Positions 1 to 49,554 of a stretch of 49,554 nucleotides of DNA are shown here, one piece after another. A model generated the notes under the pieces. It had not been told where the DNA came from, made no database searches, and saw nothing but the letters and a program-made list of their open reading frames with translations. Positions within the stretch are counted from its first letter, which is position 1. Every line of letters begins with the position of its first letter. The position numbers and the translations under genes were made by a program. Source of the stretch: a virus (Duplodnaviria; Heunggongvirae; Uroviricota; Caudoviricetes); IMG/VR virus record IMGVR_UViG_3300028048_000043; one strand, given 5' to 3'.

Positions 1-324
1 TTCTTGTAGATCCGGGTTGTCTGGATTTGACATTATCAAATCAACCAGCATTTCATGTATTCTCTGCTCCGAGAAATTTCCTACAATCGGCTCTTTAACA
101 ACGGGTTTAAAATCCCATGAACGATAATTAGGATCCGGCGTATCGTTTCTAGTGGCGTATTTCCACTGATACATAAATTCCTCAGGTATAACCCACATAA
201 ACTTTTTTAAGTGCCTGTCCTTACCAACGTAAGAAACAAGGAGGAACCGCTTGCATCTCCCATAACTATCATATACCGGCATTCCGTTTTTCGTTAGGTC
301 CTTTACTTCTGTATTGATTATCAT
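1..324 (-). CDS. N-terminus of a protein running off the window edge (possibly family B DNA polymerase N-terminal region)
   Basis: ATG at 324 just downstream of a TATATTTG promoter element; open to base 1 (MIINTEVKDLTKNG...RSWDFKPVVKEP). Product guess is weak. Confidence 0.45.
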   Translation of the reverse strand, partial: MIINTEVKDLTKNGMPVYDSYGRCKRFLLVSYVGKDRHLKKFMWVIPEEFMYQWKYATRNDTPDPNYRSWDFKPVVKEPIVGNFSEQRIHEMLVDLIMSNPDNPDLQE

Positions 325-387
325 TTTACACCCTTTACTACTTTTTGCAAATATACTGATAAAAAATTAATCGGAGAAGTTACCGAT

Positions 388-1413
388 TCATTTTCTGATT
401 ATTTTCAACCTGTCAATGTTTTGTTTTTCCTTTATAGCTTCTTTTACGTATTCTTCTGTTGGGGTTGGTTCAAACACGTCTACAATTGTCCCAGGCTTAT
501 TATTTTTTATCGAAATATCATAAGCTATCTTCGACGCGGTTTTCATAAACTTTGTATTGAACTCGTCTCTCTGTTTCTGCAACCATTTGGTTATCTTTTG
601 CGCAGACCACCCGTTTCTCAAAATATCCCTAAAATATGGAACAAAAACATCGATGTTTGAAAGAACAGTATTTACTACCCTGTTCAACGACTCCAGTTCA
701 GAGAATAGAGTTGTAGACTTTATAGCTTTTTCAGCCGTAACCGAATTTATTATCTTAATTCTTGAGTTTTCAAGTTCATACTGAAGTTGCGCAAATCTAG
801 CGTTTCGTTCCGGTCTCTCGAAAAAGTATAAAATAAATGACACGGCTTTCTTAAGTTTGTCAGCGTTTTTAGAAGGATCGCCCATCGCCGTCCTTATAGA
901 TCTGTTATAATCTCCGACAGCAGACGTGTGTAACCTGTTGTTTCCGTTGCTTTTAACGAAAGTCATATAATCATTATAGGCGTGCGTTAACTCATGTGTA
1001 AGCTGTCTCGCTATTTCATTTTCTAGCCCATCGTTTCTGTTCCAATTTATTATAATGAATATCTTCGGAACTATTGTATATTTTCCTGAATCTGTTTTAA
1101 CAATAGCACTCTCTTCCGGAAAGTATCTGGCTTCAGATCTTTTAAACGAAGACTTGTTATCTACAGATATGTATATATCAAAATTGGAAAAGAATTCATA
1201 ATCGTTTAATGCGTCACCATATCCAACAAACGTTCCCTCGGCTTCACCCTTTGTCTTGACTTCTTCAAAGAAACCAGACTTCTTGAGGTTATCCATAAAT
1301 TTCTGAACGAAAGTCTTCACGGATATCGAATATCCATGTACTTCATTTAGAATAAGATTATCAAATTCAGAATTTAGATGGGAAGATAAAAGATCTAAAA
1401 TTTTCATTCGCAC
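388..1413 (-). CDS. hypothetical protein with HExxH zincin-like motif
   Basis: 341-aa ORF, LTHELTHAY motif with downstream E. Confidence 0.6.
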   Translation of the reverse strand: MRMKILDLLSSHLNSEFDNLILNEVHGYSISVKTFVQKFMDNLKKSGFFEEVKTKGEAEGTFVGYGDALNDYEFFSNFDIYISVDNKSSFKRSEARYFPEESAIVKTDSGKYTIVPKIFIIINWNRNDGLENEIARQLTHELTHAYNDYMTFVKSNGNNRLHTSAVGDYNRSIRTAMGDPSKNADKLKKAVSFILYFFERPERNARFAQLQYELENSRIKIINSVTAEKAIKSTTLFSELESLNRVVNTVLSNIDVFVPYFRDILRNGWSAQKITKWLQKQRDEFNTKFMKTASKIAYDISIKNNKPGTIVDVFEPTPTEEYVKEAIKEKQNIDRLKIIRK

Positions 1414-1418
1414 CTCAT

Positions 1419-1640
1419 TTACTTTTTAATTAAATTTGGGGTTTCTTTCTTTTCTTCCTCATCTATTATGTGTTCGGCTTCAATCATACCACTCTTGAAC
1501 TGTTCAGAAAGCATCGGATGAGCATCAAGATAATGCTCAAATGCCGCTCTCATCTTATGAAGTTCGTGTATGCTTGCTTCCTTGTAAGTCAGATACAGTC
1601 CCGCTGCAATTACTATCAGTGTCAGTATTAACCAAATCAT
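1419..1640 (-). CDS. small membrane-anchored hypothetical protein
   Basis: N-terminal hydrophobic helix, packed against neighbour gene. Confidence 0.6.
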   Translation of the reverse strand: MIWLILTLIVIAAGLYLTYKEASIHELHKMRAAFEHYLDAHPMLSEQFKSGMIEAEHIIDEEEKKETPNLIKK

Positions 1641-1727
1641 TTTTATTGTCTGTTTCTCTTTTGAATGTTTTACTTTCTATGTAATTAAGCCATCCAGAAT
1701 CTCGCATGTTAAAGATGTTTTCTTTAT

Positions 1728-2357
1728 TTATGCTTCTACAGGTATGCCGTGTTCTTTAATGTGTCTTTGATAACTTATCTTTTCCTGAATCTTAAAATCG
1801 ACATCTTTCCAGGAAATTGGAGTGTAATTGTTGTTATCGACACCAACATCATATTGTGTCGGATAGCAATAACTAAGTCTTCCTTCATCAGAAGTTTTTG
1901 TGTATTTCCCAGAATGCACATGACCATACAGATTGTATGCATACGAATCTTTGTACATATCTGGATCCGCGTGTGCAAAGCAAAGAAACGGAAAATGGTT
2001 CAGGTATACCGTTCTTCCGTCAACCTGTATCCTCGCCTGATATAAAACGTCCTCGAATAATCCCCACAAGCTCTTTTGCAGATTCCTGTCATCGTGGTTT
2101 CCCCTTATAAGAACTATATGACCGTTAAGTTGTTTCGCTACACGTTCTACAACCTGAGGATTACCGAAACAAAAATCTCCAAGATGGAAAACCGTATCGT
2201 TTATTCCAACGACAGAATTCCAGTTTTCTATAAGCGCTTTATCGTGTTCTTCGATATTTGCAAACGGTCTGTTGCAAAACCGAAGTATGTTTTCATGATT
2301 AAAATGGGTATCGCTCGTGAAAAACAACCCGTCTCCAGTAAATTTCGTTATCATCAA
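1728..2357 (-). CDS. calcineurin-like metallophosphoesterase
   Basis: Motifs SDTHF, HLGDF, RGNHD, NHFP, YGHVH, DVGVD. Confidence 0.9.
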   Translation of the reverse strand: MMITKFTGDGLFFTSDTHFNHENILRFCNRPFANIEEHDKALIENWNSVVGINDTVFHLGDFCFGNPQVVERVAKQLNGHIVLIRGNHDDRNLQKSLWGLFEDVLYQARIQVDGRTVYLNHFPFLCFAHADPDMYKDSYAYNLYGHVHSGKYTKTSDEGRLSYCYPTQYDVGVDNNNYTPISWKDVDFKIQEKISYQRHIKEHGIPVEA

Positions 2358-2560
2358 TCGTCGTAATTTATTTTGTTTGGAAGAAATATGTTTGACAATA
2401 TATAATCAAACATCTTTGTAACCTCTTCGCTGTTAGGCTCCCTTCTATATTTTCTATAGAAATCTTCAATCATTCTTTTCATATAAAACCTAATGGCGAA
2501 TACAACGAGAAATAATATTATCGTTGCGGAAAAAAGAGATGCTATGATTGAATTGAACAT
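2354..2560 (-). CDS. small membrane protein
   Basis: Hydrophobic N-terminus, ATGA overlap with next gene, promoter just upstream. Confidence 0.6.
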   Translation of the reverse strand: MFNSIIASLFSATIILFLVVFAIRFYMKRMIEDFYRKYRREPNSEEVTKMFDYILSNIFLPNKINYDD

Positions 2561-2676
2561 AATCGATATTGTTTAATCTTTACTTTGCAAATATACTGAA
2601 AATATTCCATAAACAAAAAGGAGCCCGAGAAATCTCAAGCTCCTTTTATAAATTCTGACAAAACGAATCAACCATA

Positions 2677-3045
2677 TCACCAATTATCATAATTTGTTAT
2701 GTCCTTTGTTTCACCACAAACATGACATTTAGCAGTCTTTATGTATCCCAGTCCGGTTCCGGTTAAAACCAACGCGTGTTTTCCTCCAATCGCACCGCCA
2801 AAGTTCAATCCCAATCGGTCTTTTATGTGGCGATGATTTTCACAAAAATCCCAATATGCCACAGTTTCTTGTTCATCAAGCTCTATTTTTATAGGCTCAA
2901 CTTCTCTGAGTTCCTTTACTTCTTCCGGTGTATAAAAATACCTTCCGTCGCTTGAAACGTAATAGTCGTTGAATAGAGAAGTTTCATCGACTATCTTCTT
3001 AACCCATATTTTTCTTCCTTTTTCGTTTGTTGCTGAGAGATACAT
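2677..3045 (-). CDS. hypothetical phage protein with C-terminal CxxC
   Basis: 122-aa ORF ending TGTGLG...CHVCGETKDITNYDNW. Confidence 0.7.
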   Translation of the reverse strand: MYLSATNEKGRKIWVKKIVDETSLFNDYYVSSDGRYFYTPEEVKELREVEPIKIELDEQETVAYWDFCENHRHIKDRLGLNFGGAIGGKHALVLTGTGLGYIKTAKCHVCGETKDITNYDNW

Positions 3046-3065
3046 ATTTTGATGATTAGGTTTTG

Positions 3066-3154
3066 CGGAGGCGGGGCGATTCGAACGCCCGCTGCGTTAT
3101 TAGCGCACTAATGGTTTAGCAAACCATCCCCTTCAACCACTTGGGTACACCTCC
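3066..3154 (-). tRNA. tRNA-Ser(GCT)
   Basis: Cloverleaf, ATGGT-TT-GCT-AA-ACCAT, long variable arm, G73. Confidence 0.95.
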
Positions 3155-3532
3155 ATTGAAAAGAAACTATAACCAGCCTTACTTTGTCCACCCCCGCAGC
3201 AGGGTACTACGCCAGGGATATCCCACCTTTTCCGCTACGATGAATTTCACATCACTCCTATGGTTTTCACATCAGCTCGACCTTGTAATACTGCGTCCGT
3301 ACGGTATTCAATATATTCCCGTCAACTTAGACTCTTGCTGGCAGCGCACCGGCCGGCACTATAACCGCTTCGCTCACTAGGTATGCTCCGCCCATACGTC
3401 GGAAGCCTTGTTCAGACTGGTCAGTTTCTTTATGCAAATATACGACAAAAATTTCAAAGATAAAAATAAATCGTACTTCTTCGGATACCGCGACTTCACC
3501 GGTCCAAGACATCAGCTCTTCGAGTAGTGTCG

Positions 3533-3606
3533 TAGGCGATCGCAGATTTGAACTGCGGACCCCTGCCTTATCAGGGCAGTGCTCTGACCAACTGAGCTAA
3601 TCGCCT
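3533..3606 (-). tRNA. tRNA-Ile(GAT)
   Basis: CTGCC-CT-GAT-AA-GGCAG, canonical D and T arms. Confidence 0.95.
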
Positions 3607-3629
3607 ATTTTTTGTATTGTATTTATTTG

Positions 3630-3714
3630 AGTCGGAGACAGGATTCGAACCTGCGTAAGGTGTTGCCCTTATACGGTTTTGCAGACCGTTGCCTAGCCAC
3701 TCGGCCACCCCGAC
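3630..3714 (-). tRNA. tRNA-Cys(GCA) with long variable arm
   Basis: ACGGT-CT-GCA-AA-ACCGT, U73, variable hairpin TAAGG-GCAACA-CCTTA. Confidence 0.9.
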
Positions 3715-3893
3715 ATATAATCTTCCTCAAATATTCCGCGAGCGCCGGATTCATTTTGTTTCGTAGCTACATACCGACTCTCCCGCGTTTGCCAGCTCCT
3801 CCGGGTTGCACGGTCAGAAGCGCCTTCAATGTTTTGTTCTGGGACGCGGATGGAATTTTCCACTCCCTCGCAATATCCTTTTGGAAGATTTTG

Positions 3894-3978
3894 TGCAGCG
3901 AGCGAGATTTGAACTCGCAGATTCCCTTTCGAGAGCATGTCTCTGAAACATGTGCGTCTACCGTTCCGCCACCGCCGC
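3894..3978 (-). tRNA. tRNA-Leu(CAG)
   Basis: CATGT-TT-CAG-AG-ACATG, long variable arm, A73. Confidence 0.93.
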
Positions 3979-4024
3979 ATACGAAAAAAGCACGTTCTGG
4001 TGAACGCGCTAAATCCGAATCTTG

Positions 4025-4830
4025 TATAAGGCTGAGTCTTGACCTATACGCTTTCCATTTTCATCCGTTTCCGGACTAGAACACATCCCTGCTTCCAGAG
4101 ATAGGAAAGATGCAGACGGATTCTAGGTTCCGCAACCACTACACTGTGCTATATAAGGTACTTGTTTCTGCCCTAACTCCTTGCGAGATTCGAAGGCGCG
4201 ACCCTCCTATTAGTTGCATACTTCTTTCGCTTTCGGCGCTTTCCTTGCGGTACTCATGCGACCACCATATTGCAGGTGGATAACTGCATTGTCACACAGC
4301 GTGCACAGCACTTTTGCTTGATTGATAAAATATTACTTTTAAGATGTTTTGTCTCATCCATAAGAGATATCATCGCACAAGATTTGACCGTTTGAAAGAC
4401 GTGGCTGTGCTCCAATACCATACCACCTTTTGAGTGGACTAGGTATGTACGCCTTTCTGCTTTTGTCTGCCAAGACTACTCACTGTACTTCTCACGTTAA
4501 TCCTACCATTTCTGATACCAGTGCCACCTGATACATGGTATTGGCATACCACATAGGACTAGAAAATTCCTCACATGCTCTGTAAGATTGGCAATCTTTC
4601 TGAGCGTGTGCATTCCCACTGTGTCGGAGTTACCTCCCAAGCAGACGCGGTCAACGCCTGCACCTTTAGCTATCAGTCCTGCCCGGACTTACAAACCACC
4701 AAAGGCTTGAGGAATGGCTTTCGCATGGAGAGGATTTCTCCTCCGCCGAGTCGGTAATCTTGTGAACACCGAGACGACTTTACTTGCTTATGAATTCGCA
4801 AGTTATCCTATTGACGGGAAGCCCGCCATT
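4025..4830 (-). ncRNA. GOLLD-like giant structured ncRNA (boundaries approximate)
   Basis: ~800 nt without credible ORF, hairpin-rich, downstream of tandem promoters, among tRNAs; minus-strand motifs GAGTAG, GCAAAAGTG, CTCGCAAGG and terminal GACTCAGCCT that I recall from GOLLD 3' domains. Confidence 0.7.
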
Positions 4831-4835
4831 TCTTT

Positions 4836-5009
4836 TTTCAAAGAACTTCTTCTAACCTTATCAGCTATGCTGTTTCGGTTTGACTTTGCAAATATACGGA
4901 AAATATTTTGAAAAAACAAATCTTTTTGAAAATTTCTTCAAAAATTTTCGCAATCTGCGATTTTTGTCATTCGTCGACGTTTCCGTTTCAGTTTGACTTT
5001 GCAAATGTA
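4836..5009 (-). promoter_or_regulatory. tandem Bacteroidota-type promoters followed by a boxA-like site
   Basis: TACATTTG (5002-5009) and TATATTTG (4889-4896) in near-identical context (..TTTGCAAAGTCAAACYGAAAC), then AGTTCTTTGAAA at 4836-4847. Confidence 0.7.
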
Positions 5010-5099
5010 CGGTATTTATTTGAAAAAACAAAATATTTTTGCAACTTTTTTACAAAAATTTTTGCATCTTTTGATAATACGTTCATTTACAACGAATTG

Positions 5100-5501
5100 T
5101 GGAGACGGGCGGAACCGCACCGCCGTGTTCAAATCTCTTACATAACTTTCTACACGTTTATTTTCTCTTATAATTTGCTGTCAGAAAAAGAGAAACAGAA
5201 CCTGAACAGCCTTCCTTCGATTTAGCGAACATCGATACGAAGGGTTTCGATGCTGCTCTCCGGTTAATGATGATGCTTCATGTTGCAGAATATACCGAAG
5301 ACAGAAAACTTCTGATGAAGCACTCGTCCCGAAGCTGCCTTGGCTCCGATGAATTAAGTTAACCAACACAGTTGATTAAGCAGCGAGTTTGTAGTTGCTG
5401 TTGTCAGCTATTTCTTGACCACCGAGATTAACGTGCTAAATGACCGGCGCACGACGTGCTTATTGTGTTCGACAACTTGAGTCAAATTCTATATCGTCCC
5501 C
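5100..5501 (-). ncRNA. ssrA: tmRNA, tag (A)DNSNYKLAA
   Basis: GGGGACG/CGTCTCC-A acceptor stem with G3:U70, resume context ATAGCT-GAC, tag ORF 5405-5376 ending GCT GCT TAA; T-loop atypical (TGCGGTT). Confidence 0.93.
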
Positions 5502-5504
5502 AAA

Positions 5505-6440
5505 TTATTTACGTATGTTTCTTCGTTTAGCTATCAAGCTAACATAAGATTTGCTTATATTATATTTTTTAGCAATATATTTATGTTTCATTCCAGACAA
5601 ATAATCTTTAGCGAATGAATCAAGATCAATTTTCGCTATTATTGTATCTGTTCTTTGTTTTACTTTTTTGCCTATGATTCTTCCTTTAGTATAACCTTGT
5701 TTCAAATAGTTATCTAAAAGATCCGCGTTTATTTTAATTGACTTTCCATCATCAGACGTAACCCAGCATGTTCCGTATTGAGAATTTAAGACGCCTTTTT
5801 GTTTTCCACCGCTTTTTAATTTTATACGTATTTTTTCCTTCGTTTCCTCTGTGTGATGACGCCCCTTCCATATCGGTAAATATTCTCCAGATATTAGTTT
5901 AGTGTTATTCTTATCGACTAGAAAAATTTTGTTATGTTTATCTTTAACTGAAAATTTTCCTTTTGTTGGAGTAGAATATCTTTCTTTATTTTGGGCATAT
6001 TCATTGGCATCTATTGATTTAGTCTTTCCGTCATGACTATCAATAACTGTAACCATTCCTTCGCAAACACAGTGATATCTATCTCTGTTTTTATGATACT
6101 CTTCACACTTTATCAACTTTTGTTTGTTTTCGTATGAGTCTAATACCCAGATTCTATTTATATTATTAAACACTTCTCCGCCTAGAGCTATATTATAACA
6201 TGAAGAATCTTCTATCATTTCTTCATTAACAACTTCCATTTCATAATTAGCCGCATCTTCTCTTGTATTAAAATATTTTAGAATCGTTTTCTTAAAATTA
6301 GATTCTCCATATTTCTTATACGCTTGATTTAACCTTACTCCACTACCCATATATCCATCGTCTATGTTGTTCGTAGAGTGTATTCCATAATAGAATTTTC
6401 CGTTTATAATATTCTCTATTTTGTAAAAATAATGATACAT
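5505..6440 (-). CDS. GIY-YIG (Seg-like) homing endonuclease with NUMOD3 motif
   Basis: YFYKIEN..GKFYYGIHST..YMGSG; KGRHHTEETKEKI; C-terminal HTH. Confidence 0.88.
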   Translation of the reverse strand: MYHYFYKIENIINGKFYYGIHSTNNIDDGYMGSGVRLNQAYKKYGESNFKKTILKYFNTREDAANYEMEVVNEEMIEDSSCYNIALGGEVFNNINRIWVLDSYENKQKLIKCEEYHKNRDRYHCVCEGMVTVIDSHDGKTKSIDANEYAQNKERYSTPTKGKFSVKDKHNKIFLVDKNNTKLISGEYLPIWKGRHHTEETKEKIRIKLKSGGKQKGVLNSQYGTCWVTSDDGKSIKINADLLDNYLKQGYTKGRIIGKKVKQRTDTIIAKIDLDSFAKDYLSGMKHKYIAKKYNISKSYVSLIAKRRNIRK

Positions 6441-6508
6441 TTTAATTACACTTGTTCGATATTTTTATTATTTATTAAAAAAATAATTCGAACTTTTGTG
6501 TATCTTTG

Positions 6509-6580
6509 TTGCGGCGGGCAATTTCGAAATGCCGACCTGGAGGATATGAATCTCCTGCTCTGCCTCTGAGCTACACCGCA
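6509..6580 (-). tRNA. tRNA-Met/Ile2(CAT)
   Basis: Cloverleaf, loop TT-CAT-AT, T-arm GGCAT-TTCGAAA-TTGCC atypical. Confidence 0.8.
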
Positions 6581-6581
6581 A

Positions 6582-6914
6582 TTATTTTTTAAGTTCTTGA
6601 TAACCGTTATCCCTTGGATCAAAACAATCTCTTTCATACCTAGATAATCCTAACATAGCAAAATCAGGATAATCACCAATGAAGTTTCTGAATTCGATCT
6701 TTTCTGAACTTGCGTTTATGAACGATATATCATATAGTTCACCGTTATATTTACATCTATAGAATCTTCCGTAGTAATTACTAAATGAACATTCAACTTG
6801 AAGTTTTGTACCTTTCGGTATAACACATTTCTTTACATCGAAATAATGTAGTTCTCGTTCATCAAGGCTATCGGCTAAAAGAGTTATCTCTGTTACAACT
6901 GGATATTTAAACAT
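6582..6914 (-). CDS. hypothetical protein
   Basis: Start moved to MFKYP, downstream of promoter element at 6931-6938. Confidence 0.6.
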   Translation of the reverse strand: MFKYPVVTEITLLADSLDERELHYFDVKKCVIPKGTKLQVECSFSNYYGRFYRCKYNGELYDISFINASSEKIEFRNFIGDYPDFAMLGLSRYERDCFDPRDNGYQELKK

Positions 6915-6954
6915 AAGCTGTTTGTTTTTGCAAATATACTGAAAATATTCTGAT

Positions 6955-7746
6955 TTATGAACAAAATCCAAACTCTTCTTTTAATCCATTCGGTCTAGGG
7001 ATTCGTTTTCGCGTGTATACAGGAAGGACATAACCAGCTTTTCCATTCTTTTTGTCGTTCATTTCCGAATATGAATTTTCCGGTCTGTAATATATAAACG
7101 CCTTTTTCTTAAGGTTCTGAACAAAGAACTTATCGTCCCACTTCACTCCGTTCTTCTCACACCAGGATTTAAGGTTTTCTTTGCTTCGCCCATGATTGAA
7201 ACTGTATACGTCTACATTTGTCTTGTCTCTAATAAAGTCTGTCGAAATGATTAAACTTGGAAATATGCTCCAATGTCCGATTCCTTTCACCTCATGATAA
7301 AAATCATAGAATTCTTTCTTTTTATCCCAAAACGTATAACCGGAACAATAGCCGTACATTTTTATTTTTGTATTCTCGTCTATCTGTTTGTCTGTATCCT
7401 GTATAGCATCTTTAAAAACAAAGTCATCGAAATCTATTCTGGTCTCAACGATATAATCGTAATCATTATAGAATGTTTTGAAATACTCTGCTTGATCTCC
7501 CCAATGAATAAGAGTGATTGCGTAATCTTTCTTTAGTAAGAGAAAATCTACCGTATTGAAATCAACTGCCCTATTTATTAAAACAACAAGTTCAAAATCG
7601 TGAGTGGACAGATTATCCAACGTCCTTATTAGATTATTCTTAAACATATCGAACCAAGACATCAGGAATTCCCTTGTGTGCATCTCTTCTCCATATACAT
7701 CATCTATAGGAAAGTATCTAGTAATAATAAAGTGCTTCACTCTCAT
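6955..7746 (-). CDS. putative glycosyltransferase (GT-A fold, rhamnosyltransferase-like)
   Basis: KHFIITRY N-terminus, TRIDFDDFV DxD motif. Confidence 0.7.
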   Translation of the reverse strand: MRVKHFIITRYFPIDDVYGEEMHTREFLMSWFDMFKNNLIRTLDNLSTHDFELVVLINRAVDFNTVDFLLLKKDYAITLIHWGDQAEYFKTFYNDYDYIVETRIDFDDFVFKDAIQDTDKQIDENTKIKMYGYCSGYTFWDKKKEFYDFYHEVKGIGHWSIFPSLIISTDFIRDKTNVDVYSFNHGRSKENLKSWCEKNGVKWDDKFFVQNLKKKAFIYYRPENSYSEMNDKKNGKAGYVLPVYTRKRIPRPNGLKEEFGFCS

Positions 7747-7765
7747 AACGGAAACTTTGCTTTTG

Positions 7766-7836
7766 AGCCCCTAGCCGGAATCGAACCAGCATCTGAACGT
7801 TACGAAGGTCCTGTTCTACCGTTTAACTATAGGGGC
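7766..7836 (-). tRNA. tRNA-Thr(CGT)
   Basis: Loop TT-CGT-AA, acceptor GCCCCTA/TAGGGGC. Confidence 0.88.
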
Positions 7837-8091
7837 AACATTAAACGATGAATTTATGTCTACACGATCCAGGCGACACTGGACAACCTTAGGACGACGC
7901 GCTCACCCTTACGCCGCCCACAACCTTCAAGGAATTTTATTGATTGTAATCCCTTGAAATACCGGGTGGCTGCGGTGAGTCTGTGCAACCATTCTCCCTT
8001 TAACCTCGACATCAACCATCATGATATTTATCGAGGGATGTTCATCTTCTTAATTGTATTTATGTATTCCTTTTCAAAACAATCTAAATTG

Positions 8092-8165
8092 TACCCCACC
8101 TGGGATTCGAACCCAGAAACACAACATCCTAAATGTTGCGGCTATGCCAATTCGCCTAGCGGGGC
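8092..8165 (-). tRNA. tRNA-Leu(TAG) with short variable loop
   Basis: CAACA-TT-TAG-GA-TGTTG; variable region only TGTTT. Confidence 0.88.
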
Positions 8166-8638
8166 ATATAAAGAACAGGTAAAGAAAGAATCTCGTGTAT
8201 CGACCGACATGCCAATATAGGCATCACTTCGCTTATATCAATCTTTCCGCATTTTCTAAAAGATTATATCTCCCTTCATCGCGTCTGTTCTTATAAAACG
8301 GATGTCTTAAAACGGATGTCTGATTAAGCAGCGGACGCTAAACGGTCAGCGCGTATGTGTACGTGTGCATGTCTGTCCGGACGGCCGCCTCACCACAACA
8401 CATCGTGTCCCGCAGTGTTTCAGCGGGCAATCAGGGTGCTTAAATCACTTGATGAAATTCCCTTCCCTACCTTAGATCCTTTGTTAAGGAATTTCGACAC
8501 CTATTAAAAATAACTCCGGGCGAAGGCTTGCACGATCGCTACTGTCCTTAGTCTGCTTATTAGGCACGTTTGGCGGCGGAGTTATATTTCGTTTCTATTA
8601 TATTTGAAATTAACTAACGAATCAAATACGAACTATCG

Positions 8639-8712
8639 TACTCCTAACGGGACTCGAACCCATATCTCTGCCGTGAGAGGGCAGCCACCTAAGCCATTAG
8701 TAAGATAGGAGC
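8639..8712 (-). tRNA. tRNA-Glu(CTC)
   Basis: CTGCC-CT-CTC-AC-GGCAG. Confidence 0.92.
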
Positions 8713-8833
8713 ATAAATTAAGACCTACAGACTACTAACAATCGATTCATTTCTCGTTGTTCCACAACTGCTAGCACATGACTTACCGCTGAACATCGTC
8801 TCAGATTCTTGCGTACATGCGTCTTAATTTTAG

Positions 8834-8906
8834 TGGAGGTAAGGGGACTCGAACCCCTGACCCCCTGCTTGCAAAGCAGGTGCTCTACCAGCTGAGCTAT
8901 ACCCCC
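8834..8906 (-). tRNA. tRNA-Ala(TGC)
   Basis: Canonical, G3:U70. Confidence 0.97.
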
Positions 8907-8952
8907 ATAATCGGAGCGCGTCGTTTAAAGTCTCCTGCTCCGCAATGACAAT

Positions 8953-9027
8953 TGCATCTCGTAAGGATTTGAACCTCACTTCCGGATTTTTATTCCAGCG
9001 TGCTAACCTGATTACACCATAGAGACT
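8953..9027 (-). pseudogene. tRNA-like element, loop ATAAAAA, imperfect acceptor stem
   Basis: D arm GTGT-AATCAGGTTA-GCAC, stem CTGGA/TCCGG, T arm TGAGG-TTCAAAT-CCTTA. Confidence 0.65.
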
Positions 9028-9198
9028 CTGTTTTTTCACAGACACACCAATGCGCTTCGAATCACAATGATATGCCACCAAGTTTATAGTATTATAGACG
9101 ACCTAACGTCCACGCCATATTGCTTGCAAGACTTACTGGCATTTATGTTGAGCCCAGCGACAAACTTGGAAACGCAATTTGAGGACTCTAACATATTG

Positions 9199-9271
9199 TG
9201 CATCCGACAGGACTCGAACCCGCACTCGCATATTTTAGGGACATGCTGCCCAACCATCGGGCTACGGATGC
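9199..9271 (-). tRNA. Arg-like tRNA body with ambiguous anticodon (CTA in a 7-nt loop, or CCT in a 9-nt loop)
   Basis: GCATCCG/CGGATGC-A; GCATGT-CCCTAAA-ATATGC. Confidence 0.7.
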
Positions 9272-9319
9272 ATTTTCTGGTTGTTTCGGACAGCCAGAAA
9301 ACCGCAAAGACAACTAACG

Positions 9320-9637
9320 TCAGGCTACAAGTTTGTAATTCCTGAACATTGTTCCGTCATCCTCCACCGCAATCGAAGTGAGCTTTCCTCCAAGGTCAGG
9401 TTCCTGAAAACAGGAAAAATCCTTGTCATTCATTCTCAACCTATATCTGACTTTCTCAACGTTTCCGTAAAGATATATCAGATAATTGTTCTTCCATTCA
9501 CTGTCTGGATGATCCAGAAGAAACTGGGCTACAGCGTGACCGCCTTGAACACACCCGTAAACGGGTGACAAAGACTCGTCAATTATGACGTAAAGTCTTT
9601 TAGGCTGCTGTGGAAGACTCGAACTTTGATTCATCAT
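9320..9637 (-). CDS. peptidyl-tRNA hydrolase 2-like protein
   Basis: LYVIIDESLS..VQGGHAVAQF..FQEPDLGGKLTSIA pattern of PTH2-family proteins. Confidence 0.78.
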   Translation of the reverse strand: MMNQSSSLPQQPKRLYVIIDESLSPVYGCVQGGHAVAQFLLDHPDSEWKNNYLIYLYGNVEKVRYRLRMNDKDFSCFQEPDLGGKLTSIAVEDDGTMFRNYKLVA

Positions 9638-9923
9638 ACTCGTTCAAGTATTTTTCGAAGACGTAAGAACCGAAAATTGAATTCCAATCCTTATCAATCT
9701 CCTTCATAAACGCCTCGTCTTTACCGCGAAGATACGCGTAAACGAGATACTTTACTCGAAGTTCATACCTATTTGCTTCGTGCTTCCAGGTAGCGGAACA
9801 TGGATCTGTCGTTCTGACGAACCCTTCCGGGAGATGAACCGTTTTTCTGTTGAGTTTCATTACTTTCTGCTCTTCTACGAGAGACTTGATGTTGTTCTTA
9901 AGCGCTAAGATATTTGCTTTCAT
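9600..9923 (-). CDS. hypothetical protein overlapping the PTH2-like gene
   Basis: 107-aa ORF, LRVKYLVYAYLRGK. Confidence 0.75.
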   Translation of the reverse strand: MKANILALKNNIKSLVEEQKVMKLNRKTVHLPEGFVRTTDPCSATWKHEANRYELRVKYLVYAYLRGKDEAFMKEIDKDWNSIFGSYVFEKYLNEYDESKFESSTAA

Positions 9924-10115
9924 AATTGTTTCAATTTTAGTTTTAAGGTTTAAAGATTAAATGAATAATAGTTAAATGATAAAAGTAAAACTAAAACAGT
10001 TAAGGCGGCACGACTACCTCAGCAACAACTGTGGAGGTCTTTGAGAAAACCTAGTGAAAAATAGCTTTCATTTTACGAATTGTTGTTTTTGTTTTAATAA
10101 ATCTCCGAAGAGATT

Positions 10116-10187
10116 TGGACCTCATAACGGACTCGAACCGCTGACCTCCTCCCCATGGCGACGCTCTACCGCTGAGCTAATGAAATC
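10116..10187 (-). ncRNA. free-standing tRNA-like element with truncated anticodon arm and encoded CCA
   Basis: 8-bp stem GATTTCAT/ATGAGGTC then CA; normal D and T arms; anticodon arm reduced to TCGCCATGGGGA. Confidence 0.75.
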
Positions 10188-10337
10188 TTGGCGGGCATTC
10201 CCCGTGAAGTAGTTCTATACTCGGTGAACCATTCCCAGCCCGTCAGTTGGATATGGACTTATCCTCTGCTATTACTACCAAACAGACTAATCCCCAAACC
10301 TTATTTCTCCGATGGGGAACGGATACGCTGTGCACGC

Positions 10338-10412
<75 letters not shown>

Positions 10413-10589
10413 TAGGTACAGTCCTTTATCGGTATGGACTGTAAGTACCGTCCGGCTTTTACGGAGCCTGCTCTGTGCATAATGCAAGCACTAAACTCCA
10501 TCTCTACGTAAGGTCTCGGCAGGTATTACGTTCACCATTCCGTGTCCTGGCGTCCCAGGTGTCCTCGACCGAAATGAAGCACATGTTTG

Positions 10590-10760
10590 AGCGGGATAGG
10601 AGAATCGAACTCCCATATTCAGCTTGGGACTACTAAGTGGATTTGAACCACTGACCTCCGGTGTTTACCGGCACTCTCACTTCTGAGCTATAGTAGCCTG
10701 ATTCGTTTCGGAGAATCGTTCCGTATGAAGGCTGACATTCTACCGTTGAACTAATCCCGC
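10590..10760 (-). tRNA. tRNA-Gly(TCC) split by a 100-nt insert (10627-10726) containing a nested tRNA-like module
   Basis: Exons join to TCAGC-CT-TCC-AA-GCTGA; inner module GGCTACTA..TAGTAGTC with D arm, CCGGT-AAAC-ACCGG arm and T arm. Confidence 0.88.
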
Positions 10761-10787
10761 TTTTTTAAATCATTTATATTCTTAATG

Positions 10788-10955
10788 TGGGAGGTACTGG
10801 ATTCGAACCAGTGACCCTCTGCTTGTGCCCGTAGATTACGCTTCGAACGTAAACCAAACGAACATCGTTTTGTTTTCTCCCGTTCTACAGATAATCCGTC
10901 ACAGTGGATCATTCTGTATAAGGCAGACGCTCTGAACCGACTGAGCTAACCTCCC
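10788..10955 (-). tRNA. tRNA-Val(TAC) split by a 93-nt insert (10827-10919) containing a nested tRNA-like module
   Basis: Exons join to TCTGC-CT-TAC-AA-GCAGA; inner stem TCTGTAGA/TCTACGGG and T arm TTACG-TTCGAAG-CGTAA. Confidence 0.88.
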
Positions 10956-11222
10956 AAAAACGCCCATTCATCTTTCGTGTCGTCACAGCGGTCTCCTGAG
11001 GTCTTTCAGGATGCTAAACCGGTACATACCCTATACGCTACTTCCGCGCCTATATTTAGAGTTAATGCGCTTACCTACGTACACACTCTCTGTACCTTTA
11101 AATGCGTGGTCTCAAACCGCTTCTCTAATTCGGCTCGATTTACAACAGATGTCGTGTGCACCGGACTCTCCGGGATAGAAGCCATCTGCTTCGCGCAATG
11201 GATAAGATGAACTACAAGACTG

Positions 11223-11330
11223 AGCCAGAATCTGGATTCGAACCAGAGCAGCGCCTAAATCGCTATCGCGGACGGCTGTCGTTCTCCGTAGTGGCGTTCT
11301 ACCAGCGTTTCACTTCGCGTCGTTCTGACT
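11223..11330 (-). ncRNA. tRNA-like element with expanded body and no recognisable anticodon
   Basis: AGTCAGAA/TTCTGGCT stem stacked on T arm TCTGG-TTCGAAT-CCAGA. Confidence 0.65.
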
Positions 11331-11333
11331 TTT

Positions 11334-11424
11334 TGGCGGAGGGTGAGGGATTCGAACCCCCGGTGCGCTCAACACGCACAACGGTTTTCAAGACCGCCGC
11401 TATCGACCACTCAGCCAACCCTCC
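11334..11424 (-). tRNA. tRNA-Ser(TGA)
   Basis: GCGGT-CT-TGA-AA-ACCGT, long variable arm, CCA encoded. Confidence 0.96.
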
Positions 11425-11432
11425 GAATTTTG

Positions 11433-11536
11433 CTGGTTGTAGAGGACTCGAACCTCTGACTCCCTGCGTAAGGCAGGGCGCTTTGCCTACTCACACAACG
11501 GAACGCTCTTCCGCCGTTGCTTATCGCTAACAACCA
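11433..11536 (-). ncRNA. tRNA-like element with D-loop hairpin insert and 5-nt anticodon loop
   Basis: TGGTTGT/ACAACCA-G; CCCTGC-CTTAC-GCAGGG; T arm AGAGG-TTCGAGT-CCTCT; directly after promoter 11546-11553. Confidence 0.7.
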
Positions 11537-11571
11537 ATCGTTTTGCAAATATACTGAATTTTTTGAAAAAT

Positions 11572-13248
11572 CTACCATCTTTTGACGGCAGCTGAAGACG
11601 CACGCCTTCCTTCTTTTTCAAAGGAATTTTTGCTTCCAACAAACGATGCCGTTTTTCTTGATGAAGGAATCCACGCTCCGAAATATTCCAAACGATCACA
11701 AGTCAACTCACCTATATAAAGATCATTTTCATTGTTTCCAATATTTTTATTCTGAAGGGCGTTTCCCTGTGTAACTTTATCGTCTATTGATCTTTCAAAC
11801 ATCTTTTCAACTTTGCAATTTACAACAGAAATTCCTTTTCTCTGCTCTATCAATTTAAGATAGATATCATCGACGTTTACATATTTTTCAATCTCTTCAA
11901 GGTTCTTATCTGATATACCAAGTATGTCAGGTGGATAAAGAATTCCACCAACTCCGGTTGGAAATAAATTCATCGACGGATAATGAATCCTACCTGTATA
12001 TTCTTTTCTCCATGTAGAATAACTTGACACTCCACCTTTTCCGTTAGATGTCATAAGGTGAACTCGTCTTGCTATAACGCAATCAGGAAATCTCAGATAA
12101 GAAAACATTAGTTCCTTCAACATATCTTTTGGATAAACCTTGTCGTCGTCCACAGTAACCACCGCATAATTCCTAAATTCTTTCATAGCGTAAAAATATT
12201 TCTTATGCGGTTTTATCTTTTCATCGGTTTTTCTTATCTCGATTGCTCCTGTTTCAGAAAGTTCCTTGAGATAATCTGTCAGATATTCTTCATCCCATGA
12301 ATCTATATACAATAGAATTTTATCTGGCAGAACGCTTTGTTCGACTATACTTTTTACAGCTTGATCTGTGGATCCGGATTTCAACCTCTCTTTATATGTT
12401 GTCATCGAAACAACAACTCTATTTTGACGCTCGATCAGTTTTTCTTTAAATTCTGGGAACGCCTCAAAAAGTTTTTTGTTTATTTCTGTATAATTGTTTA
12501 CCTTGTGGAGAGCTGTCGGCATATTTTGTGATCCTTCTATAAATCTTTCCGAAGAATCATATATCAAACTGCTCTGTCTGAATGTCCTATCTTCAATAAT
12601 ATTGAAACAGAACTGCCAGCTTTCATCTGATGTTGGAGACAACTCCATCATAAGGTCCTCGTCGAAAAATCTCTTATCTGTAAACGTTCCGGCCGGATAT
12701 AATGTTCCTCCGTCTCCATTTGCCGGTTTTGCAAAATTCAAAACAATTCCTGTCTTTCCGTTCATTGTCGTTCCACACTTTCTACAATATGATTTGAATC
12801 TTCTAAGCTCAAGATTGTCACTGAAAAACCAAGAAAAATTACCGCCAATTATATCATTCGGATATTTTTTGTGGTCATCAATAAACATCTTTAACCAACC
12901 TTTTGGTTTTATCGAATCATCGTCCATAATAAGAATAGGATTGTCTGGGTACTTTTTAAGTGTAGGAATAAGCTTTTTATGAGATTTTATGTTCCTTTCG
13001 TACCAGATAATCTCTATTTCTCCGGAAGTTATAAGCTTCCTTATTCCAGACGTCAAATCAATTTCTCTTTTTGGAAATTCTTCCGAACACAAAACGAGAA
13101 CTATGTAATATAGAGATCTTTCGACACCCTGATTGAGCAGAGACTCTATAACAGAATGTACGGTTCCTATCCTTGCCGGATAAGACGTAAACGAAACTAT
13201 GAGTGTGTTTTTCTCAATCATATATTTTACAGTTCTTTTTTCATCCAA
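11572..13248 (-). CDS. tandem two-domain glycosyltransferase (GT2-like)
   Basis: Two repeats: IVSFTSYPARI..KKLIP..ILIMDDD and VVSMTTYKERL..KKYFY..VTVDDD..PTGVGGILYPP; true start may be MIEKN. Confidence 0.82.
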   Translation of the reverse strand: MDEKRTVKYMIEKNTLIVSFTSYPARIGTVHSVIESLLNQGVERSLYYIVLVLCSEEFPKREIDLTSGIRKLITSGEIEIIWYERNIKSHKKLIPTLKKYPDNPILIMDDDSIKPKGWLKMFIDDHKKYPNDIIGGNFSWFFSDNLELRRFKSYCRKCGTTMNGKTGIVLNFAKPANGDGGTLYPAGTFTDKRFFDEDLMMELSPTSDESWQFCFNIIEDRTFRQSSLIYDSSERFIEGSQNMPTALHKVNNYTEINKKLFEAFPEFKEKLIERQNRVVVSMTTYKERLKSGSTDQAVKSIVEQSVLPDKILLYIDSWDEEYLTDYLKELSETGAIEIRKTDEKIKPHKKYFYAMKEFRNYAVVTVDDDKVYPKDMLKELMFSYLRFPDCVIARRVHLMTSNGKGGVSSYSTWRKEYTGRIHYPSMNLFPTGVGGILYPPDILGISDKNLEEIEKYVNVDDIYLKLIEQRKGISVVNCKVEKMFERSIDDKVTQGNALQNKNIGNNENDLYIGELTCDRLEYFGAWIPSSRKTASFVGSKNSFEKEGRRASSAAVKRW

Positions 13249-13571
13249 ACATAAGATATGTCTTCGGAATCAGCAACGAAATCTCTATAACCGTGTCGTT
13301 CGTACCATTCATGAACGAAAGACGTTTTCAGAACCTTTAATATTATCGTCTTGAATTCCATTTTCTTAGCAATGTCAGTCGCCATTTCAAGAATGATATT
13401 TCCCAATCCAGTTCTTCTGTATTTCTCATCTACGAATACGTTAGAAAGATATACAGTGTCCGGATCGTCGTCATATGTATAAAGGGCGAATCTGAAAGAT
13501 TTCTTTAAATCAGAAATATACCAACATTTTCCGAAGTCAGTTGCTTCTTCTCTTATATCGAAGTTATTCAT
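13227..13571 (-). CDS. GNAT acetyltransferase
   Basis: LSNVFVDEKYRRTGLG motif A, WYERHGY; start trimmed to MNNFD to avoid tRNA overlap. Confidence 0.85.
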   Translation of the reverse strand: MNNFDIREEATDFGKCWYISDLKKSFRFALYTYDDDPDTVYLSNVFVDEKYRRTGLGNIILEMATDIAKKMEFKTIILKVLKTSFVHEWYERHGYRDFVADSEDISYVWMKKEL

Positions 13572-13616
13572 TCTTATGATGATGAAGATTTGATTTCTGT
13601 ATTTATCCGCGTAAAG

Positions 13617-13689
13617 TGCTCCCTCGGGGGCTCGAACCCCGGACCCCAACATTAAGAATGTCGTGCTCTACCAACTGAGCTAAGAGAGC
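13617..13689 (-). tRNA. tRNA-Lys(CTT)
   Basis: CGACA-TT-CTT-AA-TGTTG. Confidence 0.95.
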
Positions 13690-13695
13690 AAAGTG

Positions 13696-13769
13696 TACCC
13701 TCGGAGGGACTCAAACCCCCAGTCACCACATCCGTAGTGTGGCATGTTATTCAATTACACCACGAGGGC
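13696..13769 (-). tRNA. tRNA-Arg(ACG)
   Basis: CCACA-CT-ACG-GA-TGTGG. Confidence 0.93.
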
Positions 13770-13778
13770 ATTTACTTG

Positions 13779-13964
13779 TGCGAGCGAGAAGGGGTTGAAC
13801 CTTCACTTAGACTATCCGGTCGCGACTCGGAATCGTCCGTGCGTTTATTCTAGTGTCAAACCTTCGGCAGATCGCGACTCTGTTTATTAACCTCACTATC
13901 TGACACACATATTCGACGCTTCCCCCTTTGGAGTGGGGCGACTTTACCGTTTGTCCACCCTCGC
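13779..13964 (-). ncRNA. 186-nt tRNA-like RNA: Leu-type D arm, CCA anticodon, ~110-nt variable-region insert
   Basis: GCGAGGG-TG-GAC-AAACGGTAAA-GTC-G-CCCCA-CTCCAAA-GGGGG...GAAGG-TTCAACC-CCTTC-TCGCTCGC-A. Confidence 0.72.
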
Positions 13965-13990
13965 ATTCATTTGATTATCAATTAGTTGAG

Positions 13991-14064
<74 letters not shown>

Positions 14065-14387
14065 ATGAAACGGATGTCAGACATATTCGTCACCGTCATT
14101 GGATATTACGTCTCTGACCGACGTTCAGGTGTACACCGAACACCACCTGACATTCTGGTAACAATTGAAACCTTTGTCGACTTAAAGGTCCTCGGCTCAG
14201 AACAACAATAATGCAATCACATACTAACGCGGCGCCACGTTAGCAGATTTATCAACGTCCGACCTTACTCTATAGCAACTCCCTAACAATGCTGGCACGG
14301 GATGTCATACACTATAGAGATACATTCCAGTTCGTCGTCATCCGCCTCAGAATAGGACTTGAACCTACATATAACGTCGTGATTTTG

Positions 14388-14470
14388 TGCGGCTGGGGAG
14401 ACTCGAACTCCCACCCCCTTTCGGGGACCAGTCCCTCAAACTGGCGCGTCTACCATTCCGCCACAGCCGC
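14388..14470 (-). tRNA. tRNA-Leu(GAG)
   Basis: CCAGT-TT-GAG-GG-ACTGG, long variable arm. Confidence 0.95.
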
Positions 14471-14704
14471 ATTTGCACAGATTTTGGATTCGCTTCTGTA
14501 CTGTGCTCAGGCTAGTTTGTCTACCTTTTAATCGGAACGAGCATCGGTCTTATTGACTGCTTCCACCACCACAATACGGTGCAATCCGCAATTGTTGGAT
14601 GGTTTCCGTTTTTGCCGAATCGTGCGAACCTGACCGTTCCTGCCGGGCGTTGGGTCTCGCCGCAGGAAGTCCCGCTCCTAGTGACCAACTTCACGGGACA
14701 GGGG

Positions 14705-14777
14705 TTGCGAAGGGCAGGATTCGAACCTGCGACCTCTGGCTTATGGGACCAGCGAGCTACCACTGCTCCACCCCGCA
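14705..14777 (-). tRNA. tRNA-Met(CAT), initiator-like D arm, C33
   Basis: TGCGGGGTGGAGCAG..AGCTCG; CTGGT-CC-CAT-AA-GCCAG. Confidence 0.82.
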
Positions 14778-14784
14778 ATATTTT

Positions 14785-14932
14785 GACACCAATGGGGAGA
14801 GTCGAACTCCCATTCCGCTCGTTACGTACCGAGGGCAACCTTTACGAAGAATGACCTTCCTCTTCTACTCCCGGAAATTTGATCAGTCTTTCCGGTCCGC
14901 GCTGGTATACCAGATTCCCAGTCACATGGTGT
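14785..14932 (-). ncRNA. tRNA-like RNA with three internal hairpins in place of anticodon/variable arms
   Basis: ACACCATG/CATTGGTGT stem, T arm GGGAG-TTCGACT-CTCCC, hairpins CCGGAAA/TTTCCGG, GAAGA/TCTTC, CTCG/CGAG. Confidence 0.65.
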
Positions 14933-14936
14933 TCAT

Positions 14937-15039
14937 TGGTAGCGGGTCGGGAAGTCGAATCCCGTATCTAGAGGTTATGAGCCTCTAATGATTTCTAGAC
15001 TCTTGTTTAAGAAGTCCCTATCCGTTTCACTCCCCCGCA
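14937..15039 (-). tRNA. tRNA-Met(CAT) with ~27-nt hairpin insert in the D loop
   Basis: AGAGG-CT-CAT-AA-CCTCT, 1:72 mismatch, CCA encoded, insert GACTTCTT-AAAC-AAGAGTC. Confidence 0.8.
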
Positions 15040-15050
15040 ATTTTCAGATT

Positions 15051-15138
15051 TGGCACGGGTGGTAGGATTCGAACCCACGTGAGACTTACGTCTGCTGGTT
15101 TTGGAGACCAGTGCCATCAACCGCTAGGCGACACCCGT
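15051..15138 (-). tRNA. tRNA-Trp(CCA) with long variable arm
   Basis: CTGGT-CT-CCA-AA-ACCAG, G73, CCA encoded, variable hairpin AGAC-GTAA-GTCT. Confidence 0.9.
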
Positions 15139-15320
15139 GTATAAGTTTGGGATATTTATTCTGGGCTTTTCGTCGTGTTAGACGTGTGCAGAAACCGGTA
15201 CCGCTGCCCAGCTCATTGCAAGCCTGTTCTCAAATGCAGGTCTCACTACATTATTTTGTCACTTGCCGTTTCTCCCTTCCAGCACAGATCAACGAGACTA
15301 TGTTTCTGTACTGAAATTTA

Positions 15321-15392
15321 GACATCTATGATTGATTCGAACAATTCCTCCTGCTTTCGCGGCAGGCGTGCTACCTTTACACCACAAGATGT
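15321..15392 (-). pseudogene. tRNA-like element, loop CG-CGA-AA, short variable loop, bulged acceptor
   Basis: D arm GTGT-AAAGGTA-GCAC, CCTGC/GCAGG, T loop TTCGAAT; lacks U33. Confidence 0.65.
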
Positions 15393-15525
15393 GTCCTCGC
15401 GTCTGTGATACTGACAATTTTTATTTATCAAAAAACACAAGGGTCGTTTGAGCACGACCACGTCAGCCATCATTGGTATCACATCCGACCTGGTACTGTT
15501 TTGAGCTCTCATAAGTCCAGGAATT

Positions 15526-15600
15526 TGGTAGCGGGTAGGAGAATCGAACTCCTCTTCCAAGAATGAAAATCTTGTGTACTAACCACTATACGAACCCGCC
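15526..15600 (-). tRNA. tRNA-Glu(TTC)
   Basis: CAAGA-TT-TTC-AT-TCTTG, CCA encoded. Confidence 0.94.
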
Positions 15601-15739
15601 ATGCTGCCTTTTTACTACTCCCAGGAAGGCTAACCTGTCCGTTATACGTTGCACGAATAACAACTTAAAATCGCGAAAACAACGCGAATCAGAGGTTGTT
15701 ATGATCTACGTTCCGGCGTACGTTCCGGCAATTCTTTGA

Positions 15740-16204
15740 TTACTTTGCCTGATCTTCAGCGGCATCAACTGGAACATTTGTGATGCGACGGTCAATCTCG
15801 AATGTAAGACCTGTGAGGGTTTCCTTCACATATCCCTTAATGTAAATGTCGTAATGACCGGTAAAAGCATCAACGGCGACTGCTCCGTCAACCCACTCGT
15901 TGACACGTGCGGCTGCATCAGCAACCCTTGCATCGTTTGAAGCGAGAGCCTCATCGAGAACGTATGACTGTACTCCTCTGAGGTTGACAGCTTCTGTCAC
16001 ATTTGTCCAGCCGAAATCGAAGTTGGCTGCACCGTCCACACCGAAATGCCCACCAGTAAACTCAACGGTAACGGCTGCGTCGGTGTTTCCTGTTACAGCA
16101 AGATCATACTCGATTCCGAACTTTGCATCATTGTTGCACGAAGTGCAAGATGCCGCAAACAACATTGTGATCGCAGCAAGAATAATTGTAAAAAACTTAC
16201 GCAT
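15740..16204 (-). CDS. lipoprotein
   Basis: Signal peptide with lipobox LFAASC; codon usage looks highly expressed. Confidence 0.8.
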   Translation of the reverse strand: MRKFFTIILAAITMLFAASCTSCNNDAKFGIEYDLAVTGNTDAAVTVEFTGGHFGVDGAANFDFGWTNVTEAVNLRGVQSYVLDEALASNDARVADAAARVNEWVDGAVAVDAFTGHYDIYIKGYVKETLTGLTFEIDRRITNVPVDAAEDQAK

Positions 16205-16234
16205 AAAATTTAATTTATTTTGTGAAAAAAGTTG

Positions 16235-16438
16235 CGGAGTTGGCAGGATTCAAACCTGCGATGACCATCAGATGAAACATCGAGCCAGGCGTTTTCCAAA
16301 GGCAACCACACCTGAGTCTTCTGCCATTTTCAACATCGATGTATTTTCAACTATGGTGTTGCGCTCTGAGCGCATCTTACAATTAACGAGGGCTTGATGT
16401 AATCTCCCCACGACCTTCGATCTCTCAGCCACAACTCC
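16235..16438 (-). ncRNA. 204-nt Ser-like tRNA shell around a large insert
   Basis: GGAGTTG/CAACTCC-G, Ser-type start TGGCTGAG..GAAGG, T arm GCAGG-TTTGAAT-CCTGC. Confidence 0.68.
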
Positions 16439-16549
16439 AGTATGCTTTTGCGGATTTGCATTAACCGTATTGGTAGTGAGGCTTTATCGCTTCTCACCAA
16501 GGCTGCGTCTGGCTTTACAGACGGATTCTTCACGTGAATTAAAAATTTA

Positions 16550-17290
16550 GATCCGGCATCTTCATAGCGGTGACTCGATGGGCGGCTCGTCAGCTCTCTT
16601 CCGCACCGATGCTCACTATTTATACTGTCAGTTTCTCAGTATCCTGACCAAACTGTATTGTTAGAGGTATTTTTAACGTGCTCCCTCCTTTCCCACGTAT
16701 TTGCGGCAGTGACTCCGCATCAACCGTTTACTTCACTGCTCACGGTCAACATAGCAGGGCTTTCGCGTGAGTAACAACCTCACATGGCTTTACATTACTG
16801 CAAAGACGGCACCGCTGCCGTAGCCACATCCATAAGACATTCGCTACTAAAGGTTCGTCGCGTGGACTCTAGAGATTAGGTCGTTTAACGGACTAGTTGT
16901 CGGTACGACCACCTTATCGCAACTACTCATTGTTACTCCAGATTCGCTTATTCCTTATGGACATATACAGACAACATCGGCACCGCGCTGAATTTACGTT
17001 TTAATCTTGAATGTGGTCTTAAGCAGAGGCATCTGTTCGTCCCGTTTAATGGGTAAGCTTGCCGTTTAACCACTCCGCCGCTCTCGGTTCTTATTGCCTA
17101 ACGAATTTGTCTGATGTTTTTACGGATCAGCATTAACCGTATTCACGCCGAACCAGCAAGTCTGGCCGACTACTTTTATTGTTTAACGTGGAGTAGACAC
17201 CCTGTCAGAACAGACTCGCGATAACGTCCGCTCACTCATAACTCCATTACTGAGGTGTTTTCCGTTTTAGGCAGAACACCAAACCTAATA
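16550..17290 (-). ncRNA. candidate large structured ncRNA (~740 nt, unidentified)
   Basis: No ORF of 60 aa or more, GC higher than genes, repeated CGTTAAA pseudoknot units; strand inferred from the array. Confidence 0.55.
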
Positions 17291-17576
17291 CACAACCATC
17301 ACCAGCAAAAGTTTTATTGCAGTTGAACCTTGCAAGAGCATTGTCATAGTATCCCATATGTGAACTCGATCATTCGACCTGAACACGGCGACAACCGATT
17401 TTTTACACAACCTACTATAGTTGCAACGCCTCGCGGCGATTCGTCCATAACTATGACAACACAATCCAACCACATCTGTTTTAAACTACGTACTCCAATG
17501 CGAGCCCGCCTCCGATTTTCACGGCGATCTATGATGCTGTTAAGTCATGAGGAGTTATCCTCTGCGACAAATGATT

Positions 17577-17699
17577 TTGATGGTACCGGACTTGAACCGA
17601 CAAGTTTGGAACAATCTACTGCTCTTCCACACCGTTTTTCTCCATGAGTAGAAATATTGGATAAGAACAGTCGTGTTTACCTGTTTCCACCAACCATCA
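17577..17699 (-). ncRNA. Leu-like tRNA shell with extended anticodon arm/insert
   Basis: TGATGGT/ACCATCA-A; GTG-GAAACAGGTAAA-CAC; ACTGTTCTT..36 nt..AAGAGCAGT; T arm GTCGG-TTCAAGT-CCGGT. Confidence 0.7.
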
Positions 17700-17978
17700 A
17701 ACAGATTGTGTTATTGTTATAAAAAATAAATCAAGCGTTTTCGACCTGTATATTCACATACCATTTCAGGTAAACTACCGCTTACGAGTCTGACTCTCTG
17801 CTCGTGCGCGGGGTGGTTGTCGATCCACCGTTTCTTGATTTGATTAAAGAGCATCACTCCGTTTCGAACCAGAATGAATTGTTACCTGGCGTGCTTGTCT
17901 GTCCTATACACCATTGTCCTGTAACGAGCGATGAACCCCCGTTAGCCTCACGGGTCCTCACCTCCAGGTATCTCTTAT

Positions 17979-18178
17979 TGGTAGCGACCTACGACTTCCA
18001 CGTAAATACCCCTCTATGCATGGGGCGTGATAACTCCAAACCTGTTTCTTACTCCTTATCGAGATTGTGCAATCTGTCAAAGTTTCATACTAAAGGACTC
18101 AGTCAAACCATCACAGGCGCTAGCATTTCCTGCTACATTGATTGAACTTTTTACAGGCTCATATTTCACTAAATCGCA
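17979..18178 (-). ncRNA. 200-nt tRNA-like RNA (CAT anticodon, giant D-loop insert, CCA end), copy 1
   Basis: TGCGATT/GGTCGCT-ACCA; GTGA..TCAC D stem; CCCCA-TG-CAT-AG-AGGGG; homologous to 22395-22592. Confidence 0.8.
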
Positions 18179-18210
18179 AATTTCTAACTGATTTATTATC
18201 AGTATTTTTG

Positions 18211-18287
18211 CGGTGCGTATGGGAATCGAACCCATCTGAATCTCCTGAGTGACAGTCAGGCGTCCACACCATGCAGACCCACACACC
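18211..18287 (-). tRNA. tRNA-Asp(GTC)
   Basis: CCTGA-CT-GTC-AC-TCAGG, G73. Confidence 0.92.
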
Positions 18288-19084
18288 TATTCGATTTTAA
18301 TTGTCCCGTTTTCTATTAATTTGTGATGATTAGGGCACACCCACATAAGATTGTTTTTATCATTTATTTCTGAAATTTTTGAATGTGGATCAAAATCTTT
18401 TATTGCTTTTATGTGATGAACCTCTAATATTGAATCAAGCTCATGGTTATGACAAATTTCGCAAACTTTTTCTCTTGACTCGTCTTCCAATAAAATCTTT
18501 TTTGCCATTTTTCTTATCTCTGTACATCTAGATGCCAGATATGGTAATCTTTTGTCATACCCAATGTAATACCCAAGCTCTCTATTTAACATTTTATATG
18601 ATGATCTCTCTTTACTGCAATTTTTACAAAACACAGAAGAAGCAGACTTTCTTCCACCGCACTCTGGGCAAATTTCAGACGTTGATTCTTTTTTTCGTTT
18701 TGGATACTGTCTATTATTATATTTTGCTGAACAGCTTCTACTGCAAAAGAATTCAGAGTTTTCTTTTATTTTCTTATTATATGTGTATTTGCTTATTTCA
18801 AATTCTTTCCCACACTCTTTACACAGAACCTTTACAACATCTTTTTCATGGTCTAATCTTGAACACCGCTGTGAACAATATAACGGAATAACTTTTTTGT
18901 TTTTTGACAAATATCTTTTTGATTTATAAAACGTTGCTCCACAACGCTTACATGTAAACTCAAAAACATCACCACTTTTCGCATTATTGTAATTTTCTTC
19001 AGTAAATACCATACTATAACATTTTGTTTTATTATTTATTTCGAAAAACATAAAATAAAACAAAATTTCGAAAAAAAATTGCAC
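18287..19084 (-). CDS. HNH endonuclease with zinc-ribbon repeats
   Basis: Several CxxC..CSxxC units; CEIC..LEVHHIK..INDKNNLMWVCPNHH; true start probably an internal Met. Confidence 0.88.
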   Translation of the reverse strand: MQFFFEILFYFMFFEINNKTKCYSMVFTEENYNNAKSGDVFEFTCKRCGATFYKSKRYLSKNKKVIPLYCSQRCSRLDHEKDVVKVLCKECGKEFEISKYTYNKKIKENSEFFCSRSCSAKYNNRQYPKRKKESTSEICPECGGRKSASSVFCKNCSKERSSYKMLNRELGYYIGYDKRLPYLASRCTEIRKMAKKILLEDESREKVCEICHNHELDSILEVHHIKAIKDFDPHSKISEINDKNNLMWVCPNHHKLIENGTIKIE

Positions 19085-19170
19085 CGCACAGCCATTATTG
19101 TTTAATTCTAACTTTATAAAAAAGTTATCGTTGTTCCTGACAATAAGTATTCCTTCTTAGGCTACGTTTG

Positions 19171-19277
19171 CTAAGGATGATGGATTCGAACCACCGACCC
19201 ATGCTGGATCAAAGTAGGACTAACGTTTGAAAAACGGATTCCTCACACCAGCTGCTCTTCCACTGAGCTAATCCTTA
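19171..19277 (-). tRNA. Gln(TTG)-like tRNA with 33-nt insert at the 5' side of the anticodon loop, copy 1
   Basis: TAAGGAT/ATCCTTA-G; GCTGG-[33 nt]-CT-TTG-AT-CCAGC. Confidence 0.65.
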
Positions 19278-19313
19278 ATGTGAATCAAACTCAACTTTCT
19301 TAGGCTACGTTTG

Positions 19314-19420
19314 CTAAGGATGATGGATTCGAACCACCGACCCATGCTGGATCAAAGTAGGACTAACGTTTGAAAAACGGATTCCTCACACCAGCTGCTC
19401 TTCCACTGAGCTAATCCTTA
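19314..19420 (-). tRNA. Gln(TTG)-like tRNA with 33-nt insert, copy 2
   Basis: Identical to copy 1. Confidence 0.65.
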
Positions 19421-19575
19421 ATGTGAATCAAACTCAACTTTTTCTCATATCACGCAGTTTCACAGCTGTACGAAGCGCTGCGCCGAGGGATGAGTCTTAT
19501 AACCTTTAGGAAACAACCCGAGGACGATCGTCGTTTGCGCAGTGGTTGTAAGTGATATTGTTTGATTCAGTATTG

Positions 19576-19781
19576 CTGCCCGGGAGAATTTCGAAATCTC
19601 GACCCCCTGATTAAGACGCTATGGTTGGACTCGAACCAACATATTCAAGAAAACTTGATGCAAGTTCTTAGCTTACACCGGATTATAGTCCTACGATCTA
19701 CCTATGAACCACATAGCGTTCGATTCGTCACAGTGAATCAATCTGTGTCAGTCAGGTGCTCTGCCTCTGAGCTACCGGGCA
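19576..19781 (-). tRNA. tRNA-Asn(GTT) split by a 134-nt insert (19615-19748) containing a nested tRNA-like module
   Basis: Exons join to CCTGA-CT-GTT-AA-TCAGG; U1:A72, G73; inner ACGCTATG/CATAGCGT, T arm GTTGG-TTCGAGT-CCAAC. A shifted junction would give CTT (Lys). Confidence 0.85.
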
Positions 19782-20413
19782 ATATGCAAGGCTGATTGGT
19801 TGGCTCAGCCTTGTGAAGCCTCTGTGCATCTCCTACCATTGGTAGAAGCCATCAGGCAAGATTGAATTATCGTGTTTGGATCAACCCTGCGAAAACCTTT
19901 AGGTGATGAAATCACCAAACCGTACTCTCCACGGATTAGACCAAGTTCGCTTTCTTTTAGTGTGTGTAGGAATACGCCTACGTGCGCCAACCTGATGAAA
20001 CTTACACCTCAACTTCGTCCGCATGGTTGCCAACCATATTATCCCTGATTACATTTTTGGAAAACCTTCTAGAAAAATTATCCAAGAATCAAGTTTTCTA
20101 CCGCGTCGATTAGAATTGAAACCGTATAATTGGGTGGCGATCCTCAAAGCTGAAAATCAATTTAACCGATCTTGCGTTGTGGACATTGTACCTATAGCCA
20201 GAGTCCAACCAGCTTATTCCCCGCCTACCGGGGTACTCTTATGTGTCTTCACCGCTTATCGTCCGCTCCATACGGTTAACTAGTATTACATCGGTACGAC
20301 GACAGTTCGGCGTTCAGTTTGCTGCGACCGAGACCTATAGGCGAAACTCTCTAAGAATTTGCAACTTACAAAGAGAGCCAATTCAGTTGTATGTGTTCGA
20401 CTGAATTTTGTGA

Positions 20414-20543
20414 CCGTATAAAGAAACTTATGGGTTTCAATTTCTTGCTTCAACCTATCGCTACTTTTTAGCATAACATTTCTGTTTGGTTCATCCATAG
20501 TTGGATAGTCCACAAGCGTAAATTCGGAAGTACGGCTACCTAT
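20414..20543 (-). ncRNA. orphan IS607 TnpB omega-RNA scaffold/right end
   Basis: Highly similar to tnpB 3' end and right end at 40766-40905; no tnpB and no left end. Confidence 0.8.
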
Positions 20544-20554
20544 TTTTTAATTAG

Positions 20555-20703
20555 TGACCCCGACGGGGCTCGAACCCGTGACCCCAACATTGTGCTCTAA
20601 TAAAGTTACGATCTTTCTAAGTGACCAAATCTTTAGAGCAGAGATTTTAATCAGTTTACTCTGATAGAAAAGTGTTGTGCTCTACCAACTGAGCTACGAG
20701 GTC
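20555..20703 (-). tRNA. tRNA-Lys(TTT) split by a 76-nt insert (20592-20667) containing a minimal tRNA-like module
   Basis: Exons join to CAACA-CT-TTT-AA-TGTTG; inner TGCTCTAA/TTAGAGCA plus T-like arm AAAG-ATCGTAA-CTTT. Confidence 0.85.
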
Positions 20704-21068
20704 TTCCAGATTTCTGAAGCATTTATGTACACTTTATCGACTATTTTAAGGTCGCTCCAACGTGCCCAACCTAGGTACTCCTTCGGAGTGCTCCATACTT
20801 TCATATATTCCAAAAATCTTGCGTTGATGTAGGCTTACCTTAGATTTGCACCTCTCAAGGCGGGTTCCGTCTATTCTCGCCACCTCGCTACAGTTTCGAA
20901 CCTGTAGTATCTTTAAAGGATATTAAGGCACCGGACTTACCGTTATTCCTACTATACCATTTCACACGTGTGCACTACGCGGCAATTTTATACTTGGTAG
21001 CACTCTTTGTCACATCATGTCAAATCCAGTGACGGACCCTTCCGTTTGGATTAAGCAAGATATTTTTG

Positions 21069-21141
21069 TGGGGCTGGGCGGGGTCGAACCACCGACGCCG
21101 GGATCTTCAGTCCCGCGCTCTACCAACTGAGCTACAGCCCC
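21069..21141 (-). tRNA. tRNA-Phe(GAA)
   Basis: CGGGA-CT-GAA-GA-TCCCG. Confidence 0.95.
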
Positions 21142-21494
21142 GTTTTGTGATTTTTGTATCTGTGTAAAACGCTACTATTACACCACAAATAAATGTGGTA
21201 GGGGACTATCACCCTCACTTTCTTCACGATTTGCCACAAACACCGTTCCCCAGTTTTCATCTTAACATTTCATAACTTGGTCCCTCGGCGTTCACGTGCC
21301 TATTCCAAAACTCTAGTTTTAAGGAGTAACGTTACCTCTCCCTTAGTGCTCATTATGGCTGTACAACCGTGGTCTCGCACAAGCACCACCGATATTCACG
21401 CATATCTCCACGACGCGCTTTAAGGTCGGCGTAAACCGTTTTTGCACAAGTTCGCCATGAGGCTAATCCTGCATATATTTTTAAATCAATATTA

Positions 21495-22110
21495 ATCATA
21501 AAAAATCACAACTCAAGAAGATCGAAAAAGGTGTAAAAGCATAACCACCATAAAGAAATTCCGTCATTATGACGGACGGTCTTCCTCTTTCTGCGTATCC
21601 CGTATCCAACAATTGATTGTCTAATCTGTCAACGTAGCGGTACATCCGCCACGAACGTTCCTGTATCCGGTAGAACGAACACCGATCAACTGTGGCATCG
21701 TCACGGGCTTTACTTTTCCCATAAAACTTGACCAGAAAAATTTTTGTTGTGATTTGCCACTCTCGTGAAATGTTATCGCTTCGTGACTGTCTTGCGTCGG
21801 TCCTCTGCATTCTGAAGTTAAACGCGTTCCCTTTGGACTTCTTGGGGCTCTCTCTCCCAATAAATAACACTTCGAGCATCTTGTGGGAAGACCTGTCTAG
21901 CAATATCGACACTACGTCGAGGCGAGCACTGCTCGCTGGAAGTTCGCCGCTCTGTTGTCTTCCAATCCCAGAGTGATTCGGCTACATCGGAGGATATATC
22001 ATTTCACCTCTCTATAAGTCTAACCGGTAGTTCTGTTTTGTTTTTTCAGGCGTACGGATCGACGTTTTATGAGAAATCTTTCATTCTCACCTTACTTTTC
22101 CGACCAGACG
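21495..22110 (-). ncRNA. candidate large structured ncRNA (~600 nt, unidentified)
   Basis: Many hairpins (TCCGTCAT/ATGACGGA, GCGAGCA/TGCTCGC, TCGAC/GTCGA); overlapping ORFs look non-coding. Confidence 0.45.
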
Positions 22111-22128
22111 GATACCGATTTTGTTTTG

Positions 22129-22216
22129 TAGCGGGTGAAGGATTCGAACCCCCGACCAGATTTTGTCCAGTTCCGGCTTATGAGACCGGCGAGATGACCA
22201 ACTTCTCTAACCCGCG
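22129..22216 (-). tRNA. tRNA-Met(CAT), C1xU72 mismatch, long variable arm
   Basis: CCGGT-CT-CAT-AA-GCCGG; variable region AACTGGACAAAATCTGGTC. Confidence 0.85.
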
Positions 22217-22223
22217 ATATTAG

Positions 22224-22302
22224 TACGGACGGAGGGACTTGAACCCCCATACACCAATTACGCTGTTAATGACTGTGTATAAGACAGTGGCGATACGTCC
22301 GC
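22224..22302 (-). tRNA. tRNA-Ile(TAT)-like with no conventional D arm
   Basis: GCGGACG-TATCGCC-ACTGT-CT-TAT-AC-ACAGT-long variable arm-GGGGG-TTCAAGT-CCCTC-CGTCCGT-A. Confidence 0.78.
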
Positions 22303-22394
22303 ATTTATCGGTTAAGGACCCTGTCATAAATCCCGAAGCTCGACAACAGTCGAGATTAACCGATTTTGTTTTTATCAAGACCTAAGTCTCGTAA

Positions 22395-22592
22395 TGGTAG
22401 CGACCTACGACTTCCACGTAAATACCCCGCTATGTCCGGGGCGTGATAACTCCAAACCTGTTTTTTACTCAGCAAAAAAGTTTGCAACCTTTTCCGCCTT
22501 TCATACTAAAGGACCCAGCTAAACCATCGCGGGCTAGCCTCACCCGTTACATTGATTAGACTTTTTACAGGCACATATTTCACCAAATCGCA
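22395..22592 (-). ncRNA. 198-nt tRNA-like RNA (CAT anticodon, giant D-loop insert, CCA end), copy 2
   Basis: CCCCG-GA-CAT-AG-CGGGG; diverged homolog of 17979-18178 with compensatory stem changes. Confidence 0.8.
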
Positions 22593-22594
22593 AG

Positions 22595-22686
22595 TGGGAA
22601 GTGAGGGACTCGAACCCCCTTACTGTAAGGCCAATACGACAATTTGTAAACAGGGCGGATTTACAGTCCGCTGCCGTTAACTTCCC
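22595..22686 (-). tRNA. tRNA-Tyr(GTA) with no conventional D arm
   Basis: GGGAAGT-TAACGGCA-GCGGA-CT-GTA-AA-TCCGC-long variable arm-GGGGG-TTCGAGT-CCCTC-ACTTCCC-A. Confidence 0.82.
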
Positions 22687-22711
22687 ATATTCATATTCAC
22701 TTTATGCTTTG

Positions 22712-22833
22712 TCGGAGCGGCAGGACTCGAACCTCAACCTCTCGGCTTGTCCGACTGGATTTACAGCGAGTTTTACCGGTGCCTCATCAAACCAGCCTTT
22801 GCGAGTGCTCTACCATAACTGAGCTACACCCCG
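22712..22833 (-). ncRNA. Pro-like tRNA shell with ~50-nt structured insert replacing the anticodon loop
   Basis: CGGGGTG/CGCTCCG-A, normal D arm, insert stem GGCTGG/CCAGTC. Confidence 0.7.
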
Positions 22834-23067
22834 ATTAAATAAAGCACAGATACTCGTTCCTGTCTACACGATCCTTCATATTCAGCAGGAACTCACCTTG
22901 GTTCGGGGACGGATTTCGTATTTCCCCTACATCCTATACCATACCTGATTCCATTTTTCGTAACCGACAAACGCTTAGCGAATAGTCCAAACGTCGCAAA
23001 ATGAGTTTAAAGTTAACCTCAACTCGATGCGAAGAATCTTTTTGACCTCTCTATGCTTTATTCTTTG

Positions 23068-23140
23068 TCGGGGTGACAGGGCTCGAACCTGCGACCCCAT
23101 GGTCCCAAACCACGTACTCTACCAACTGAGCTACACCCCG
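23068..23140 (-). tRNA. tRNA-Pro(TGG)
   Basis: CGTGG-TT-TGG-GA-CCATG. Confidence 0.95.
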
Positions 23141-23504
23141 ATTAGAAATCTCCCTCTACTACATAAATTCTCCGTCACGCTCATCAGAGCGAAACAAAAT
23201 TCATATGCACCAAAGAAAGATTTGAAATGAACCAGGAATCGGATGATAGTCGTGTCGGGGTGATATTTACTCTCCTCCCATGGATGGCGAAGGCTAGACC
23301 TCATCCAGGTCCACCGCCCGCTTTCCTACGATTTACGATTCTTAGTTCTTATTTAAGGATTCACCCGCCCGCCGATTACTGTTATCCCTCATCATCCTCG
23401 GATTGGGAGCCCGATTCAGGAGAGTCTACGTTCACAGAGGCAATCAAAGCATGCCGAAACAAGGCGGTAAATGTCGGGTGACGAAACGCTTTGTAACGTA
23501 ACAA

Positions 23505-23716
23505 CCGTATAAAGAAACTTATAAAAACTTATGAGTTTCAATTTCTTGCTTCAACCTATCGCTACTTTTTAGCATCACATTTCTGTTTGGTTCATCCATA
23601 GTTGGATAGTCCACAAGCGTAAATTCGGGAGTACGGCTCCCTATAATACGGAAAACTTTCAGAAAAAGAAATAATTTTTCGTATTTTTTAATAAAATTTC
23701 ATTTAACAGTTAAATA
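23505..23716 (-). mobile_element. non-autonomous IS607 derivative (MITE): left end fused to omega-RNA/right end
   Basis: 23505-23644 matches 40766-40905; 23645-23716 resembles the left end 43076-43148; GG at both junctions. Confidence 0.85.
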
Positions 23717-23972
23717 CCCGATGTAAAAACGTGGACCGGCGGGAGACATAATTCTCAGGGCCGGGAAATCGGCGAAAACGCCGCAATAAAATCGACCGCA
23801 ATCGGACAGCGATGAACATGATTCCGCAGATAACAGGCGGATCCTTAACGCGAGGGGATGGATGATTGTCCATAGGGACCGCTCTCATCACATCCATCCC
23901 CAACGTCTATTTTTGCTCGCAACCGTCAACATCACGTATCGAGTTGCGAAATTTGATTCGTTTTGTCAGTAT

Positions 23973-24103
23973 TGTCAAAGAACTTCCCGGTCAGACCGGA
24001 ACTTTTTGCAAATGTACGGAATTATTTTTAATTTTCCAAACAATTTGCGATTTATTTTTGATTCGTCAGGAACAATGTCCTTCAGAATTCTGTTGCAAAT
24101 ATA
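23973..24103 (-). promoter_or_regulatory. tandem promoters plus boxA-like site at the head of the RNA-gene array
   Basis: TATATTTG 24096-24103, TACATTTG 24009-24016, AGTTCTTTGACA 23973-23984. Confidence 0.72.
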
Positions 24104-24114
24104 CGCTTAATTTT

Positions 24115-24384
24115 TTAATTTTCCAAACATTTTGGTGGAAATTCTCCACTTTTTGTGCAAGTCATTGAAAGTCTTATGTTTGAAATTTTTTCTTTTCTTC
24201 CTGTTCCTTCTTCAGAACCGTTCTTCAAAAGTTCTATTTCAGAAAACACATATCCTTTCTTAACAACTCTATACTTAAAAAAGTCTTTTATAAAAACGTC
24301 ACCAACTTTTACATAATAATAATCTACAAATCCTACCAGTATCATAAAAGCCGCACAGATTATCAACATTTCTCCTAATACCAT
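24115..24384 (-). CDS. small membrane-anchored hypothetical protein
   Basis: N-terminal hydrophobic helix. Confidence 0.6.
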   Translation of the reverse strand: MVLGEMLIICAAFMILVGFVDYYYVKVGDVFIKDFFKYRVVKKGYVFSEIELLKNGSEEGTGRKEKISNIRLSMTCTKSGEFPPKCLEN

Positions 24385-24830
24385 ATTATATTAAATTACG
24401 TTTAAAAAATAAATCCCTCTCGATTTTGTCGGAAGGGATTCGTGGAGTTTGTGTTGTATGTTTATGCGTCTAGCGCGAATTGCCTTCCGTTATTTTTTGC
24501 GTACTGGGTCCTTTGATCCTTCGCATAGTGAACCTGCATACCATTTAAGGTTTGCTGGCTCCATTGCAAAGATATTTCTCGAACTGCGCATTGAAAGGTC
24601 AATTGTGTTGCGTTTTACTATTTATTGCAAAAAATTCAGAAAAAATTAAAAAACCAAATCAATCGCAGTTAAATTTGCAATCAGAAGCGTCAAAACCAGA
24701 TGGAGTATCTCTAATATTTACTCATTATAATGAATGTTGATTAAATTTCATTGTAATTTTTCACTATTTGCAAATGTACTGAAATTTTTTGAAATAAATA
24801 ATAAAAGTTGTATAATGATACACATTTAAT

Positions 24831-26027
24831 ATGCAGTTGGTAGAAAAGCACACAATCAGGTATACACATCCTTTGTACAGAGAATGTGACAGATTATGCT
24901 TTGCCTCCAAGAATATCTATAACCAAACATTATATCTTATAAAACAGGAATATGAAACCTCAAAGACTTACAACGTATTGAATGATTCCTACAGATATAT
25001 GAAGGATAAGGATTGCTTCTCCCAACTCCCCCAGAAAGTTGCACAGGCGACGCTCAGGTCCGTACATGCGGTATGCCAGTCGTTTTTCGGATTGCTGCGA
25101 GTGGCGGATAAAAACGGACAGGTCAGTTTCCCTCATTATTTGCATAAAACCAACGGCAGGTACGTAGCCACGTTCAACAGCCAAACGTTATCCAAGAAGG
25201 TGTTCACAAAGGCACATAAAATCAAACTGTCCCAGTGTAACGTGGAATTCTATACAAAGATAGACGATTTCAAATCAATAAACTGTGTCAGAATAGTTCC
25301 AAGGCTTGAACAATATGTGATAGAAGTTGTGTATACCTTTCCTGATACCGAGCCTCTGAAGTCGAACAGAATTTATGCATCAATTGACCTCGGCGTAAAC
25401 AATCTCGCAACGATAACGTATTCGAGCGGAGAGCGTCCAAAGATTATCAACGGAAGACCGCTGAAATCAATGAACCAATATTACAACAAACAACTGTCCC
25501 ATTATAAGTCGAAACTTGAAAAAATAAACGGACAGAAATCTTCGCATCGGATTAAGAGGCTCACAAACAAAAGAGCGAACAAAGTCAACGATTATCTCCA
25601 TAGAGCCAGTAAGTTTATTGTAAACGATATAAAGAACAAGGGAATAACGACTCTTATAATAGGAAAGAACGAAGGGTGGAAGACCGAGTGTAGCATAGGC
25701 AAAAAGAACAATCAGAATTTCGTTCAAATACCCCACAGTAGATTTATAGAAATGCTTTCATATAAATGCGAAAAGGCGGGGATTAAGGTAAAACTGCAAG
25801 AAGAAAGTTATACAAGTAAGTGCAGTTTCATAGACAATGAAGAGATATGTAAGCACGATGTTTATTGTGGAAGAAGGGTGAAGCGAGGACTGTTCGCTTC
25901 AAAGAAAGGCGTGAAAATAAACGCCGACGTTAACGGGAGTTACAATATTCTTCGAAAAGCAATCCCAAGCGCATTCAGCCATGGGATAGAGGGTTTAGTA
26001 GTTAACCCATTAGTTGTTGAACTATAA
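24831..26027 (+). CDS. tnpB: TnpB RNA-guided nuclease (IS200/IS605 family, no adjacent tnpA)
   Basis: SIDLGVNNLA RuvC-I, QEESYTSKCS, INADVNGSYNI RuvC-III; opposite strand to neighbours. Confidence 0.93.
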   Translation: MQLVEKHTIRYTHPLYRECDRLCFASKNIYNQTLYLIKQEYETSKTYNVLNDSYRYMKDKDCFSQLPQKVAQATLRSVHAVCQSFFGLLRVADKNGQVSFPHYLHKTNGRYVATFNSQTLSKKVFTKAHKIKLSQCNVEFYTKIDDFKSINCVRIVPRLEQYVIEVVYTFPDTEPLKSNRIYASIDLGVNNLATITYSSGERPKIINGRPLKSMNQYYNKQLSHYKSKLEKINGQKSSHRIKRLTNKRANKVNDYLHRASKFIVNDIKNKGITTLIIGKNEGWKTECSIGKKNNQNFVQIPHSRFIEMLSYKCEKAGIKVKLQEESYTSKCSFIDNEEICKHDVYCGRRVKRGLFASKKGVKINADVNGSYNILRKAIPSAFSHGIEGLVVNPLVVEL

Positions 26028-26036
26028 ACGAAAGAT

Positions 26037-26495
26037 TTAGTTGATTCTATATTTTACTATATTTTTCGGAACTATTATTCGTTTATCGGAATCTTGCATG
26101 AATACAGGAAACACAACGGACAACTTTAATCTGAGAGTAAGATCTTCTATTTTATAAAAAGGAGAACAACTGAAAATATTATCATATGGATCGCTGTATA
26201 TGTCATACCTGTCATCCATCTGTGACGGCATTTTCCTCATTATATAACGAGCTCTCATCTGCGAACAATATTCCTCTGCATCGAATATCCTGCAACCGAG
26301 CATCAAATGTTCTACCTTATAATCAGAATCCAGTACATTGCTGCAATAGTCTACTGCAATCATGCAATCAATCGGCTCCTTATAATCATACTCGTCCTTT
26401 TTCTTGAAATAATTTATAAGATAATCCGCTGACAGAGATGGCTGAGGATTCCACCAAGTATATACTTCTTCGTTTGTATAACGCTTATATTCCAT
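26037..26495 (-). CDS. hypothetical protein
   Basis: 152-aa ORF. Confidence 0.7.
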   Translation of the reverse strand: MEYKRYTNEEVYTWWNPQPSLSADYLINYFKKKDEYDYKEPIDCMIAVDYCSNVLDSDYKVEHLMLGCRIFDAEEYCSQMRARYIMRKMPSQMDDRYDIYSDPYDNIFSCSPFYKIEDLTLRLKLSVVFPVFMQDSDKRIIVPKNIVKYRIN

Positions 26496-26671
26496 TATAA
26501 TTCTTCCTGGTTTATTCTATATCTTTTGGCGCTGACATACTTCTTATTCCTTTCGTCAAGGATTCCATTGGCGTATGCCCGTCTGTTTCCAACACCGCAC
26601 CCAGCGAAGAATCCTACGATAAAGAAAACAAATATCAGAACAATGAGTATGGCATTCAATTCGATAGACAT
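26495..26671 (-). CDS. 58-aa membrane protein (below ORF-track cutoff)
   Basis: MSIELNAILIVLIFVFFIVGFFAGCG...; TAATG overlap with next gene; promoter at 26691-26698. Confidence 0.65.
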   Translation of the reverse strand: MSIELNAILIVLIFVFFIVGFFAGCGVGNRRAYANGILDERNKKYVSAKRYRINQEEL

Positions 26672-26739
26672 TTCTATAAATTATTTTTTGCAAATATACT
26701 GATTTTTGATAAATAAAGAAACAAAAAACAAATCAACAT

Positions 26740-27150
26740 ATGAAAAAAATTAAAGAGATTCTTCTTTACATCTGGCAGCTTCCGCAGAACATCCTTGGAT
26801 TGCTTTTATTGCTTTGGTATAAAATTGTAGATGGTAAAAAATTAGTCCACTACACAGATTATAACGGAATACAATATTGGGCAACCCCATCAATGCCGTC
26901 TGGAATTTCTTTAGGTAAATACGTAATATTCTTCTATCAATACCACAGCTACACCGACTCATTCAAACATGAATATGGTCATACAAAGCAGTCAAAAAAA
27001 ATAGGTTGGTTTTATTTGCCTATAATCGGTTTACCCTCTCTGTGCGGTAATATATTGGATAGAATATTTGATCTTGGATATAAATTCTACTATAGTCAAC
27101 CGTGGGAAGCTTGGGCTGATAAGGAAGGTGGAGTTAAGAGAAAATTCTGA
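26740..27150 (+). CDS. HExxH-containing membrane-associated phage protein
   Basis: WQLPQNILG, GISLG, KHEYGHTKQS, YYSQPWEAWAD. Confidence 0.75.
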   Translation: MKKIKEILLYIWQLPQNILGLLLLLWYKIVDGKKLVHYTDYNGIQYWATPSMPSGISLGKYVIFFYQYHSYTDSFKHEYGHTKQSKKIGWFYLPIIGLPSLCGNILDRIFDLGYKFYYSQPWEAWADKEGGVKRKF

Positions 27151-27153
27151 AAA

Positions 27154-27183
27154 GAAAGAGGACTTTAATCAGTCCTCTTTTTT
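27154..27183. terminator. bidirectional intrinsic terminator
   Basis: AAAGAGGACT-TTAATC-AGTCCTCTTT between convergent genes. Confidence 0.8.
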
Positions 27184-27184
27184 A

Positions 27185-28336
27185 TTACGGAAATCCAGGT
27201 ATACCGAAGCATTTCTTGGCTGACGGTTCAAAAGATGTTAGAAGGTGTATAAGAAATCTTATGTTTGTAGGAGTAAGTTTCTCATATCTTGGAAGAGGTT
27301 CGGCAAACGCGAGCAGCAGAGTTTCAGACACCGTCTTGATTACATCCTTTATCAAATCAGGATTAAATTTATCAATAGGTCCAAAATCTCCTATGCTTAA
27401 TCCGGCTTCAGATGCTGCTGATGCCGCGCCGGCCGCGCCAGCGGCTGCGATTTTTGCAAACTTTGATGTGGCATATGCTTCCTTCAGCTTTTTAATAGCT
27501 TCATCTATTGCCTTTTGAACAACAGAAGGTATGCTCATATAATTGTCATGAGTTGTCTTCTGCATAGTTACACTTAGACCTGGAGCAATCATAAGTGACT
27601 TTGGTGTCATAAAGAAAGCCATTCCGTTTCCTTCTATACCACCTATAGAACCAAGAAGTGTATCTATCAATGTCAGTATTATTCCAAGAGCCGACAAAAT
27701 TGTATTCATCACAGTAGCTAAAGCAGACAGCGCGGACAAAACCGCATTGATAGGGGTTGTTAGCATAGATCCTTTTCCTTTCATCACCCACAGAACAACT
27801 CCTTTACATATCTCTGCTATTTTTCTTGTCAATATCAACTGAATCTTTTTCAATCTGAGTTTCAATATCTGAAACTTCTTCATTATTATTCCGAACAGGT
27901 TGAAATCTTCAAGACCTGGAGCTACGCTAGCCATAGAATCTTCTATCTTTTCTGTTGCTGCGTCTACGGCTCCAGAAATTTCATCCTTCGCTTCGCTGAC
28001 AGCTTCACTTGCAATTTCACTGGCAGTATCCATAACGTCTTGCGCTAATCCAGTTACAGCTTCAGTTGCACCGGACAACGCCGTTGTAACACCGTTAACC
28101 AACTCTTCATTTATTGATACAACTTCAGACGCAATATCTTTTATTGCATCAATCACTGGAATTACATTACAAACATCACGATCTTCCGGAATGGCATCTT
28201 TAGCTATGTTCTGTATGTTTTGTATAGATTCTTCTATATTTTCTACAGAAGTAAATGCGTCAAGAAGCATTTTCTCAACGCGTTCAAGCTCAGCTTTTCC
28301 TACTTCAGATAATTTGGCTTTTACTTCAATGTCCAT
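27185..28336 (-). CDS. helical/coiled-coil hypothetical protein, possibly virion-associated
   Basis: Ala-rich helices and hydrophobic stretch; start set at MDIEV after GATAAATA motif. Confidence 0.7.
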   Translation of the reverse strand: MDIEVKAKLSEVGKAELERVEKMLLDAFTSVENIEESIQNIQNIAKDAIPEDRDVCNVIPVIDAIKDIASEVVSINEELVNGVTTALSGATEAVTGLAQDVMDTASEIASEAVSEAKDEISGAVDAATEKIEDSMASVAPGLEDFNLFGIIMKKFQILKLRLKKIQLILTRKIAEICKGVVLWVMKGKGSMLTTPINAVLSALSALATVMNTILSALGIILTLIDTLLGSIGGIEGNGMAFFMTPKSLMIAPGLSVTMQKTTHDNYMSIPSVVQKAIDEAIKKLKEAYATSKFAKIAAAGAAGAASAASEAGLSIGDFGPIDKFNPDLIKDVIKTVSETLLLAFAEPLPRYEKLTPTNIRFLIHLLTSFEPSAKKCFGIPGFP

Positions 28337-28453
28337 CTCTTTATTTATCCTTTCCTGTTTTCTCGCCACTTTCGCGACAACTTTCGCAACATTGTGTCGG
28401 GAAAGACATCACAGATGTTTGTATTCAAGATTTTCCCGACAGATAAATACATT

Positions 28454-30157
28454 ATGAGCAAATGGTATAAACTTACAACAAGCGACAAAATTACAAGTGA
28501 AGGAATAGAAAACGTCTATGACCTTCACAAGATCTTCGTAGATGGTGTAGATATAAACAAGAAATATTTTTCTGGAAAAGAGATAGATGATATATTCCAC
28601 ACAACAGGATTCTATGAGGATGATGAGGGGGAAATGTGTTTTCTTAGACACAAAGGAGATCCAAAGGTCGTGATAATAACAACTATCGGAGGAACAAAAA
28701 TATATGAAGGAAATTACCTTGTTCTAGAATCAAAAGAAACTCACGTCATCCCGGATGGAAATGGAAATGAAAACGACTATCTGAAACTTTATTCGGATGA
28801 CTCAAGGTACACATACAACTATTTTGGGTTCAACGGAAAATTTATATCTGAACGTTTTTATAAGTTTCTTGGGGACGTGCCCGGTTCTACATCTCTCTGT
28901 GGAATGGATGCGAACGATAAATGGGTTCTGATTAGTAAAGAGACAGGAAAGGCTATAACCGAAAAATATGACTCGTTTGATTCAAACACAACAAAACTTT
29001 CAAGATGTGCAGTTAAGGTTGGAAACATCGGAGGAAACCTCGGAAGGGTTTACAACTACATAGACGCCAACACAGGAGAACCGTTATTTGATAATTGGTT
29101 TGATTATATGAAAGAATATGATATCAACCTTTTACCGGATTTCGCATCGAGCAGATCGTCAAAAACAAGAATCATCGTTACGGTAGAAGATGTTAACAAC
29201 AAAGATACTATACGGATATTAAATTCTTCATTATCTACAATAAAGATAAACATTCCAGATGGATACGAAATTAATAACTTTGGAACACAACGTCTCGGAA
29301 GAGGGCAAATTGCAGCAGTTAGAGTCCAAATACTAAATACGAAAAACGGAAAAAAGAAAAACAATTTCATAACTTCTGGTGGGCTCGTTTCAGATAGATG
29401 GTTTGATACATATATTACAATTTCCGGAACAGATTATGTAAAACTTACAGACGGAAACGAACTTACAATAATGGGGGCTAATTCATTAGGTATATTAACA
29501 GACGAAAATGGAGGATGGTTTAAAGATATCGTGTTCAGGGATCCGATTGAAAAAGGAATACAATATATACTGTGCAAAAACGCAGAAGGAAAATGTAACG
29601 CATTCGTAGTAAAATCCTTCGGTGTTATTGCATCCAATAAACAATACGGGTGGATTCTGGACGAATGGGTTGATGACATAAGAATTTCAAAAGATCCAAT
29701 ATGGAAAGAAAACAGAACATCAAAGGGAGGACAGAGCCATTATGCGTTATACACAAAAATAAACGGAGAAAATTACCTTCTTTATGGTGAATATATCATA
29801 AGGTGTGATTACATTACAGGGTTCCGTGATAATGATTATCTCCTTGTTTTTGAAAGGAACGAAAAATTTAATTTCCTTTCTACATTCGGGTATAACGGAA
29901 AAGAACGTTGGGGATACGGAAAACTGCCGGAAGATGTTTCCGCAATAGAGGATTTGAAATTCGACATGAAATATTTCCGTGTTTTCTTTGGAGACGATCC
30001 GAACACTTATACTTGCAGATTGGTGAACAGGGAATCGATGGAATTCGCATCCGATTTTGTTGATGATATTGAAGTTGAAAACAAGAGTCAGGATGAAAGA
30101 ATTTTTAAACTTATAGTAGATGGTAAGGTAATAAAAACAGTTGAAGATAAAAAATAA
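28454..30157 (+). CDS. beta-repeat (WG-repeat-like) hypothetical protein
   Basis: Recurring G..L.D.WFD units; start set at MSKWY after GATAAATA. Confidence 0.7.
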   Translation: MSKWYKLTTSDKITSEGIENVYDLHKIFVDGVDINKKYFSGKEIDDIFHTTGFYEDDEGEMCFLRHKGDPKVVIITTIGGTKIYEGNYLVLESKETHVIPDGNGNENDYLKLYSDDSRYTYNYFGFNGKFISERFYKFLGDVPGSTSLCGMDANDKWVLISKETGKAITEKYDSFDSNTTKLSRCAVKVGNIGGNLGRVYNYIDANTGEPLFDNWFDYMKEYDINLLPDFASSRSSKTRIIVTVEDVNNKDTIRILNSSLSTIKINIPDGYEINNFGTQRLGRGQIAAVRVQILNTKNGKKKNNFITSGGLVSDRWFDTYITISGTDYVKLTDGNELTIMGANSLGILTDENGGWFKDIVFRDPIEKGIQYILCKNAEGKCNAFVVKSFGVIASNKQYGWILDEWVDDIRISKDPIWKENRTSKGGQSHYALYTKINGENYLLYGEYIIRCDYITGFRDNDYLLVFERNEKFNFLSTFGYNGKERWGYGKLPEDVSAIEDLKFDMKYFRVFFGDDPNTYTCRLVNRESMEFASDFVDDIEVENKSQDERIFKLIVDGKVIKTVEDKK

Positions 30158-30188
30158 AAAACAACCGATATCGGTTGTTTTTTATTTT
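30153..30188. terminator. palindromic bidirectional terminator
   Basis: AAAATAAAAAACAACCGAT/ATCGGTTGTTTTTTATTTT between convergent genes. Confidence 0.75.
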
Positions 30189-30206
30189 ACAACTGTATTC
30201 TGCTGT

Positions 30207-30755
30207 TTAGAACCTGCGACAAGCTCTGACTGCTTTCCTGTCTTCAAGTTTTCGTTCGCTGACTGAAGACACAGCCTTTAGCGCTCCTTCTGGAACTTCT
30301 TCGGTTTTTCCTACTGGAAGACCTTCAAGGTTTGCAAGATAGGCTTCAGCCATATCCTCTATTCTATCCTGATTTGAATATTCTGGAACTTGGTATCCTT
30401 TTTCAGGAAGAGCAACTTCACCTTCAAGCTCTTCACTTGTGGTTTCATCTGATTCAGCTTCGTTTTCAGCAGATTCTTCTGGTTCGGCTACTTTATCTTC
30501 TTCTGCCTTTTCTTCCGATTCTGCAACTGTTAAAGAACCTTCTTCATTCTCAGCTACAGGGTTTACTGCAACCGGTTCAAGTTCTTCCGAATCCTTCTTT
30601 TCATCAACGATTGATTCTTCGACATCTTCTTCACCCTTTTCTTCCTCGACAGGAGCAGATGTCTCTTCTACTGGTTCTTCTACAGCTTTCTTTGATGATG
30701 CTTTCTTAACTTCAGAAGCCTCTGCTTCTGCCTTTTTTGTACTAGTACGTGCCAT
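30207..30755 (-). CDS. acidic low-complexity protein
   Basis: Glu-rich, basic N-terminus. Confidence 0.75.
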   Translation of the reverse strand: MARTSTKKAEAEASEVKKASSKKAVEEPVEETSAPVEEEKGEEDVEESIVDEKKDSEELEPVAVNPVAENEEGSLTVAESEEKAEEDKVAEPEESAENEAESDETTSEELEGEVALPEKGYQVPEYSNQDRIEDMAEAYLANLEGLPVGKTEEVPEGALKAVSSVSERKLEDRKAVRACRRF

Positions 30756-30779
30756 TTTATTGCGTTTTATTTTATGTAT

Positions 30780-31559
30780 TTATCCTTTATATTTCAACTT
30801 TGAAACTAACATATTATATTCATCCATAGACTTCACCTTCGATATCGCTATCAATGTATTAAGATTTCTAGCTGCAAAGTCTATAAGATCATCAAGATCT
30901 TTTGTTGTTACCAAATCGTGCTTTCTTGGAAGATTTTTGATTTCCGGATTCTCTGACAACGTTATTGAAGAAAATTGAGTAGATTCTTTCTGATCTTTAG
31001 ACGCTCTAAATTTTATACGAGGTCCATGTCTAATCGGAACACCAGGATCTATCTATATATCAACAGGAAGACCTGTAGTTTCGGATTTCAATTTTCCCAT
31101 TTCGAGAAGAAGATTCGTACTTTCGGCAACCATATAATTTTGTTTAGAGTATCTTAATATGTCCGCCATTTCAAATGAATCCAAATTTCCGTCGGCGAAT
31201 TGTTTTATGCTATTCTTATGTGTAACAACAAACGATTTTAATGATATCAATTCATCATATGTTATAAAAATTTCGTAATCCTTTACTGGTATATCTGGGT
31301 TATCAGAAACAGTTAGCGGAAGACATTTTCCATCTCCGTTTACAAAGTATATCCATAACGGATGTTTCAGTATCTTATATGAACCGCTTTCATCAAGATA
31401 TACGTTAACTGGCAGACCGGTTAATTTTGTGTCAGCTATAAGATACATTATCAAGTTGTCCTCGTGCTCTGAGAAATATTTTTGAAAATCCTCATACCAA
31501 GGATTTCCTTTATAAGACCTTGATGCAATGTCTTTTATTATTTTGTCAATCTTTCCCAT
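30780..31559 (-). pseudogene. two-repeat hypothetical protein interrupted by one in-frame TAG at 31053-31055 (nonsense allele or readthrough)
   Basis: Frame stays open 90 codons past TAG to TAA at 30780; the second repeat spans the stop. Confidence 0.75.
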
Positions 31560-32218
31560 TATTTCTTGTTTTTCTTATCAAGAATTTTATCACAGATTCC
31601 ATACTCAACCGCCTCCTTTGCTGACATCCAATAATCTCGATCCATATCCTTGAAAACCTTATCGTAGTCTTGACCGGTTTTTTCTGATATGATTTGAACA
31701 AGCTCTGCGCGAGCCTTCTCAATTTCCTTAGCCTCTATCAAAATATCAGAAGCCTGACCGCGAGCGCCACCAAGAGGTTGATGAATTAAGACTCTCGAAT
31801 GAGGCAATATAGAACGTTCACCTTTTTCTCCTGAGCAAAAAAGAACAGCAGCCATGCTTGCAGCCATTCCTGTGCATATAGTTGCAACCTTTGGTTCGAT
31901 TATCTGCATCGTGTCATAGATTGCCATGCCGGAAGTTATAATTCCTCCAGGACTGTTTATATACAAAGAGATTGGTTCATCGTTCAAAGAAGACAGCCAT
32001 AACAACTGCGCCTGAATAACGTTCGCAACATCATCGTTGATTTCCGAACCAAGAAATATTATTCGTTCCATCTGCAATCGACTGAACACGTCCATAGCAG
32101 CAACATTGAGTTTTCTTTCCTCGATGATTGTTGGATTTATATACGTCGATTTCAAATATTGTTCTGTTGTCAAAGAAGATATCCCTCTTGACAATGCATA
32201 TCTTTCAAAATCATTCAT
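31559..32218 (-). CDS. clpP: ATP-dependent Clp protease proteolytic subunit
   Basis: DVFSRL..RIIFLG, YINSPGG, GMAASMA (Ser), IHQP (His), DRDYWMSA. Confidence 0.97.
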   Translation of the reverse strand: MNDFERYALSRGISSLTTEQYLKSTYINPTIIEERKLNVAAMDVFSRLQMERIIFLGSEINDDVANVIQAQLLWLSSLNDEPISLYINSPGGIITSGMAIYDTMQIIEPKVATICTGMAASMAAVLFCSGEKGERSILPHSRVLIHQPLGGARGQASDILIEAKEIEKARAELVQIISEKTGQDYDKVFKDMDRDYWMSAKEAVEYGICDKILDKKNKK

Positions 32219-32700
32219 TTTAACTTAAGTATTTCTTTTGCTTTTTCTATATCTTCCTCTGTAAGTGCGGTTTCGCGGTTAGTTTGTATAAAATGATTTA
32301 CCTGACCAAGAAGCATATCCGCATCATCATCAAATATAACATATTCAACATCGTGCGGTGTGTCTCCCCATTTCGTGCTCGATCCAAAATTCTCAACTAG
32401 ATATTCATCAATCTCTGATCCACGGCAAATCCAGTCCTGCCAATAATGGTTTATGGTTCCTATTATTGGAATTTCACATCCTAGTTCTTTCAGCGGTTCT
32501 ATTGCCGTTGTTCCCCATGATGATGAAATTAGAATTTCGACACCGTCTCCTTTCAGTCTATTAAGCAGCTTTACTTTATCAGGATCCATATACCCGTGAC
32601 CTGGCATCTCGTCTCTACGAACACCGTCATGATACGAGTTGCAGAGAAAATCAAGAGATGCCATCACACCATCTATGTCAAGAAAAATTATCCTTTTCAT
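32215..32700 (-). CDS. HAD-family phosphatase of the Swiss-Army-knife RNA-repair-like type
   Basis: IFLDIDGV, ISSSW, RGSEI, YVIFDD. Confidence 0.82.
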   Translation of the reverse strand: MKRIIFLDIDGVMASLDFLCNSYHDGVRRDEMPGHGYMDPDKVKLLNRLKGDGVEILISSSWGTTAIEPLKELGCEIPIIGTINHYWQDWICRGSEIDEYLVENFGSSTKWGDTPHDVEYVIFDDDADMLLGQVNHFIQTNRETALTEEDIEKAKEILKLK

Positions 32701-32702
32701 TT

Positions 32703-33131
32703 CTATATTCCTGTGTGTCCAAATCCACCGTCTCCTCTTTCTGTTTCATCGAGTTCATCGACTAGCGAGAATACACACTGTTCATGTTTCGCTATGACCA
32801 TTTGGGCTATTCTGTCTCCTTTCTTAACGATAAAATCTTTATCACCAAAATTAGCCAATATGACCCCTACTTCACCACGGTAGTCGGCGTCCACTGTTCC
32901 AGGCTCATTAAACACTATCACTGAACGTTTTAATGCAAGCCCGCTCCTCGAACGAACCTGTGCCTCATAACCAGCAGGAAGTTGTATGAACAACCCCGTC
33001 GGAATTAACCTGACTTTACCTACAGGAACAACGACATCTGCCGAACTTCTAAGATCCATACCGGCACTATTTTTGGTTTCATAGGATGGAAGTTGATTTC
33101 CACTTTTATTTACAACCTTTACTGTTACCAT
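32703..33131 (-). CDS. dut: dUTPase (trimeric)
   Basis: SAGMDL, RSGLA, GTVDADYRGE, RIAQ, RGDGGFGHTG. Confidence 0.97.
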   Translation of the reverse strand: MVTVKVVNKSGNQLPSYETKNSAGMDLRSSADVVVPVGKVRLIPTGLFIQLPAGYEAQVRSRSGLALKRSVIVFNEPGTVDADYRGEVGVILANFGDKDFIVKKGDRIAQMVIAKHEQCVFSLVDELDETERGDGGFGHTGI

Positions 33132-33196
33132 ACATTTTGTTTATTTTGTGCAAATATACTGAAATTTCCAAAAAGAAAAAAGAGGCGAAAGCCTCT

Positions 33197-33742
33197 TTAA
33201 TCATATTCTCCGTGAATCGGATGTTTTGGAACGTTGTGACCGTAATCGTATTCGTCGTTGTCGTATTCCAACGGATCGTTAATATCGAACTTAAACCCGA
33301 GTCGACGTTTACTCTTATCGTCCATCGCTTCAAAACATTCCCCGCACATAGGATATATCCATGATATAGTGTGTCCGTCAGCGTCACCGCCGCATTTATA
33401 ACAAACTTTTGCGGAAATCTGTATATACTTCCTAAGTATATCAAGAATTTTTCCAGGATAAGAAGTTAAAGTAACATCTATAACTCCAAACTTCTCCTTT
33501 ATGCATAATGCACGAACGTCTTTTCTTTCACACCTTCGAAGTTCTTTTGAAATTTCTCGGAACATTTCTATGCCAAATCGATTTCTCCACGCTTCCGGTA
33601 TAGATGTCCAGAACGTATTTTTCTGGATGTTTCCGTTCGAATCGTATGCGGTTAAAAAAGGAAAGACTATTCGGATTATCCTATCCCTTAGTTTTTCTGG
33701 AAGCTTGTCCAGAAGATTTTTTTCCGGTCTGTTTTTGTTCAT
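33197..33742 (-). CDS. conserved phage protein with CxxC..CxxC
   Basis: IKEKFG..SAKVCYKCG..WIYPMCGEC; start set at MNKNR. Confidence 0.7.
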   Translation of the reverse strand: MNKNRPEKNLLDKLPEKLRDRIIRIVFPFLTAYDSNGNIQKNTFWTSIPEAWRNRFGIEMFREISKELRRCERKDVRALCIKEKFGVIDVTLTSYPGKILDILRKYIQISAKVCYKCGGDADGHTISWIYPMCGECFEAMDDKSKRRLGFKFDINDPLEYDNDEYDYGHNVPKHPIHGEYD

Positions 33743-35366
33743 CGTAGTATTGTTGTGTTCTTTTATCCCTATCGTAAGCTTCGAATCCACCATCTGTTCT
33801 GATTTTGGCGAACGCTTCCCTGAGATTATACCGTTTTGGACGCTCAACGTCTTTTCCGTTTTTAACATCCTCATAGTACTTCTTCCATTCTTCTTCATCA
33901 TAACTCATCTTATAAGGAATGTCGGTTTGATAAGAAGACTTGTACGCACATTTCGTTACACCGTCGATGTACATAGAATACTCCCCTTCGTTAAGAGTAA
34001 TACTTTTCCGCCATGAGAAATTCTTTTTAATGTAATCCAAATAGCGATTCGCAAAAGTCGTATCGATTGATATTCCCCATGTGTGCTCGACAGAAGCCAT
34101 AAGGGTATTCAGTTCATCGTTGCTGAATGCTTTTACTCCGTATGACTTTCCGCGCCCATTAGTCTTATATCCAAGGAAGAGAATCCCACAATAAATCTGT
34201 TCTTTTCTTAGTCTATCAATGATGCTTCTTGTCAGACCAACACCAAGCATCTCCGGAATAAGGTGAGCTACGATATATTTTTTATGAACTCTCTCATACT
34301 CGTAATCCTTGCTGTTGTTGAAAGATTTCGTGAAACGTATGAACTCCTGGAGATCAGCATCATCAACAATCGAGACTCCGATTCCATCAACGTAGTTCTT
34401 GAAAATCTCATACATCTTTGGATTATCAATCACATCGGTAATGTTTTTTGCGTTGATTGTTACGTTAACTATGTGACCCTTGTTGTTTATAGAACTCAAA
34501 ATCCTTTCGAGTTCTGGATGCAGAAGTATGTTTCCTCCACCGATAGAGAATTCTACCCTGGTGTCATTAATGTCATTCATAAGTCTGACAATAAATCCTG
34601 CATCAGCGTCTGGTTCGGTTGCCTTTGAATCCATGAAGCAAAACGGGCAACCATTATTGCAACGGTTTGTAATTCTCAGGTCAATTAGCTCAGGATATTC
34701 AGGGATTGGCGCGTCCGGTGTAGTTGAAAAACGAAGCCTACCGTTCGTCGAGTTCTTATATTTAGGATACACTTCCCCAGTATTTTCATCCTCGTATTCG
34801 TTTGTGTGTCCATAAGCGACGTAGTAGTTTCCGTTTTTAACTATTCCGCTCTTAGTGTCAGGATAGTCAGAATCATAGCGGGCGTCATCTGGCAAAGGTT
34901 CCTCGGAATGACCATCACATGTTTCATAAACGAAATCAGTTTCATCAGATCCACCGACGATTACAATATCAGGGTTTTCAATAATGTTGCGAATGTATTT
35001 GACATTGAATTCAAGATCATTATCCGTAAATGAACCACGGAAATGTCCGCCAAAACTGTCGTCATCTTCCTTCTTTAGTGATTTTGCAATTTTAGGATAG
35101 TACTTCTTCATCTCCGGATAGAACCCAGAGAGGATATCAACAAGATCTGAATTATAGAAGATGTAATGGAGAATGTATTTGATTTTTGCCTCCCTGGTTG
35201 CCGCAATAGTCCTGTCACAGCGACCGAAGTAATCGTTTTCAAAAACATCAAGGTCCTTGAAAACTTCACCTTCCTTCTTATATATAACAGAATGTGTTGA
35301 GGAACTATTCGTTGCAAGCCCTCTACGGAAATTTTTGAGATAGATTGTGTTGAACTTAATCTTCAT
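33681..35366 (-). CDS. radical SAM protein with N-terminal TNSSSTHS domain
   Basis: CNNGCPFC motif, SIGGGN. Confidence 0.88.
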   Translation of the reverse strand: MKIKFNTIYLKNFRRGLATNSSSTHSVIYKKEGEVFKDLDVFENDYFGRCDRTIAATREAKIKYILHYIFYNSDLVDILSGFYPEMKKYYPKIAKSLKKEDDDSFGGHFRGSFTDNDLEFNVKYIRNIIENPDIVIVGGSDETDFVYETCDGHSEEPLPDDARYDSDYPDTKSGIVKNGNYYVAYGHTNEYEDENTGEVYPKYKNSTNGRLRFSTTPDAPIPEYPELIDLRITNRCNNGCPFCFMDSKATEPDADAGFIVRLMNDINDTRVEFSIGGGNILLHPELERILSSINNKGHIVNVTINAKNITDVIDNPKMYEIFKNYVDGIGVSIVDDADLQEFIRFTKSFNNSKDYEYERVHKKYIVAHLIPEMLGVGLTRSIIDRLRKEQIYCGILFLGYKTNGRGKSYGVKAFSNDELNTLMASVEHTWGISIDTTFANRYLDYIKKNFSWRKSITLNEGEYSMYIDGVTKCAYKSSYQTDIPYKMSYDEEEWKKYYEDVKNGKDVERPKRYNLREAFAKIRTDGGFEAYDRDKRTQQYYDEQKQTGKKSSGQASRKTKG

Positions 35367-35997
35367 AACTCATGTAAGCGTCAAATTGTTTCTTATTATA
35401 TTCTCTTATGTAGTTTATTGTTTTTTTGAACTCAAATGGTGTACATCCGGCATAAACGGCACCATGTTTCTTTTCCGTTGCGTTAAAATCGTATATCCAA
35501 GCTACAGCTCCCGCATTGATGTCATCCACACAAAAATGAGAATTGTATCCATCATTGTAGTCTTTCGGAATAAACGTGTTAAAACTTCTCGTTGAAAACG
35601 GTACGATAAGAATCTCATATTCCGCAACCTCTTTCGCTACTTTTATACCGTTTTCCTCCTCAAACGAAACTATAAAATCATCGTACGGTCTTCCAGCGTT
35701 GCATTCGTACGGAGTATCGTTCCAGTCATCACCTGTCTGTTCGTCCAAAGAGCGTGGAGTGAAAAAAGCAAGGTATTCTCTTTCTCCCTTCAAGTACTCA
35801 GGGTTTGGAAGATCCTTAAATCTGAATTTGTCATACAACCAAGGGTTGTTTTTGAATTCTTCATAAGGTATCTTATCGTATTCTTCCTTGAGTTCTGGAG
35901 GAAGAGACCACACTGTTTCCGGTATGGTCTCAACGTAGCAAAGCTTGAACTTGTCAAGCTTGTGTGTTAGTTTCGAGAATTTGATTTTTGTATACAT
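35356..35997 (-). CDS. conserved phage hypothetical protein
   Basis: GDDWNDTPYECNAGRPY, INAGAVAW. Confidence 0.75.
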   Translation of the reverse strand: MYTKIKFSKLTHKLDKFKLCYVETIPETVWSLPPELKEEYDKIPYEEFKNNPWLYDKFRFKDLPNPEYLKGEREYLAFFTPRSLDEQTGDDWNDTPYECNAGRPYDDFIVSFEEENGIKVAKEVAEYEILIVPFSTRSFNTFIPKDYNDGYNSHFCVDDINAGAVAWIYDFNATEKKHGAVYAGCTPFEFKKTINYIREYNKKQFDAYMSYED

Positions 35998-36893
35998 TAG
36001 ACGTTCTCTACGTTTTCTTTGTACCAGGCGTCAAACTCTTTGTATTCGTTAACCCCGACCTTGTCGATTGCAGCCTGAAGGTCTCTATAATCACAGGTCT
36101 TTATTTTGACGATGATTCGCTTTCCGCGAGGATCTTTGATTGGAACAACAGGACGAGCGACAATACCCTCTTCAAGGAAATCCGGATTCGCAACGTTTGG
36201 AACGCGAGTCTTGAACCCTTCTTTCACCATCGCCTCCGCCTGAGGAATAGTCATTTGACCAAGATATGGAGCAACGTCAAGCCCAAGTTTTTCAGCATAT
36301 TCATTAAGCATATCGATTGGAATATACCAACCCTGCTGACAGATGTCGAAGATAGAGAAACGGTTGTTCTCCTTGTCATAGTTTCCACCGCACTGGATCT
36401 TCTTTCCGAAGAACTCACCGTAAATGTAAACAGGAGACTCTTCAAGTTCAATGGCATATACCCAGGGACGATCTGGTGTAATAACTTCACCATCAAGATT
36501 GCGATACATTGGCTGGTTCTTATCGTTTACTATAGGAACGAACTTGGCAGACTCAGGAGGAAACATCTCGGCGAGAATTGGCTTGATTCGCTCGATAACC
36601 TGTTCAAGGAAAGCCTTCTGCCCAGTACCGACAATATCCGCCTTATCTGTCTTTCCGCCGGGGAAGCACTCTCCGGTAGAAGGATAATACACAATTTTCG
36701 ACGAAGTTCCATCTATTTTTGAAAAACAATCAAATTTCAACAATTTTATGTAATCCATAAAATCATCAGAATACTTATCAATAATGATTTTATTCTGAAA
36801 AATCTTCCATTCTGATTTTGGAAGTGAAACCCCATCTAAACGATATCTTCCATGTAGAGTGTTAATTTTTGTGTAAGTTTGAGTCTTTTTCAT
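35997..36893 (-). CDS. ATP-dependent RNA ligase (Rnl2-like)
   Basis: Nucleotidyltransferase motifs I KIDGT, III YGEFFG, IIIa FSIFDI, IV EGIVAR, V IVKIK. Confidence 0.88.
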   Translation of the reverse strand: MKKTQTYTKINTLHGRYRLDGVSLPKSEWKIFQNKIIIDKYSDDFMDYIKLLKFDCFSKIDGTSSKIVYYPSTGECFPGGKTDKADIVGTGQKAFLEQVIERIKPILAEMFPPESAKFVPIVNDKNQPMYRNLDGEVITPDRPWVYAIELEESPVYIYGEFFGKKIQCGGNYDKENNRFSIFDICQQGWYIPIDMLNEYAEKLGLDVAPYLGQMTIPQAEAMVKEGFKTRVPNVANPDFLEEGIVARPVVPIKDPRGKRIIVKIKTCDYRDLQAAIDKVGVNEYKEFDAWYKENVENV

Positions 36894-36894
36894 T

Positions 36895-37797
36895 TTATTC
36901 TGTTTTTATACTGTTAATAATATCAATTAAGTATACCTTTAATTTGTCATCTGACAATTCTGTTACATCACACTCCCATATATATAAAACATTGTATCCT
37001 TTATCTTCTGCATATATTTTGTGTTCTTGATCTCTTTTCCAAATATCGGATGCTGATATGCGTTTAGTTTCTGAAAAACGAAGAATATCATCTGGTTTAT
37101 ATTTTTTTGGATTCGCGTGCCAAAAATCTCCATTTACTTCGATTAAAACGTGGGTGCCTTTTATTTTAATGTCATATCTATGAAAATAATTCCTAAACTT
37201 AAACTGCGTTTCTATTGGTATTCCTATTTCTATAAAAGAATTAACTATTCTGGTTTCTAATGATGATGGTTTTGCTCCTTTTATTCTACGCTCACAAAAA
37301 CCTTTTAACAAATCTGTCTTTTTTTCAAATGAGTATGAATTCCATCGTTCTCTACTAAATTGTTTATATTCTTCTGTTTTCCAAATATTATCTATTCCAT
37401 AATGTTTTATAAACGTTTGTTTCTTTTTTTCTTTTACAGAGTTTGTCTGAGAAACATTATCCACCCCATATTTCTTTTTACAGGTTTCTTTGTTTTTTTT
37501 ATTGGTTATCTTTAACGCAGATTCACGTATACTTCTTAAATGTATTCCGTATATATTCAATATTCTTTGACTGATGTGATATGGAATGTTGTATTTTTTG
37601 TATAAATCTGGAAGACTATACATATTTGTTTCGTAATCTTTTATAAGATTATCTATAATGTGTTCTCCATAATTATACTTAACTGCTTTAATAAATTTTT
37701 CATTTATTCCACCTGTTCCACAATTATGTAAATGTTTTCCTAAACTTACAAATTCCTTTTCGCAAAAAGGACATTTTTTAAACGTATTCTTTCTCAT
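36895..37797 (-). CDS. Vsr/DUF559-like PD-(D/E)xK putative homing endonuclease
   Basis: KKKYGVDN/KHYGIDN repeats, SSLE, YDI, IEVNGDFWH, YIWE. Confidence 0.82.
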   Translation of the reverse strand: MRKNTFKKCPFCEKEFVSLGKHLHNCGTGGINEKFIKAVKYNYGEHIIDNLIKDYETNMYSLPDLYKKYNIPYHISQRILNIYGIHLRSIRESALKITNKKNKETCKKKYGVDNVSQTNSVKEKKKQTFIKHYGIDNIWKTEEYKQFSRERWNSYSFEKKTDLLKGFCERRIKGAKPSSLETRIVNSFIEIGIPIETQFKFRNYFHRYDIKIKGTHVLIEVNGDFWHANPKKYKPDDILRFSETKRISASDIWKRDQEHKIYAEDKGYNVLYIWECDVTELSDDKLKVYLIDIINSIKTE

Positions 37798-37891
37798 AGT
37801 TTATTTATTCCTAAAATAAACTGTAAGATTGACAAACGTCTATTTTATAAAACCAGATGCAAATATAGGAACTAATTTTCATATTTCCAAA

Positions 37892-39139
37892 TCAGAATCC
37901 TATTTTTCTTTTTTCTTTTGTTTCAACCCCAGTATCTTCTCCGTAATGGAAGATGTCAGCCAATGACATATCCTTATATTCATCTTGAAATATTCCCCGT
38001 TCATTCAGAAGAACTTTTGTCTTTTCCTTATCAAGTTTGTTGAAAGTATACCTTGCAACACATCTTCCTTTTCTAAGTAAAGCCGGATCTACTCTGCTCA
38101 AATCAGAATTGAATGTACAGATAAACTTTATGTTGTAAATGTCGCCTAGAAGACCATCGCTCATGTTGAGAATAGAAGCAACGCTTGAAAGATATCCTCC
38201 CTCACTTCTTTTTTCGATAGCCTTTTCACAATCCTCCATTATGAAAACAGAGTTTGCATTATCTAGCATCAAATGGACAAACTCAGGCGACGAAATGTTT
38301 GTTGAGAGTGCAGGAGGTATGAAAAGGAATTTCTTTTCACTATGAGTAATCAGATCTCGAATGAGAGTTGTTTTTCCTGTCCCAGGCTCGCCGTTAAGTA
38401 TAACGATACCACATGTCCGCTCATCTGAATTTATAAAGTCCTTGATGTTCTCATAAACTGGTTCGAAATCATCGTTGTACGTTTTCTTTACATCGATTGT
38501 TGTTTCGTTAATTTCAGAATCGACTGTATCGAGACCTCCGTTATGAACAGTGATAAGACTTATCTGTGTGTTCGTTTTCTTTTTCGCCGGAACCTTTGGA
38601 ATTGACGCCCAGAAAGAATCGCAGATCTTTTCATAATCTACATCTGTTCTTGTTGGGTTGAAATATATTTCCATAGACCCGTCATCAACCATAGCTATGA
38701 ATCTGTTCGTATTGTCAATGATAATGAACTGTGAGTTTACATACCTATCATTGACATATGCGCCTCGACGTTTAGTCTCCCTCACCTTCTTACCCCTGAC
38801 ATTTTCGCTTCCGCTAGTCCTTGTAAATCTGGTAATGACTTCAACATCTTTATAAACTGTTCCTTTCTTGTTTGAATCAGCAGAAACGTAAGCGCTCTTT
38901 ATCTGTTCAACACTTATAGATTCAAAATCTATGACAAGCGAATCGGAATCAGAATCAAAATTTACATAGTATGCAGAAGGTATCACGCCGAACAAATCAA
39001 CGTAAAGTTTTTCCGCACAAATTTCAACATACGGATATCCCTTTGCATTTGACGTAGCCTTTTTGAAATCTTCGAATATTGGTTGGGATTTGCTTTCCTC
39101 AACTCCAACTGGTTCGTATTCTAACTTATCGTCTCTCAT
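37892..39139 (-). CDS. AAA+ ATPase
   Basis: GEPGTGKT, FIMED, ILNMSDGL, DPALLRKGR, C-terminal IGF. Confidence 0.92.
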   Translation of the reverse strand: MRDDKLEYEPVGVEESKSQPIFEDFKKATSNAKGYPYVEICAEKLYVDLFGVIPSAYYVNFDSDSDSLVIDFESISVEQIKSAYVSADSNKKGTVYKDVEVITRFTRTSGSENVRGKKVRETKRRGAYVNDRYVNSQFIIIDNTNRFIAMVDDGSMEIYFNPTRTDVDYEKICDSFWASIPKVPAKKKTNTQISLITVHNGGLDTVDSEINETTIDVKKTYNDDFEPVYENIKDFINSDERTCGIVILNGEPGTGKTTLIRDLITHSEKKFLFIPPALSTNISSPEFVHLMLDNANSVFIMEDCEKAIEKRSEGGYLSSVASILNMSDGLLGDIYNIKFICTFNSDLSRVDPALLRKGRCVARYTFNKLDKEKTKVLLNERGIFQDEYKDMSLADIFHYGEDTGVETKEKRKIGF

Positions 39140-39183
39140 TATAGATGTACATAAATTATTTTTGCAAATATACTGATTATTTT

Positions 39184-39534
39184 TTAAACATCTTCGTAAT
39201 CATCCGAATCTACATATCGAAATCCTTGGAATCCTTTTTGTGGAACAGGTTTCACGTAATGGAATTTTCCTGATCTACTGACATAATATCCGGTTTCCCA
39301 ACATTTTCCTGTCGTCGTGCAATTGAACGTTTTTCGTTCTCCGACTTCAACAATCGACATCCATCCCTTAACGTACCCGTCGTGGCAGATGTAGCACCTG
39401 TCTCCAACATTGATTTTTGGTTTTCCGCTAAGTTTGAAACTCATTATGCTTGAACCATCTTTAACGGTTTCAAGTTCAAGTTCATAATCAGACCATTTAT
39501 ATTTTTTCGGTAAAGTTATTAACAGCGCTTTCAT
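39184..39534 (-). CDS. hypothetical protein
   Basis: 116-aa ORF ending KGFQGFRY. Confidence 0.7.
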
Positions 39535-40577
39535 TTGAAAAGTTTTTTAAGTGTTTCTATGTCTTCTTTTTTAAGATCTTTTTTCTTAGGTATCTCACAA
39601 TCAACTCGTATGATATAGTCTCCCTTGAATCTCGTGTCTCCTGGGTTGTTCGGGTCATCGAACCCCATACCATACATTCGAATCTCCTTTCCGGATTCTG
39701 TTCCAGCTTCAATGTGGATTTTCTTTTTTCCTCTTACATAAGGAATTTCAACATCAGCACCAAATACCATATCCGGGAATTTCATCTTCAAATTATACCT
39801 TAGATCACAACCATCCCTGTATAAACCGAATTGAGATTCTTCACAATGAACAACAACAATAAGGTTTCCAGGAACCCCGCGATGGGGTCCATCGTTCCCC
39901 TTTCCTTTGATAACAAAATATCCATTGTTTGGCATTCCTGATGGAATATCAAACTCGACATCGGATGTTCCACTCTCAAGGCCAGTTCCGTGACAGTTTT
40001 CACACTGATCTTTTATTATCTGACCTGTGCCGTGACAATGTGGACATGGATAGCGGCGTTCAATTATACTGTTTCCTTGTCTAATTGTTTCGTAAAACAT
40101 ACCGGTTCCATGGCAGTGTGGACATGGTTCGGTTTCGTTTGTCTCACTTCCTGAGCCGCTGCATCTGTGACAAGTACACAACTTTGATACGGAAATCTTT
40201 TTGTGCGTGCCATAGAACATTTCCTCGAAAGATATGTTCACGTCTATCTTTATATCGTCTCCTCTTTCAACGACTCTTGTGTTTCCTTGTCTCCTTGCTT
40301 TACCAAAAAAATCTCCAAACGGGAATCCATCAAACGGATCCTCTTGTTGAATCTCTGCTTCGTCAGCTGTGCCATATCTGTCATACATTTCTTTCTTCTT
40401 TGGATCAGAAAGAACAGAATACGCCTCGTTTATTTCCTTAAACTTGTCTTCTGCATCCGGCTCTTTTGAAATGTCCGGGTGATATTTTTTTGAGAGAGCC
40501 CTAAAAGCGTTTTTTATTTCTTTGTCCGATGCGTTTCTACTTACACCGAGAACATCGTAATAATTTTTATCTAACAT
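39531..40577 (-). CDS. dnaJ: DnaJ chaperone
   Basis: J domain with HPD, four CxxCxGxG repeats. Confidence 0.96.
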
Positions 40578-40607
40578 AATAAATGTTATTTTACCTCCTT
40601 TAATTTT

Positions 40608-40766
40608 TTAAATAATGTCAACTGATATGATATGGATATTTTTATATCCAATAACTTTATTCGTTTGATTGCCATTTTCGTCTATTTCATATACAGGTTC
40701 ACCTCCCATCCTTGGTAATAACTTTGGCTGTGAGAAATTGGTGTGTGACGCAGAGATTCTCGACAC
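40608..40766 (-). pseudogene. 3' part of small gene interrupted by the IS607 element (5' part 43150-43200)
   Basis: Removing the element fuses MFRFLRRLRQRLCRHNW to VSRISASHTNF...VDII in frame. Confidence 0.75.
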
Positions 40767-40779
40767 CGTATAAAGAAAC

Positions 40780-42027
40780 TTATAAAAACCTATGAGTTTC
40801 AATTTCTTGCTTCAACCTATCACTACTTTTTAGTGCCTCATTGCTGAGTCTGTCATCCATAGTTGGATAGTCCACAAGCGTAAATTCGGGAGTACGGCTC
40901 CCTATTATTCTTAAACCTTCTTCAAGTATATTCAACGCAGCATTGTAATCTCGTTCAATAATTTCTCCACAAACAGGACAAACCCACTGTCTGTCACTTA
41001 ATTTAAGTTCCTTATTGATATAACCACAATTATGACATGTCTTACTTGAAGGATAGAATCTGTCAACATAAACTATATCTCTTCCATACCATAATGCTTT
41101 ATATTCAAGCATCCTTCTGAATTCGCTGAAGTTCATTTCTGATATGGATTCTGCCAGTTTATGATTCTTAACCATCCCCTTCACATTTAAATCTTCCATT
41201 ACTATGACTTGGTTCTCATCAAGCAATGCGTTTGATACTTTATGGAGATAGTTAAGTTTACGATTCCTTATTTTTTCATTCAATTTAGCAAGCCTAGTCC
41301 TTGCTTTATTTCTATTGTTGCTTCCTTTCTGCTTTCTTGAAAGTTGTCTTTGCAATTTCTTTAGTTTGTTTTCTTCAGATTTCTTGAAATGAAGATTACC
41401 AAAGCATTCACCATCTGAAGTTACAAGAAAATCCTTAATGCCAAAATCAATTCCAATGGCACTATCAGTTGCTTTTAATTTCTTCCTGAAATCGCCATCA
41501 ACAAGAATTGAAAGGTAATATTTCTCAGAACAATTTCGTGATAGTGTGGCTGAACGGATTCCGCCTTTATTCTTCACAAGATAATTCGTATATTCATTAG
41601 AGCATTTAAACTTAATGTTACGGATGTTGGCAAGTGATAATTTATGTGTTGAATAATCATTTCTTTTTGATATCGCCTCCAAAGGAAATCTACATGACTG
41701 CTTATTATCATGCTTTGATTTGAACTTCGGAAATCCTTTGTGCTCATTAAAGAAATGAGAATAAGCATCCAATAAATCACGAATGGATTGTTTCAACACC
41801 TTAGTATTCTGTTCCTGTAACCACGAATATTTCTCATCCTTTGTGAGTTCATTATGAAAGAAATATCCAAGAGTTGTTAGGTTTTCAGAAGTTTCGTTTT
41901 CTTTATATGTGTTTATTTTCTTTTCAAGGCATTGATTATAGACAAACCTATAACACCCAAGCAATTTGTTAATTTGCATTGCCTGTGTATTATTTGGATA
42001 TATCCTTATTTTCAACGCCTTTAACAT
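40780..42027 (-). CDS. tnpB: TnpB RNA-guided nuclease
   Basis: [36 protein letters not shown]. Confidence 0.96.
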
Positions 42028-42033
42028 ACAATA

Positions 42034-42225
42034 TTATTTCTCAACAAAATATTTACATTCCATCCTATCTTTTGATAGTGCACCAGAACTTCTTGCCGAA
42101 ACCATTCTATACATAGATTTAACATTGCATACGAGAATAATTTTCACTTCTCTTCTGCATTTCAAGCGGCTTTGATTATCCACTCTCCATCTACAATCTC
42201 TACATATAAAATCAAGTTTTGCCAT
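42034..42225 (-). CDS. small Cys-rich passenger protein between tnpA and tnpB
   Basis: MAKLDFICRDC...MECKYFVEK overlapping tnpA end. Confidence 0.55.
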   Translation of the reverse strand: MAKLDFICRDCRWRVDNQSRLKCRREVKIILVCNVKSMYRMVSARSSGALSKDRMECKYFVEK

Positions 42226-42826
42226 TTTTCTTTCTCCTTTCAGCACTTCGTTTTCCGTAGAATTTTCCACTGAAACTTGCCAATAAACTCATCATATCAG
42301 CAGCCAATTCTTCTGTGTCAGAAACATCCATACCATTTATTACAATAACCTCACAGCCATAACTCTCAAACATCTTTTTGATAAACTTGAATTGAAACCT
42401 GGTCAATCTGTCTTTATGCTCAATAACGAGTTTATTTACTTTCTTGTTTATTATCAAATCCGTCAACCTAACAAATCCGCTTCTGTTATCATTTAATCCA
42501 CTCCCAACATCTTTGATTATGTGGGTGACAGTCCATTTTTTCTTTGCACAGTATTCAGAAAGTCTTTGTGACTGTCTATCCAAATCTCCTTTCTGTTTCT
42601 GTTCATTTGAACTTACTCGTGCATATGTTGCCACACAATCAACAGGTTTTTCAATTTCCTTTACTAAACCAAGAAATTTGTCCAAATCTTCAATCCTGTA
42701 TCTTCTATGTCCACCAGCGGTTTTAAGCGGTTTTAATTTTCCGCTTTTATCCCATAGACGGAGAGTATCATCAGACACATTTAGATATTCTGATGCTTGT
42801 TTTATATTTAGCAATCTCTCTGCCAT
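42212..42826 (-). CDS. tnpA: IS607 serine transposase
   Basis: N-terminal MerR-like HTH, YARVSS, GSGLN, EHKDRLTRF. Confidence 0.96.
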   Translation of the reverse strand: MAERLLNIKQASEYLNVSDDTLRLWDKSGKLKPLKTAGGHRRYRIEDLDKFLGLVKEIEKPVDCVATYARVSSNEQKQKGDLDRQSQRLSEYCAKKKWTVTHIIKDVGSGLNDNRSGFVRLTDLIINKKVNKLVIEHKDRLTRFQFKFIKKMFESYGCEVIVINGMDVSDTEELAADMMSLLASFSGKFYGKRSAERRKKNGKT

Positions 42827-42828
42827 GA

Positions 42829-43050
42829 TTAAAACTCACCATTATCAATTTTATTAAGGGTGCTAACCACTAACGCCTGTGCATTGTCTAACAACTTCTG
42901 AAATTCTTCAGCAGTAATATTATCATCAACTTCAAAAGTGTGTTCATATATGTCACCATTCTCTAATCTATAATGGTCTTTTGTAACTTCAACTACCTTC
43001 AACTTCATTTCTCTGAGTTTCTTTGTTACTGTATTTATTTTCGTTTTCAT
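42829..43050 (-). CDS. small passenger protein at the IS607 left end
   Basis: MKTKINTV...LKVVEVTKDHYRLENGDIYEH. Confidence 0.6.
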   Translation of the reverse strand: MKTKINTVTKKLREMKLKVVEVTKDHYRLENGDIYEHTFEVDDNITAEEFQKLLDNAQALVVSTLNKIDNGEF

Positions 43051-43256
43051 ATATAAATAGTTTAAACAACGCAAAAATACGAAAAAACTTTCATAAAAAC
43101 AAATAGTTTATCGTACTTTTTAATAAATTTTTGTTTAACAGTTAACAACCCAGTTGTGTCTACATAACCGTTGACGCAATCTCCTTAAAAATCTAAACAT
43201 ATTGTATATGTTCTATTATCAGATTTTCGCGTTTCTGCGTTTACTTTATAATTGAA

Positions 43257-43547
43257 CTAATTGTTTAACTTATCAAGGATTTCTTGTGCAAGCGAATTTG
43301 CCCTCTCCAAACATTTAAGATGTTCGCGTAGTTCAAGACAAGGCGGTTGGTCGTCTTTTGTAAGTTTGCTTATAGGGACATCTTTATATTTTTCAAACCA
43401 CGCAATCATCACATCATTACATTTCGTACAATGATGTGGAATTTCTTTCGTAACAGGTTCAAACACACCCTTAACCACCTCTCTCTTTCCAACTACTTTT
43501 ATATCAGCAGGTATGAAGCGTTTGCAATCTAAACAGGTATAAATCAT
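43257..43547 (-). CDS. hypothetical protein
   Basis: 96-aa Cys-containing ORF. Confidence 0.65.
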   Translation of the reverse strand: MIYTCLDCKRFIPADIKVVGKREVVKGVFEPVTKEIPHHCTKCNDVMIAWFEKYKDVPISKLTKDDQPPCLELREHLKCLERANSLAQEILDKLNN

Positions 43548-43572
43548 AATCGTATTGTTTATAAATGTTAAA

Positions 43573-43830
43573 CTAACTCGTTATTATTGAATCTAGCGCA
43601 TCCACTACATAATCTAATTCATGCTCATTACACCAGTTTTTTGAATTGCACAATCTTGTCTTTATTAACACAGTACAATTCATACCTTCAGCATGTGCAT
43701 TAAAACCAAAAGCTTTAGTATTATTTCTACTATTTCTACCCTCATCAACAGCATTTGGCATATATGCAGATTTAGCAAATATTAACATGTTTTTTCTCCT
43801 AATAATCTCTAAGTTTAATAATTTCTTCAA
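43573..43830 (-). CDS. hypothetical protein
   Basis: ORF in a co-directional run; start may be MLIFA. Confidence 0.55.
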   Translation of the reverse strand: MKKLLNLEIIRRKNMLIFAKSAYMPNAVDEGRNSRNNTKAFGFNAHAEGMNCTVLIKTRLCNSKNWCNEHELDYVVDALDSIITS

Positions 43831-44161
43831 ACTCTTCTTTAGTAGGTTTTCTACCAGCTTCTTTACATTCTTTAATTAACTTTTCAAGAGCTATTACATC
43901 AGGATGTTTCTCAAAGGGAACATCAAGCATTACGGAAGGATAAAGAAAACAAAAAGAATCTTTACCACTATACTGCTGAGCATTTTCAAGAAAATATCCT
44001 TGCTCTTCAATAAGATACCCTCTACAAGGCATCTCATTATATGTATATAGAATATCTTCAAGAGGAGTTTCTGGAGTAATATCAAAATACTTCTCTATAA
44101 AAACTGGTTTACGACCATTCTTTGTAAAGAACTCAATAAGTTTTTGTGAATATTGTGTCAT
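43799..44161 (-). CDS. hypothetical protein
   Basis: 120-aa ORF. Confidence 0.65.
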   Translation of the reverse strand: MTQYSQKLIEFFTKNGRKPVFIEKYFDITPETPLEDILYTYNEMPCRGYLIEEQGYFLENAQQYSGKDSFCFLYPSVMLDVPFEKHPDVIALEKLIKECKEAGRKPTKEEFEEIIKLRDY

Positions 44162-44400
44162 AATTCTTTATTAATTATTAGGAAATGATATACTTGTTTA
44201 CACCAAAAATGTATATCCTTTCTCTCGCAAGTCCTTAAACTTTTGTTCAAGTTCATTTCTGGAAACCCAAATACCATTGTCCCTAATTTCTATCTGATCT
44301 AACTCAAATTTCATAATAATTATAATTTCATTGCAAATATACCTAAAAGAAACGAAACTTCCAAATTTAAATAAAAATATCGCCACAAGTGTAGCGACAT

Positions 44401-44841
44401 TTAATATCTTATCTTTCCAATGTACTGAAATTCAGGTTCGAATATCGTATCAAACGTCGGCGCATTCAGCAACAATTTGTTCCTTAACGAATGTTTTATC
44501 ATTTCAAAAGAATCCCTCGCCGTCAATCCTGACTGCAACAACGGAATCATAAACGAGAATCTGAACGTAGCTATACTCAGATATTCATAATACCTCAAAA
44601 CTATTATTATCTGAGTGTTATCATTCAGCTTTGATACGTCGAACTGATCCTTTTCCTTCTTTATGTCGAAATTCTCGAACCCAGGAAACAGAAGTTTTCC
44701 AGGATCCTGAAGAAGATTGGAAGTCTCTATTTCGAAGTCAACCCTGTTGTCAACTTTAAGTAATGGGTTCTCATCCGGTCTTTCCGTGTCCGGAGATTCC
44801 TTTCTCTGACCTTTCAGTTTCTTTGCTTTCTCGGTTGCCAT
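44401..44841 (-). CDS. hypothetical protein
   Basis: 146-aa ORF coupled to dam stop. Confidence 0.7.
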   Translation of the reverse strand: MATEKAKKLKGQRKESPDTERPDENPLLKVDNRVDFEIETSNLLQDPGKLLFPGFENFDIKKEKDQFDVSKLNDNTQIIIVLRYYEYLSIATFRFSFMIPLLQSGLTARDSFEMIKHSLRNKLLLNAPTFDTIFEPEFQYIGKIRY

Positions 44842-45770
44842 TAAAATAATGCTTCGCTTTCTTTTTTCTCATTATAAATAAGAACCTCGTCGACTTCGCC
44901 TCGTTTTGAACCGATGGAATTTATGTTTCTTCTCGCTTTCACGATATCAACATGGTAGTCTGAATATAATTTCTCGAAGAAATCTCCAGACTTTGAATTG
45001 CTCTGAACGAATTTACCTCCACATGAGTTTACATAATCACAAAAGCAGGACAGCCTTATCTGTTCATTATCGTCAAAACCGCCGCTCGTGTAATTTACAA
45101 ATGAAGACGATTCAGACACTGGTCTATATGGAGGATCGATATAAAATATCACATCAGATTTTTCAACCCTAGCTAAATCAAAAGCCATTTCCGTTTTTGC
45201 GTAATCGTCATTCATTATGATTACCTTTTCATTCAACAACACATGACACCTATCGAGATTTTCTTCATCGAAAAGATTGACGTAGGTTTTCTGCCCCCAG
45301 GGTATGTTATATTCTCCTTTTGAGTTTACTCTGTACATTCCATTAAACCCGCACTTGTTCAAGAATATGAAAAGTGCAGACTGTCTGATTATGTTTGTTC
45401 CTGGATTTTTAATCAATTCATTGAATTCGTCCCTGAACTGAAGATATAAACGTTTCTTATCTTCCTGGTCTCTCCAGCTTACGTTGTAATCCTTTTCGAG
45501 TTCAAGGAGAGTTTCTTTCAACAGAAGATATTGATCGTTATCAGCTATTACCCTATAACAATCAATAAGAGGTTTGTTCAAATCGTTTATGATCGCGCAT
45601 TTTAGATTTGAACAATTATCGAGCATATGAAACAGGACTGAACCACCACCAACAAAAGGTTCTACGTAAACAAATGAGTTTGAATCGCTTCGCATAGAAT
45701 CTATTACAGACATTATGTCAGGAATAAGCTGTGTTTTTCCGCCTGCCCATTTTAAAAAAGGTTTTGCCAT
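44841..45770 (-). CDS. dam: Dam-family DNA adenine methyltransferase
   Basis: KPFLKWAGGK, YVEPFVGGG, FNGMYRVN, YIDPPY. Confidence 0.95.
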   Translation of the reverse strand: MAKPFLKWAGGKTQLIPDIMSVIDSMRSDSNSFVYVEPFVGGGSVLFHMLDNCSNLKCAIINDLNKPLIDCYRVIADNDQYLLLKETLLELEKDYNVSWRDQEDKKRLYLQFRDEFNELIKNPGTNIIRQSALFIFLNKCGFNGMYRVNSKGEYNIPWGQKTYVNLFDEENLDRCHVLLNEKVIIMNDDYAKTEMAFDLARVEKSDVIFYIDPPYRPVSESSSFVNYTSGGFDDNEQIRLSCFCDYVNSCGGKFVQSNSKSGDFFEKLYSDYHVDIVKARRNINSIGSKRGEVDEVLIYNEKKESEALF

Positions 45771-45867
45771 CTATAAAATATTATACGATTTGTTTTGCAA
45801 ATATACTGAAAAAATACTACATTTATAACAAAATATAAACAAACAACACATTAAAACAAGAAGAAAT

Positions 45868-46473
45868 ATGATTTATGCTTATGTAAGAGTTTCCACAGAG
45901 AAACAATCTCTTGAAGTCCAACATTATGAAATTACAAAATATTGTGAATCAAGAGGGATGGAGATAAACATGTATGTCGAAGAAAAGGTATCCGGAACAG
46001 TGGATTTCAAATTGAGAGGGTTGAACAAGATTATGAAGAGGTGCAAGCCTGGAGACGTTGTTGTCATAACAGAGATTTCAAGAATAGGGAGAAGTATGAT
46101 CGGGATATTTGAAGCCGTTGAATATTTCATAAAGAAAAAAGTAACTCTGATATCGTTGAAAGAAGGATTCGTTTTGGATAACGACAAACCAGTCTCCAAA
46201 CTGATAGTATCAGTATTTGCTTTCCTTGCAGAATCTGAAAGAACTATGATTTGCGAGAGAACGAGAGAAGGTCTTGAAAAGAGAAAAAGGGATGGAATAA
46301 AATTAGGACGTCCTGTTGGCGCAAAAAGTAGTCACTACAAAACGGATGAAAGAAAAGATGACATTATCAAATGGCTAAAGAAAGAAGTTCCAAAAACTAA
46401 GATAGCAAAACGATGCAAAGTTAATGTTTCATCAATATACGCTTTTATGAAGAGAGAAGGCATAAGTTTATAA
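45868..46473 (+). CDS. serine recombinase (resolvase/invertase family)
   Basis: YAYVRVST, SG, SRIGRS, AESER..ERT..GL, GRP, C-terminal HTH. Confidence 0.95.
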   Translation: MIYAYVRVSTEKQSLEVQHYEITKYCESRGMEINMYVEEKVSGTVDFKLRGLNKIMKRCKPGDVVVITEISRIGRSMIGIFEAVEYFIKKKVTLISLKEGFVLDNDKPVSKLIVSVFAFLAESERTMICERTREGLEKRKRDGIKLGRPVGAKSSHYKTDERKDDIIKWLKKEVPKTKIAKRCKVNVSSIYAFMKREGISL

Positions 46474-46498
46474 TTTATGTAATGAAAATAATCGAAAG

Positions 46499-46666
46499 AA
46501 TGCTTTCGAAATAATGCAGAATGGTGAGATTTATATTTGTGGCGTTGGTGGCTATGATGGAACAAATCCTATTCCGCATGACGAAGTCGGTGCAAATTCA
46601 TTACAATCCGTTTTAGATGGTGCCGGTATTCCTGTTGATTGGGCAAAGCTTGGTTATGTATCTTAA
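46499..46666 (+). other. silent alternative C-terminal cassette for the 46703-48427 fibre
   Basis: Reads NAFEIMQNGEIYICGVGGYDGTNPIPHDEVGANSLQSVLDGAGIPVDWAKLGYVS-stop. Confidence 0.85.
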
Positions 46667-46698
46667 TAAAAAAGGTCTCTTGCACAAGAGACCTTTTA
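46667..46698. terminator. bidirectional terminator inside the invertible segment
   Basis: AAAAGGTCTCTTG-CA-CAAGAGACCTTTT. Confidence 0.85.
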
Positions 46699-46702
46699 AT
46701 TT

Positions 46703-48427
46703 TTAGTATCCTAATTTAGACCAGTCTACTGAATTTGGACTGATTGTTTCAAACAACGCTTGTATAGATCTCGTCTTATCCGGATTTGTTCCATCGTATC
46801 CGTTTACACCAATGATAAACGCGAGTCCATTCTGCATTATTTCGAAAGCATTTTTAAGGTAATTAAGTGATGTACCGATACCTACTGAATGCTGAGTATT
46901 ACCAGCATCTCCATAATTTTTAGATGCTTTATTAGACTTATTATAGCTACCTTCAGCATGCTCTGAGGAGTTTTGTGCTTCTGTATGACTACCTTCTACA
47001 TGCGAAGCCCAGTTCTTAGCTCGTGTTTCATAACCCTCAGCATGAGAGTGAGGACCAGTCGTTTCAGAACACGTACCCTCAGTATGGGAGTGTAATCCAT
47101 CTGCTTTAGTGCCTCTACCCTCTGCATGAGATGCCAATCCATTTGCTTGTGTACCTTTTCCTTCAGCATGTGAGCTATTACCATATGCTCTGGTTCCATT
47201 TCCTTCAGCGTGAGTGAAATAACCAGCAGTTTCGTCACTATTTGCTTCCTGTTTCTCATCAGTACCAGCAACTGTTTGATAGCCTTCTGCATGCGACGAA
47301 TGTCCTTGTGCAATAGTAGTTCTATTTTCAGCATGTGAGAAATTGCCAGTTGCTTTAGAACCATTGCCTTCTGCATGACTTCTTGCACCTGACGCAATTG
47401 TAGAAAGTCCTTCAGCATGTGCTTGTAAACCACTTGCATCAGTGTTGTTTCCTTCAGAGTGCGCACCATTGCTAGATGCTATTGTGCCACTACCTTCTGC
47501 ATGAGAATTTTCTCCACTGGCAATACTGCCATTGCCTTCTGCATGAGCTCTATTTGCAATAGCCTGTGTGTTTATTCCTTCTGCATGAGATTGAGGAGCA
47601 CTAGCTATTGTTTTACTACCTTCTGCATGACTTGAATGATTAGATGCTAGAGTATTTGTTCCTTCCGCATGTGCAGCCTGACCATTGGCAATTGACGCAT
47701 TTCCTTCTGCATGAGAATATCCTCCAGCAACAGTTCCTGTAGTTCTTGAATTTGTAGTATCACTTCCTCCAGTTTTTGTATTGTATCCTTCAGCATGAGA
47801 CCTTGCAGCAGAAGCTTCTGACAATTCTCCTTCAGCATGCGAACCCCAGCCTTCAGCTACAGTTTTAAGACCTTCTGCGTGGTCATTAGCATTACGTCCA
47901 ATAGTTTCATAACCTTCCGTATGAGAACCATCACCGAGTGCTTCAGTCAATAAGCCCTCTGCATGTGAACGAGACCCTTTTGCATAGGTATGAGAACCCT
48001 CCGCATGAGAATAAGCTCCTTCGGCAGTAGGAACAGTTTTCTTTCCTTCTACAATACTATCACCGCCTCCCTCAGCATGCGAATATCTGCCAATAGCATG
48101 TGCTGCTCCCTCAGAGTGAGAAGCATAACCCTCCGCTTTTGAAAAAAGTTTTTCTTCACCACTTGCAGGAGAACCCCCTTGAATATTATCTCCGCCTTCA
48201 GCATGGCTATATGATCCTATTGCATGAGCAGCACCTTCCGCATAAGAATAATCTCCAGATGCTATTGTACGATAACCAACAGCAACAGCGCCTAAACCAG
48301 ACGATGATGCGTCATAGCCTTTTTGAACAAATCCTCCGTTTGCTCCAGATTCAAATATTGAACTGTCAGCGTATACATCTATATATGATGCACCCGATTT
48401 CTTTTTGAAATGTATTTTGTTTGACAT
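46703..48427 (-). CDS. tail fibre/adhesin with YadA-head-like SHAEG 14-residue repeats
   Basis: More than 20 T.A....SHAEG repeats followed by HSVGIG..KNAFEI..G.YDGTNP. Confidence 0.82.
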   Translation of the reverse strand: MSNKIHFKKKSGASYIDVYADSSIFESGANGGFVQKGYDASSSGLGAVAVGYRTIASGDYSYAEGAAHAIGSYSHAEGGDNIQGGSPASGEEKLFSKAEGYASHSEGAAHAIGRYSHAEGGGDSIVEGKKTVPTAEGAYSHAEGSHTYAKGSRSHAEGLLTEALGDGSHTEGYETIGRNANDHAEGLKTVAEGWGSHAEGELSEASAARSHAEGYNTKTGGSDTTNSRTTGTVAGGYSHAEGNASIANGQAAHAEGTNTLASNHSSHAEGSKTIASAPQSHAEGINTQAIANRAHAEGNGSIASGENSHAEGSGTIASSNGAHSEGNNTDASGLQAHAEGLSTIASGARSHAEGNGSKATGNFSHAENRTTIAQGHSSHAEGYQTVAGTDEKQEANSDETAGYFTHAEGNGTRAYGNSSHAEGKGTQANGLASHAEGRGTKADGLHSHTEGTCSETTGPHSHAEGYETRAKNWASHVEGSHTEAQNSSEHAEGSYNKSNKASKNYGDAGNTQHSVGIGTSLNYLKNAFEIMQNGLAFIIGVNGYDGTNPDKTRSIQALFETISPNSVDWSKLGY

Positions 48428-48470
48428 TTATTTGGTTTTTTATATTTTTAAAATGATCCATTCTTTAAGG

Positions 48471-49554
48471 TTATTCTTTAAAAAGTTGAATGGTTGCATA
48501 ATCTGTATACACAGAAATAAACAAATCTTGAGAAAATCCTTGATGTCTATACGTAACAGTATAACATTCAACTACCCAATTTGCAATATGCGGTGTATAT
48601 ATCGCGTATGTGTTTGGTGTAATGCCACCACCTTTGTCAATCATTCCGTATACACAAATATTAAACCCGAATAACAGTCTCACATCAAGATAATTAACAT
48701 TTAACCCGCTCCCTTTATTAACAGCGCTAATAAAATCTTGTTCAGAAAAACTCGTATCTATTGTTTTCGAATCTATACTTTCTTCATCTGATATCATTCC
48801 TACATCAACAAATATAGTTTTATCATAAACATATATTGATAAATTGCTTGATTTTGCAACATATGCTTCATGCGGATATTCACGTTTAGAGTTAATTGTT
48901 TCTTGTATTGTTGATGCGTCAGTTCCAGCGTCAATGTCAATTATACCTTGATAATTTCCAACCCCATAAACATAAATGCTTCCGTCAGTGATAACATCAA
49001 CAGCATTTCGTCTATCAGAATCCGACTTTCCTATACCTATTGAATGGATCGATTTTCCATTTATCGTGGAATTATATCTTCCTCCAGCGTATCCGCCAGA
49101 AGTGTCTGCAACGGTTCCAATTCCTTCAGCGTGTGAAGAATAACCACTAGCAACAGTAGTATCTCCTTCGGCGTGTGAATGATCTCCTTTAGCAACAGTG
49201 AAAGATCCTTCTGCGTGCGAATCGGTTCCGCTTGCAGTAGTGTTATCTCCTTCGGCGTGCGAATGCTCTCCTTCAGAAGTAGTGTAATATCCTTCGGCGT
49301 GCGAATAGTTTCCTCTTGCAGTAGTAGTATCTCCTTCGGCGTGTGAATGATCTCCTTCAGCAGTAGTGAAATATCCTTCAGCAACAGAATATTCCCTTTT
49401 TGCTTCACTGCCAGAATTTCTTAAAACGGCACTTCCTGGACCAGCTCCAAAAACAAATGGATTGATCTGATCTTCATTAACCTCATCGAACGTAACACCG
49501 TCATAACTTCTGTATATAGTAAACACACCACCGTTACTTCTGTCTTTAAACGTT
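48471..49554 (-). CDS. second SHAEG-repeat fibre/adhesin (5' end outside window)
   Basis: Frame open to window edge; SHAEG repeats, HSIGIG..RRNAV. Confidence 0.8.
   Translation of the reverse strand, partial: TFKDRSNGGVFTIYRSYDGVTFDEVNEDQINPFVFGAGPGSAVLRNSGSEAKREYSVAEGYFTTAEGDHSHAEGDTTTARGNYSHAEGYYTTSEGEHSHAEGDNTTASGTDSHAEGSFTVAKGDHSHAEGDTTVASGYSSHAEGIGTVADTSGGYAGGRYNSTINGKSIHSIGIGKSDSDRRNAVDVITDGSIYVYGVGNYQGIIDIDAGTDASTIQETINSKREYPHEAYVAKSSNLSIYVYDKTIFVDVGMISDEESIDSKTIDTSFSEQDFISAVNKGSGLNVNYLDVRLLFGFNICVYGMIDKGGGITPNTYAIYTPHIANWVVECYTVTYRHQGFSQDLFISVYTDYATIQLFKE

Follow-up and report, generated by a model that had tools for sequence, protein, structure and literature searches.

How four tRNA genes of a cattle-gut phage could give rise to tRNAs, when each is interrupted within its anticodon loop, is the question raised by this locus. 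The window (the whole stretch of DNA analysed, 49,554 nucleotides of the Caudoviricetes record IMGVR_UViG_3300028048_000043) was searched with a purpose-written split-tRNA finder, which returned exactly four split genes, and none in the reversed window. The inserts are on the minus strand and are 76–134 nt long. A preliminary description of this DNA had placed them at 10627–10726, 10827–10919, 19615–19748 and 20592–20667, with exons rejoining into canonical tRNAs, and scripted excision followed by ARAGORN agreed, yielding canonical Gly-TCC, Val-TAC, Asn-GTT and Lys-TTT tRNAs. The insertion sites were recomputed as Gly 35/36, Val 34/35, Asn 34/35 and Lys 36/37, replacing the 34/35, 34/35, 35/36 and 36/37 given before; the Gly and Val junctions can each be slid by one base with an unchanged product. 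Within the window, none of the 26 ARAGORN calls is an intact gene for any of these four isoacceptors, as had been described. Homing-endonuclease genes (5505–6440 and 18287–19084) also lie within the tRNA array.

All four inserts have the same build. They start with N-Y-A and consist of a 27–29-nt leader, an 8-bp acceptor-like stem that encloses a T arm, and a last C located nine bases past the inner T stem, corresponding to tRNA position 74 (C74); apart from the N-Y-A start, this anatomy had been recognized in the preliminary description. The inner T arm of the Lys insert is degenerate (four of five stem pairs and an atypical loop), and a stricter inner-module filter missed this module. The window's inserts carry no inner module with a usable anticodon, as noted previously, and no working copy of the interrupted tRNA; lacking such an anticodon, the modules cannot replace the interrupted genes. 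Because single-strand folding gives the four inserts modest z-scores (−1.7 to −2.5), the argument is built on comparison with relatives, including the related phage L123, and not on folding energy. The parts of the four genes are as follows.

10727..10760, minus strand: tRNA-Gly(TCC) exon 1, positions 1–35 (split-tRNA finder, L123 comparison)
10699..10726, minus strand: Gly insert leader, 28 nt, N-Y-A followed by a predicted H-type pseudoknot (0 of 200 shuffles score as well)
10627..10698, minus strand: Gly insert near-complete tRNA-like module (8-bp acceptor, D arm, anticodon-less arm, T arm), C74 at 10627
10590..10626, minus strand: tRNA-Gly(TCC) exon 2 (split-tRNA finder, L123 comparison)
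10920..10955, minus strand: tRNA-Val(TAC) exon 1, positions 1–34 (split-tRNA finder, L123 comparison)
10892..10919, minus strand: Val insert leader, 28 nt, predicted pseudoknot (0 of 200 shuffles score as well)
10827..10891, minus strand: Val insert 8-bp acceptor-like stem and T arm, C74 at 10827
10788..10826, minus strand: tRNA-Val(TAC) exon 2 (identical to the intact gene of L123)
19749..19781, minus strand: tRNA-Asn(GTT) exon 1, positions 1–34 (split-tRNA finder)
19720..19748, minus strand: Asn insert leader, 29 nt, predicted pseudoknot (0 of 200 shuffles score as well)
19615..19719, minus strand: Asn insert 8-bp acceptor-like stem, expanded interior and T arm, C74 at 19615
19576..19614, minus strand: tRNA-Asn(GTT) exon 2 (split-tRNA finder)
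20668..20703, minus strand: tRNA-Lys(TTT) exon 1, positions 1–36 (L123 comparison)
20641..20667, minus strand: Lys insert leader, 27 nt, AT-rich, Lak type, with a firm first and a weak second stem (47 of 200 shuffles score as well)
20592..20640, minus strand: Lys insert 8-bp stem and degenerate T arm, C74 at 20592
20555..20591, minus strand: tRNA-Lys(TTT) exon 2 (L123 comparison)

The four inserts are built like those tRNA introns of Lak phages that have been called "enigmatic" (Devoto 2019, PMC6784885). The Lak introns in Table S6 of that paper likewise have an N-Y-A start, a 27–31-nt leader, an 8-bp stem with a T arm, and a terminal C; in both sets the site within the anticodon loop varies, and the inserts are present or absent between relatives. 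The portions of that paper dealing with these introns note a nested tRNA in Thr only, offer neither end rules nor a mechanism, and place the junctions by eukaryotic settings (PMC6784885). Under the N-Y-A/C74 rule, our scripts recovered the Thr, Phe, and "Tyr" introns of Lak-A1, and the Lak "Tyr GTA" gene reads as Asn GTT. Another paper remarks, in its passage on such phage introns, that they "could encode another tRNA," the anatomy being absent there (PMC13037316). The insert class has already been reported as the Lak introns, and it was noticed but unexplained in the literature searched; publications on phage tRNA introns, RNase Z, RNase E, and huge phages, a search outside which most subscription papers fell, contained no mechanism for phage tRNA introns. 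Five DNA queries revealed no cultured phage with such an insert, and the Lak query matched only 15 Lak records.

Scans identified two types of inserts in split tRNA genes, 41 leadered and 42 leaderless, the latter running from tRNA position +1, mostly to CCA. Leaderless inserts end at position 76 in 39 of 42 cases, and in 15 of 16 in a set not selected for this property. Leadered inserts end at C74 in 17 of the 19 rows that were chosen without regard to this base, which agrees with the earlier proposal of non-canonical introns in which a tRNA-like module sets the 3′ junction. Position −1 pairs with 73 in 31 of 33 leadered inserts, which makes C74 the first unpaired base. When the 3′ cut is fixed after C74, N-Y-A is found at the 5′ cut in 33 of 33 inserts, compared with 15, 0, 0, and 23 at four other offsets. 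Over all 41 leadered inserts, the 5′ junction bases are A (30), T (7), or C (4) at +1, T (38) or C (3) at +2, and invariably A at +3, while base −2 is a purine in only 23. These single-base rules at both ends hold across eleven anticodon types and four insertion sites; the shortest inserts comprise 74–79 nt, the interior is freely variable, and few bases of the leadered insert are invariant (A at +3 and C74). In cellular genomes, 3 of 120 loci were split, namely two leaderless inserts and one tandem duplication. The first leader pattern used had no match in viral contigs, and the scan for free-standing leadered modules was loose enough that ordinary tRNAs passed.

The leader, overlooked in the preliminary description, is predicted to be a covarying H-type pseudoknot, although a weak one in Lys. 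In the leader alignment, 89.6% of cells are paired (19–44% in slid versions of the pairing), with 17 double changes versus 6.6 in shuffles. None of 200 shuffles fitted the pseudoknot as well as the Gly, Val, and Asn leaders, compared with 47 for Lys. The inner sequences had been called otherwise dissimilar, yet homology is clear among the leaders of Gly, Val, and Asn. They differ from those of Lak in being GC-richer and in having a full second stem of 5–7 bp, whereas this stem is only 2–3 bp in AT-rich leaders; the Lys leader resembles the Lak Phe leader. The 5′ cut point lies exactly three bases ahead of the first stem of the pseudoknot. What sets the 5′ junction is the conserved N-Y-A together with the pseudoknot leader.

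The comparison with L123 bears on whether the interrupted genes still serve as tRNA genes. This phage has uninterrupted Gly, Val, and Lys genes that match the window genes at the junctions; its Asn orthologue is too diverged for the junction to be placed. Selection acts on the exons as tRNAs: the sole difference of the Lys exons from the intact gene is a compensatory 28–42 pair spanning the insert, and the three differences of the Val exons are all at unpaired bases. Of 20 leadered inserts, 14 have no intact gene with the same anticodon in the DNA stretches retrieved; in two near-complete genomes this applies to four of four.

It is improbable, in our view, that the inserts are never removed, being instead selfish or defensive insertions that inactivate the gene, sources of split tRNA halves only, or decoy or replacement cassettes as in CPR bacteria. 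Six of the 20 leadered inserts do lie beside an intact call with the same anticodon (an Asn gene is intact in Lak-A1 as well), tRNAs of phages are not always essential, the array contains homing-endonuclease genes (5505–6440 and 18287–19084), and no junction was seen in any RNA. Such permanence is nevertheless difficult to reconcile with perfectly paired exons and a compensatory change across the insert, with single-base end rules kept over eleven anticodon types and four insertion sites, and with inner modules that in the window have no usable anticodon. In the DNA run, moreover, the Asn gene is one contig and an excised form is absent.

The RNA data comprised assembled contigs of runs X2 and X4 from one sample, which cover the tRNA array. 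Among the 15 joints listed of 76, none was a contig joining exons across any insert, and re-examination of the X2 and X4 contigs at the Asn and Lys genes gave no exon–exon joint for these two. Joints such as 20584–20678 were rejected as splice junctions: they also occur in DNA and represent tRNAs of other organisms. One X4 contig terminates precisely at 19749, where Asn exon 1 also finishes, and has no loose end; the DNA contig continues past this position, and the X2 contig ends at 19862. Coming from a single study, the end at 19749 was not counted as evidence. The insert bodies have no RNA cover, a hole that is uninformative because the Lys insert has no DNA cover either. As no spliced RNA was seen, splicing of these genes is an inference.

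Among known tRNA introns, those of archaea and eukaryotes (EndA/TSEN, bulge-helix-bulge, RtcB or Trl1) are likewise short, lie in anticodon loops, and are cut and joined by proteins, as proposed here; non-canonical sites occur in archaea. Unlike EndA-type introns, the inserts carry their own tRNA-like recognition module. No bulge-helix-bulge was found at the four junction pairs in any register tried (at most three of four central pairs, flanking helices incomplete), consistent with the preliminary description. Group I and II introns of bacterial and phage tRNAs also interrupt anticodon loops, are mobile, and by eye occur in the same arrays, but the inserts are only 76–134 nt long and end in C instead of G in four of four cases. 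Very unlikely is a minimal self-splicing intron that comprises the whole insert and gives this C the part played by the terminal G in group I introns, though it could account for the invariant terminal C that RNase Z leaves unexplained and for a pseudoknot placed to stack on the acceptor-like stem. Inserts shrink to 74–79 nt, the interior varies freely with hardly any invariant bases, the leaderless sister type has bare tRNA ends, and Rfam searches of the inserts returned no group I, group II, or theta ribozyme match, with group I tried at E up to 1. In tRNA punctuation and mascRNA-type processing, RNase P and RNase Z cut at the ends of a tRNA-like module; here the module is inside another tRNA, its flanks would be joined, and the leadered 5′ cut is not an RNase P site. 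Breaks in the anticodon loop are sealed by a phage ligase in T4 Pnk-Rnl1 tRNA repair.

On balance, the inserts are probably introns that are cut by ordinary RNA-processing nucleases and rejoined by a phage ATP-dependent RNA ligase. The observations behind this pathway are the anatomy, the two end rules, the intact exons, the intron-less orthologues, and the co-occurrence of ligase genes. In the first step, a host RNase Z-type enzyme would recognize the inner acceptor stem and T arm and cleave after C74, leaving exon 2 with a 5′ phosphate. RNase Z is described as cutting after the unpaired base that ends the acceptor stem, or after an encoded CCA, and as reportedly indifferent to the discriminator base and dependent on a mature 5′ end, in the part of the source on its specificity (PMC7479834); the last two properties leave the invariant C74 and the attached leader unexplained.

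In the second step, a single-strand endonuclease would cleave three bases ahead of the pseudoknot, whose role would be to define where the cut falls and to keep RNase P away from the inner 5′ end. The leading candidate is RNase E: the junction has W at +1 and U at +2, and the consensus of this enzyme is given as RN/WUU with a U+2 ruler in the relevant part of PMC5222698. The match is imperfect: the enzyme prefers U at +3 and little structure, whereas the inserts have A at +3 in 41 of 41 cases, a pseudoknot next, and a purine at −2 in only 23. RNase P, invoked earlier for excision, cannot make the 5′ junction of the four window inserts, since its site, the 5′ end of the inner module, is 27–29 nt downstream; RNase P at the 5′ junction fits the leaderless sister type only. 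In the third step, the exons would be held by acceptor- and anticodon-stem pairing and sealed (3′-OH to 5′-phosphate). The inserts may have originated as tRNA-like RNAs ligated into nicked anticodon loops and then fixed in DNA, a product that the leaderless type (+1 to CCA) resembles.

Three genes of the window are candidates for sealing or healing.

35997..36893, minus strand: ATP-dependent RNA ligase (Rnl2-like), candidate sealing enzyme (PF09414, E 1.9e-12; TIGR02307 weak; nucleotidyltransferase motifs by eye)
32215..32700, minus strand: HAD_SAK_2 phosphatase, candidate 3′-end healing enzyme (PF18143, E 1.5e-15)
1728..2357, minus strand: metallophosphoesterase, possible healing enzyme, common to two near-complete leadered-type carriers

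An ATP-dependent RNA-ligase-like ORF was present in all 14 carriers with a completeness of at least 90%, compared with 5 of 13 tRNA-rich controls (Fisher p 0.0006), a tally that pools three families, includes several weak matches below the cut-off (E 1e-7 to 1e-13), and compares inter-related carriers, only two of the 14 being of the leadered type, with controls only partly screened for inserts. Lak-A1 also has such an ORF. The ligation step suggested earlier thus gains a link to ATP-dependent RNA ligases in general, but the particular ligase then named, that at 35997–36893, is not carrier-specific: it was rejected as a specific splicing factor, occurring in only 2 of 32 genomes, one of them the intron-less relative. 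RtcB was found in none of the 14 carriers, EndA (PF01974) in none of 32 records and none of 10 bacterial control genomes, phage-borne RNase Z over the cut-off in none of 32, and phage-borne RNase E in none of five. Bacteroides thetaiotaomicron, a control genome, has RNase E/G and an RNase Z-family match. Sequence searches matched neither the ligase nor the HAD protein to a solved structure.

The distribution of the HAD_SAK_2 gene bears on the 5′ cut. It is present in three of three complete leadered-type genomes and in the window, versus 1 of 12 complete leaderless-type genomes and 2 of 13 controls, a pattern more easily reconciled with a 5′ cut that leaves a phosphate end than with RNase E. 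We regard as rather unlikely a hybrid route that starts at the leader: its pseudoknot, acting as a small self-cleaving ribozyme of a new kind or bringing in a phage endonuclease, would produce the 5′ cut and a cyclic phosphate at the end of exon 1, with RNase Z cutting the 3′ side, HAD_SAK_2 healing exon 1, and the ligase sealing. The spacing of the 5′ cut, exactly three bases from where the first stem of the covarying pseudoknot begins, would suit this route, as would the invariant A at +3. Gut phages also place HDV-like theta ribozymes at tRNA 3′ ends (PMC10879173), likewise small pseudoknotted RNAs adjoining a tRNA processing site; these are nested double pseudoknots with P3 and P1.1, whereas the leader is a single H-type knot with only two stems in an anticodon loop. 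Against this route, a catalytic core would have few invariant bases (A at +3 and C74), AT-rich leaders form a second stem of only 2–3 bp, and no ribozyme family of Rfam matches. HAD_SAK_2 is also found in three of nine incomplete leadered-type records, three of nine incomplete controls, and the intron-less relative, and its phosphatase activity is a Pfam prediction. Genes common to G008 and to G002 and the window comprised metabolic genes, phosphoesterases, HAD_SAK_2, a DRB0094-like ligase, and several unannotated ORFs; no shared phage endonuclease was recognized in this comparison, in which 73 of 173 G008 ORFs were scanned.

Phage tRNA introns were described in 2019 with no account of their removal in a bacterium without EndA. 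On a rather unlikely reading, the inserts are tRNA introns of a fourth kind that move among the anticodon loops of phage tRNAs: a 24–33-nt pseudoknot, as a new and very small self-cleaving ribozyme, would cut the 5′ side, the built-in tRNA mimic would direct cleavage on the 3′ side, and the exons would be joined by phage enzymes for healing and sealing; the leaderless type would then be a whole tRNA spliced from another tRNA by RNase P and RNase Z. The end rules (before N-Y-A and the pseudoknot, after C74, or from +1 to CCA) are exact, mutable predictions in RNAs shorter than 210 nt. Such split genes are missed in annotation or given a wrong anticodon, which affects phage tRNA inventories. If splicing holds, the pathway is distinct from those of group I, group II, and bulge-helix-bulge introns, combining tRNA-end processing with RNA repair and possibly a new ribozyme, and it would explain the puzzling phage tRNA introns of 2019.

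The tRNA array lies on the minus strand of the window and comprises 26 ARAGORN calls, a tmRNA gene, and several tRNA-like RNAs. Close matches to the window came from runs of bovine gut metagenomes, and from the Lak phages and this habitat we infer that the phage host belongs to Bacteroidota. A finder of far-apart tRNA halves detected four split genes and no others in the window, as well as none in the reversed window used as a control. Scripted removal of each insert restored a canonical tRNA:

10627-10726, minus strand: Gly-TCC insert, 100 nt, site 35/36
10827-10919, minus strand: Val-TAC insert, site 34/35
19615-19748, minus strand: Asn-GTT insert, site 34/35
20592-20667, minus strand: Lys-TTT insert, site 36/37

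The four genes and their coordinates agree with the preliminary description, but its order of insertion sites (34/35, 34/35, 35/36, and 36/37) had to be corrected to 35/36, 34/35, 34/35, and 36/37.

Uninterrupted genes of L123, a related phage lacking these introns, provide an independent check of the junctions. In alignments, the Lys exon matches to the intact L123 gene meet exactly at the junction, those of Val meet within a one-base slide, and the gap in the Gly alignment is the 100-nt insert; the Asn gene of L123 is too divergent to fix the junction. The sole difference between the Lys exons and the intact gene is pair 28-42 (A-U versus G-C), which spans the insert, and the Val exons differ at three positions, all unpaired. 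Therefore, the exons behave as tRNA under selection.

The wider family was searched in viral, metagenome, and genome collections with patterns requiring a pair of T loops separated by 26-33 bases. Among the matches listed, the loci yielding split tRNAs in the individual pattern searches were 23/122, 3/3, 20/125, 39/125, 14/120, and 3/120. In 617 loci and the window, the split-tRNA finder recovered at least 80 distinct split tRNAs, of which 42 carried leaderless inserts, 33 carried leadered ones, and 5, including that with the Lys insert of the window, were unparsed; since the finder requires near-perfect exons, decayed copies would escape it. Among the matches listed, leaderless inserts run from tRNA position +1 to position 76 in 39/42 cases, to 74 in two, and to 73 in one, with CCA imposed by one of the pattern searches behind these counts. 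Without CCA selection, 15 of the 16 leaderless inserts among the matches listed end at 76, 13 of them with exact CCA. In the comparison record L031, a tRNA-Arg(TCT) gene encloses an entire tRNA-Phe-like gene, which spans +1 to 76 and has a normal anticodon.

The N-Y-A motif was derived beforehand from the window and Lak sequences and then tested on the leadered inserts. With the 3' cut set after C74, all 33 leadered inserts among the matches listed had N-Y-A at the 5' cut and a purine at position 37; other 3' offsets gave N-Y-A in 15, 0, 0, and 23 of 33. The -1:73 pair was present in 31/33. Because C74 was imposed by four of the pattern searches, rows not so selected were counted separately: C74 together with N-Y-A was present in 17/19, and the two exceptions were other insert kinds with poor inner parses. 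Of 41 leadered inserts among the matches listed, 38 had T and 3 had C at +2, and every one had A at +3.

The leader is compatible with an H-type pseudoknot in which the first stem begins at base 4 or 5. For Gly, Val, and Asn, the leader outscored 200/200 shuffles, while 47/200 shuffles scored as well as the Lys leader; 27 of the 31 distinct leaders were equalled by at most 10/200. Twelve leaders hand-picked for their long second stem had 89.6% of cells paired (19%-44% in slid versions) and double changes in 17 cells, versus a shuffle mean of 6.6. These counts support a pseudoknot with covarying stems at the 5' junction but do not prove it, since the structure was drawn from the same, related sequences. 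The second stem is reduced to 2-3 bp in leaders of the AT-rich Lak type.

An archaeal-type intron was rejected: as previously noted, no bulge-helix-bulge motif is present, since it fits none of the four junction pairs, and profile searches found EndA in 0/32 records. Group I and group II introns were rejected as well, the inserts ending in C and matching neither these intron families nor any ribozyme family in Rfam; a fully self-splicing insert is very improbable. The RNase P step of the preliminary description would suit the leaderless type only. For the four window inserts, RNase P was rejected at the 5' junction because its expected cut would fall 27-29 nt downstream.

We place first, as moderately probable, a route in which RNase Z would cut the 3' end of the insert, RNase E would cut its 5' end, and an ATP-dependent RNA ligase would seal the exons, because the known RNase Z and, in part, RNase E sites match the insert ends and the end chemistry suits such ligases. 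Both nucleases leave 3'-OH and 5'-phosphate ends, a substrate for ATP-dependent ligases and not for RtcB. According to the accessible text of PMC7479834, the RNase Z cut follows either the unpaired base with which the acceptor stem ends or an encoded CCA, and these positions are the 3' ends of the leadered and leaderless types. The RNase E consensus is RN/WUU with a U+2 ruler (PMC5222698, accessible text); the 5' junction agrees with it at +1 and +2 but not at +3. Alternatively, the leader could cleave itself, with subsequent healing of the exon end. This is unlikely, but it has in its favor several features unaccounted for by two nuclease cuts and ligation: the invariant C74 and A+3, the mature 5' end that RNase Z reportedly needs, and, for healing, the pattern of the HAD_SAK_2 phosphatase. 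Among complete genomes, the latter was encoded in 3/3 leadered-type and 1/12 leaderless carriers and in 2/13 controls; in incomplete records the numbers were 3/9, 1/8, and 3/9, and the intron-less relative also has it.

The window is predicted from its sequence to encode an Rnl2-like RNA ligase, a HAD_SAK_2 phosphatase, and a metallophosphoesterase. Its own ligase was found in 2/32 records, one being the intron-less relative. Tallied by family (PF09414, PF09511, or TIGR02306 at E ≤ 0.001), an ATP-dependent RNA-ligase-like ORF was present in 14/14 carriers with completeness of 90% or more (2 of the leadered and 12 of the leaderless type) versus 5/13 controls, which were genomes with 9-38 tRNAs each, only partly screened for inserts (p 0.0006, with several matches weak and kinship ignored in the statistic). 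The Lak megaphage Lak-A1 has such an ORF also. A short PF09414 ligase gene (229-251 aa) lies within or adjoining the leadered-insert tRNA array in records G001, G003, and G009 and in Lak-A1. RtcB was encoded in 0/14 carriers versus 3/13 controls and was not found in Lak-A1 by profile search; it was present in one incomplete leadered record and in the Bacteroides control genome. That the inserts stay unspliced is improbable. Within the stretches fetched, an intact same-anticodon gene was absent for 14/20 leadered inserts, including 4/4 in the near-complete carriers G002 and G008; in Lak-A1, a split Asn gene coexists with an intact one.

Other features were noted in the window and in comparison records:

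4029-4457, minus strand: GOLLD-like large RNA scoring 70 bits (under the gathering score, 150), within a region that shares 91% identity with L123
5097-5507, minus strand: tmRNA gene
9198-9271, minus strand: tRNA with CTA anticodon, a possible amber suppressor
19171-19277 and 19314-19420, minus strand: tandem duplicate tRNA-like RNA, a 40-nt region replacing the anticodon loop
17575-17700, 22712-22833, 22224-22302, and 10118-10186, minus strand: further tRNA-like RNAs in which arms are expanded, missing, or odd
about 20430-20543 and 23520-23640: repeated non-coding block pair directly 3' of tRNA genes
about 17970-18180 and 22365-22580: repeated non-coding block pair directly 3' of tRNA genes
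L627 4402-4672, L628 12149-12466, L637 12448-12739, and L622 15205-15500 (comparison records, same arrays): longer anticodon-loop inserts, 186-244 nt

In RNA run X4, one contig links position 5099, the tmRNA 3' end with one added letter, to 5507, which lies six bases ahead of the mature 5' end; it may represent either a circular precursor or a jump during reverse transcription. The CTA tRNA is present although the window ORFs read well in table 11. The tandem RNA matches neither insert type, the Leu-like one of the odd-armed RNAs has a homologue at L123 16661-16800, and the two pairs of repeated blocks are possibly structured RNAs. By eye, the longer inserts look group I-like; those of L627, L628, and L622 had no Rfam match at the gathering score.

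Lak tRNA introns, with a possible tRNA within a Thr intron, were reported by Devoto et al. 2019 (PMC6784885; preprint 10.1101/356790), whose accessible text gives neither end rules nor a mechanism. As far as presented there, these introns conform to the end rules derived here. By these rules, the intron gene at 20022-20114 of Lak-A1 (L655), published as Tyr-GTA, becomes Asn-GTT; its variable region is short and position 73 is G. In the accessible texts, PMC13037316 describes 262 genomes of recoded jumbo phages with tRNA introns that "could encode another tRNA"; on mechanism, nothing further comes from PMC8346664 or 10.1101/2021.08.26.457843, and PMC10879173 gives an account of theta ribozymes. 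No description of insert anatomy or splicing was found in the literature searched; supplements or other papers may contain one. The feature is real and is a variant of a class already noticed yet undefined. To this class the locus adds four examples in one array together with intron-less orthologues, an apparently covarying pseudoknot where the insert begins, and rules that define both ends to a single base.

Follow-up and report, generated by a model that had tools for sequence, protein, structure and literature searches.

Two-part inserts in the anticodons of phage tRNA genes with a 28-nt leader, a predicted H-type pseudoknot, at the 5' junction

Known anticodon-loop introns and the split tRNA genes of a cattle-gut phage

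The tRNA introns of Lak megaphages lie in the anticodon loop and contain a tRNA-like fold, according to the accessible portions of the paper that described them (Devoto et al. 2019, PMC6784885). Those portions describe no leader, pseudoknot, end rule or mechanism, nor do they show removal in vivo. No route for the splicing of Lak-type introns has been put forward since 2019, because the usual splicing endonuclease does not occur in bacteria and inserts of this length leave no room for a group I intron. Theta ribozymes, also from gut phages, are small pseudoknotted RNAs whose 5' edge abuts a tRNA processing site; as described in the excerpted source, they lie behind the tRNA 3' end, form a nested double pseudoknot and carry their catalytic C in J4/2 (PMC10879173). 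The hatchet ribozyme has its cut site at the 5' edge, before a short first stem, and in the excerpted description it has four stems and 13 highly conserved bases (PMC4604424). Archaeal and eukaryotic BHB introns (EndA/TSEN) are short, non-catalytic and placed in the anticodon loop, and bacterial group I tRNA introns interrupt the same loop of bacterial-type tRNAs.

The window, which is the whole stretch of 49,554 nt analysed here, comes from a cattle-gut phage. It carries genes for tRNA-Val, tRNA-Asn and tRNA-Gly that are each split inside the anticodon by an insert, all on the minus strand. These three inserts begin with a shared 28-nt leader, continue with a tRNA-like module (8-bp acceptor, T arm) and end with one C. 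In tRNA-Val(TAC), exon 1 (10920..10955) runs to position 34 and exon 2 lies at 10788..10826; the insert between them (10919-10827) consists of the leader (10892..10919) and a module with an 8-bp acceptor, a T arm and a degenerate middle (10827..10891, terminal C at 10827). The tRNA-Gly(TCC) gene has exon 1 at 10727..10760, to position 35, and exon 2 at 10590..10626. Its insert (10726-10627) holds the leader at 10699..10726, followed by a module that is a cloverleaf with an abnormal anticodon loop (10627..10698, terminal C at 10627). For tRNA-Asn(GTT), exon 1 (19749..19781) again ends at position 34, the insert spans 19748-19615, and exon 2 (19576..19614) has the discriminator G73, as do all 8 Asn(GTT) host genes. 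Here the leader (19721..19748) is followed by one spacer base, a module with a long variable region and the terminal C at 19615 (19615..19720). A fourth gene on the same strand, tRNA-Lys(TTT) at 20555..20703, has a 76-nt insert at 36/37 (20667-20592) made up of leader (20667-20641), module and terminal C.

The four inserts measure 76-134 nt, and acceptor and T arm are present in all of them; Rfam tRNA matches were obtained inside the Gly and Asn inserts. When the inserts were removed in silico by the end rule described below, normal tRNAs of 72-76 nt resulted. Within the window, ARAGORN reported no uninterrupted tRNA for Val or Asn. For annotation it may be noted that standard tools miss such split tRNA genes or assign the wrong amino acid.

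The inserts of the window have the build of the 'enigmatic' Lak megaphage introns and are not HDV/theta, hatchet, group I or BHB elements. As in Lak, an insert with a tRNA-like fold sits in the anticodon loop, and its removal in silico restores a normal tRNA here. Viewed by eye, the four Lak intron types in the accessible portions combine a hairpin leader and an A-rich tail with a 13-bp acceptor/T helix, and a C precedes exon 2. The offset of one base that the paper gives for its Thr intron agrees with the end rule obtained here (PMC6784885). The Val, Asn and Gly leaders of the window differ in having a full second helix of 5-6 bp, whereas the Lak form, so far as those portions go, has about one covarying pair; sites 33/34, 34/35 and 35/36 are included here, unlike in the Lak introns given there.

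The sequence-only reading had held the leader to be neither HDV-like nor theta. This was borne out, with 0 descriptor matches in 4/4 precursors and no Rfam match; the nested double pseudoknot P1-P2-P3-P4 is absent, and the leader has two crossing helices only and lies inside the anticodon. With hatchet, the inserts share the place of the cut, which is predicted in the present case. Membership was rejected on the four stems and 13 highly conserved bases of the excerpted hatchet description (PMC4604424), as against a variable tRNA-like module, and on the lack of an Rfam match up to E 5-10. Like BHB introns, the inserts are short anticodon-loop introns that would be non-catalytic and would need a nuclease and a ligase. 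BHB/EndA was nevertheless rejected: 0 of the 40 inserts of the family described below had a 4-bp central helix at the junctions, none lay at 37/38, and the splicing endonuclease (PF01974), found in 4 archaeal controls, was detected in 0 of 22 virus records, many of them incomplete. Group I was rejected on the size of the window inserts (76-134 nt), a terminal C and not G in 40/40, the occurrence of any base before the 5' junction and the lack of an Rfam match. Presumably the leader also bears some likeness to the preQ1 aptamer and to ToxI; Rfam gave no match to either.

The 28-nt leader and its predicted fold

The Val, Asn and Gly 28-mers named in the sequence-only reading were found at their minus-strand positions letter for letter. 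With up to 3 mismatches allowed, their consensus matched the window 3 times; the expectation from 100 shuffles was 0.00. This consensus was built from its own three matches, and the count shows that the window has neither additional copies nor chance look-alikes. A sequence-free pseudoknot descriptor gave 28 matches in the window and 8-30 in 10 shuffles; the bare shape is not rare. The significance of the leader lies in its shared sequence and in its position at the first base of the anticodon insert.

An H-type order of pairing had been proposed, and absence of covariation in homologs had been fixed beforehand as the outcome that would speak against it. Covariation was observed. In an alignment of 13 leaders, 94% of the cells were paired and 5 of the 9 pairs were compensatory. 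Eleven leaders of other phages, found without the leader pattern, gave 92.9% paired, again with 5/9 compensatory pairs (23 cells). For the latter set, 0/500 shuffles reached the cell counts, and slid controls gave 20-47%. In both alignments the compensatory pairs were distributed as 1/3 in stem 1 (S1) and 4/6 in stem 2 (S2). Judged by this covariation, both crossing helices are formed; their simultaneous formation is a prediction. With ViennaRNA, which was applied to one helix at a time, S2 alone had about -4 to -5 kcal/mol.

In the Val leader the predicted pseudoknot comprises S1 (4-6/16-18) and S2 (9-14/23-28). Stem 1 had been drawn with 5 bp (TACAG/CTGTG type). Its core 4-6/16-18 was retained, but the 5-bp form was rejected, the conserved stem being only 3 bp long. 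Pair 3-19 holds in 7/13 leaders, and pair 2-20 is compatible in 13/13 without real covariation. On steric grounds, a 3-bp S1 and a loop 3 of 4 nt are plausible together, a 5-bp S1 and 2 nt doubtful. Similarly, of the CGGA/TCCG pairing suggested for the predicted pseudoknot of the Gly leader, the G-C at 5-17 stands, but 7-15 is not a conserved pair in the alignment. The Lys leader, which had been set apart by its sequence, does have a form of its own, a hairpin plus an A-rich tail; it belongs to the same family as the 28-mers. In 15/15 leaders of the hairpin type, a purine in the loop covaries with a pyrimidine in the tail (10 G-C, 5 A-U).

Only 8-9 of the 28 leader bases are invariant, and loop 1 is free. 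These few conserved positions can be read as structural. The 28-mer is predicted to form a small H-type pseudoknot and probably marks the 5' cut of the insert.

The insert family across phages and its end rule

Among 61 distinct interrupted-tRNA candidates, 40 fitted the build of a leader (20-35 nt), an 8-bp helix and a T arm. The host tRNAs of these 40 distinct inserts cover 13 anticodons, and four positions in the loop are used. The ends were placed from the 3' module only, the leader not being used. With this placement, base 3 was A in 40/40, base 2 was U in 38/40, the last base was C in 40/40 and the 8 acceptor positions were all paired in 40/40. The terminal C had been written into two of the search patterns; it was also present in 16/16 inserts first found without a C requirement. 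The leader therefore stands in exact register at a 5' junction that was placed independently of it, as had been claimed. The leader had, though, been the only element considered; a second one, the module with its single C, determines where the insert ends on the 3' side.

The last base of exon 1 was free (T20/A11/G6/C3), and insertion occurred at 33/34 (1), 34/35 (5), 35/36 (22) and 36/37 (12). Since flanking exon bases and sites vary freely, the ends are set inside the insert, and an insert with such ends could occupy any loop position and move between tRNA genes. The Arg, Val and Thr inserts are 77-79% alike as against 58-64% for their exons (median insert pair, 52%). Carrier phages differ in size (177-361 kb) and in genetic code.

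Removal of any of the 40 inserts restores a 7-nt loop with a sense anticodon, and no duplication is seen at the ends. An integration-site remnant was rejected, there being neither a duplicated tRNA half nor a target duplication. Whereas the D and anticodon arms of the inner tRNA decay, the outer tRNA halves have remained canonical, and on this ground the inner tRNA was rejected as the product. Modules vary in length between about 50 and 135 nt, the acceptor and the T arm being their only constant parts. Some tRNA-like inserts of this kind have no leader, and among these are inserts that end in CCA. At one place (L280/L395:9588) a similar leader was seen away from any anticodon loop, immediately after a CCA end.

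The hairpin-leader pattern was found at at least 122 viral loci (28/64 parts scanned). A tRNA-like module followed the match at 9 of these, each in an anticodon loop, and the remainder looked like chance. One such pattern run on GTDB gave 11 loci, 0 of them in a tRNA, and strict leader patterns had no match in viral_contigs. BLAST against GenBank phages returned only short tRNA pieces for the Val and Gly region and one 31-nt piece for L269; a search for relatives of a neighbour protein found none. Matches with two T loops were set aside as mostly ordinary tRNAs followed by a hairpin.

Proposed splicing route, candidate enzymes and alternatives

We propose that the 28-mer, as the first part of a two-part insert, marks where the 5' cut is made when proteins catalyse the splicing, a reading to which we give a probability of roughly 0.45. 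Anatomy, fixed ends, covariation, spread over tRNA genes and ligase genes are the observations from which we infer folding, splicing and the acting enzymes. An endonuclease resembling RNase E/G or RNase Y would make the 5' cut, immediately ahead of the leader, guided by the U at +2 and by the fold that follows. At the other side, a tRNA 3'-end nuclease similar to RNase Z would leave one unpaired base, the C, attached to the 8-bp acceptor helix. The anticodon stem would hold the halves together, and the phage RNA ligase would join them. Cuts by RNase E and RNase Y are positioned by downstream stem-loops; RNase E prefers U at +2 (PMC5222698), and RNase Z leaves the first unpaired base on the acceptor stem when it cuts (PMC3161902). 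Against RNase E, which wants single-stranded RN|WUU (PMC5222698), the leader has an invariant A at +3, C at +1 in 5/40 and a U at +2 that could pair with base 20. A C directly after the discriminator inhibits RNase Z (PMC3161902). The RNase Z rule does not explain the invariant last C, and for leaderless inserts that end in CCA a different 3' rule is required.

The candidate sealing enzyme is an Rnl2-like ATP-dependent RNA ligase at 35997..36893, minus strand (PF09414, E 1.9e-12; PHROG RNA ligase), in whose translation the ligase motifs were read by eye. An RNA ligase is encoded by the window and by 3/3 near-complete carrier phages; the apparent lack of one in the complete phage G005 was overturned. 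End healing might be carried out by a HAD phosphatase of the RNA-repair type (32215..32700, minus strand; PF18143, E 1.5e-15) or by a calcineurin-like phosphoesterase (1728..2357, minus strand) common to G005, G007, G009 and G011. The presence of repair genes is not specific, because they are equally common in phages without such inserts (AAA_33 kinase in 12/12 near-complete records; ligases likewise).

The fixed insert-internal ends, a 5' pseudoknot and a 3' 8-bp acceptor plus C, give exact cut sites and exact mutants, so that the unexplained splicing of phage tRNAs can be tested directly. Should the route prove right, tRNA-end-processing nucleases and a repair ligase would together amount to a further way of splicing tRNA, and the insert would be a portable cassette of under 100 nt, placeable in any anticodon loop.

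RNA contigs were also inspected. Runs X1 and X2, from one sample, have contigs that carry the Gly insert in place, unspliced, and the contigs of these runs holding the phage show no joint removing any insert. Their cover has gaps over the Val and Asn genes and is uninformative on splicing there. In run X6 a 55-nt contig joins the Val exons exactly (a skip of 93). Its exon-2 part differs at 3 of 27 bases and its short side covers 20 bases, and X6 contains only 0.06 of the words of the stretch; runs X3-X9, whose shares are small, were left out of account for habitat. The joint was therefore rejected as splicing and read as an intron-less tRNA-Val of another organism, as were loose ends of 8-9 bases at 10919 (X5, X6).

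Both cuts might instead be made by a dedicated, still unnamed phage enzyme that recognises pseudoknot and module together, which we consider rather unlikely. The invariant A3 and terminal C suggest specific reading and not general host nucleases, and most phage proteins are unannotated; yet PF01974 is absent from the 22 records, the proteins common to G005, G007, G009 and G011 belong to common phage families, and the one unnamed shared protein (209 aa) is AEP-like at most, with no tie to the inserts established, in carriers that are themselves unlike in size and genetic code. It is less likely still that the leader cuts its own 5' edge, either by itself or when stacked on the module and its invariant C, or that the whole insert self-splices. 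That the base before the cut is free, as in ribozymes cutting at their 5' end, that the leader at L280/L395:9588 has the position of theta ribozymes, that healing enzymes for cyclic-phosphate ends are present, and that RtcB occurs in G008 and in the Bacteroides control, would suit such catalysis. The few invariant leader bases, the free loop 1, a module conserved only in acceptor and T arm and the existence of leaderless inserts argue against it, as do the lack of any Rfam ribozyme match at any E-value tried and of an HDV topology; H-type stacking would moreover put the C at the far end from the 5' junction. A new catalytic RNA, be it a self-cutting pseudoknot of about 28 nt or a self-splicing mobile tRNA intron of under 100 nt distinct from group I, group II and BHB, is improbable to the same degree.

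Least probable, and distinctly unlikely, is that the inserts are never removed and are mobile tRNA-like passengers silencing the gene, or that the unspliced precursor serves as a structural RNA or a decoy. Phage tRNAs can often be dispensed with, and the RNA contigs of this phage show only unspliced Gly sequence. Such a fate is hard to reconcile with canonical outer halves around decaying inner D and anticodon arms, and with 40/40 inserts whose removal restores the loop and a sense anticodon from ends without duplication. Also against it, alleles with and without the insert occur in Lak populations, according to the accessible portions of the paper (PMC6784885).

Leaders and inserts in the window

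The three 28-nt leaders that the sequence-only reading had placed at insert 5′ junctions were present on the minus strand, in the tRNA genes for Val (10919-10892), Asn (19748-19721) and Gly (10726-10699). Their consensus, with up to 3 mismatches, occurred at 3 places in the window and nowhere in 100 shuffles. A sequence-free pseudoknot descriptor was unselective (28 window matches, 8-30 in each of 10 shuffles); therefore, the weight rests on the position and shared sequence of the 28-mers.

The window is a piece of a large phage genome and carries a tRNA array (26 ARAGORN genes and a tmRNA). Minus-strand inserts in Val(TAC) (site 34/35, 93 nt), Asn(GTT) (34/35, 134 nt) and Gly(TCC) (35/36, 100 nt) start with the 28-mer in the anticodon, and that in Lys(TTT) (36/37, 76 nt, also minus) has a leader of different form (20667-20641). 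The leader is followed by a tRNA-like module (an 8-bp acceptor helix closing on a T arm), one C and exon 2. When the window inserts were excised in silico, tRNAs of 72-76 nt were obtained. Asn identity was restored only with the leader-defined boundary, one-base shifts giving Lys or Ile in silico; the Asn tRNA body carries G73, the Asn-type discriminator. ARAGORN called no uninterrupted Val or Asn tRNA gene in the window, itself part of a genome.

Homologous inserts and the leader fold

A pattern blind to the leader, built on two T loops spaced by about 30 nt, matched at least 125 and at least 123 loci in two viral scans. The leader pattern matched 5 metagenome and 2 viral loci, and 7/7 sat in anticodon loops. 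Further inserts were taken from longer stretches of the carrier phages. Leader (20-35 nt), 8-bp helix and T arm fitted 40 of 61 distinct interrupted-tRNA candidates; the remaining 21 included leaderless inserts, adjacent tRNAs parsed wrongly and a few below thresholds. The insert 3′ end was set from the module only, and the 5′ end was derived by restoring a 7-nt loop. With ends so placed, the 40 inserts began with A (30), U (5) or C (5); the second base was U in 38, and the third was A in all. A terminal C was found in 40/40; it was built into the two-T-loop search patterns, and was still present in 16/16 inserts first found otherwise. The hosts represent 13 anticodons and four insertion sites, and every base occurs at the exon ends; hence the ends are set from within the insert. 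Between Arg, Val and Thr genes, inserts were 77-79% alike against 58-64% for the exons (median among 38 inserts, 52%), which points to movement of inserts between tRNA genes. Of two tRNAs with an identical anticodon arm (TTC), that at window 15526-15600 is uninterrupted and that in another phage (G006, L392:8364) bears a hairpin-leader insert at 34/35.

Thirteen leaders of 28 nt aligned without gaps, and a fold with two crossing helices, S1 (4-6/16-18) and S2 (9-14/23-28), was tested on them. Pairing held in 94% of cells, with two-sided changes in 5 of 9 pairs. The cell counts were reached by 0/500 shuffles, and slid controls paired at 18-39%; the compensatory-pair count alone was matched by 106/500. 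As a guard against circularity, the test was repeated on 11 leaders of other phages found without the leader pattern: 92.9% of cells were paired and 5/9 pairs were compensatory (23 cells), with cell counts reached in 0/500 shuffles and the pair count in 237/500. Since shuffles disregard relatedness, these counts are not probabilities. Six leader-blind loci with other loop lengths (L003, L004, L050, L188, L204, L237) were left out of this set, and they too have the two crossing helices (L237 by eye). The H-type order proposed from the sequence is thus borne out by covariation in both sets, except that a longer, 5-bp S1 is unsupported, pair 3-19 holding in 7/13 leaders. The leader is thus a real element of Lak-type tRNA inserts, located at their fixed 5′ end, and its predicted pseudoknot is supported by this covariation. 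S1 and S2 presumably form simultaneously. Lys-type leaders have S1 in common and one loop-tail pair covarying in 15/15 matched cases, and so look like a pared-down version of the 28-nt fold. We infer that the leader acts in cutting, a role that lends itself to direct testing.

Proposed removal of the inserts

In two RNA runs from one bovine gut sample (X1, X2), the share of the words of 10500-20000 was 0.91 and 0.58, respectively, and both runs yielded long exact pieces of this region. The Gly insert was still present in their contigs, none of which had a joint removing an insert. These contigs are assembled, and libraries of this type may contain DNA and catch mature tRNA poorly. An exact Val exon joint in another run (X6) was rejected as splicing, being most likely an intron-less tRNA of another organism. 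Indirect support for splicing may be seen in the canonical outer halves as against decaying inner arms, and in the sense anticodons of the hosts of 40/40 inserts. Lak megaphages have both insert-bearing and insert-free alleles (PMC6784885), which also supports it indirectly. That the inserts stay unspliced is the least probable of the explanations weighed here. In a further run, a 260-nt contig (X5 record 7) matched Val exon 1 plus leader (window 10894-10958, 4 differences) and then ran into other sequence, which suggests a relative whose leader is shared but whose module differs.

The reading we favour, at a probability of about 0.45, is removal by two protein cuts and ligation. An RNase E- or RNase Y-type cut on the 5′ side would be placed by the downstream leader fold, an RNase Z-type cut would fall behind the terminal C, and an ATP-dependent ligase would then join the ends. 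Both cuts would leave ends joinable by such a ligase. RNase E has a preference for U at +2 (PMC5222698), and stem-loops lying downstream position the cuts of RNase E and of RNase Y (10.1101/341578, PMC11321564). RNase Z cleaves behind the first base left unpaired after the acceptor stem (PMC3161902); this base is C in the inserts, so that RNase Z would cut after it. Against the two-cut route, the RNase E motif RN|WUU is single-stranded (PMC5222698), C behind the discriminator inhibits RNase Z (PMC3161902), and the route offers no explanation for the invariant A3 or for the terminal C. A dedicated phage nuclease making the cuts is unlikely; EndA was found in none of 22 virus records, many of them incomplete. 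Catalysis by the RNA itself is less probable still. As the sequence-only reading had it, the leader is neither HDV-like nor theta; tests for HDV/theta, hatchet, group I and BHB membership failed, and Rfam over the window inserts gave tRNA matches only.

Candidate enzymes encoded in the window are an Rnl2-like RNA ligase, an RNA-repair HAD phosphatase and a calcineurin-like phosphoesterase. PF09414 was above cut-off in 4/16 carrier records, and RtcB was found in 1/15. A protein of 460-490 aa common to G005, G007 and G011 (phage records) has a weak DRB0094-ligase match and, by eye, ligase motifs. Ligase plus AAA_33 kinase occurred in 3/3 near-complete carriers; as the kinase occurred in 12/12 near-complete records, carriers or not, the enzyme-insert link is unspecific. 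RNase Z above cut-off was found in none of the 22 virus records. A Bacteroides control genome, which may not be the phage's host, encodes RNase E/G and RtcB and gave an RNase Z-family match.

Related elements and other tRNA-like genes

Among known elements, the Lak introns come nearest, showing the same build by eye in Table S6 (PMC6784885, supplement file 3); the L021 insert, again by eye, looks like the B-Lak 'Tyr' intron. Under the end rule (one C behind the acceptor helix), the 'tRNA-Tyr(GTA)' with intron of that table (L021, L215) reads as tRNA-Asn(GTT), interrupted at 35/36, having G73 and a variable loop that is short. PMC13037316 repeats the suggestion that introns of this kind may code for another tRNA. 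No description of leader, end rule or mechanism was found in the literature searched, which left out most subscription papers and bioRxiv supplements, or in the available parts of 10.1101/356790, PMC12880540, PMC8346664, 10.1101/2021.08.26.457843, PMC13282480 and PMC12619734.

Leaderless inserts have their first base at tRNA position 1, the expected cut site of RNase P, and some are a whole tRNA ending in CCA; they show the leader to be one of two solutions for the insert 5′ end. Whole-tRNA or tRNA-like inserts ending in CCA lie in anticodon loops of Glu, Ile, Lys and Gly tRNAs (L002, L032, L035, L039, L098, L112, L194), and L092 and L179, also leaderless, end one C behind the discriminator. 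At L280:350-394 (minus; = L395:9588), a pseudoknot leader directly adjoins the CCA of a degenerate tRNA-like sequence on one side and a tRNA-Asn gene, bearing its own insert, on the other. This sole non-intron context found hints, as a single case, that the leader may be used outside introns too.

G005, whose genetic code is 4, encodes an unnamed 209-aa protein (L389:12315-12941) common to G005, G007, G009 and G011; its nearest named Atlas cluster is AEP-like (PF24387, 51% of members). In the window, a tRNA-Gln(TTG)-like gene whose anticodon arm has some 34 additional bases is duplicated in tandem, with a unit of 143 nt (19154-19439); since an X1 contig has a single copy of the unit, the duplication may have arisen in assembly. 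The long non-coding stretches 16250-18200 and 19800-20550 are covered by RNA-run contigs, those of related phages included, and no Rfam family reached its gathering score there. The segment 20530-20420 turns up again near 23640-23510, and 18190-17990 is similar to 22600-22400. A tRNA-Trp(CCA)-like gene at 13775-13950, missed by ARAGORN and Rfam, has a variable region enlarged by about 100 bases. In another tRNA-like gene (22712-22833; Rfam 33.3 bits), the anticodon arm is about 50 bases too long, with no leader and no inner T arm. An amber-suppressor-type tRNA (CTA) lies at 9198-9271, and code 11 fits the window's reading frames about as well as code 15.

Follow-up and report, generated by a model that had tools for sequence, protein, structure and literature searches.

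A tRNA-Met-derived RNA with a large covarying D-loop domain, encoded twice in a jumbo-phage tRNA cluster

tmRNA and the bacterial Y RNA YrlA are tRNA mimics that combine a tRNA-like end with a second domain and do not serve ordinary decoding; tmRNA has Ala identity, a tag frame and no D stem, and YrlA lacks an open acceptor end and has a stem that binds Ro. Large inserts in tRNA genes occur in Lak phages, gut phages of Bacteroidetes type, according to the accessible part of their description (10.1101/356790). The available portions of two further reports present GOLLD and ROOL as phage RNAs that lie close to tRNA clusters and whose function is unknown, and describe assembly of GOLLD, ROOL, OLE and ARRPOF via kissing loops and palindromic pairing (PMC12286853, PMC12990946). 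For initiator tRNA, excerpts of the literature assign the 1:72 mismatch roles for Fmt, EF-Tu and Pth (PMC6393288), name R11:Y24 as the second Fmt element (PMC9976931), and state that E. coli tRNAfMet with a GAU anticodon is charged with Ile and that AtaT-type toxins require G4G5G6 (PMC7595197).

Here we compare with these systems a giant tRNA-derived RNA encoded by two genes, copies A and B, in the window (the whole 49,554-nt stretch of phage DNA analysed). Models of tmRNA and YrlA matched neither copy; no G3:U70 pair, tag frame or RF00023 match was found, the giant RNA having C3:G70. As far as GOLLD, ROOL, OLE and ARRPOF are described in the portions available, the giant RNA is much smaller and has no Rfam match; GOLLD can itself enclose a tRNA, whereas here the cargo lies inside a tRNA. 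The anticodon-loop inserts of other tRNA genes in the window are of the same kind as the Lak-phage introns in the accessible text. The giant insert differs from both in lying in the D loop, in being always present and in having a remodelled body, although a D-loop case may exist among the Lak phages beyond that part of the source.

Two genes in the tRNA cluster

Copies A and B are located in the tRNA cluster of a jumbo phage, a large gut phage, and are 79.8% identical. They had been singled out in an earlier note, made from the letters alone, as diverged RNAs of about 200 nt, and their anatomy proved to be as described there. Both have a U1:U72 mismatch, A73 and encoded CCA, together with G2:C71 and C3:G70; a D stem GTGA/TCAC enclosing 135 nt in copy A and 133 nt in copy B (about 130 nt in the note); a 7-nt loop centred on CAT; and the variant T arm TACG-TGGAAGT-CGTA. 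The paired differences CAGG/CCTG versus CGGG/CCCG, the two stems capped by TTGCA and the identical linker GTCCTTTAGTATGAAA are likewise present. The acceptor and T helices comprise 7 + 4 bp, giving an 11-bp top half against 12 bp in canonical tRNA. Protein coding was rejected, as the sole overlapping ORF (17804–18145, plus strand) has no counterpart at copy B.

ARAGORN called neither copy, and the canonical tRNA model RF00005 (cut-off 29 bits) matched neither. The Rfam search proposed in the earlier note returned no known family for either copy, including group I, group II, known ribozymes and riboswitches, the best score (13.5 bits) being at chance level; models of the GOLLD, ROOL, OLE and ARRPOF families gave no match, and a likeness to SRP Alu, RNase P, T-box or HDV-like motifs was dropped for want of Rfam support. 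Our literature search found no published account of this D-loop-grafted tRNA-derived RNA.

Many tRNA bodies in the window have inserts of other kinds. Besides the two copies, four CAT genes have normal T arms, and one stretch resembles GOLLD but scores below threshold. The tRNA-Met with a 35-nt D loop does have the small D-loop insert that the earlier note reported; this insert lies 3′ of GG and does not match the giant domain, and model R2 misses the gene. It belongs to a separate family of short-insert tRNA-Met, which also occurs in L194, L140 and L216. The anchor protein matched only the PHROG 'hydrolase' and nothing in PDB; it may be Pth2-like.

Table 1 Coordinates of features in the window.
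Feature	Position	Strand	Remarks
tmRNA	5097–5501		Rfam
Anchor protein	9320–9637		
Initiator-like tRNA-Met(CAT), 103 nt	14937–15039	−	35-nt D loop, normal T arm
Copy A, tRNA-derived RNA gene, 200 nt	17979–18178	−	Model R1 221.6 bits, copy A being in the training set
Copy B, tRNA-derived RNA gene, 198 nt	22395–22592	−	5′ end abuts tRNA-Tyr-like gene 22592–22686
D-loop domain, copy A, 135 nt	18031–18165	−	P1 GCCTGT/ACAGGT closes three-way junction with P2–P3 and P4 arms
D-loop domain, copy B, 133 nt	22447–22579	−	Fold as in copy A
Acceptor 3′ strand, A73, encoded CCA	B 22395–22405; A 17979–17989	−	
Remodelled T arm	B 22406–22420; A 17990–18004	−	4-bp stem, no UUC; 15/15 invariant
Anticodon-like loop	B 22430–22436; A 18014–18020	−	GACATAG (B), TGCATAG (A); no U33
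P3 loop word GCTAGC	B 22533–22538; A (equivalent) 18119–18124	−	Self-complementary, conserved
Candidate pseudoknot, copy B	22511–22516 with 22448–22453	−	Junction strand GGGTCC with GGAGTT
Candidate pseudoknot, copy A	18095–18100 with 18032–18037	−	
P4 tip loop, copy B, GTTGCAAA	22481–22488	−	On-axis palindrome TTGCAA; predicted kissing loop
P4 tip loop, copy A, TTGCACAA	18065–18072	−	Imperfect palindrome (TGCACA)
Promoter-like motif TACATTTGCAAA, nearest upstream	24005–24016	−	Second at 24092–24103; 17 matches vs 1.3 expected

Covariation, distribution and ancestry

Three further copies were found outside the window in other phages, making five copies in four phage sequences with 74–88% identity; these five full copies, all related, underlie the counts of covariation and conservation given here. 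Pairing was seen in 98.0% of 250 cells, and 12 of the 50 pairs had changed on both sides. None of 500 shuffles reached these values, and slid controls gave 30–52% pairing with 1–3 doubly changed pairs, a lenient control since the structure was drawn by hand from these same sequences. The D stem, T stem and pseudoknot had no double change; the candidate pseudoknot comprises five pairs, 100% paired with only two one-sided changes, and its GGAGTT strand contains the old G18G19. Because single-sequence folding energy was no better than that of shuffles (z −0.1 to −0.4), the fold is supported by covariation and not by stability. Contrary to the earlier note, stems do not concentrate the differences between copies A and B: with the variable P4 arm set aside, these affect 11/84 paired and 11/88 unpaired positions, and they cluster in two peripheral arms. 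Folding energy at shuffle level and a patchy spread would fit a decaying pseudogene or chance fusion, a reading that is scarcely credible given that covariation already largely refutes it, that copy B and L130 are 86% identical despite unrelated neighbouring tRNAs, and that two diverged copies are kept in one genome.

The invariant stretches were mostly the domain junctions, together with the T arm and D stem next to them. All T-arm columns were invariant, against 9/18 in the anticodon arm, where conservation within the tRNA body is lowest. Invariant unpaired junction residues, loop-E-like GAA/AGTA strands and the candidate pseudoknot suggest a compact core beside the invariant, non-canonical T loop. 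Such a core might be expected of a catalytic or ligand-binding RNA, i.e. a new ribozyme or sensor for which the acceptor end of the molecule itself is substrate or readout, but no family matched and we regard this as quite improbable.

Whole-record model searches found the RNA in 2/48 and 0/29 related phage records (2/77), indicating that most relatives can do without it. Patterns confined to the sequence 3′ of the domain matched L001/L002/L129 (one phage) and L130, each of which has the domain; in pattern scans the remodelled T arm was seen only together with the domain. The domain in turn was seen only inside this tRNA body (5 matches in 68 sources; 2/40 records). A first viral scan gave no matches with a spacing that left out the copy with an 8-nt loop, and later viral scans gave one true of five and two true of 33 matches; a metagenome scan gave two true of three and a GTDB scan none of five. 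A further scan returned about 440 stretches, and among the 120 listed none beyond the known copies convincingly combined both stems. BLAST of copy B against phages and plasmids gave no match, and one Bacteroidota class yielded 0/401 genomes by pattern and 0/2 by model.

The central body was compared with the tRNA-Met of Streptomyces phage Annadreamy (NC_048719.1, gene 109) at 32 positions (8–16, D-stem 3′ strand, G26, anticodon stem and TATT variable loop). L140 was identical at 31/32, copy A at 26/32 and copy B at 27/32. tRNA-Met of this type occurs in 78 phage records; neither this ancestry nor the self-complementary P4 tip described below had been mentioned in the earlier note. The Annadreamy tRNA differs from the giant RNA in its normal 9-nt D loop AATTGGTTA (133–135 nt in the giant RNA), its 5-bp T stem with T loop TTCGAGT (4-bp stem and no UUC), its canonical CTCATAA anticodon loop and its G1:U72, and it has neither the domain nor a palindromic arm. 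The central-body match places the graft point at D-loop position 16/17. Since the graft the T loop has lost the canonical UUC (U55–C56) and the T stem one pair, and the domain therefore looks like an integral part of the RNA and not an intron.

The earlier note had offered a removable D-loop intron as an alternative. Such an insert would parallel the Lak-phage tRNA introns, themselves unexplained, and would yield an odd tRNA-Met upon splicing; this reading is disfavoured here. An insert-less relative of the body does exist (distant, with a normal T arm), the phage encodes an RNA ligase, and its anticodon-loop inserts, some of which hold a nested tRNA, are missing from orthologues and give a normal tRNA once removed. 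In-silico excision passed ARAGORN in 20/135 cuts of copy B and 1/135 of copy A, whereas three anticodon-loop inserts passed in 47/55, 74/75 and 78/81 cuts (85–99%). Removing the giant domain does not restore a normal T arm or anticodon loop; in the product G18G19 would find no U55–C56, the top half would measure 11 bp, U33 would be missing and the anticodon would be one that drifts. Pattern scans found no insert-less allele with the remodelled T arm, and Rfam searches matched neither group I nor group II introns nor another ribozyme family. RNA-library contigs (two RNA runs of one sample, X2 and X3) ran unbroken through copy B with no joint, weak evidence as a product of about 70 nt is easily missed. 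We consider the intron improbable; the RNA likely stays unspliced.

Acceptor end and anticodon arm

The 1:72 mismatch is kept in all five copies, as U:U in four and as C:A, with both bases changed, in one; G2:C71, C3:G70, A73 and CCA are found in 5/5. The giant RNA shares these elements, as well as G4:C69 and, in 4/5 copies, CAU, with bacterial initiator tRNA-fMet. A variant contig in run X5 (depth 4.4) has U72G, U68C and CAC, and its U1:G72 weakens the argument from the mismatch. An AtaT-type toxin was rejected as an unlikely decoy target, G4G5G6 being missing from the RNA.

The rest of the body departs from initiator tRNA-fMet in its 11-bp top half, 135-nt D loop and T loop without UUC, and in having U11:A24 in 5/5 copies instead of R11:Y24. 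The anticodon-like loops are TGCATAG, GACATAG (twice), TATCATAG and CTGATAT, with CAT in four copies and GAT in L140; U33 is missing in A, B and L130, and L137 has an 8-nt loop, so that CAU in a 7-nt loop with U33 was not found across the five. The stems are CCCCA/AGGGG, CCCCG/CGGGG, CCCCG/TGGGG, CCTCG/CGGGG and CCTCC/GGAGG, without the initiator's three G–C pairs G29–G31/C39–C41. The initiator-tRNA mimic with cargo proposed in the earlier note therefore stands at its acceptor end and falls at its anticodon arm; of the two elements whose conservation in homologues it had asked about, CCA held in every copy and CAT in all but L140. A MetRS-specific or decoding role, the former also suggested there, is not supported, since CAT is not fixed, U33 is missing, the three G–C pairs are absent and the arm is the least conserved, and the RNA likely no longer reads codons. 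CAU in most copies and the initiator-like acceptor end would suit an initiator tRNA that functions on the ribosome unchanged, appendage included, but the anticodon arm, the non-canonical elbow, the 135 nt in the D loop and the four other CAT genes in the window make this very unlikely.

Self-complementary tip, transcription and proposed role

The P4 tip is an on-axis Watson–Crick palindrome of at least 6 nt in 4/5 copies, in three different words (TTGCAA, TGTACA and GCGGCCGC), and paralogues in one genome have different words. In runs X4 and X5, copy A orthologues have the tip loop TTGCGCAA with a fourth word, TGCGCA (difference tables, contig depth about 4). The background was 18/690 even-loop hairpins with such a palindrome. 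The inner two pairs of the palindrome are impossible within one hairpin, and each tip alone was unremarkable against composition shuffles (p 0.02–0.58). As the palindrome changes sequence yet stays palindromic, a kissing-loop homodimer is predicted; the self-complementarity kept through sequence change agrees with RNAs of this kind, copy A being imperfect. The P3-loop word, GCTGGC in L140, is self-complementary in the other copies without compensatory change and may be a plain sequence motif.

The tRNA body might instead be a mere processing or stability handle, with the domain working as a dimer or as a ring or cage like GOLLD, ROOL, OLE and ARRPOF. The location of the invariant stretches, the two self-complementary loops, the window's wealth of other inserts with its GOLLD-like stretch, and the oligomeric phage RNAs near tRNA islands in the available portions of PMC12286853 and PMC12990946 agree with this. 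A pure handle, however, needs neither a 1:72 mismatch kept as both U:U and C:A nor A73–CCA in every copy, and the P3 word lacks compensatory change; we hold this explanation to be rather unlikely.

The promoter-like motifs of the window resemble TAnnTTTG, the Bacteroidetes −7 consensus. As the nearest ones upstream are at the two sites in Table 1 and the next downstream is at 11542, copies A and B likely lie in one long transcript; a sigma-70 promoter scan was at chance level. The copy B contigs had depths of 176 and 71.7, against 14 and 4.2 for glycosyltransferase gene contigs (70.2 against 82.1 in the DNA run), which hints at transcription, although contig depth is no basis for ranking genes and X2 and X3 come from a single sample. 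Contig ends at 22395, 22399 and 22424 were rejected as RNA ends, being explained by a 34-nt stretch common to A and B.

Our best reading, tentative and somewhat short of an even chance, is a conserved, unspliced, non-decoding tRNA-derived RNA that forms a homodimer via its palindromic tip and presents two initiator-type CCA ends, an initiator-end mimic that may act as a decoy for those host proteins which recognise the initiator acceptor end. The covarying domain sits in the D loop of an ordinary phage tRNA-Met body, whose T loop lacks U55–C56. The old G18G19 would pair with CC of the domain and not with the T loop, making domain and body one fold. tRNA-processing nucleases would cut the RNA from the long cluster transcript, and whichever synthetase the loop admits would charge it, with Met for CAU and Ile for GAU. 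The 1:72 mismatch would keep it off EF-Tu and Pth, and the P4 tips of two molecules would pair over 6–8 bp. The dimer could conceivably occupy an anti-phage tRNA-targeting enzyme or Fmt/IF2, sparing the phage's real initiator tRNAs. More doubtful is a new class of RNA machine, in which an elbow-rewired tRNA-Met with a pseudoknotted domain and two self-complementary loops would form a dimer or ring with several charged initiator-type ends; its role would be that of a multivalent decoy for anti-phage enzymes that target tRNA, or of an initiation-factor trap.

If true, nature would here have made a multi-domain, self-assembling non-coding RNA out of a tRNA, one whose ancestor is identified and whose graft point is mapped. 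A D-loop graft that rebuilds the elbow would offer structural studies and engineering of RNA a new natural scaffold, and the RNA would give a testable handle on why jumbo phages have many odd tRNA-like genes.

Extent and anatomy of the giant RNA family

Both giant tRNA-like RNAs of the earlier note (copies A and B) were found as it described them, and a whole-window search and two narrow searches of Rfam returned no family for either. Pattern searches and protein-anchored searches yielded three further copies, one each in the phage sequences L130, L137 and L140. The five copies share 74–88% pairwise identity. In the structure, which we drew from the sequences themselves, 98.0% of 250 cells were paired and both sides had changed in 12 of 50 pairs (acceptor stem two, P2 two, P3 three, P4 three, anticodon stem two), a level of pairing and covariation equalled by 0/500 control shuffles. 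No double changes occurred among the five copies in the D stem, T stem or P1, and the single-copy folding energy was ordinary. The family is narrow, being present in 2/77 related phage records and 0/401 bacterial genomes.

Features of the tRNA cluster and its relatives (window coordinates unless prefixed by another phage sequence)
Feature	Location	Strand
Giant RNA, copy A	17979-18178	minus
Giant RNA, copy B	22395-22592	minus
Giant RNA homologues	L137:4349-4547; L130:676-873; L140:6113-6310	
tRNA-Val, anticodon-loop insert	10785-10955	minus
tRNA-Lys, anticodon-loop insert	20552-20703	minus
tRNA-Gly, anticodon-loop insert; nested tRNA-like gene 10625-10697	10587-10760	minus
Further tRNA, anticodon-loop insert; nested tRNA-like gene 19613-19718	19581-19783	minus
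tRNA-Tyr, nested tRNA-like gene	L140:5915-6112	
tRNA bodies, acceptor and T arms intact, middles rebuilt or enlarged	14784-14940; 16232-16438; 17574-17699; 11220-11329; 22709-22833; 22592-22686; 22221-22302	minus
GOLLD-like RNA (70 of 150 bits, below gathering score), adjoining tmRNA	4029-4457	minus
tmRNA	5097-5501	minus
CTA-anticodon tRNA, directly after 105-aa hydrolase-like gene	9198-9271	minus
Exact tandem duplication of 143-nt tRNA-like unit	19154-19439	
125-nt non-coding block, two copies, 95% identity	20419-20543; 23520-23644	
Initiator-type tRNA (C1:U72), long variable arm; identical in L137	22126-22216	minus
Normal-length tRNAs, initiator-type acceptor, G33 or broken anticodon loop	L187:10497; L188:14471; L202:14682; L205:12754; L195:13066; L212:6634	
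IS605/TnpB-type genes (two, one with resolvase) and HNH/homing endonuclease genes	24831-26027; 40780-42826; 18287-19084; 5505-6440	

The acceptor end carries a 1:72 mismatch (U:U in four copies, C:A in L140), G2:C71, C3:G70, G4:C69, A73 and CCA, and the acceptor and T stems together span 11 bp, short by one. The T loop TGGAAGT with the T stem (15/15) and the variable loop (4/4) are invariant across the five copies. The anticodon arm is the body's most variable part (9/18 invariant), with anticodon-like loops TGCATAG, GACATAG (twice), TATCATAG and CTGATAT; an other-strain contig reads CAC in place of CAT at a depth of 4.4, a possible error. The D loop carries P1, closing a three-way junction of the P2–P3 arm, which includes an internal loop, and the P4 arm. 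The GAA/AGTA strands at the P4 base are invariant and presumably loop-E-like, and the outer 29 columns of this arm nearly all vary (1/29 invariant). A candidate pseudoknot would join the junction strand GRGTCC to GGAGTY, which lies directly after P1; it has 5 pairs and two changes, each on one side only.

Ancestry of the tRNA body and the intron alternative

BLAST with the L140 copy gave a weak match (E 0.05) to Streptomyces phage tRNA-Met genes, a type present in 78 phage records, and when the gene was read directly the likeness resumed past the insert. Across positions 8–16, the 3′ strand of the D stem, G26, the anticodon stem and a variable loop reading TATT, agreement is 31/32 for L140 and 25–27/32 for the other four copies, a likeness selected post hoc from 50,697 records and inflated by tRNA constraints; a 9/9 match beyond the insert lay outside the BLAST score. 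The D loop of this ordinary tRNA-Met is AATTGGTTA, which places the graft site after position 16 and before G18G19. In the giant RNA a CC within the domain can pair with these two Gs, and U55-C56, their usual partners, have been lost from the T loop. Mainly because the two features changed jointly, we regard the domain as an integral part of the RNA.

The earlier note also offered the domain as a removable D-loop intron, which is unlikely. Lak phages have tRNA introns, and the anticodon-loop inserts of the window are of this type (10.1101/356790); for tRNA-Val and tRNA-Lys, L137 and L140 carry orthologues that lack the insert. The giant RNA insert, in contrast, lies in the D loop; search patterns wholly 3′ of the domain matched domain-bearing copies only, and the domain model matched the five giant copies only. 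After in-silico excision ARAGORN passed 1/135 cuts for copy A and 20/135 for copy B, against 47/55, 74/75 and 78/81 for three anticodon-loop inserts, a soft test since the short gene at 14937 also passes in just 11/110. RNA-library contigs from one sample covered copy B unbroken with no joint, though a 70-nt product could escape detection.

That short gene (14937-15039), a 103-nt tRNA-Met, had earlier been read as bearing a smaller D-loop insert. It does have a 35-nt D loop and shares the GTGAAA D arm, but it belongs to a separate short family (D loops of 35 nt in the window, 35 in L194, 15 in L140 and 14 in L216; T arms normal) and the giant domain model did not match it. Since tRNAs of normal length that combine an initiator-type acceptor, a CCCCA/TGGGG stem and G33 occur in related phages too (L187, L188, L202, L205), odd initiator derivatives recur in this phage group. 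The tabulated normal-length tRNAs come from related jumbo phages, and their anticodon loops include CGCATAA, CGTATAA and TGCATAA, among others. Six CAT-loop genes lie in one cluster (6508, 14703, 14937, 22126 and giant copies A and B).

Genome setting and transcription

The window is a fragment of a large phage genome, its nearest relative being a 152-kb viral record rated 38% complete; most of the sequencing runs containing it are labelled bovine gut. About 35 tRNA-family matches, the tmRNA and the sub-threshold GOLLD-like stretch occupy the minus strand at 3–23 kb, and genes for ClpP, dUTPase, RNA ligase, DnaJ and the like lie beyond. The TAnnTTTGCAAA motif, which we take to fit the Bacteroidetes −7 promoter consensus, occurs 17 times on the gene strand against 1.3 expected. 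Upstream of copies A and B the nearest motifs lie at 24005 and 24092, and downstream none occurs before 11542, so one long precursor RNA likely holds both.

HNH/homing endonuclease genes sit within the cluster, one immediately upstream of tRNA-Asp and copy A. Between the tRNAs, extended gene-poor regions (15394-18008, 19862-20463, 21318-22424) gave deep contigs in RNA runs and likely represent more uncatalogued structured RNAs. The giant RNA family models did not match the seven rebuilt-middle tRNA bodies. In L137, ARAGORN called the orthologue of the GOLLD-like/tmRNA region a permuted tmRNA. The order of hydrolase-like gene and CTA-anticodon tRNA recurs in L130, L137 and L140; this tRNA possibly serves TAG suppression, though long ORFs read in code 11.

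Predicted dimer and proposed role

The P4 tips carry palindromes centred on the hairpin axis: TTGCAA in copy B and L130, TGTACA in L140 and GCGGCCGC in L137. The copy A tip is an imperfect palindrome, TGCACA, and reads TTGCGCAA in orthologue contigs from two other studies (runs X4 and X5; depth ~4). Among background even-loop hairpins, 18/690 had an on-axis palindrome of at least 6 nt and 37/690 one of at least 4 nt; single P4 tips were not rare in composition shuffles (p 0.02–0.58), and the copies are all related, which counts against self-pairing. As the inner tip pairs are impossible inside one hairpin, the simplest reading is that P4 tips join two giant RNA molecules in a predicted kissing interaction. 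The P3 loop holds a second self-complementary word, GCTAGC (GCTGGC in L140), with no compensatory change across the five copies.

Of the comparisons with known families, only that with kissing-loop dimers fits the giant RNA, and this in how it would work. Full-text searches of main texts, few of them subscription papers, returned no account of a phage tRNA bearing a large domain in its D loop; Table S6 of the Lak paper and the large catalogues of RNA motifs may be relevant to how new the RNA is.

The earlier note's initiator-tRNA mimic with cargo stands for the acceptor end and fails for the anticodon arm. As described in PMC6393288, a 1:72 mismatch with 2:71 and 3:70 is read by Fmt, bars EF-Tu and shields the initiator from Pth, and initiation requires three G-C anticodon-stem pairs. 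The giant RNA retains the former set and lacks the three G-C pairs; R11:Y24 was likewise not found in it. Since MetRS recognises C34-A35-U36 and IleRS G34-A35-U36 with A73 (PMC9976931), and E. coli tRNAfMet given GAU is charged with Ile (PMC7595197), the copies could take different amino acids; such predicted charging would fit a mimic of the end, the residue being immaterial.

Phage tRNAs are thought to counter tRNA-cutting defences (PMC10264068, PMC7824862). Dimeric AtaT engages two initiator acceptor stems but requires G4G5G6 (PMC7595197), which the giant RNA lacks. The giant RNA is very probably unspliced and probably a dimer; that its initiator-type end is functional is an even bet, and its decoy target is a guess. 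Taken whole, we tentatively propose, at somewhat under even confidence, an unspliced, non-decoding homodimer with two initiator-type ends, in which the predicted dimer would display both acceptor ends and these may act as a decoy.
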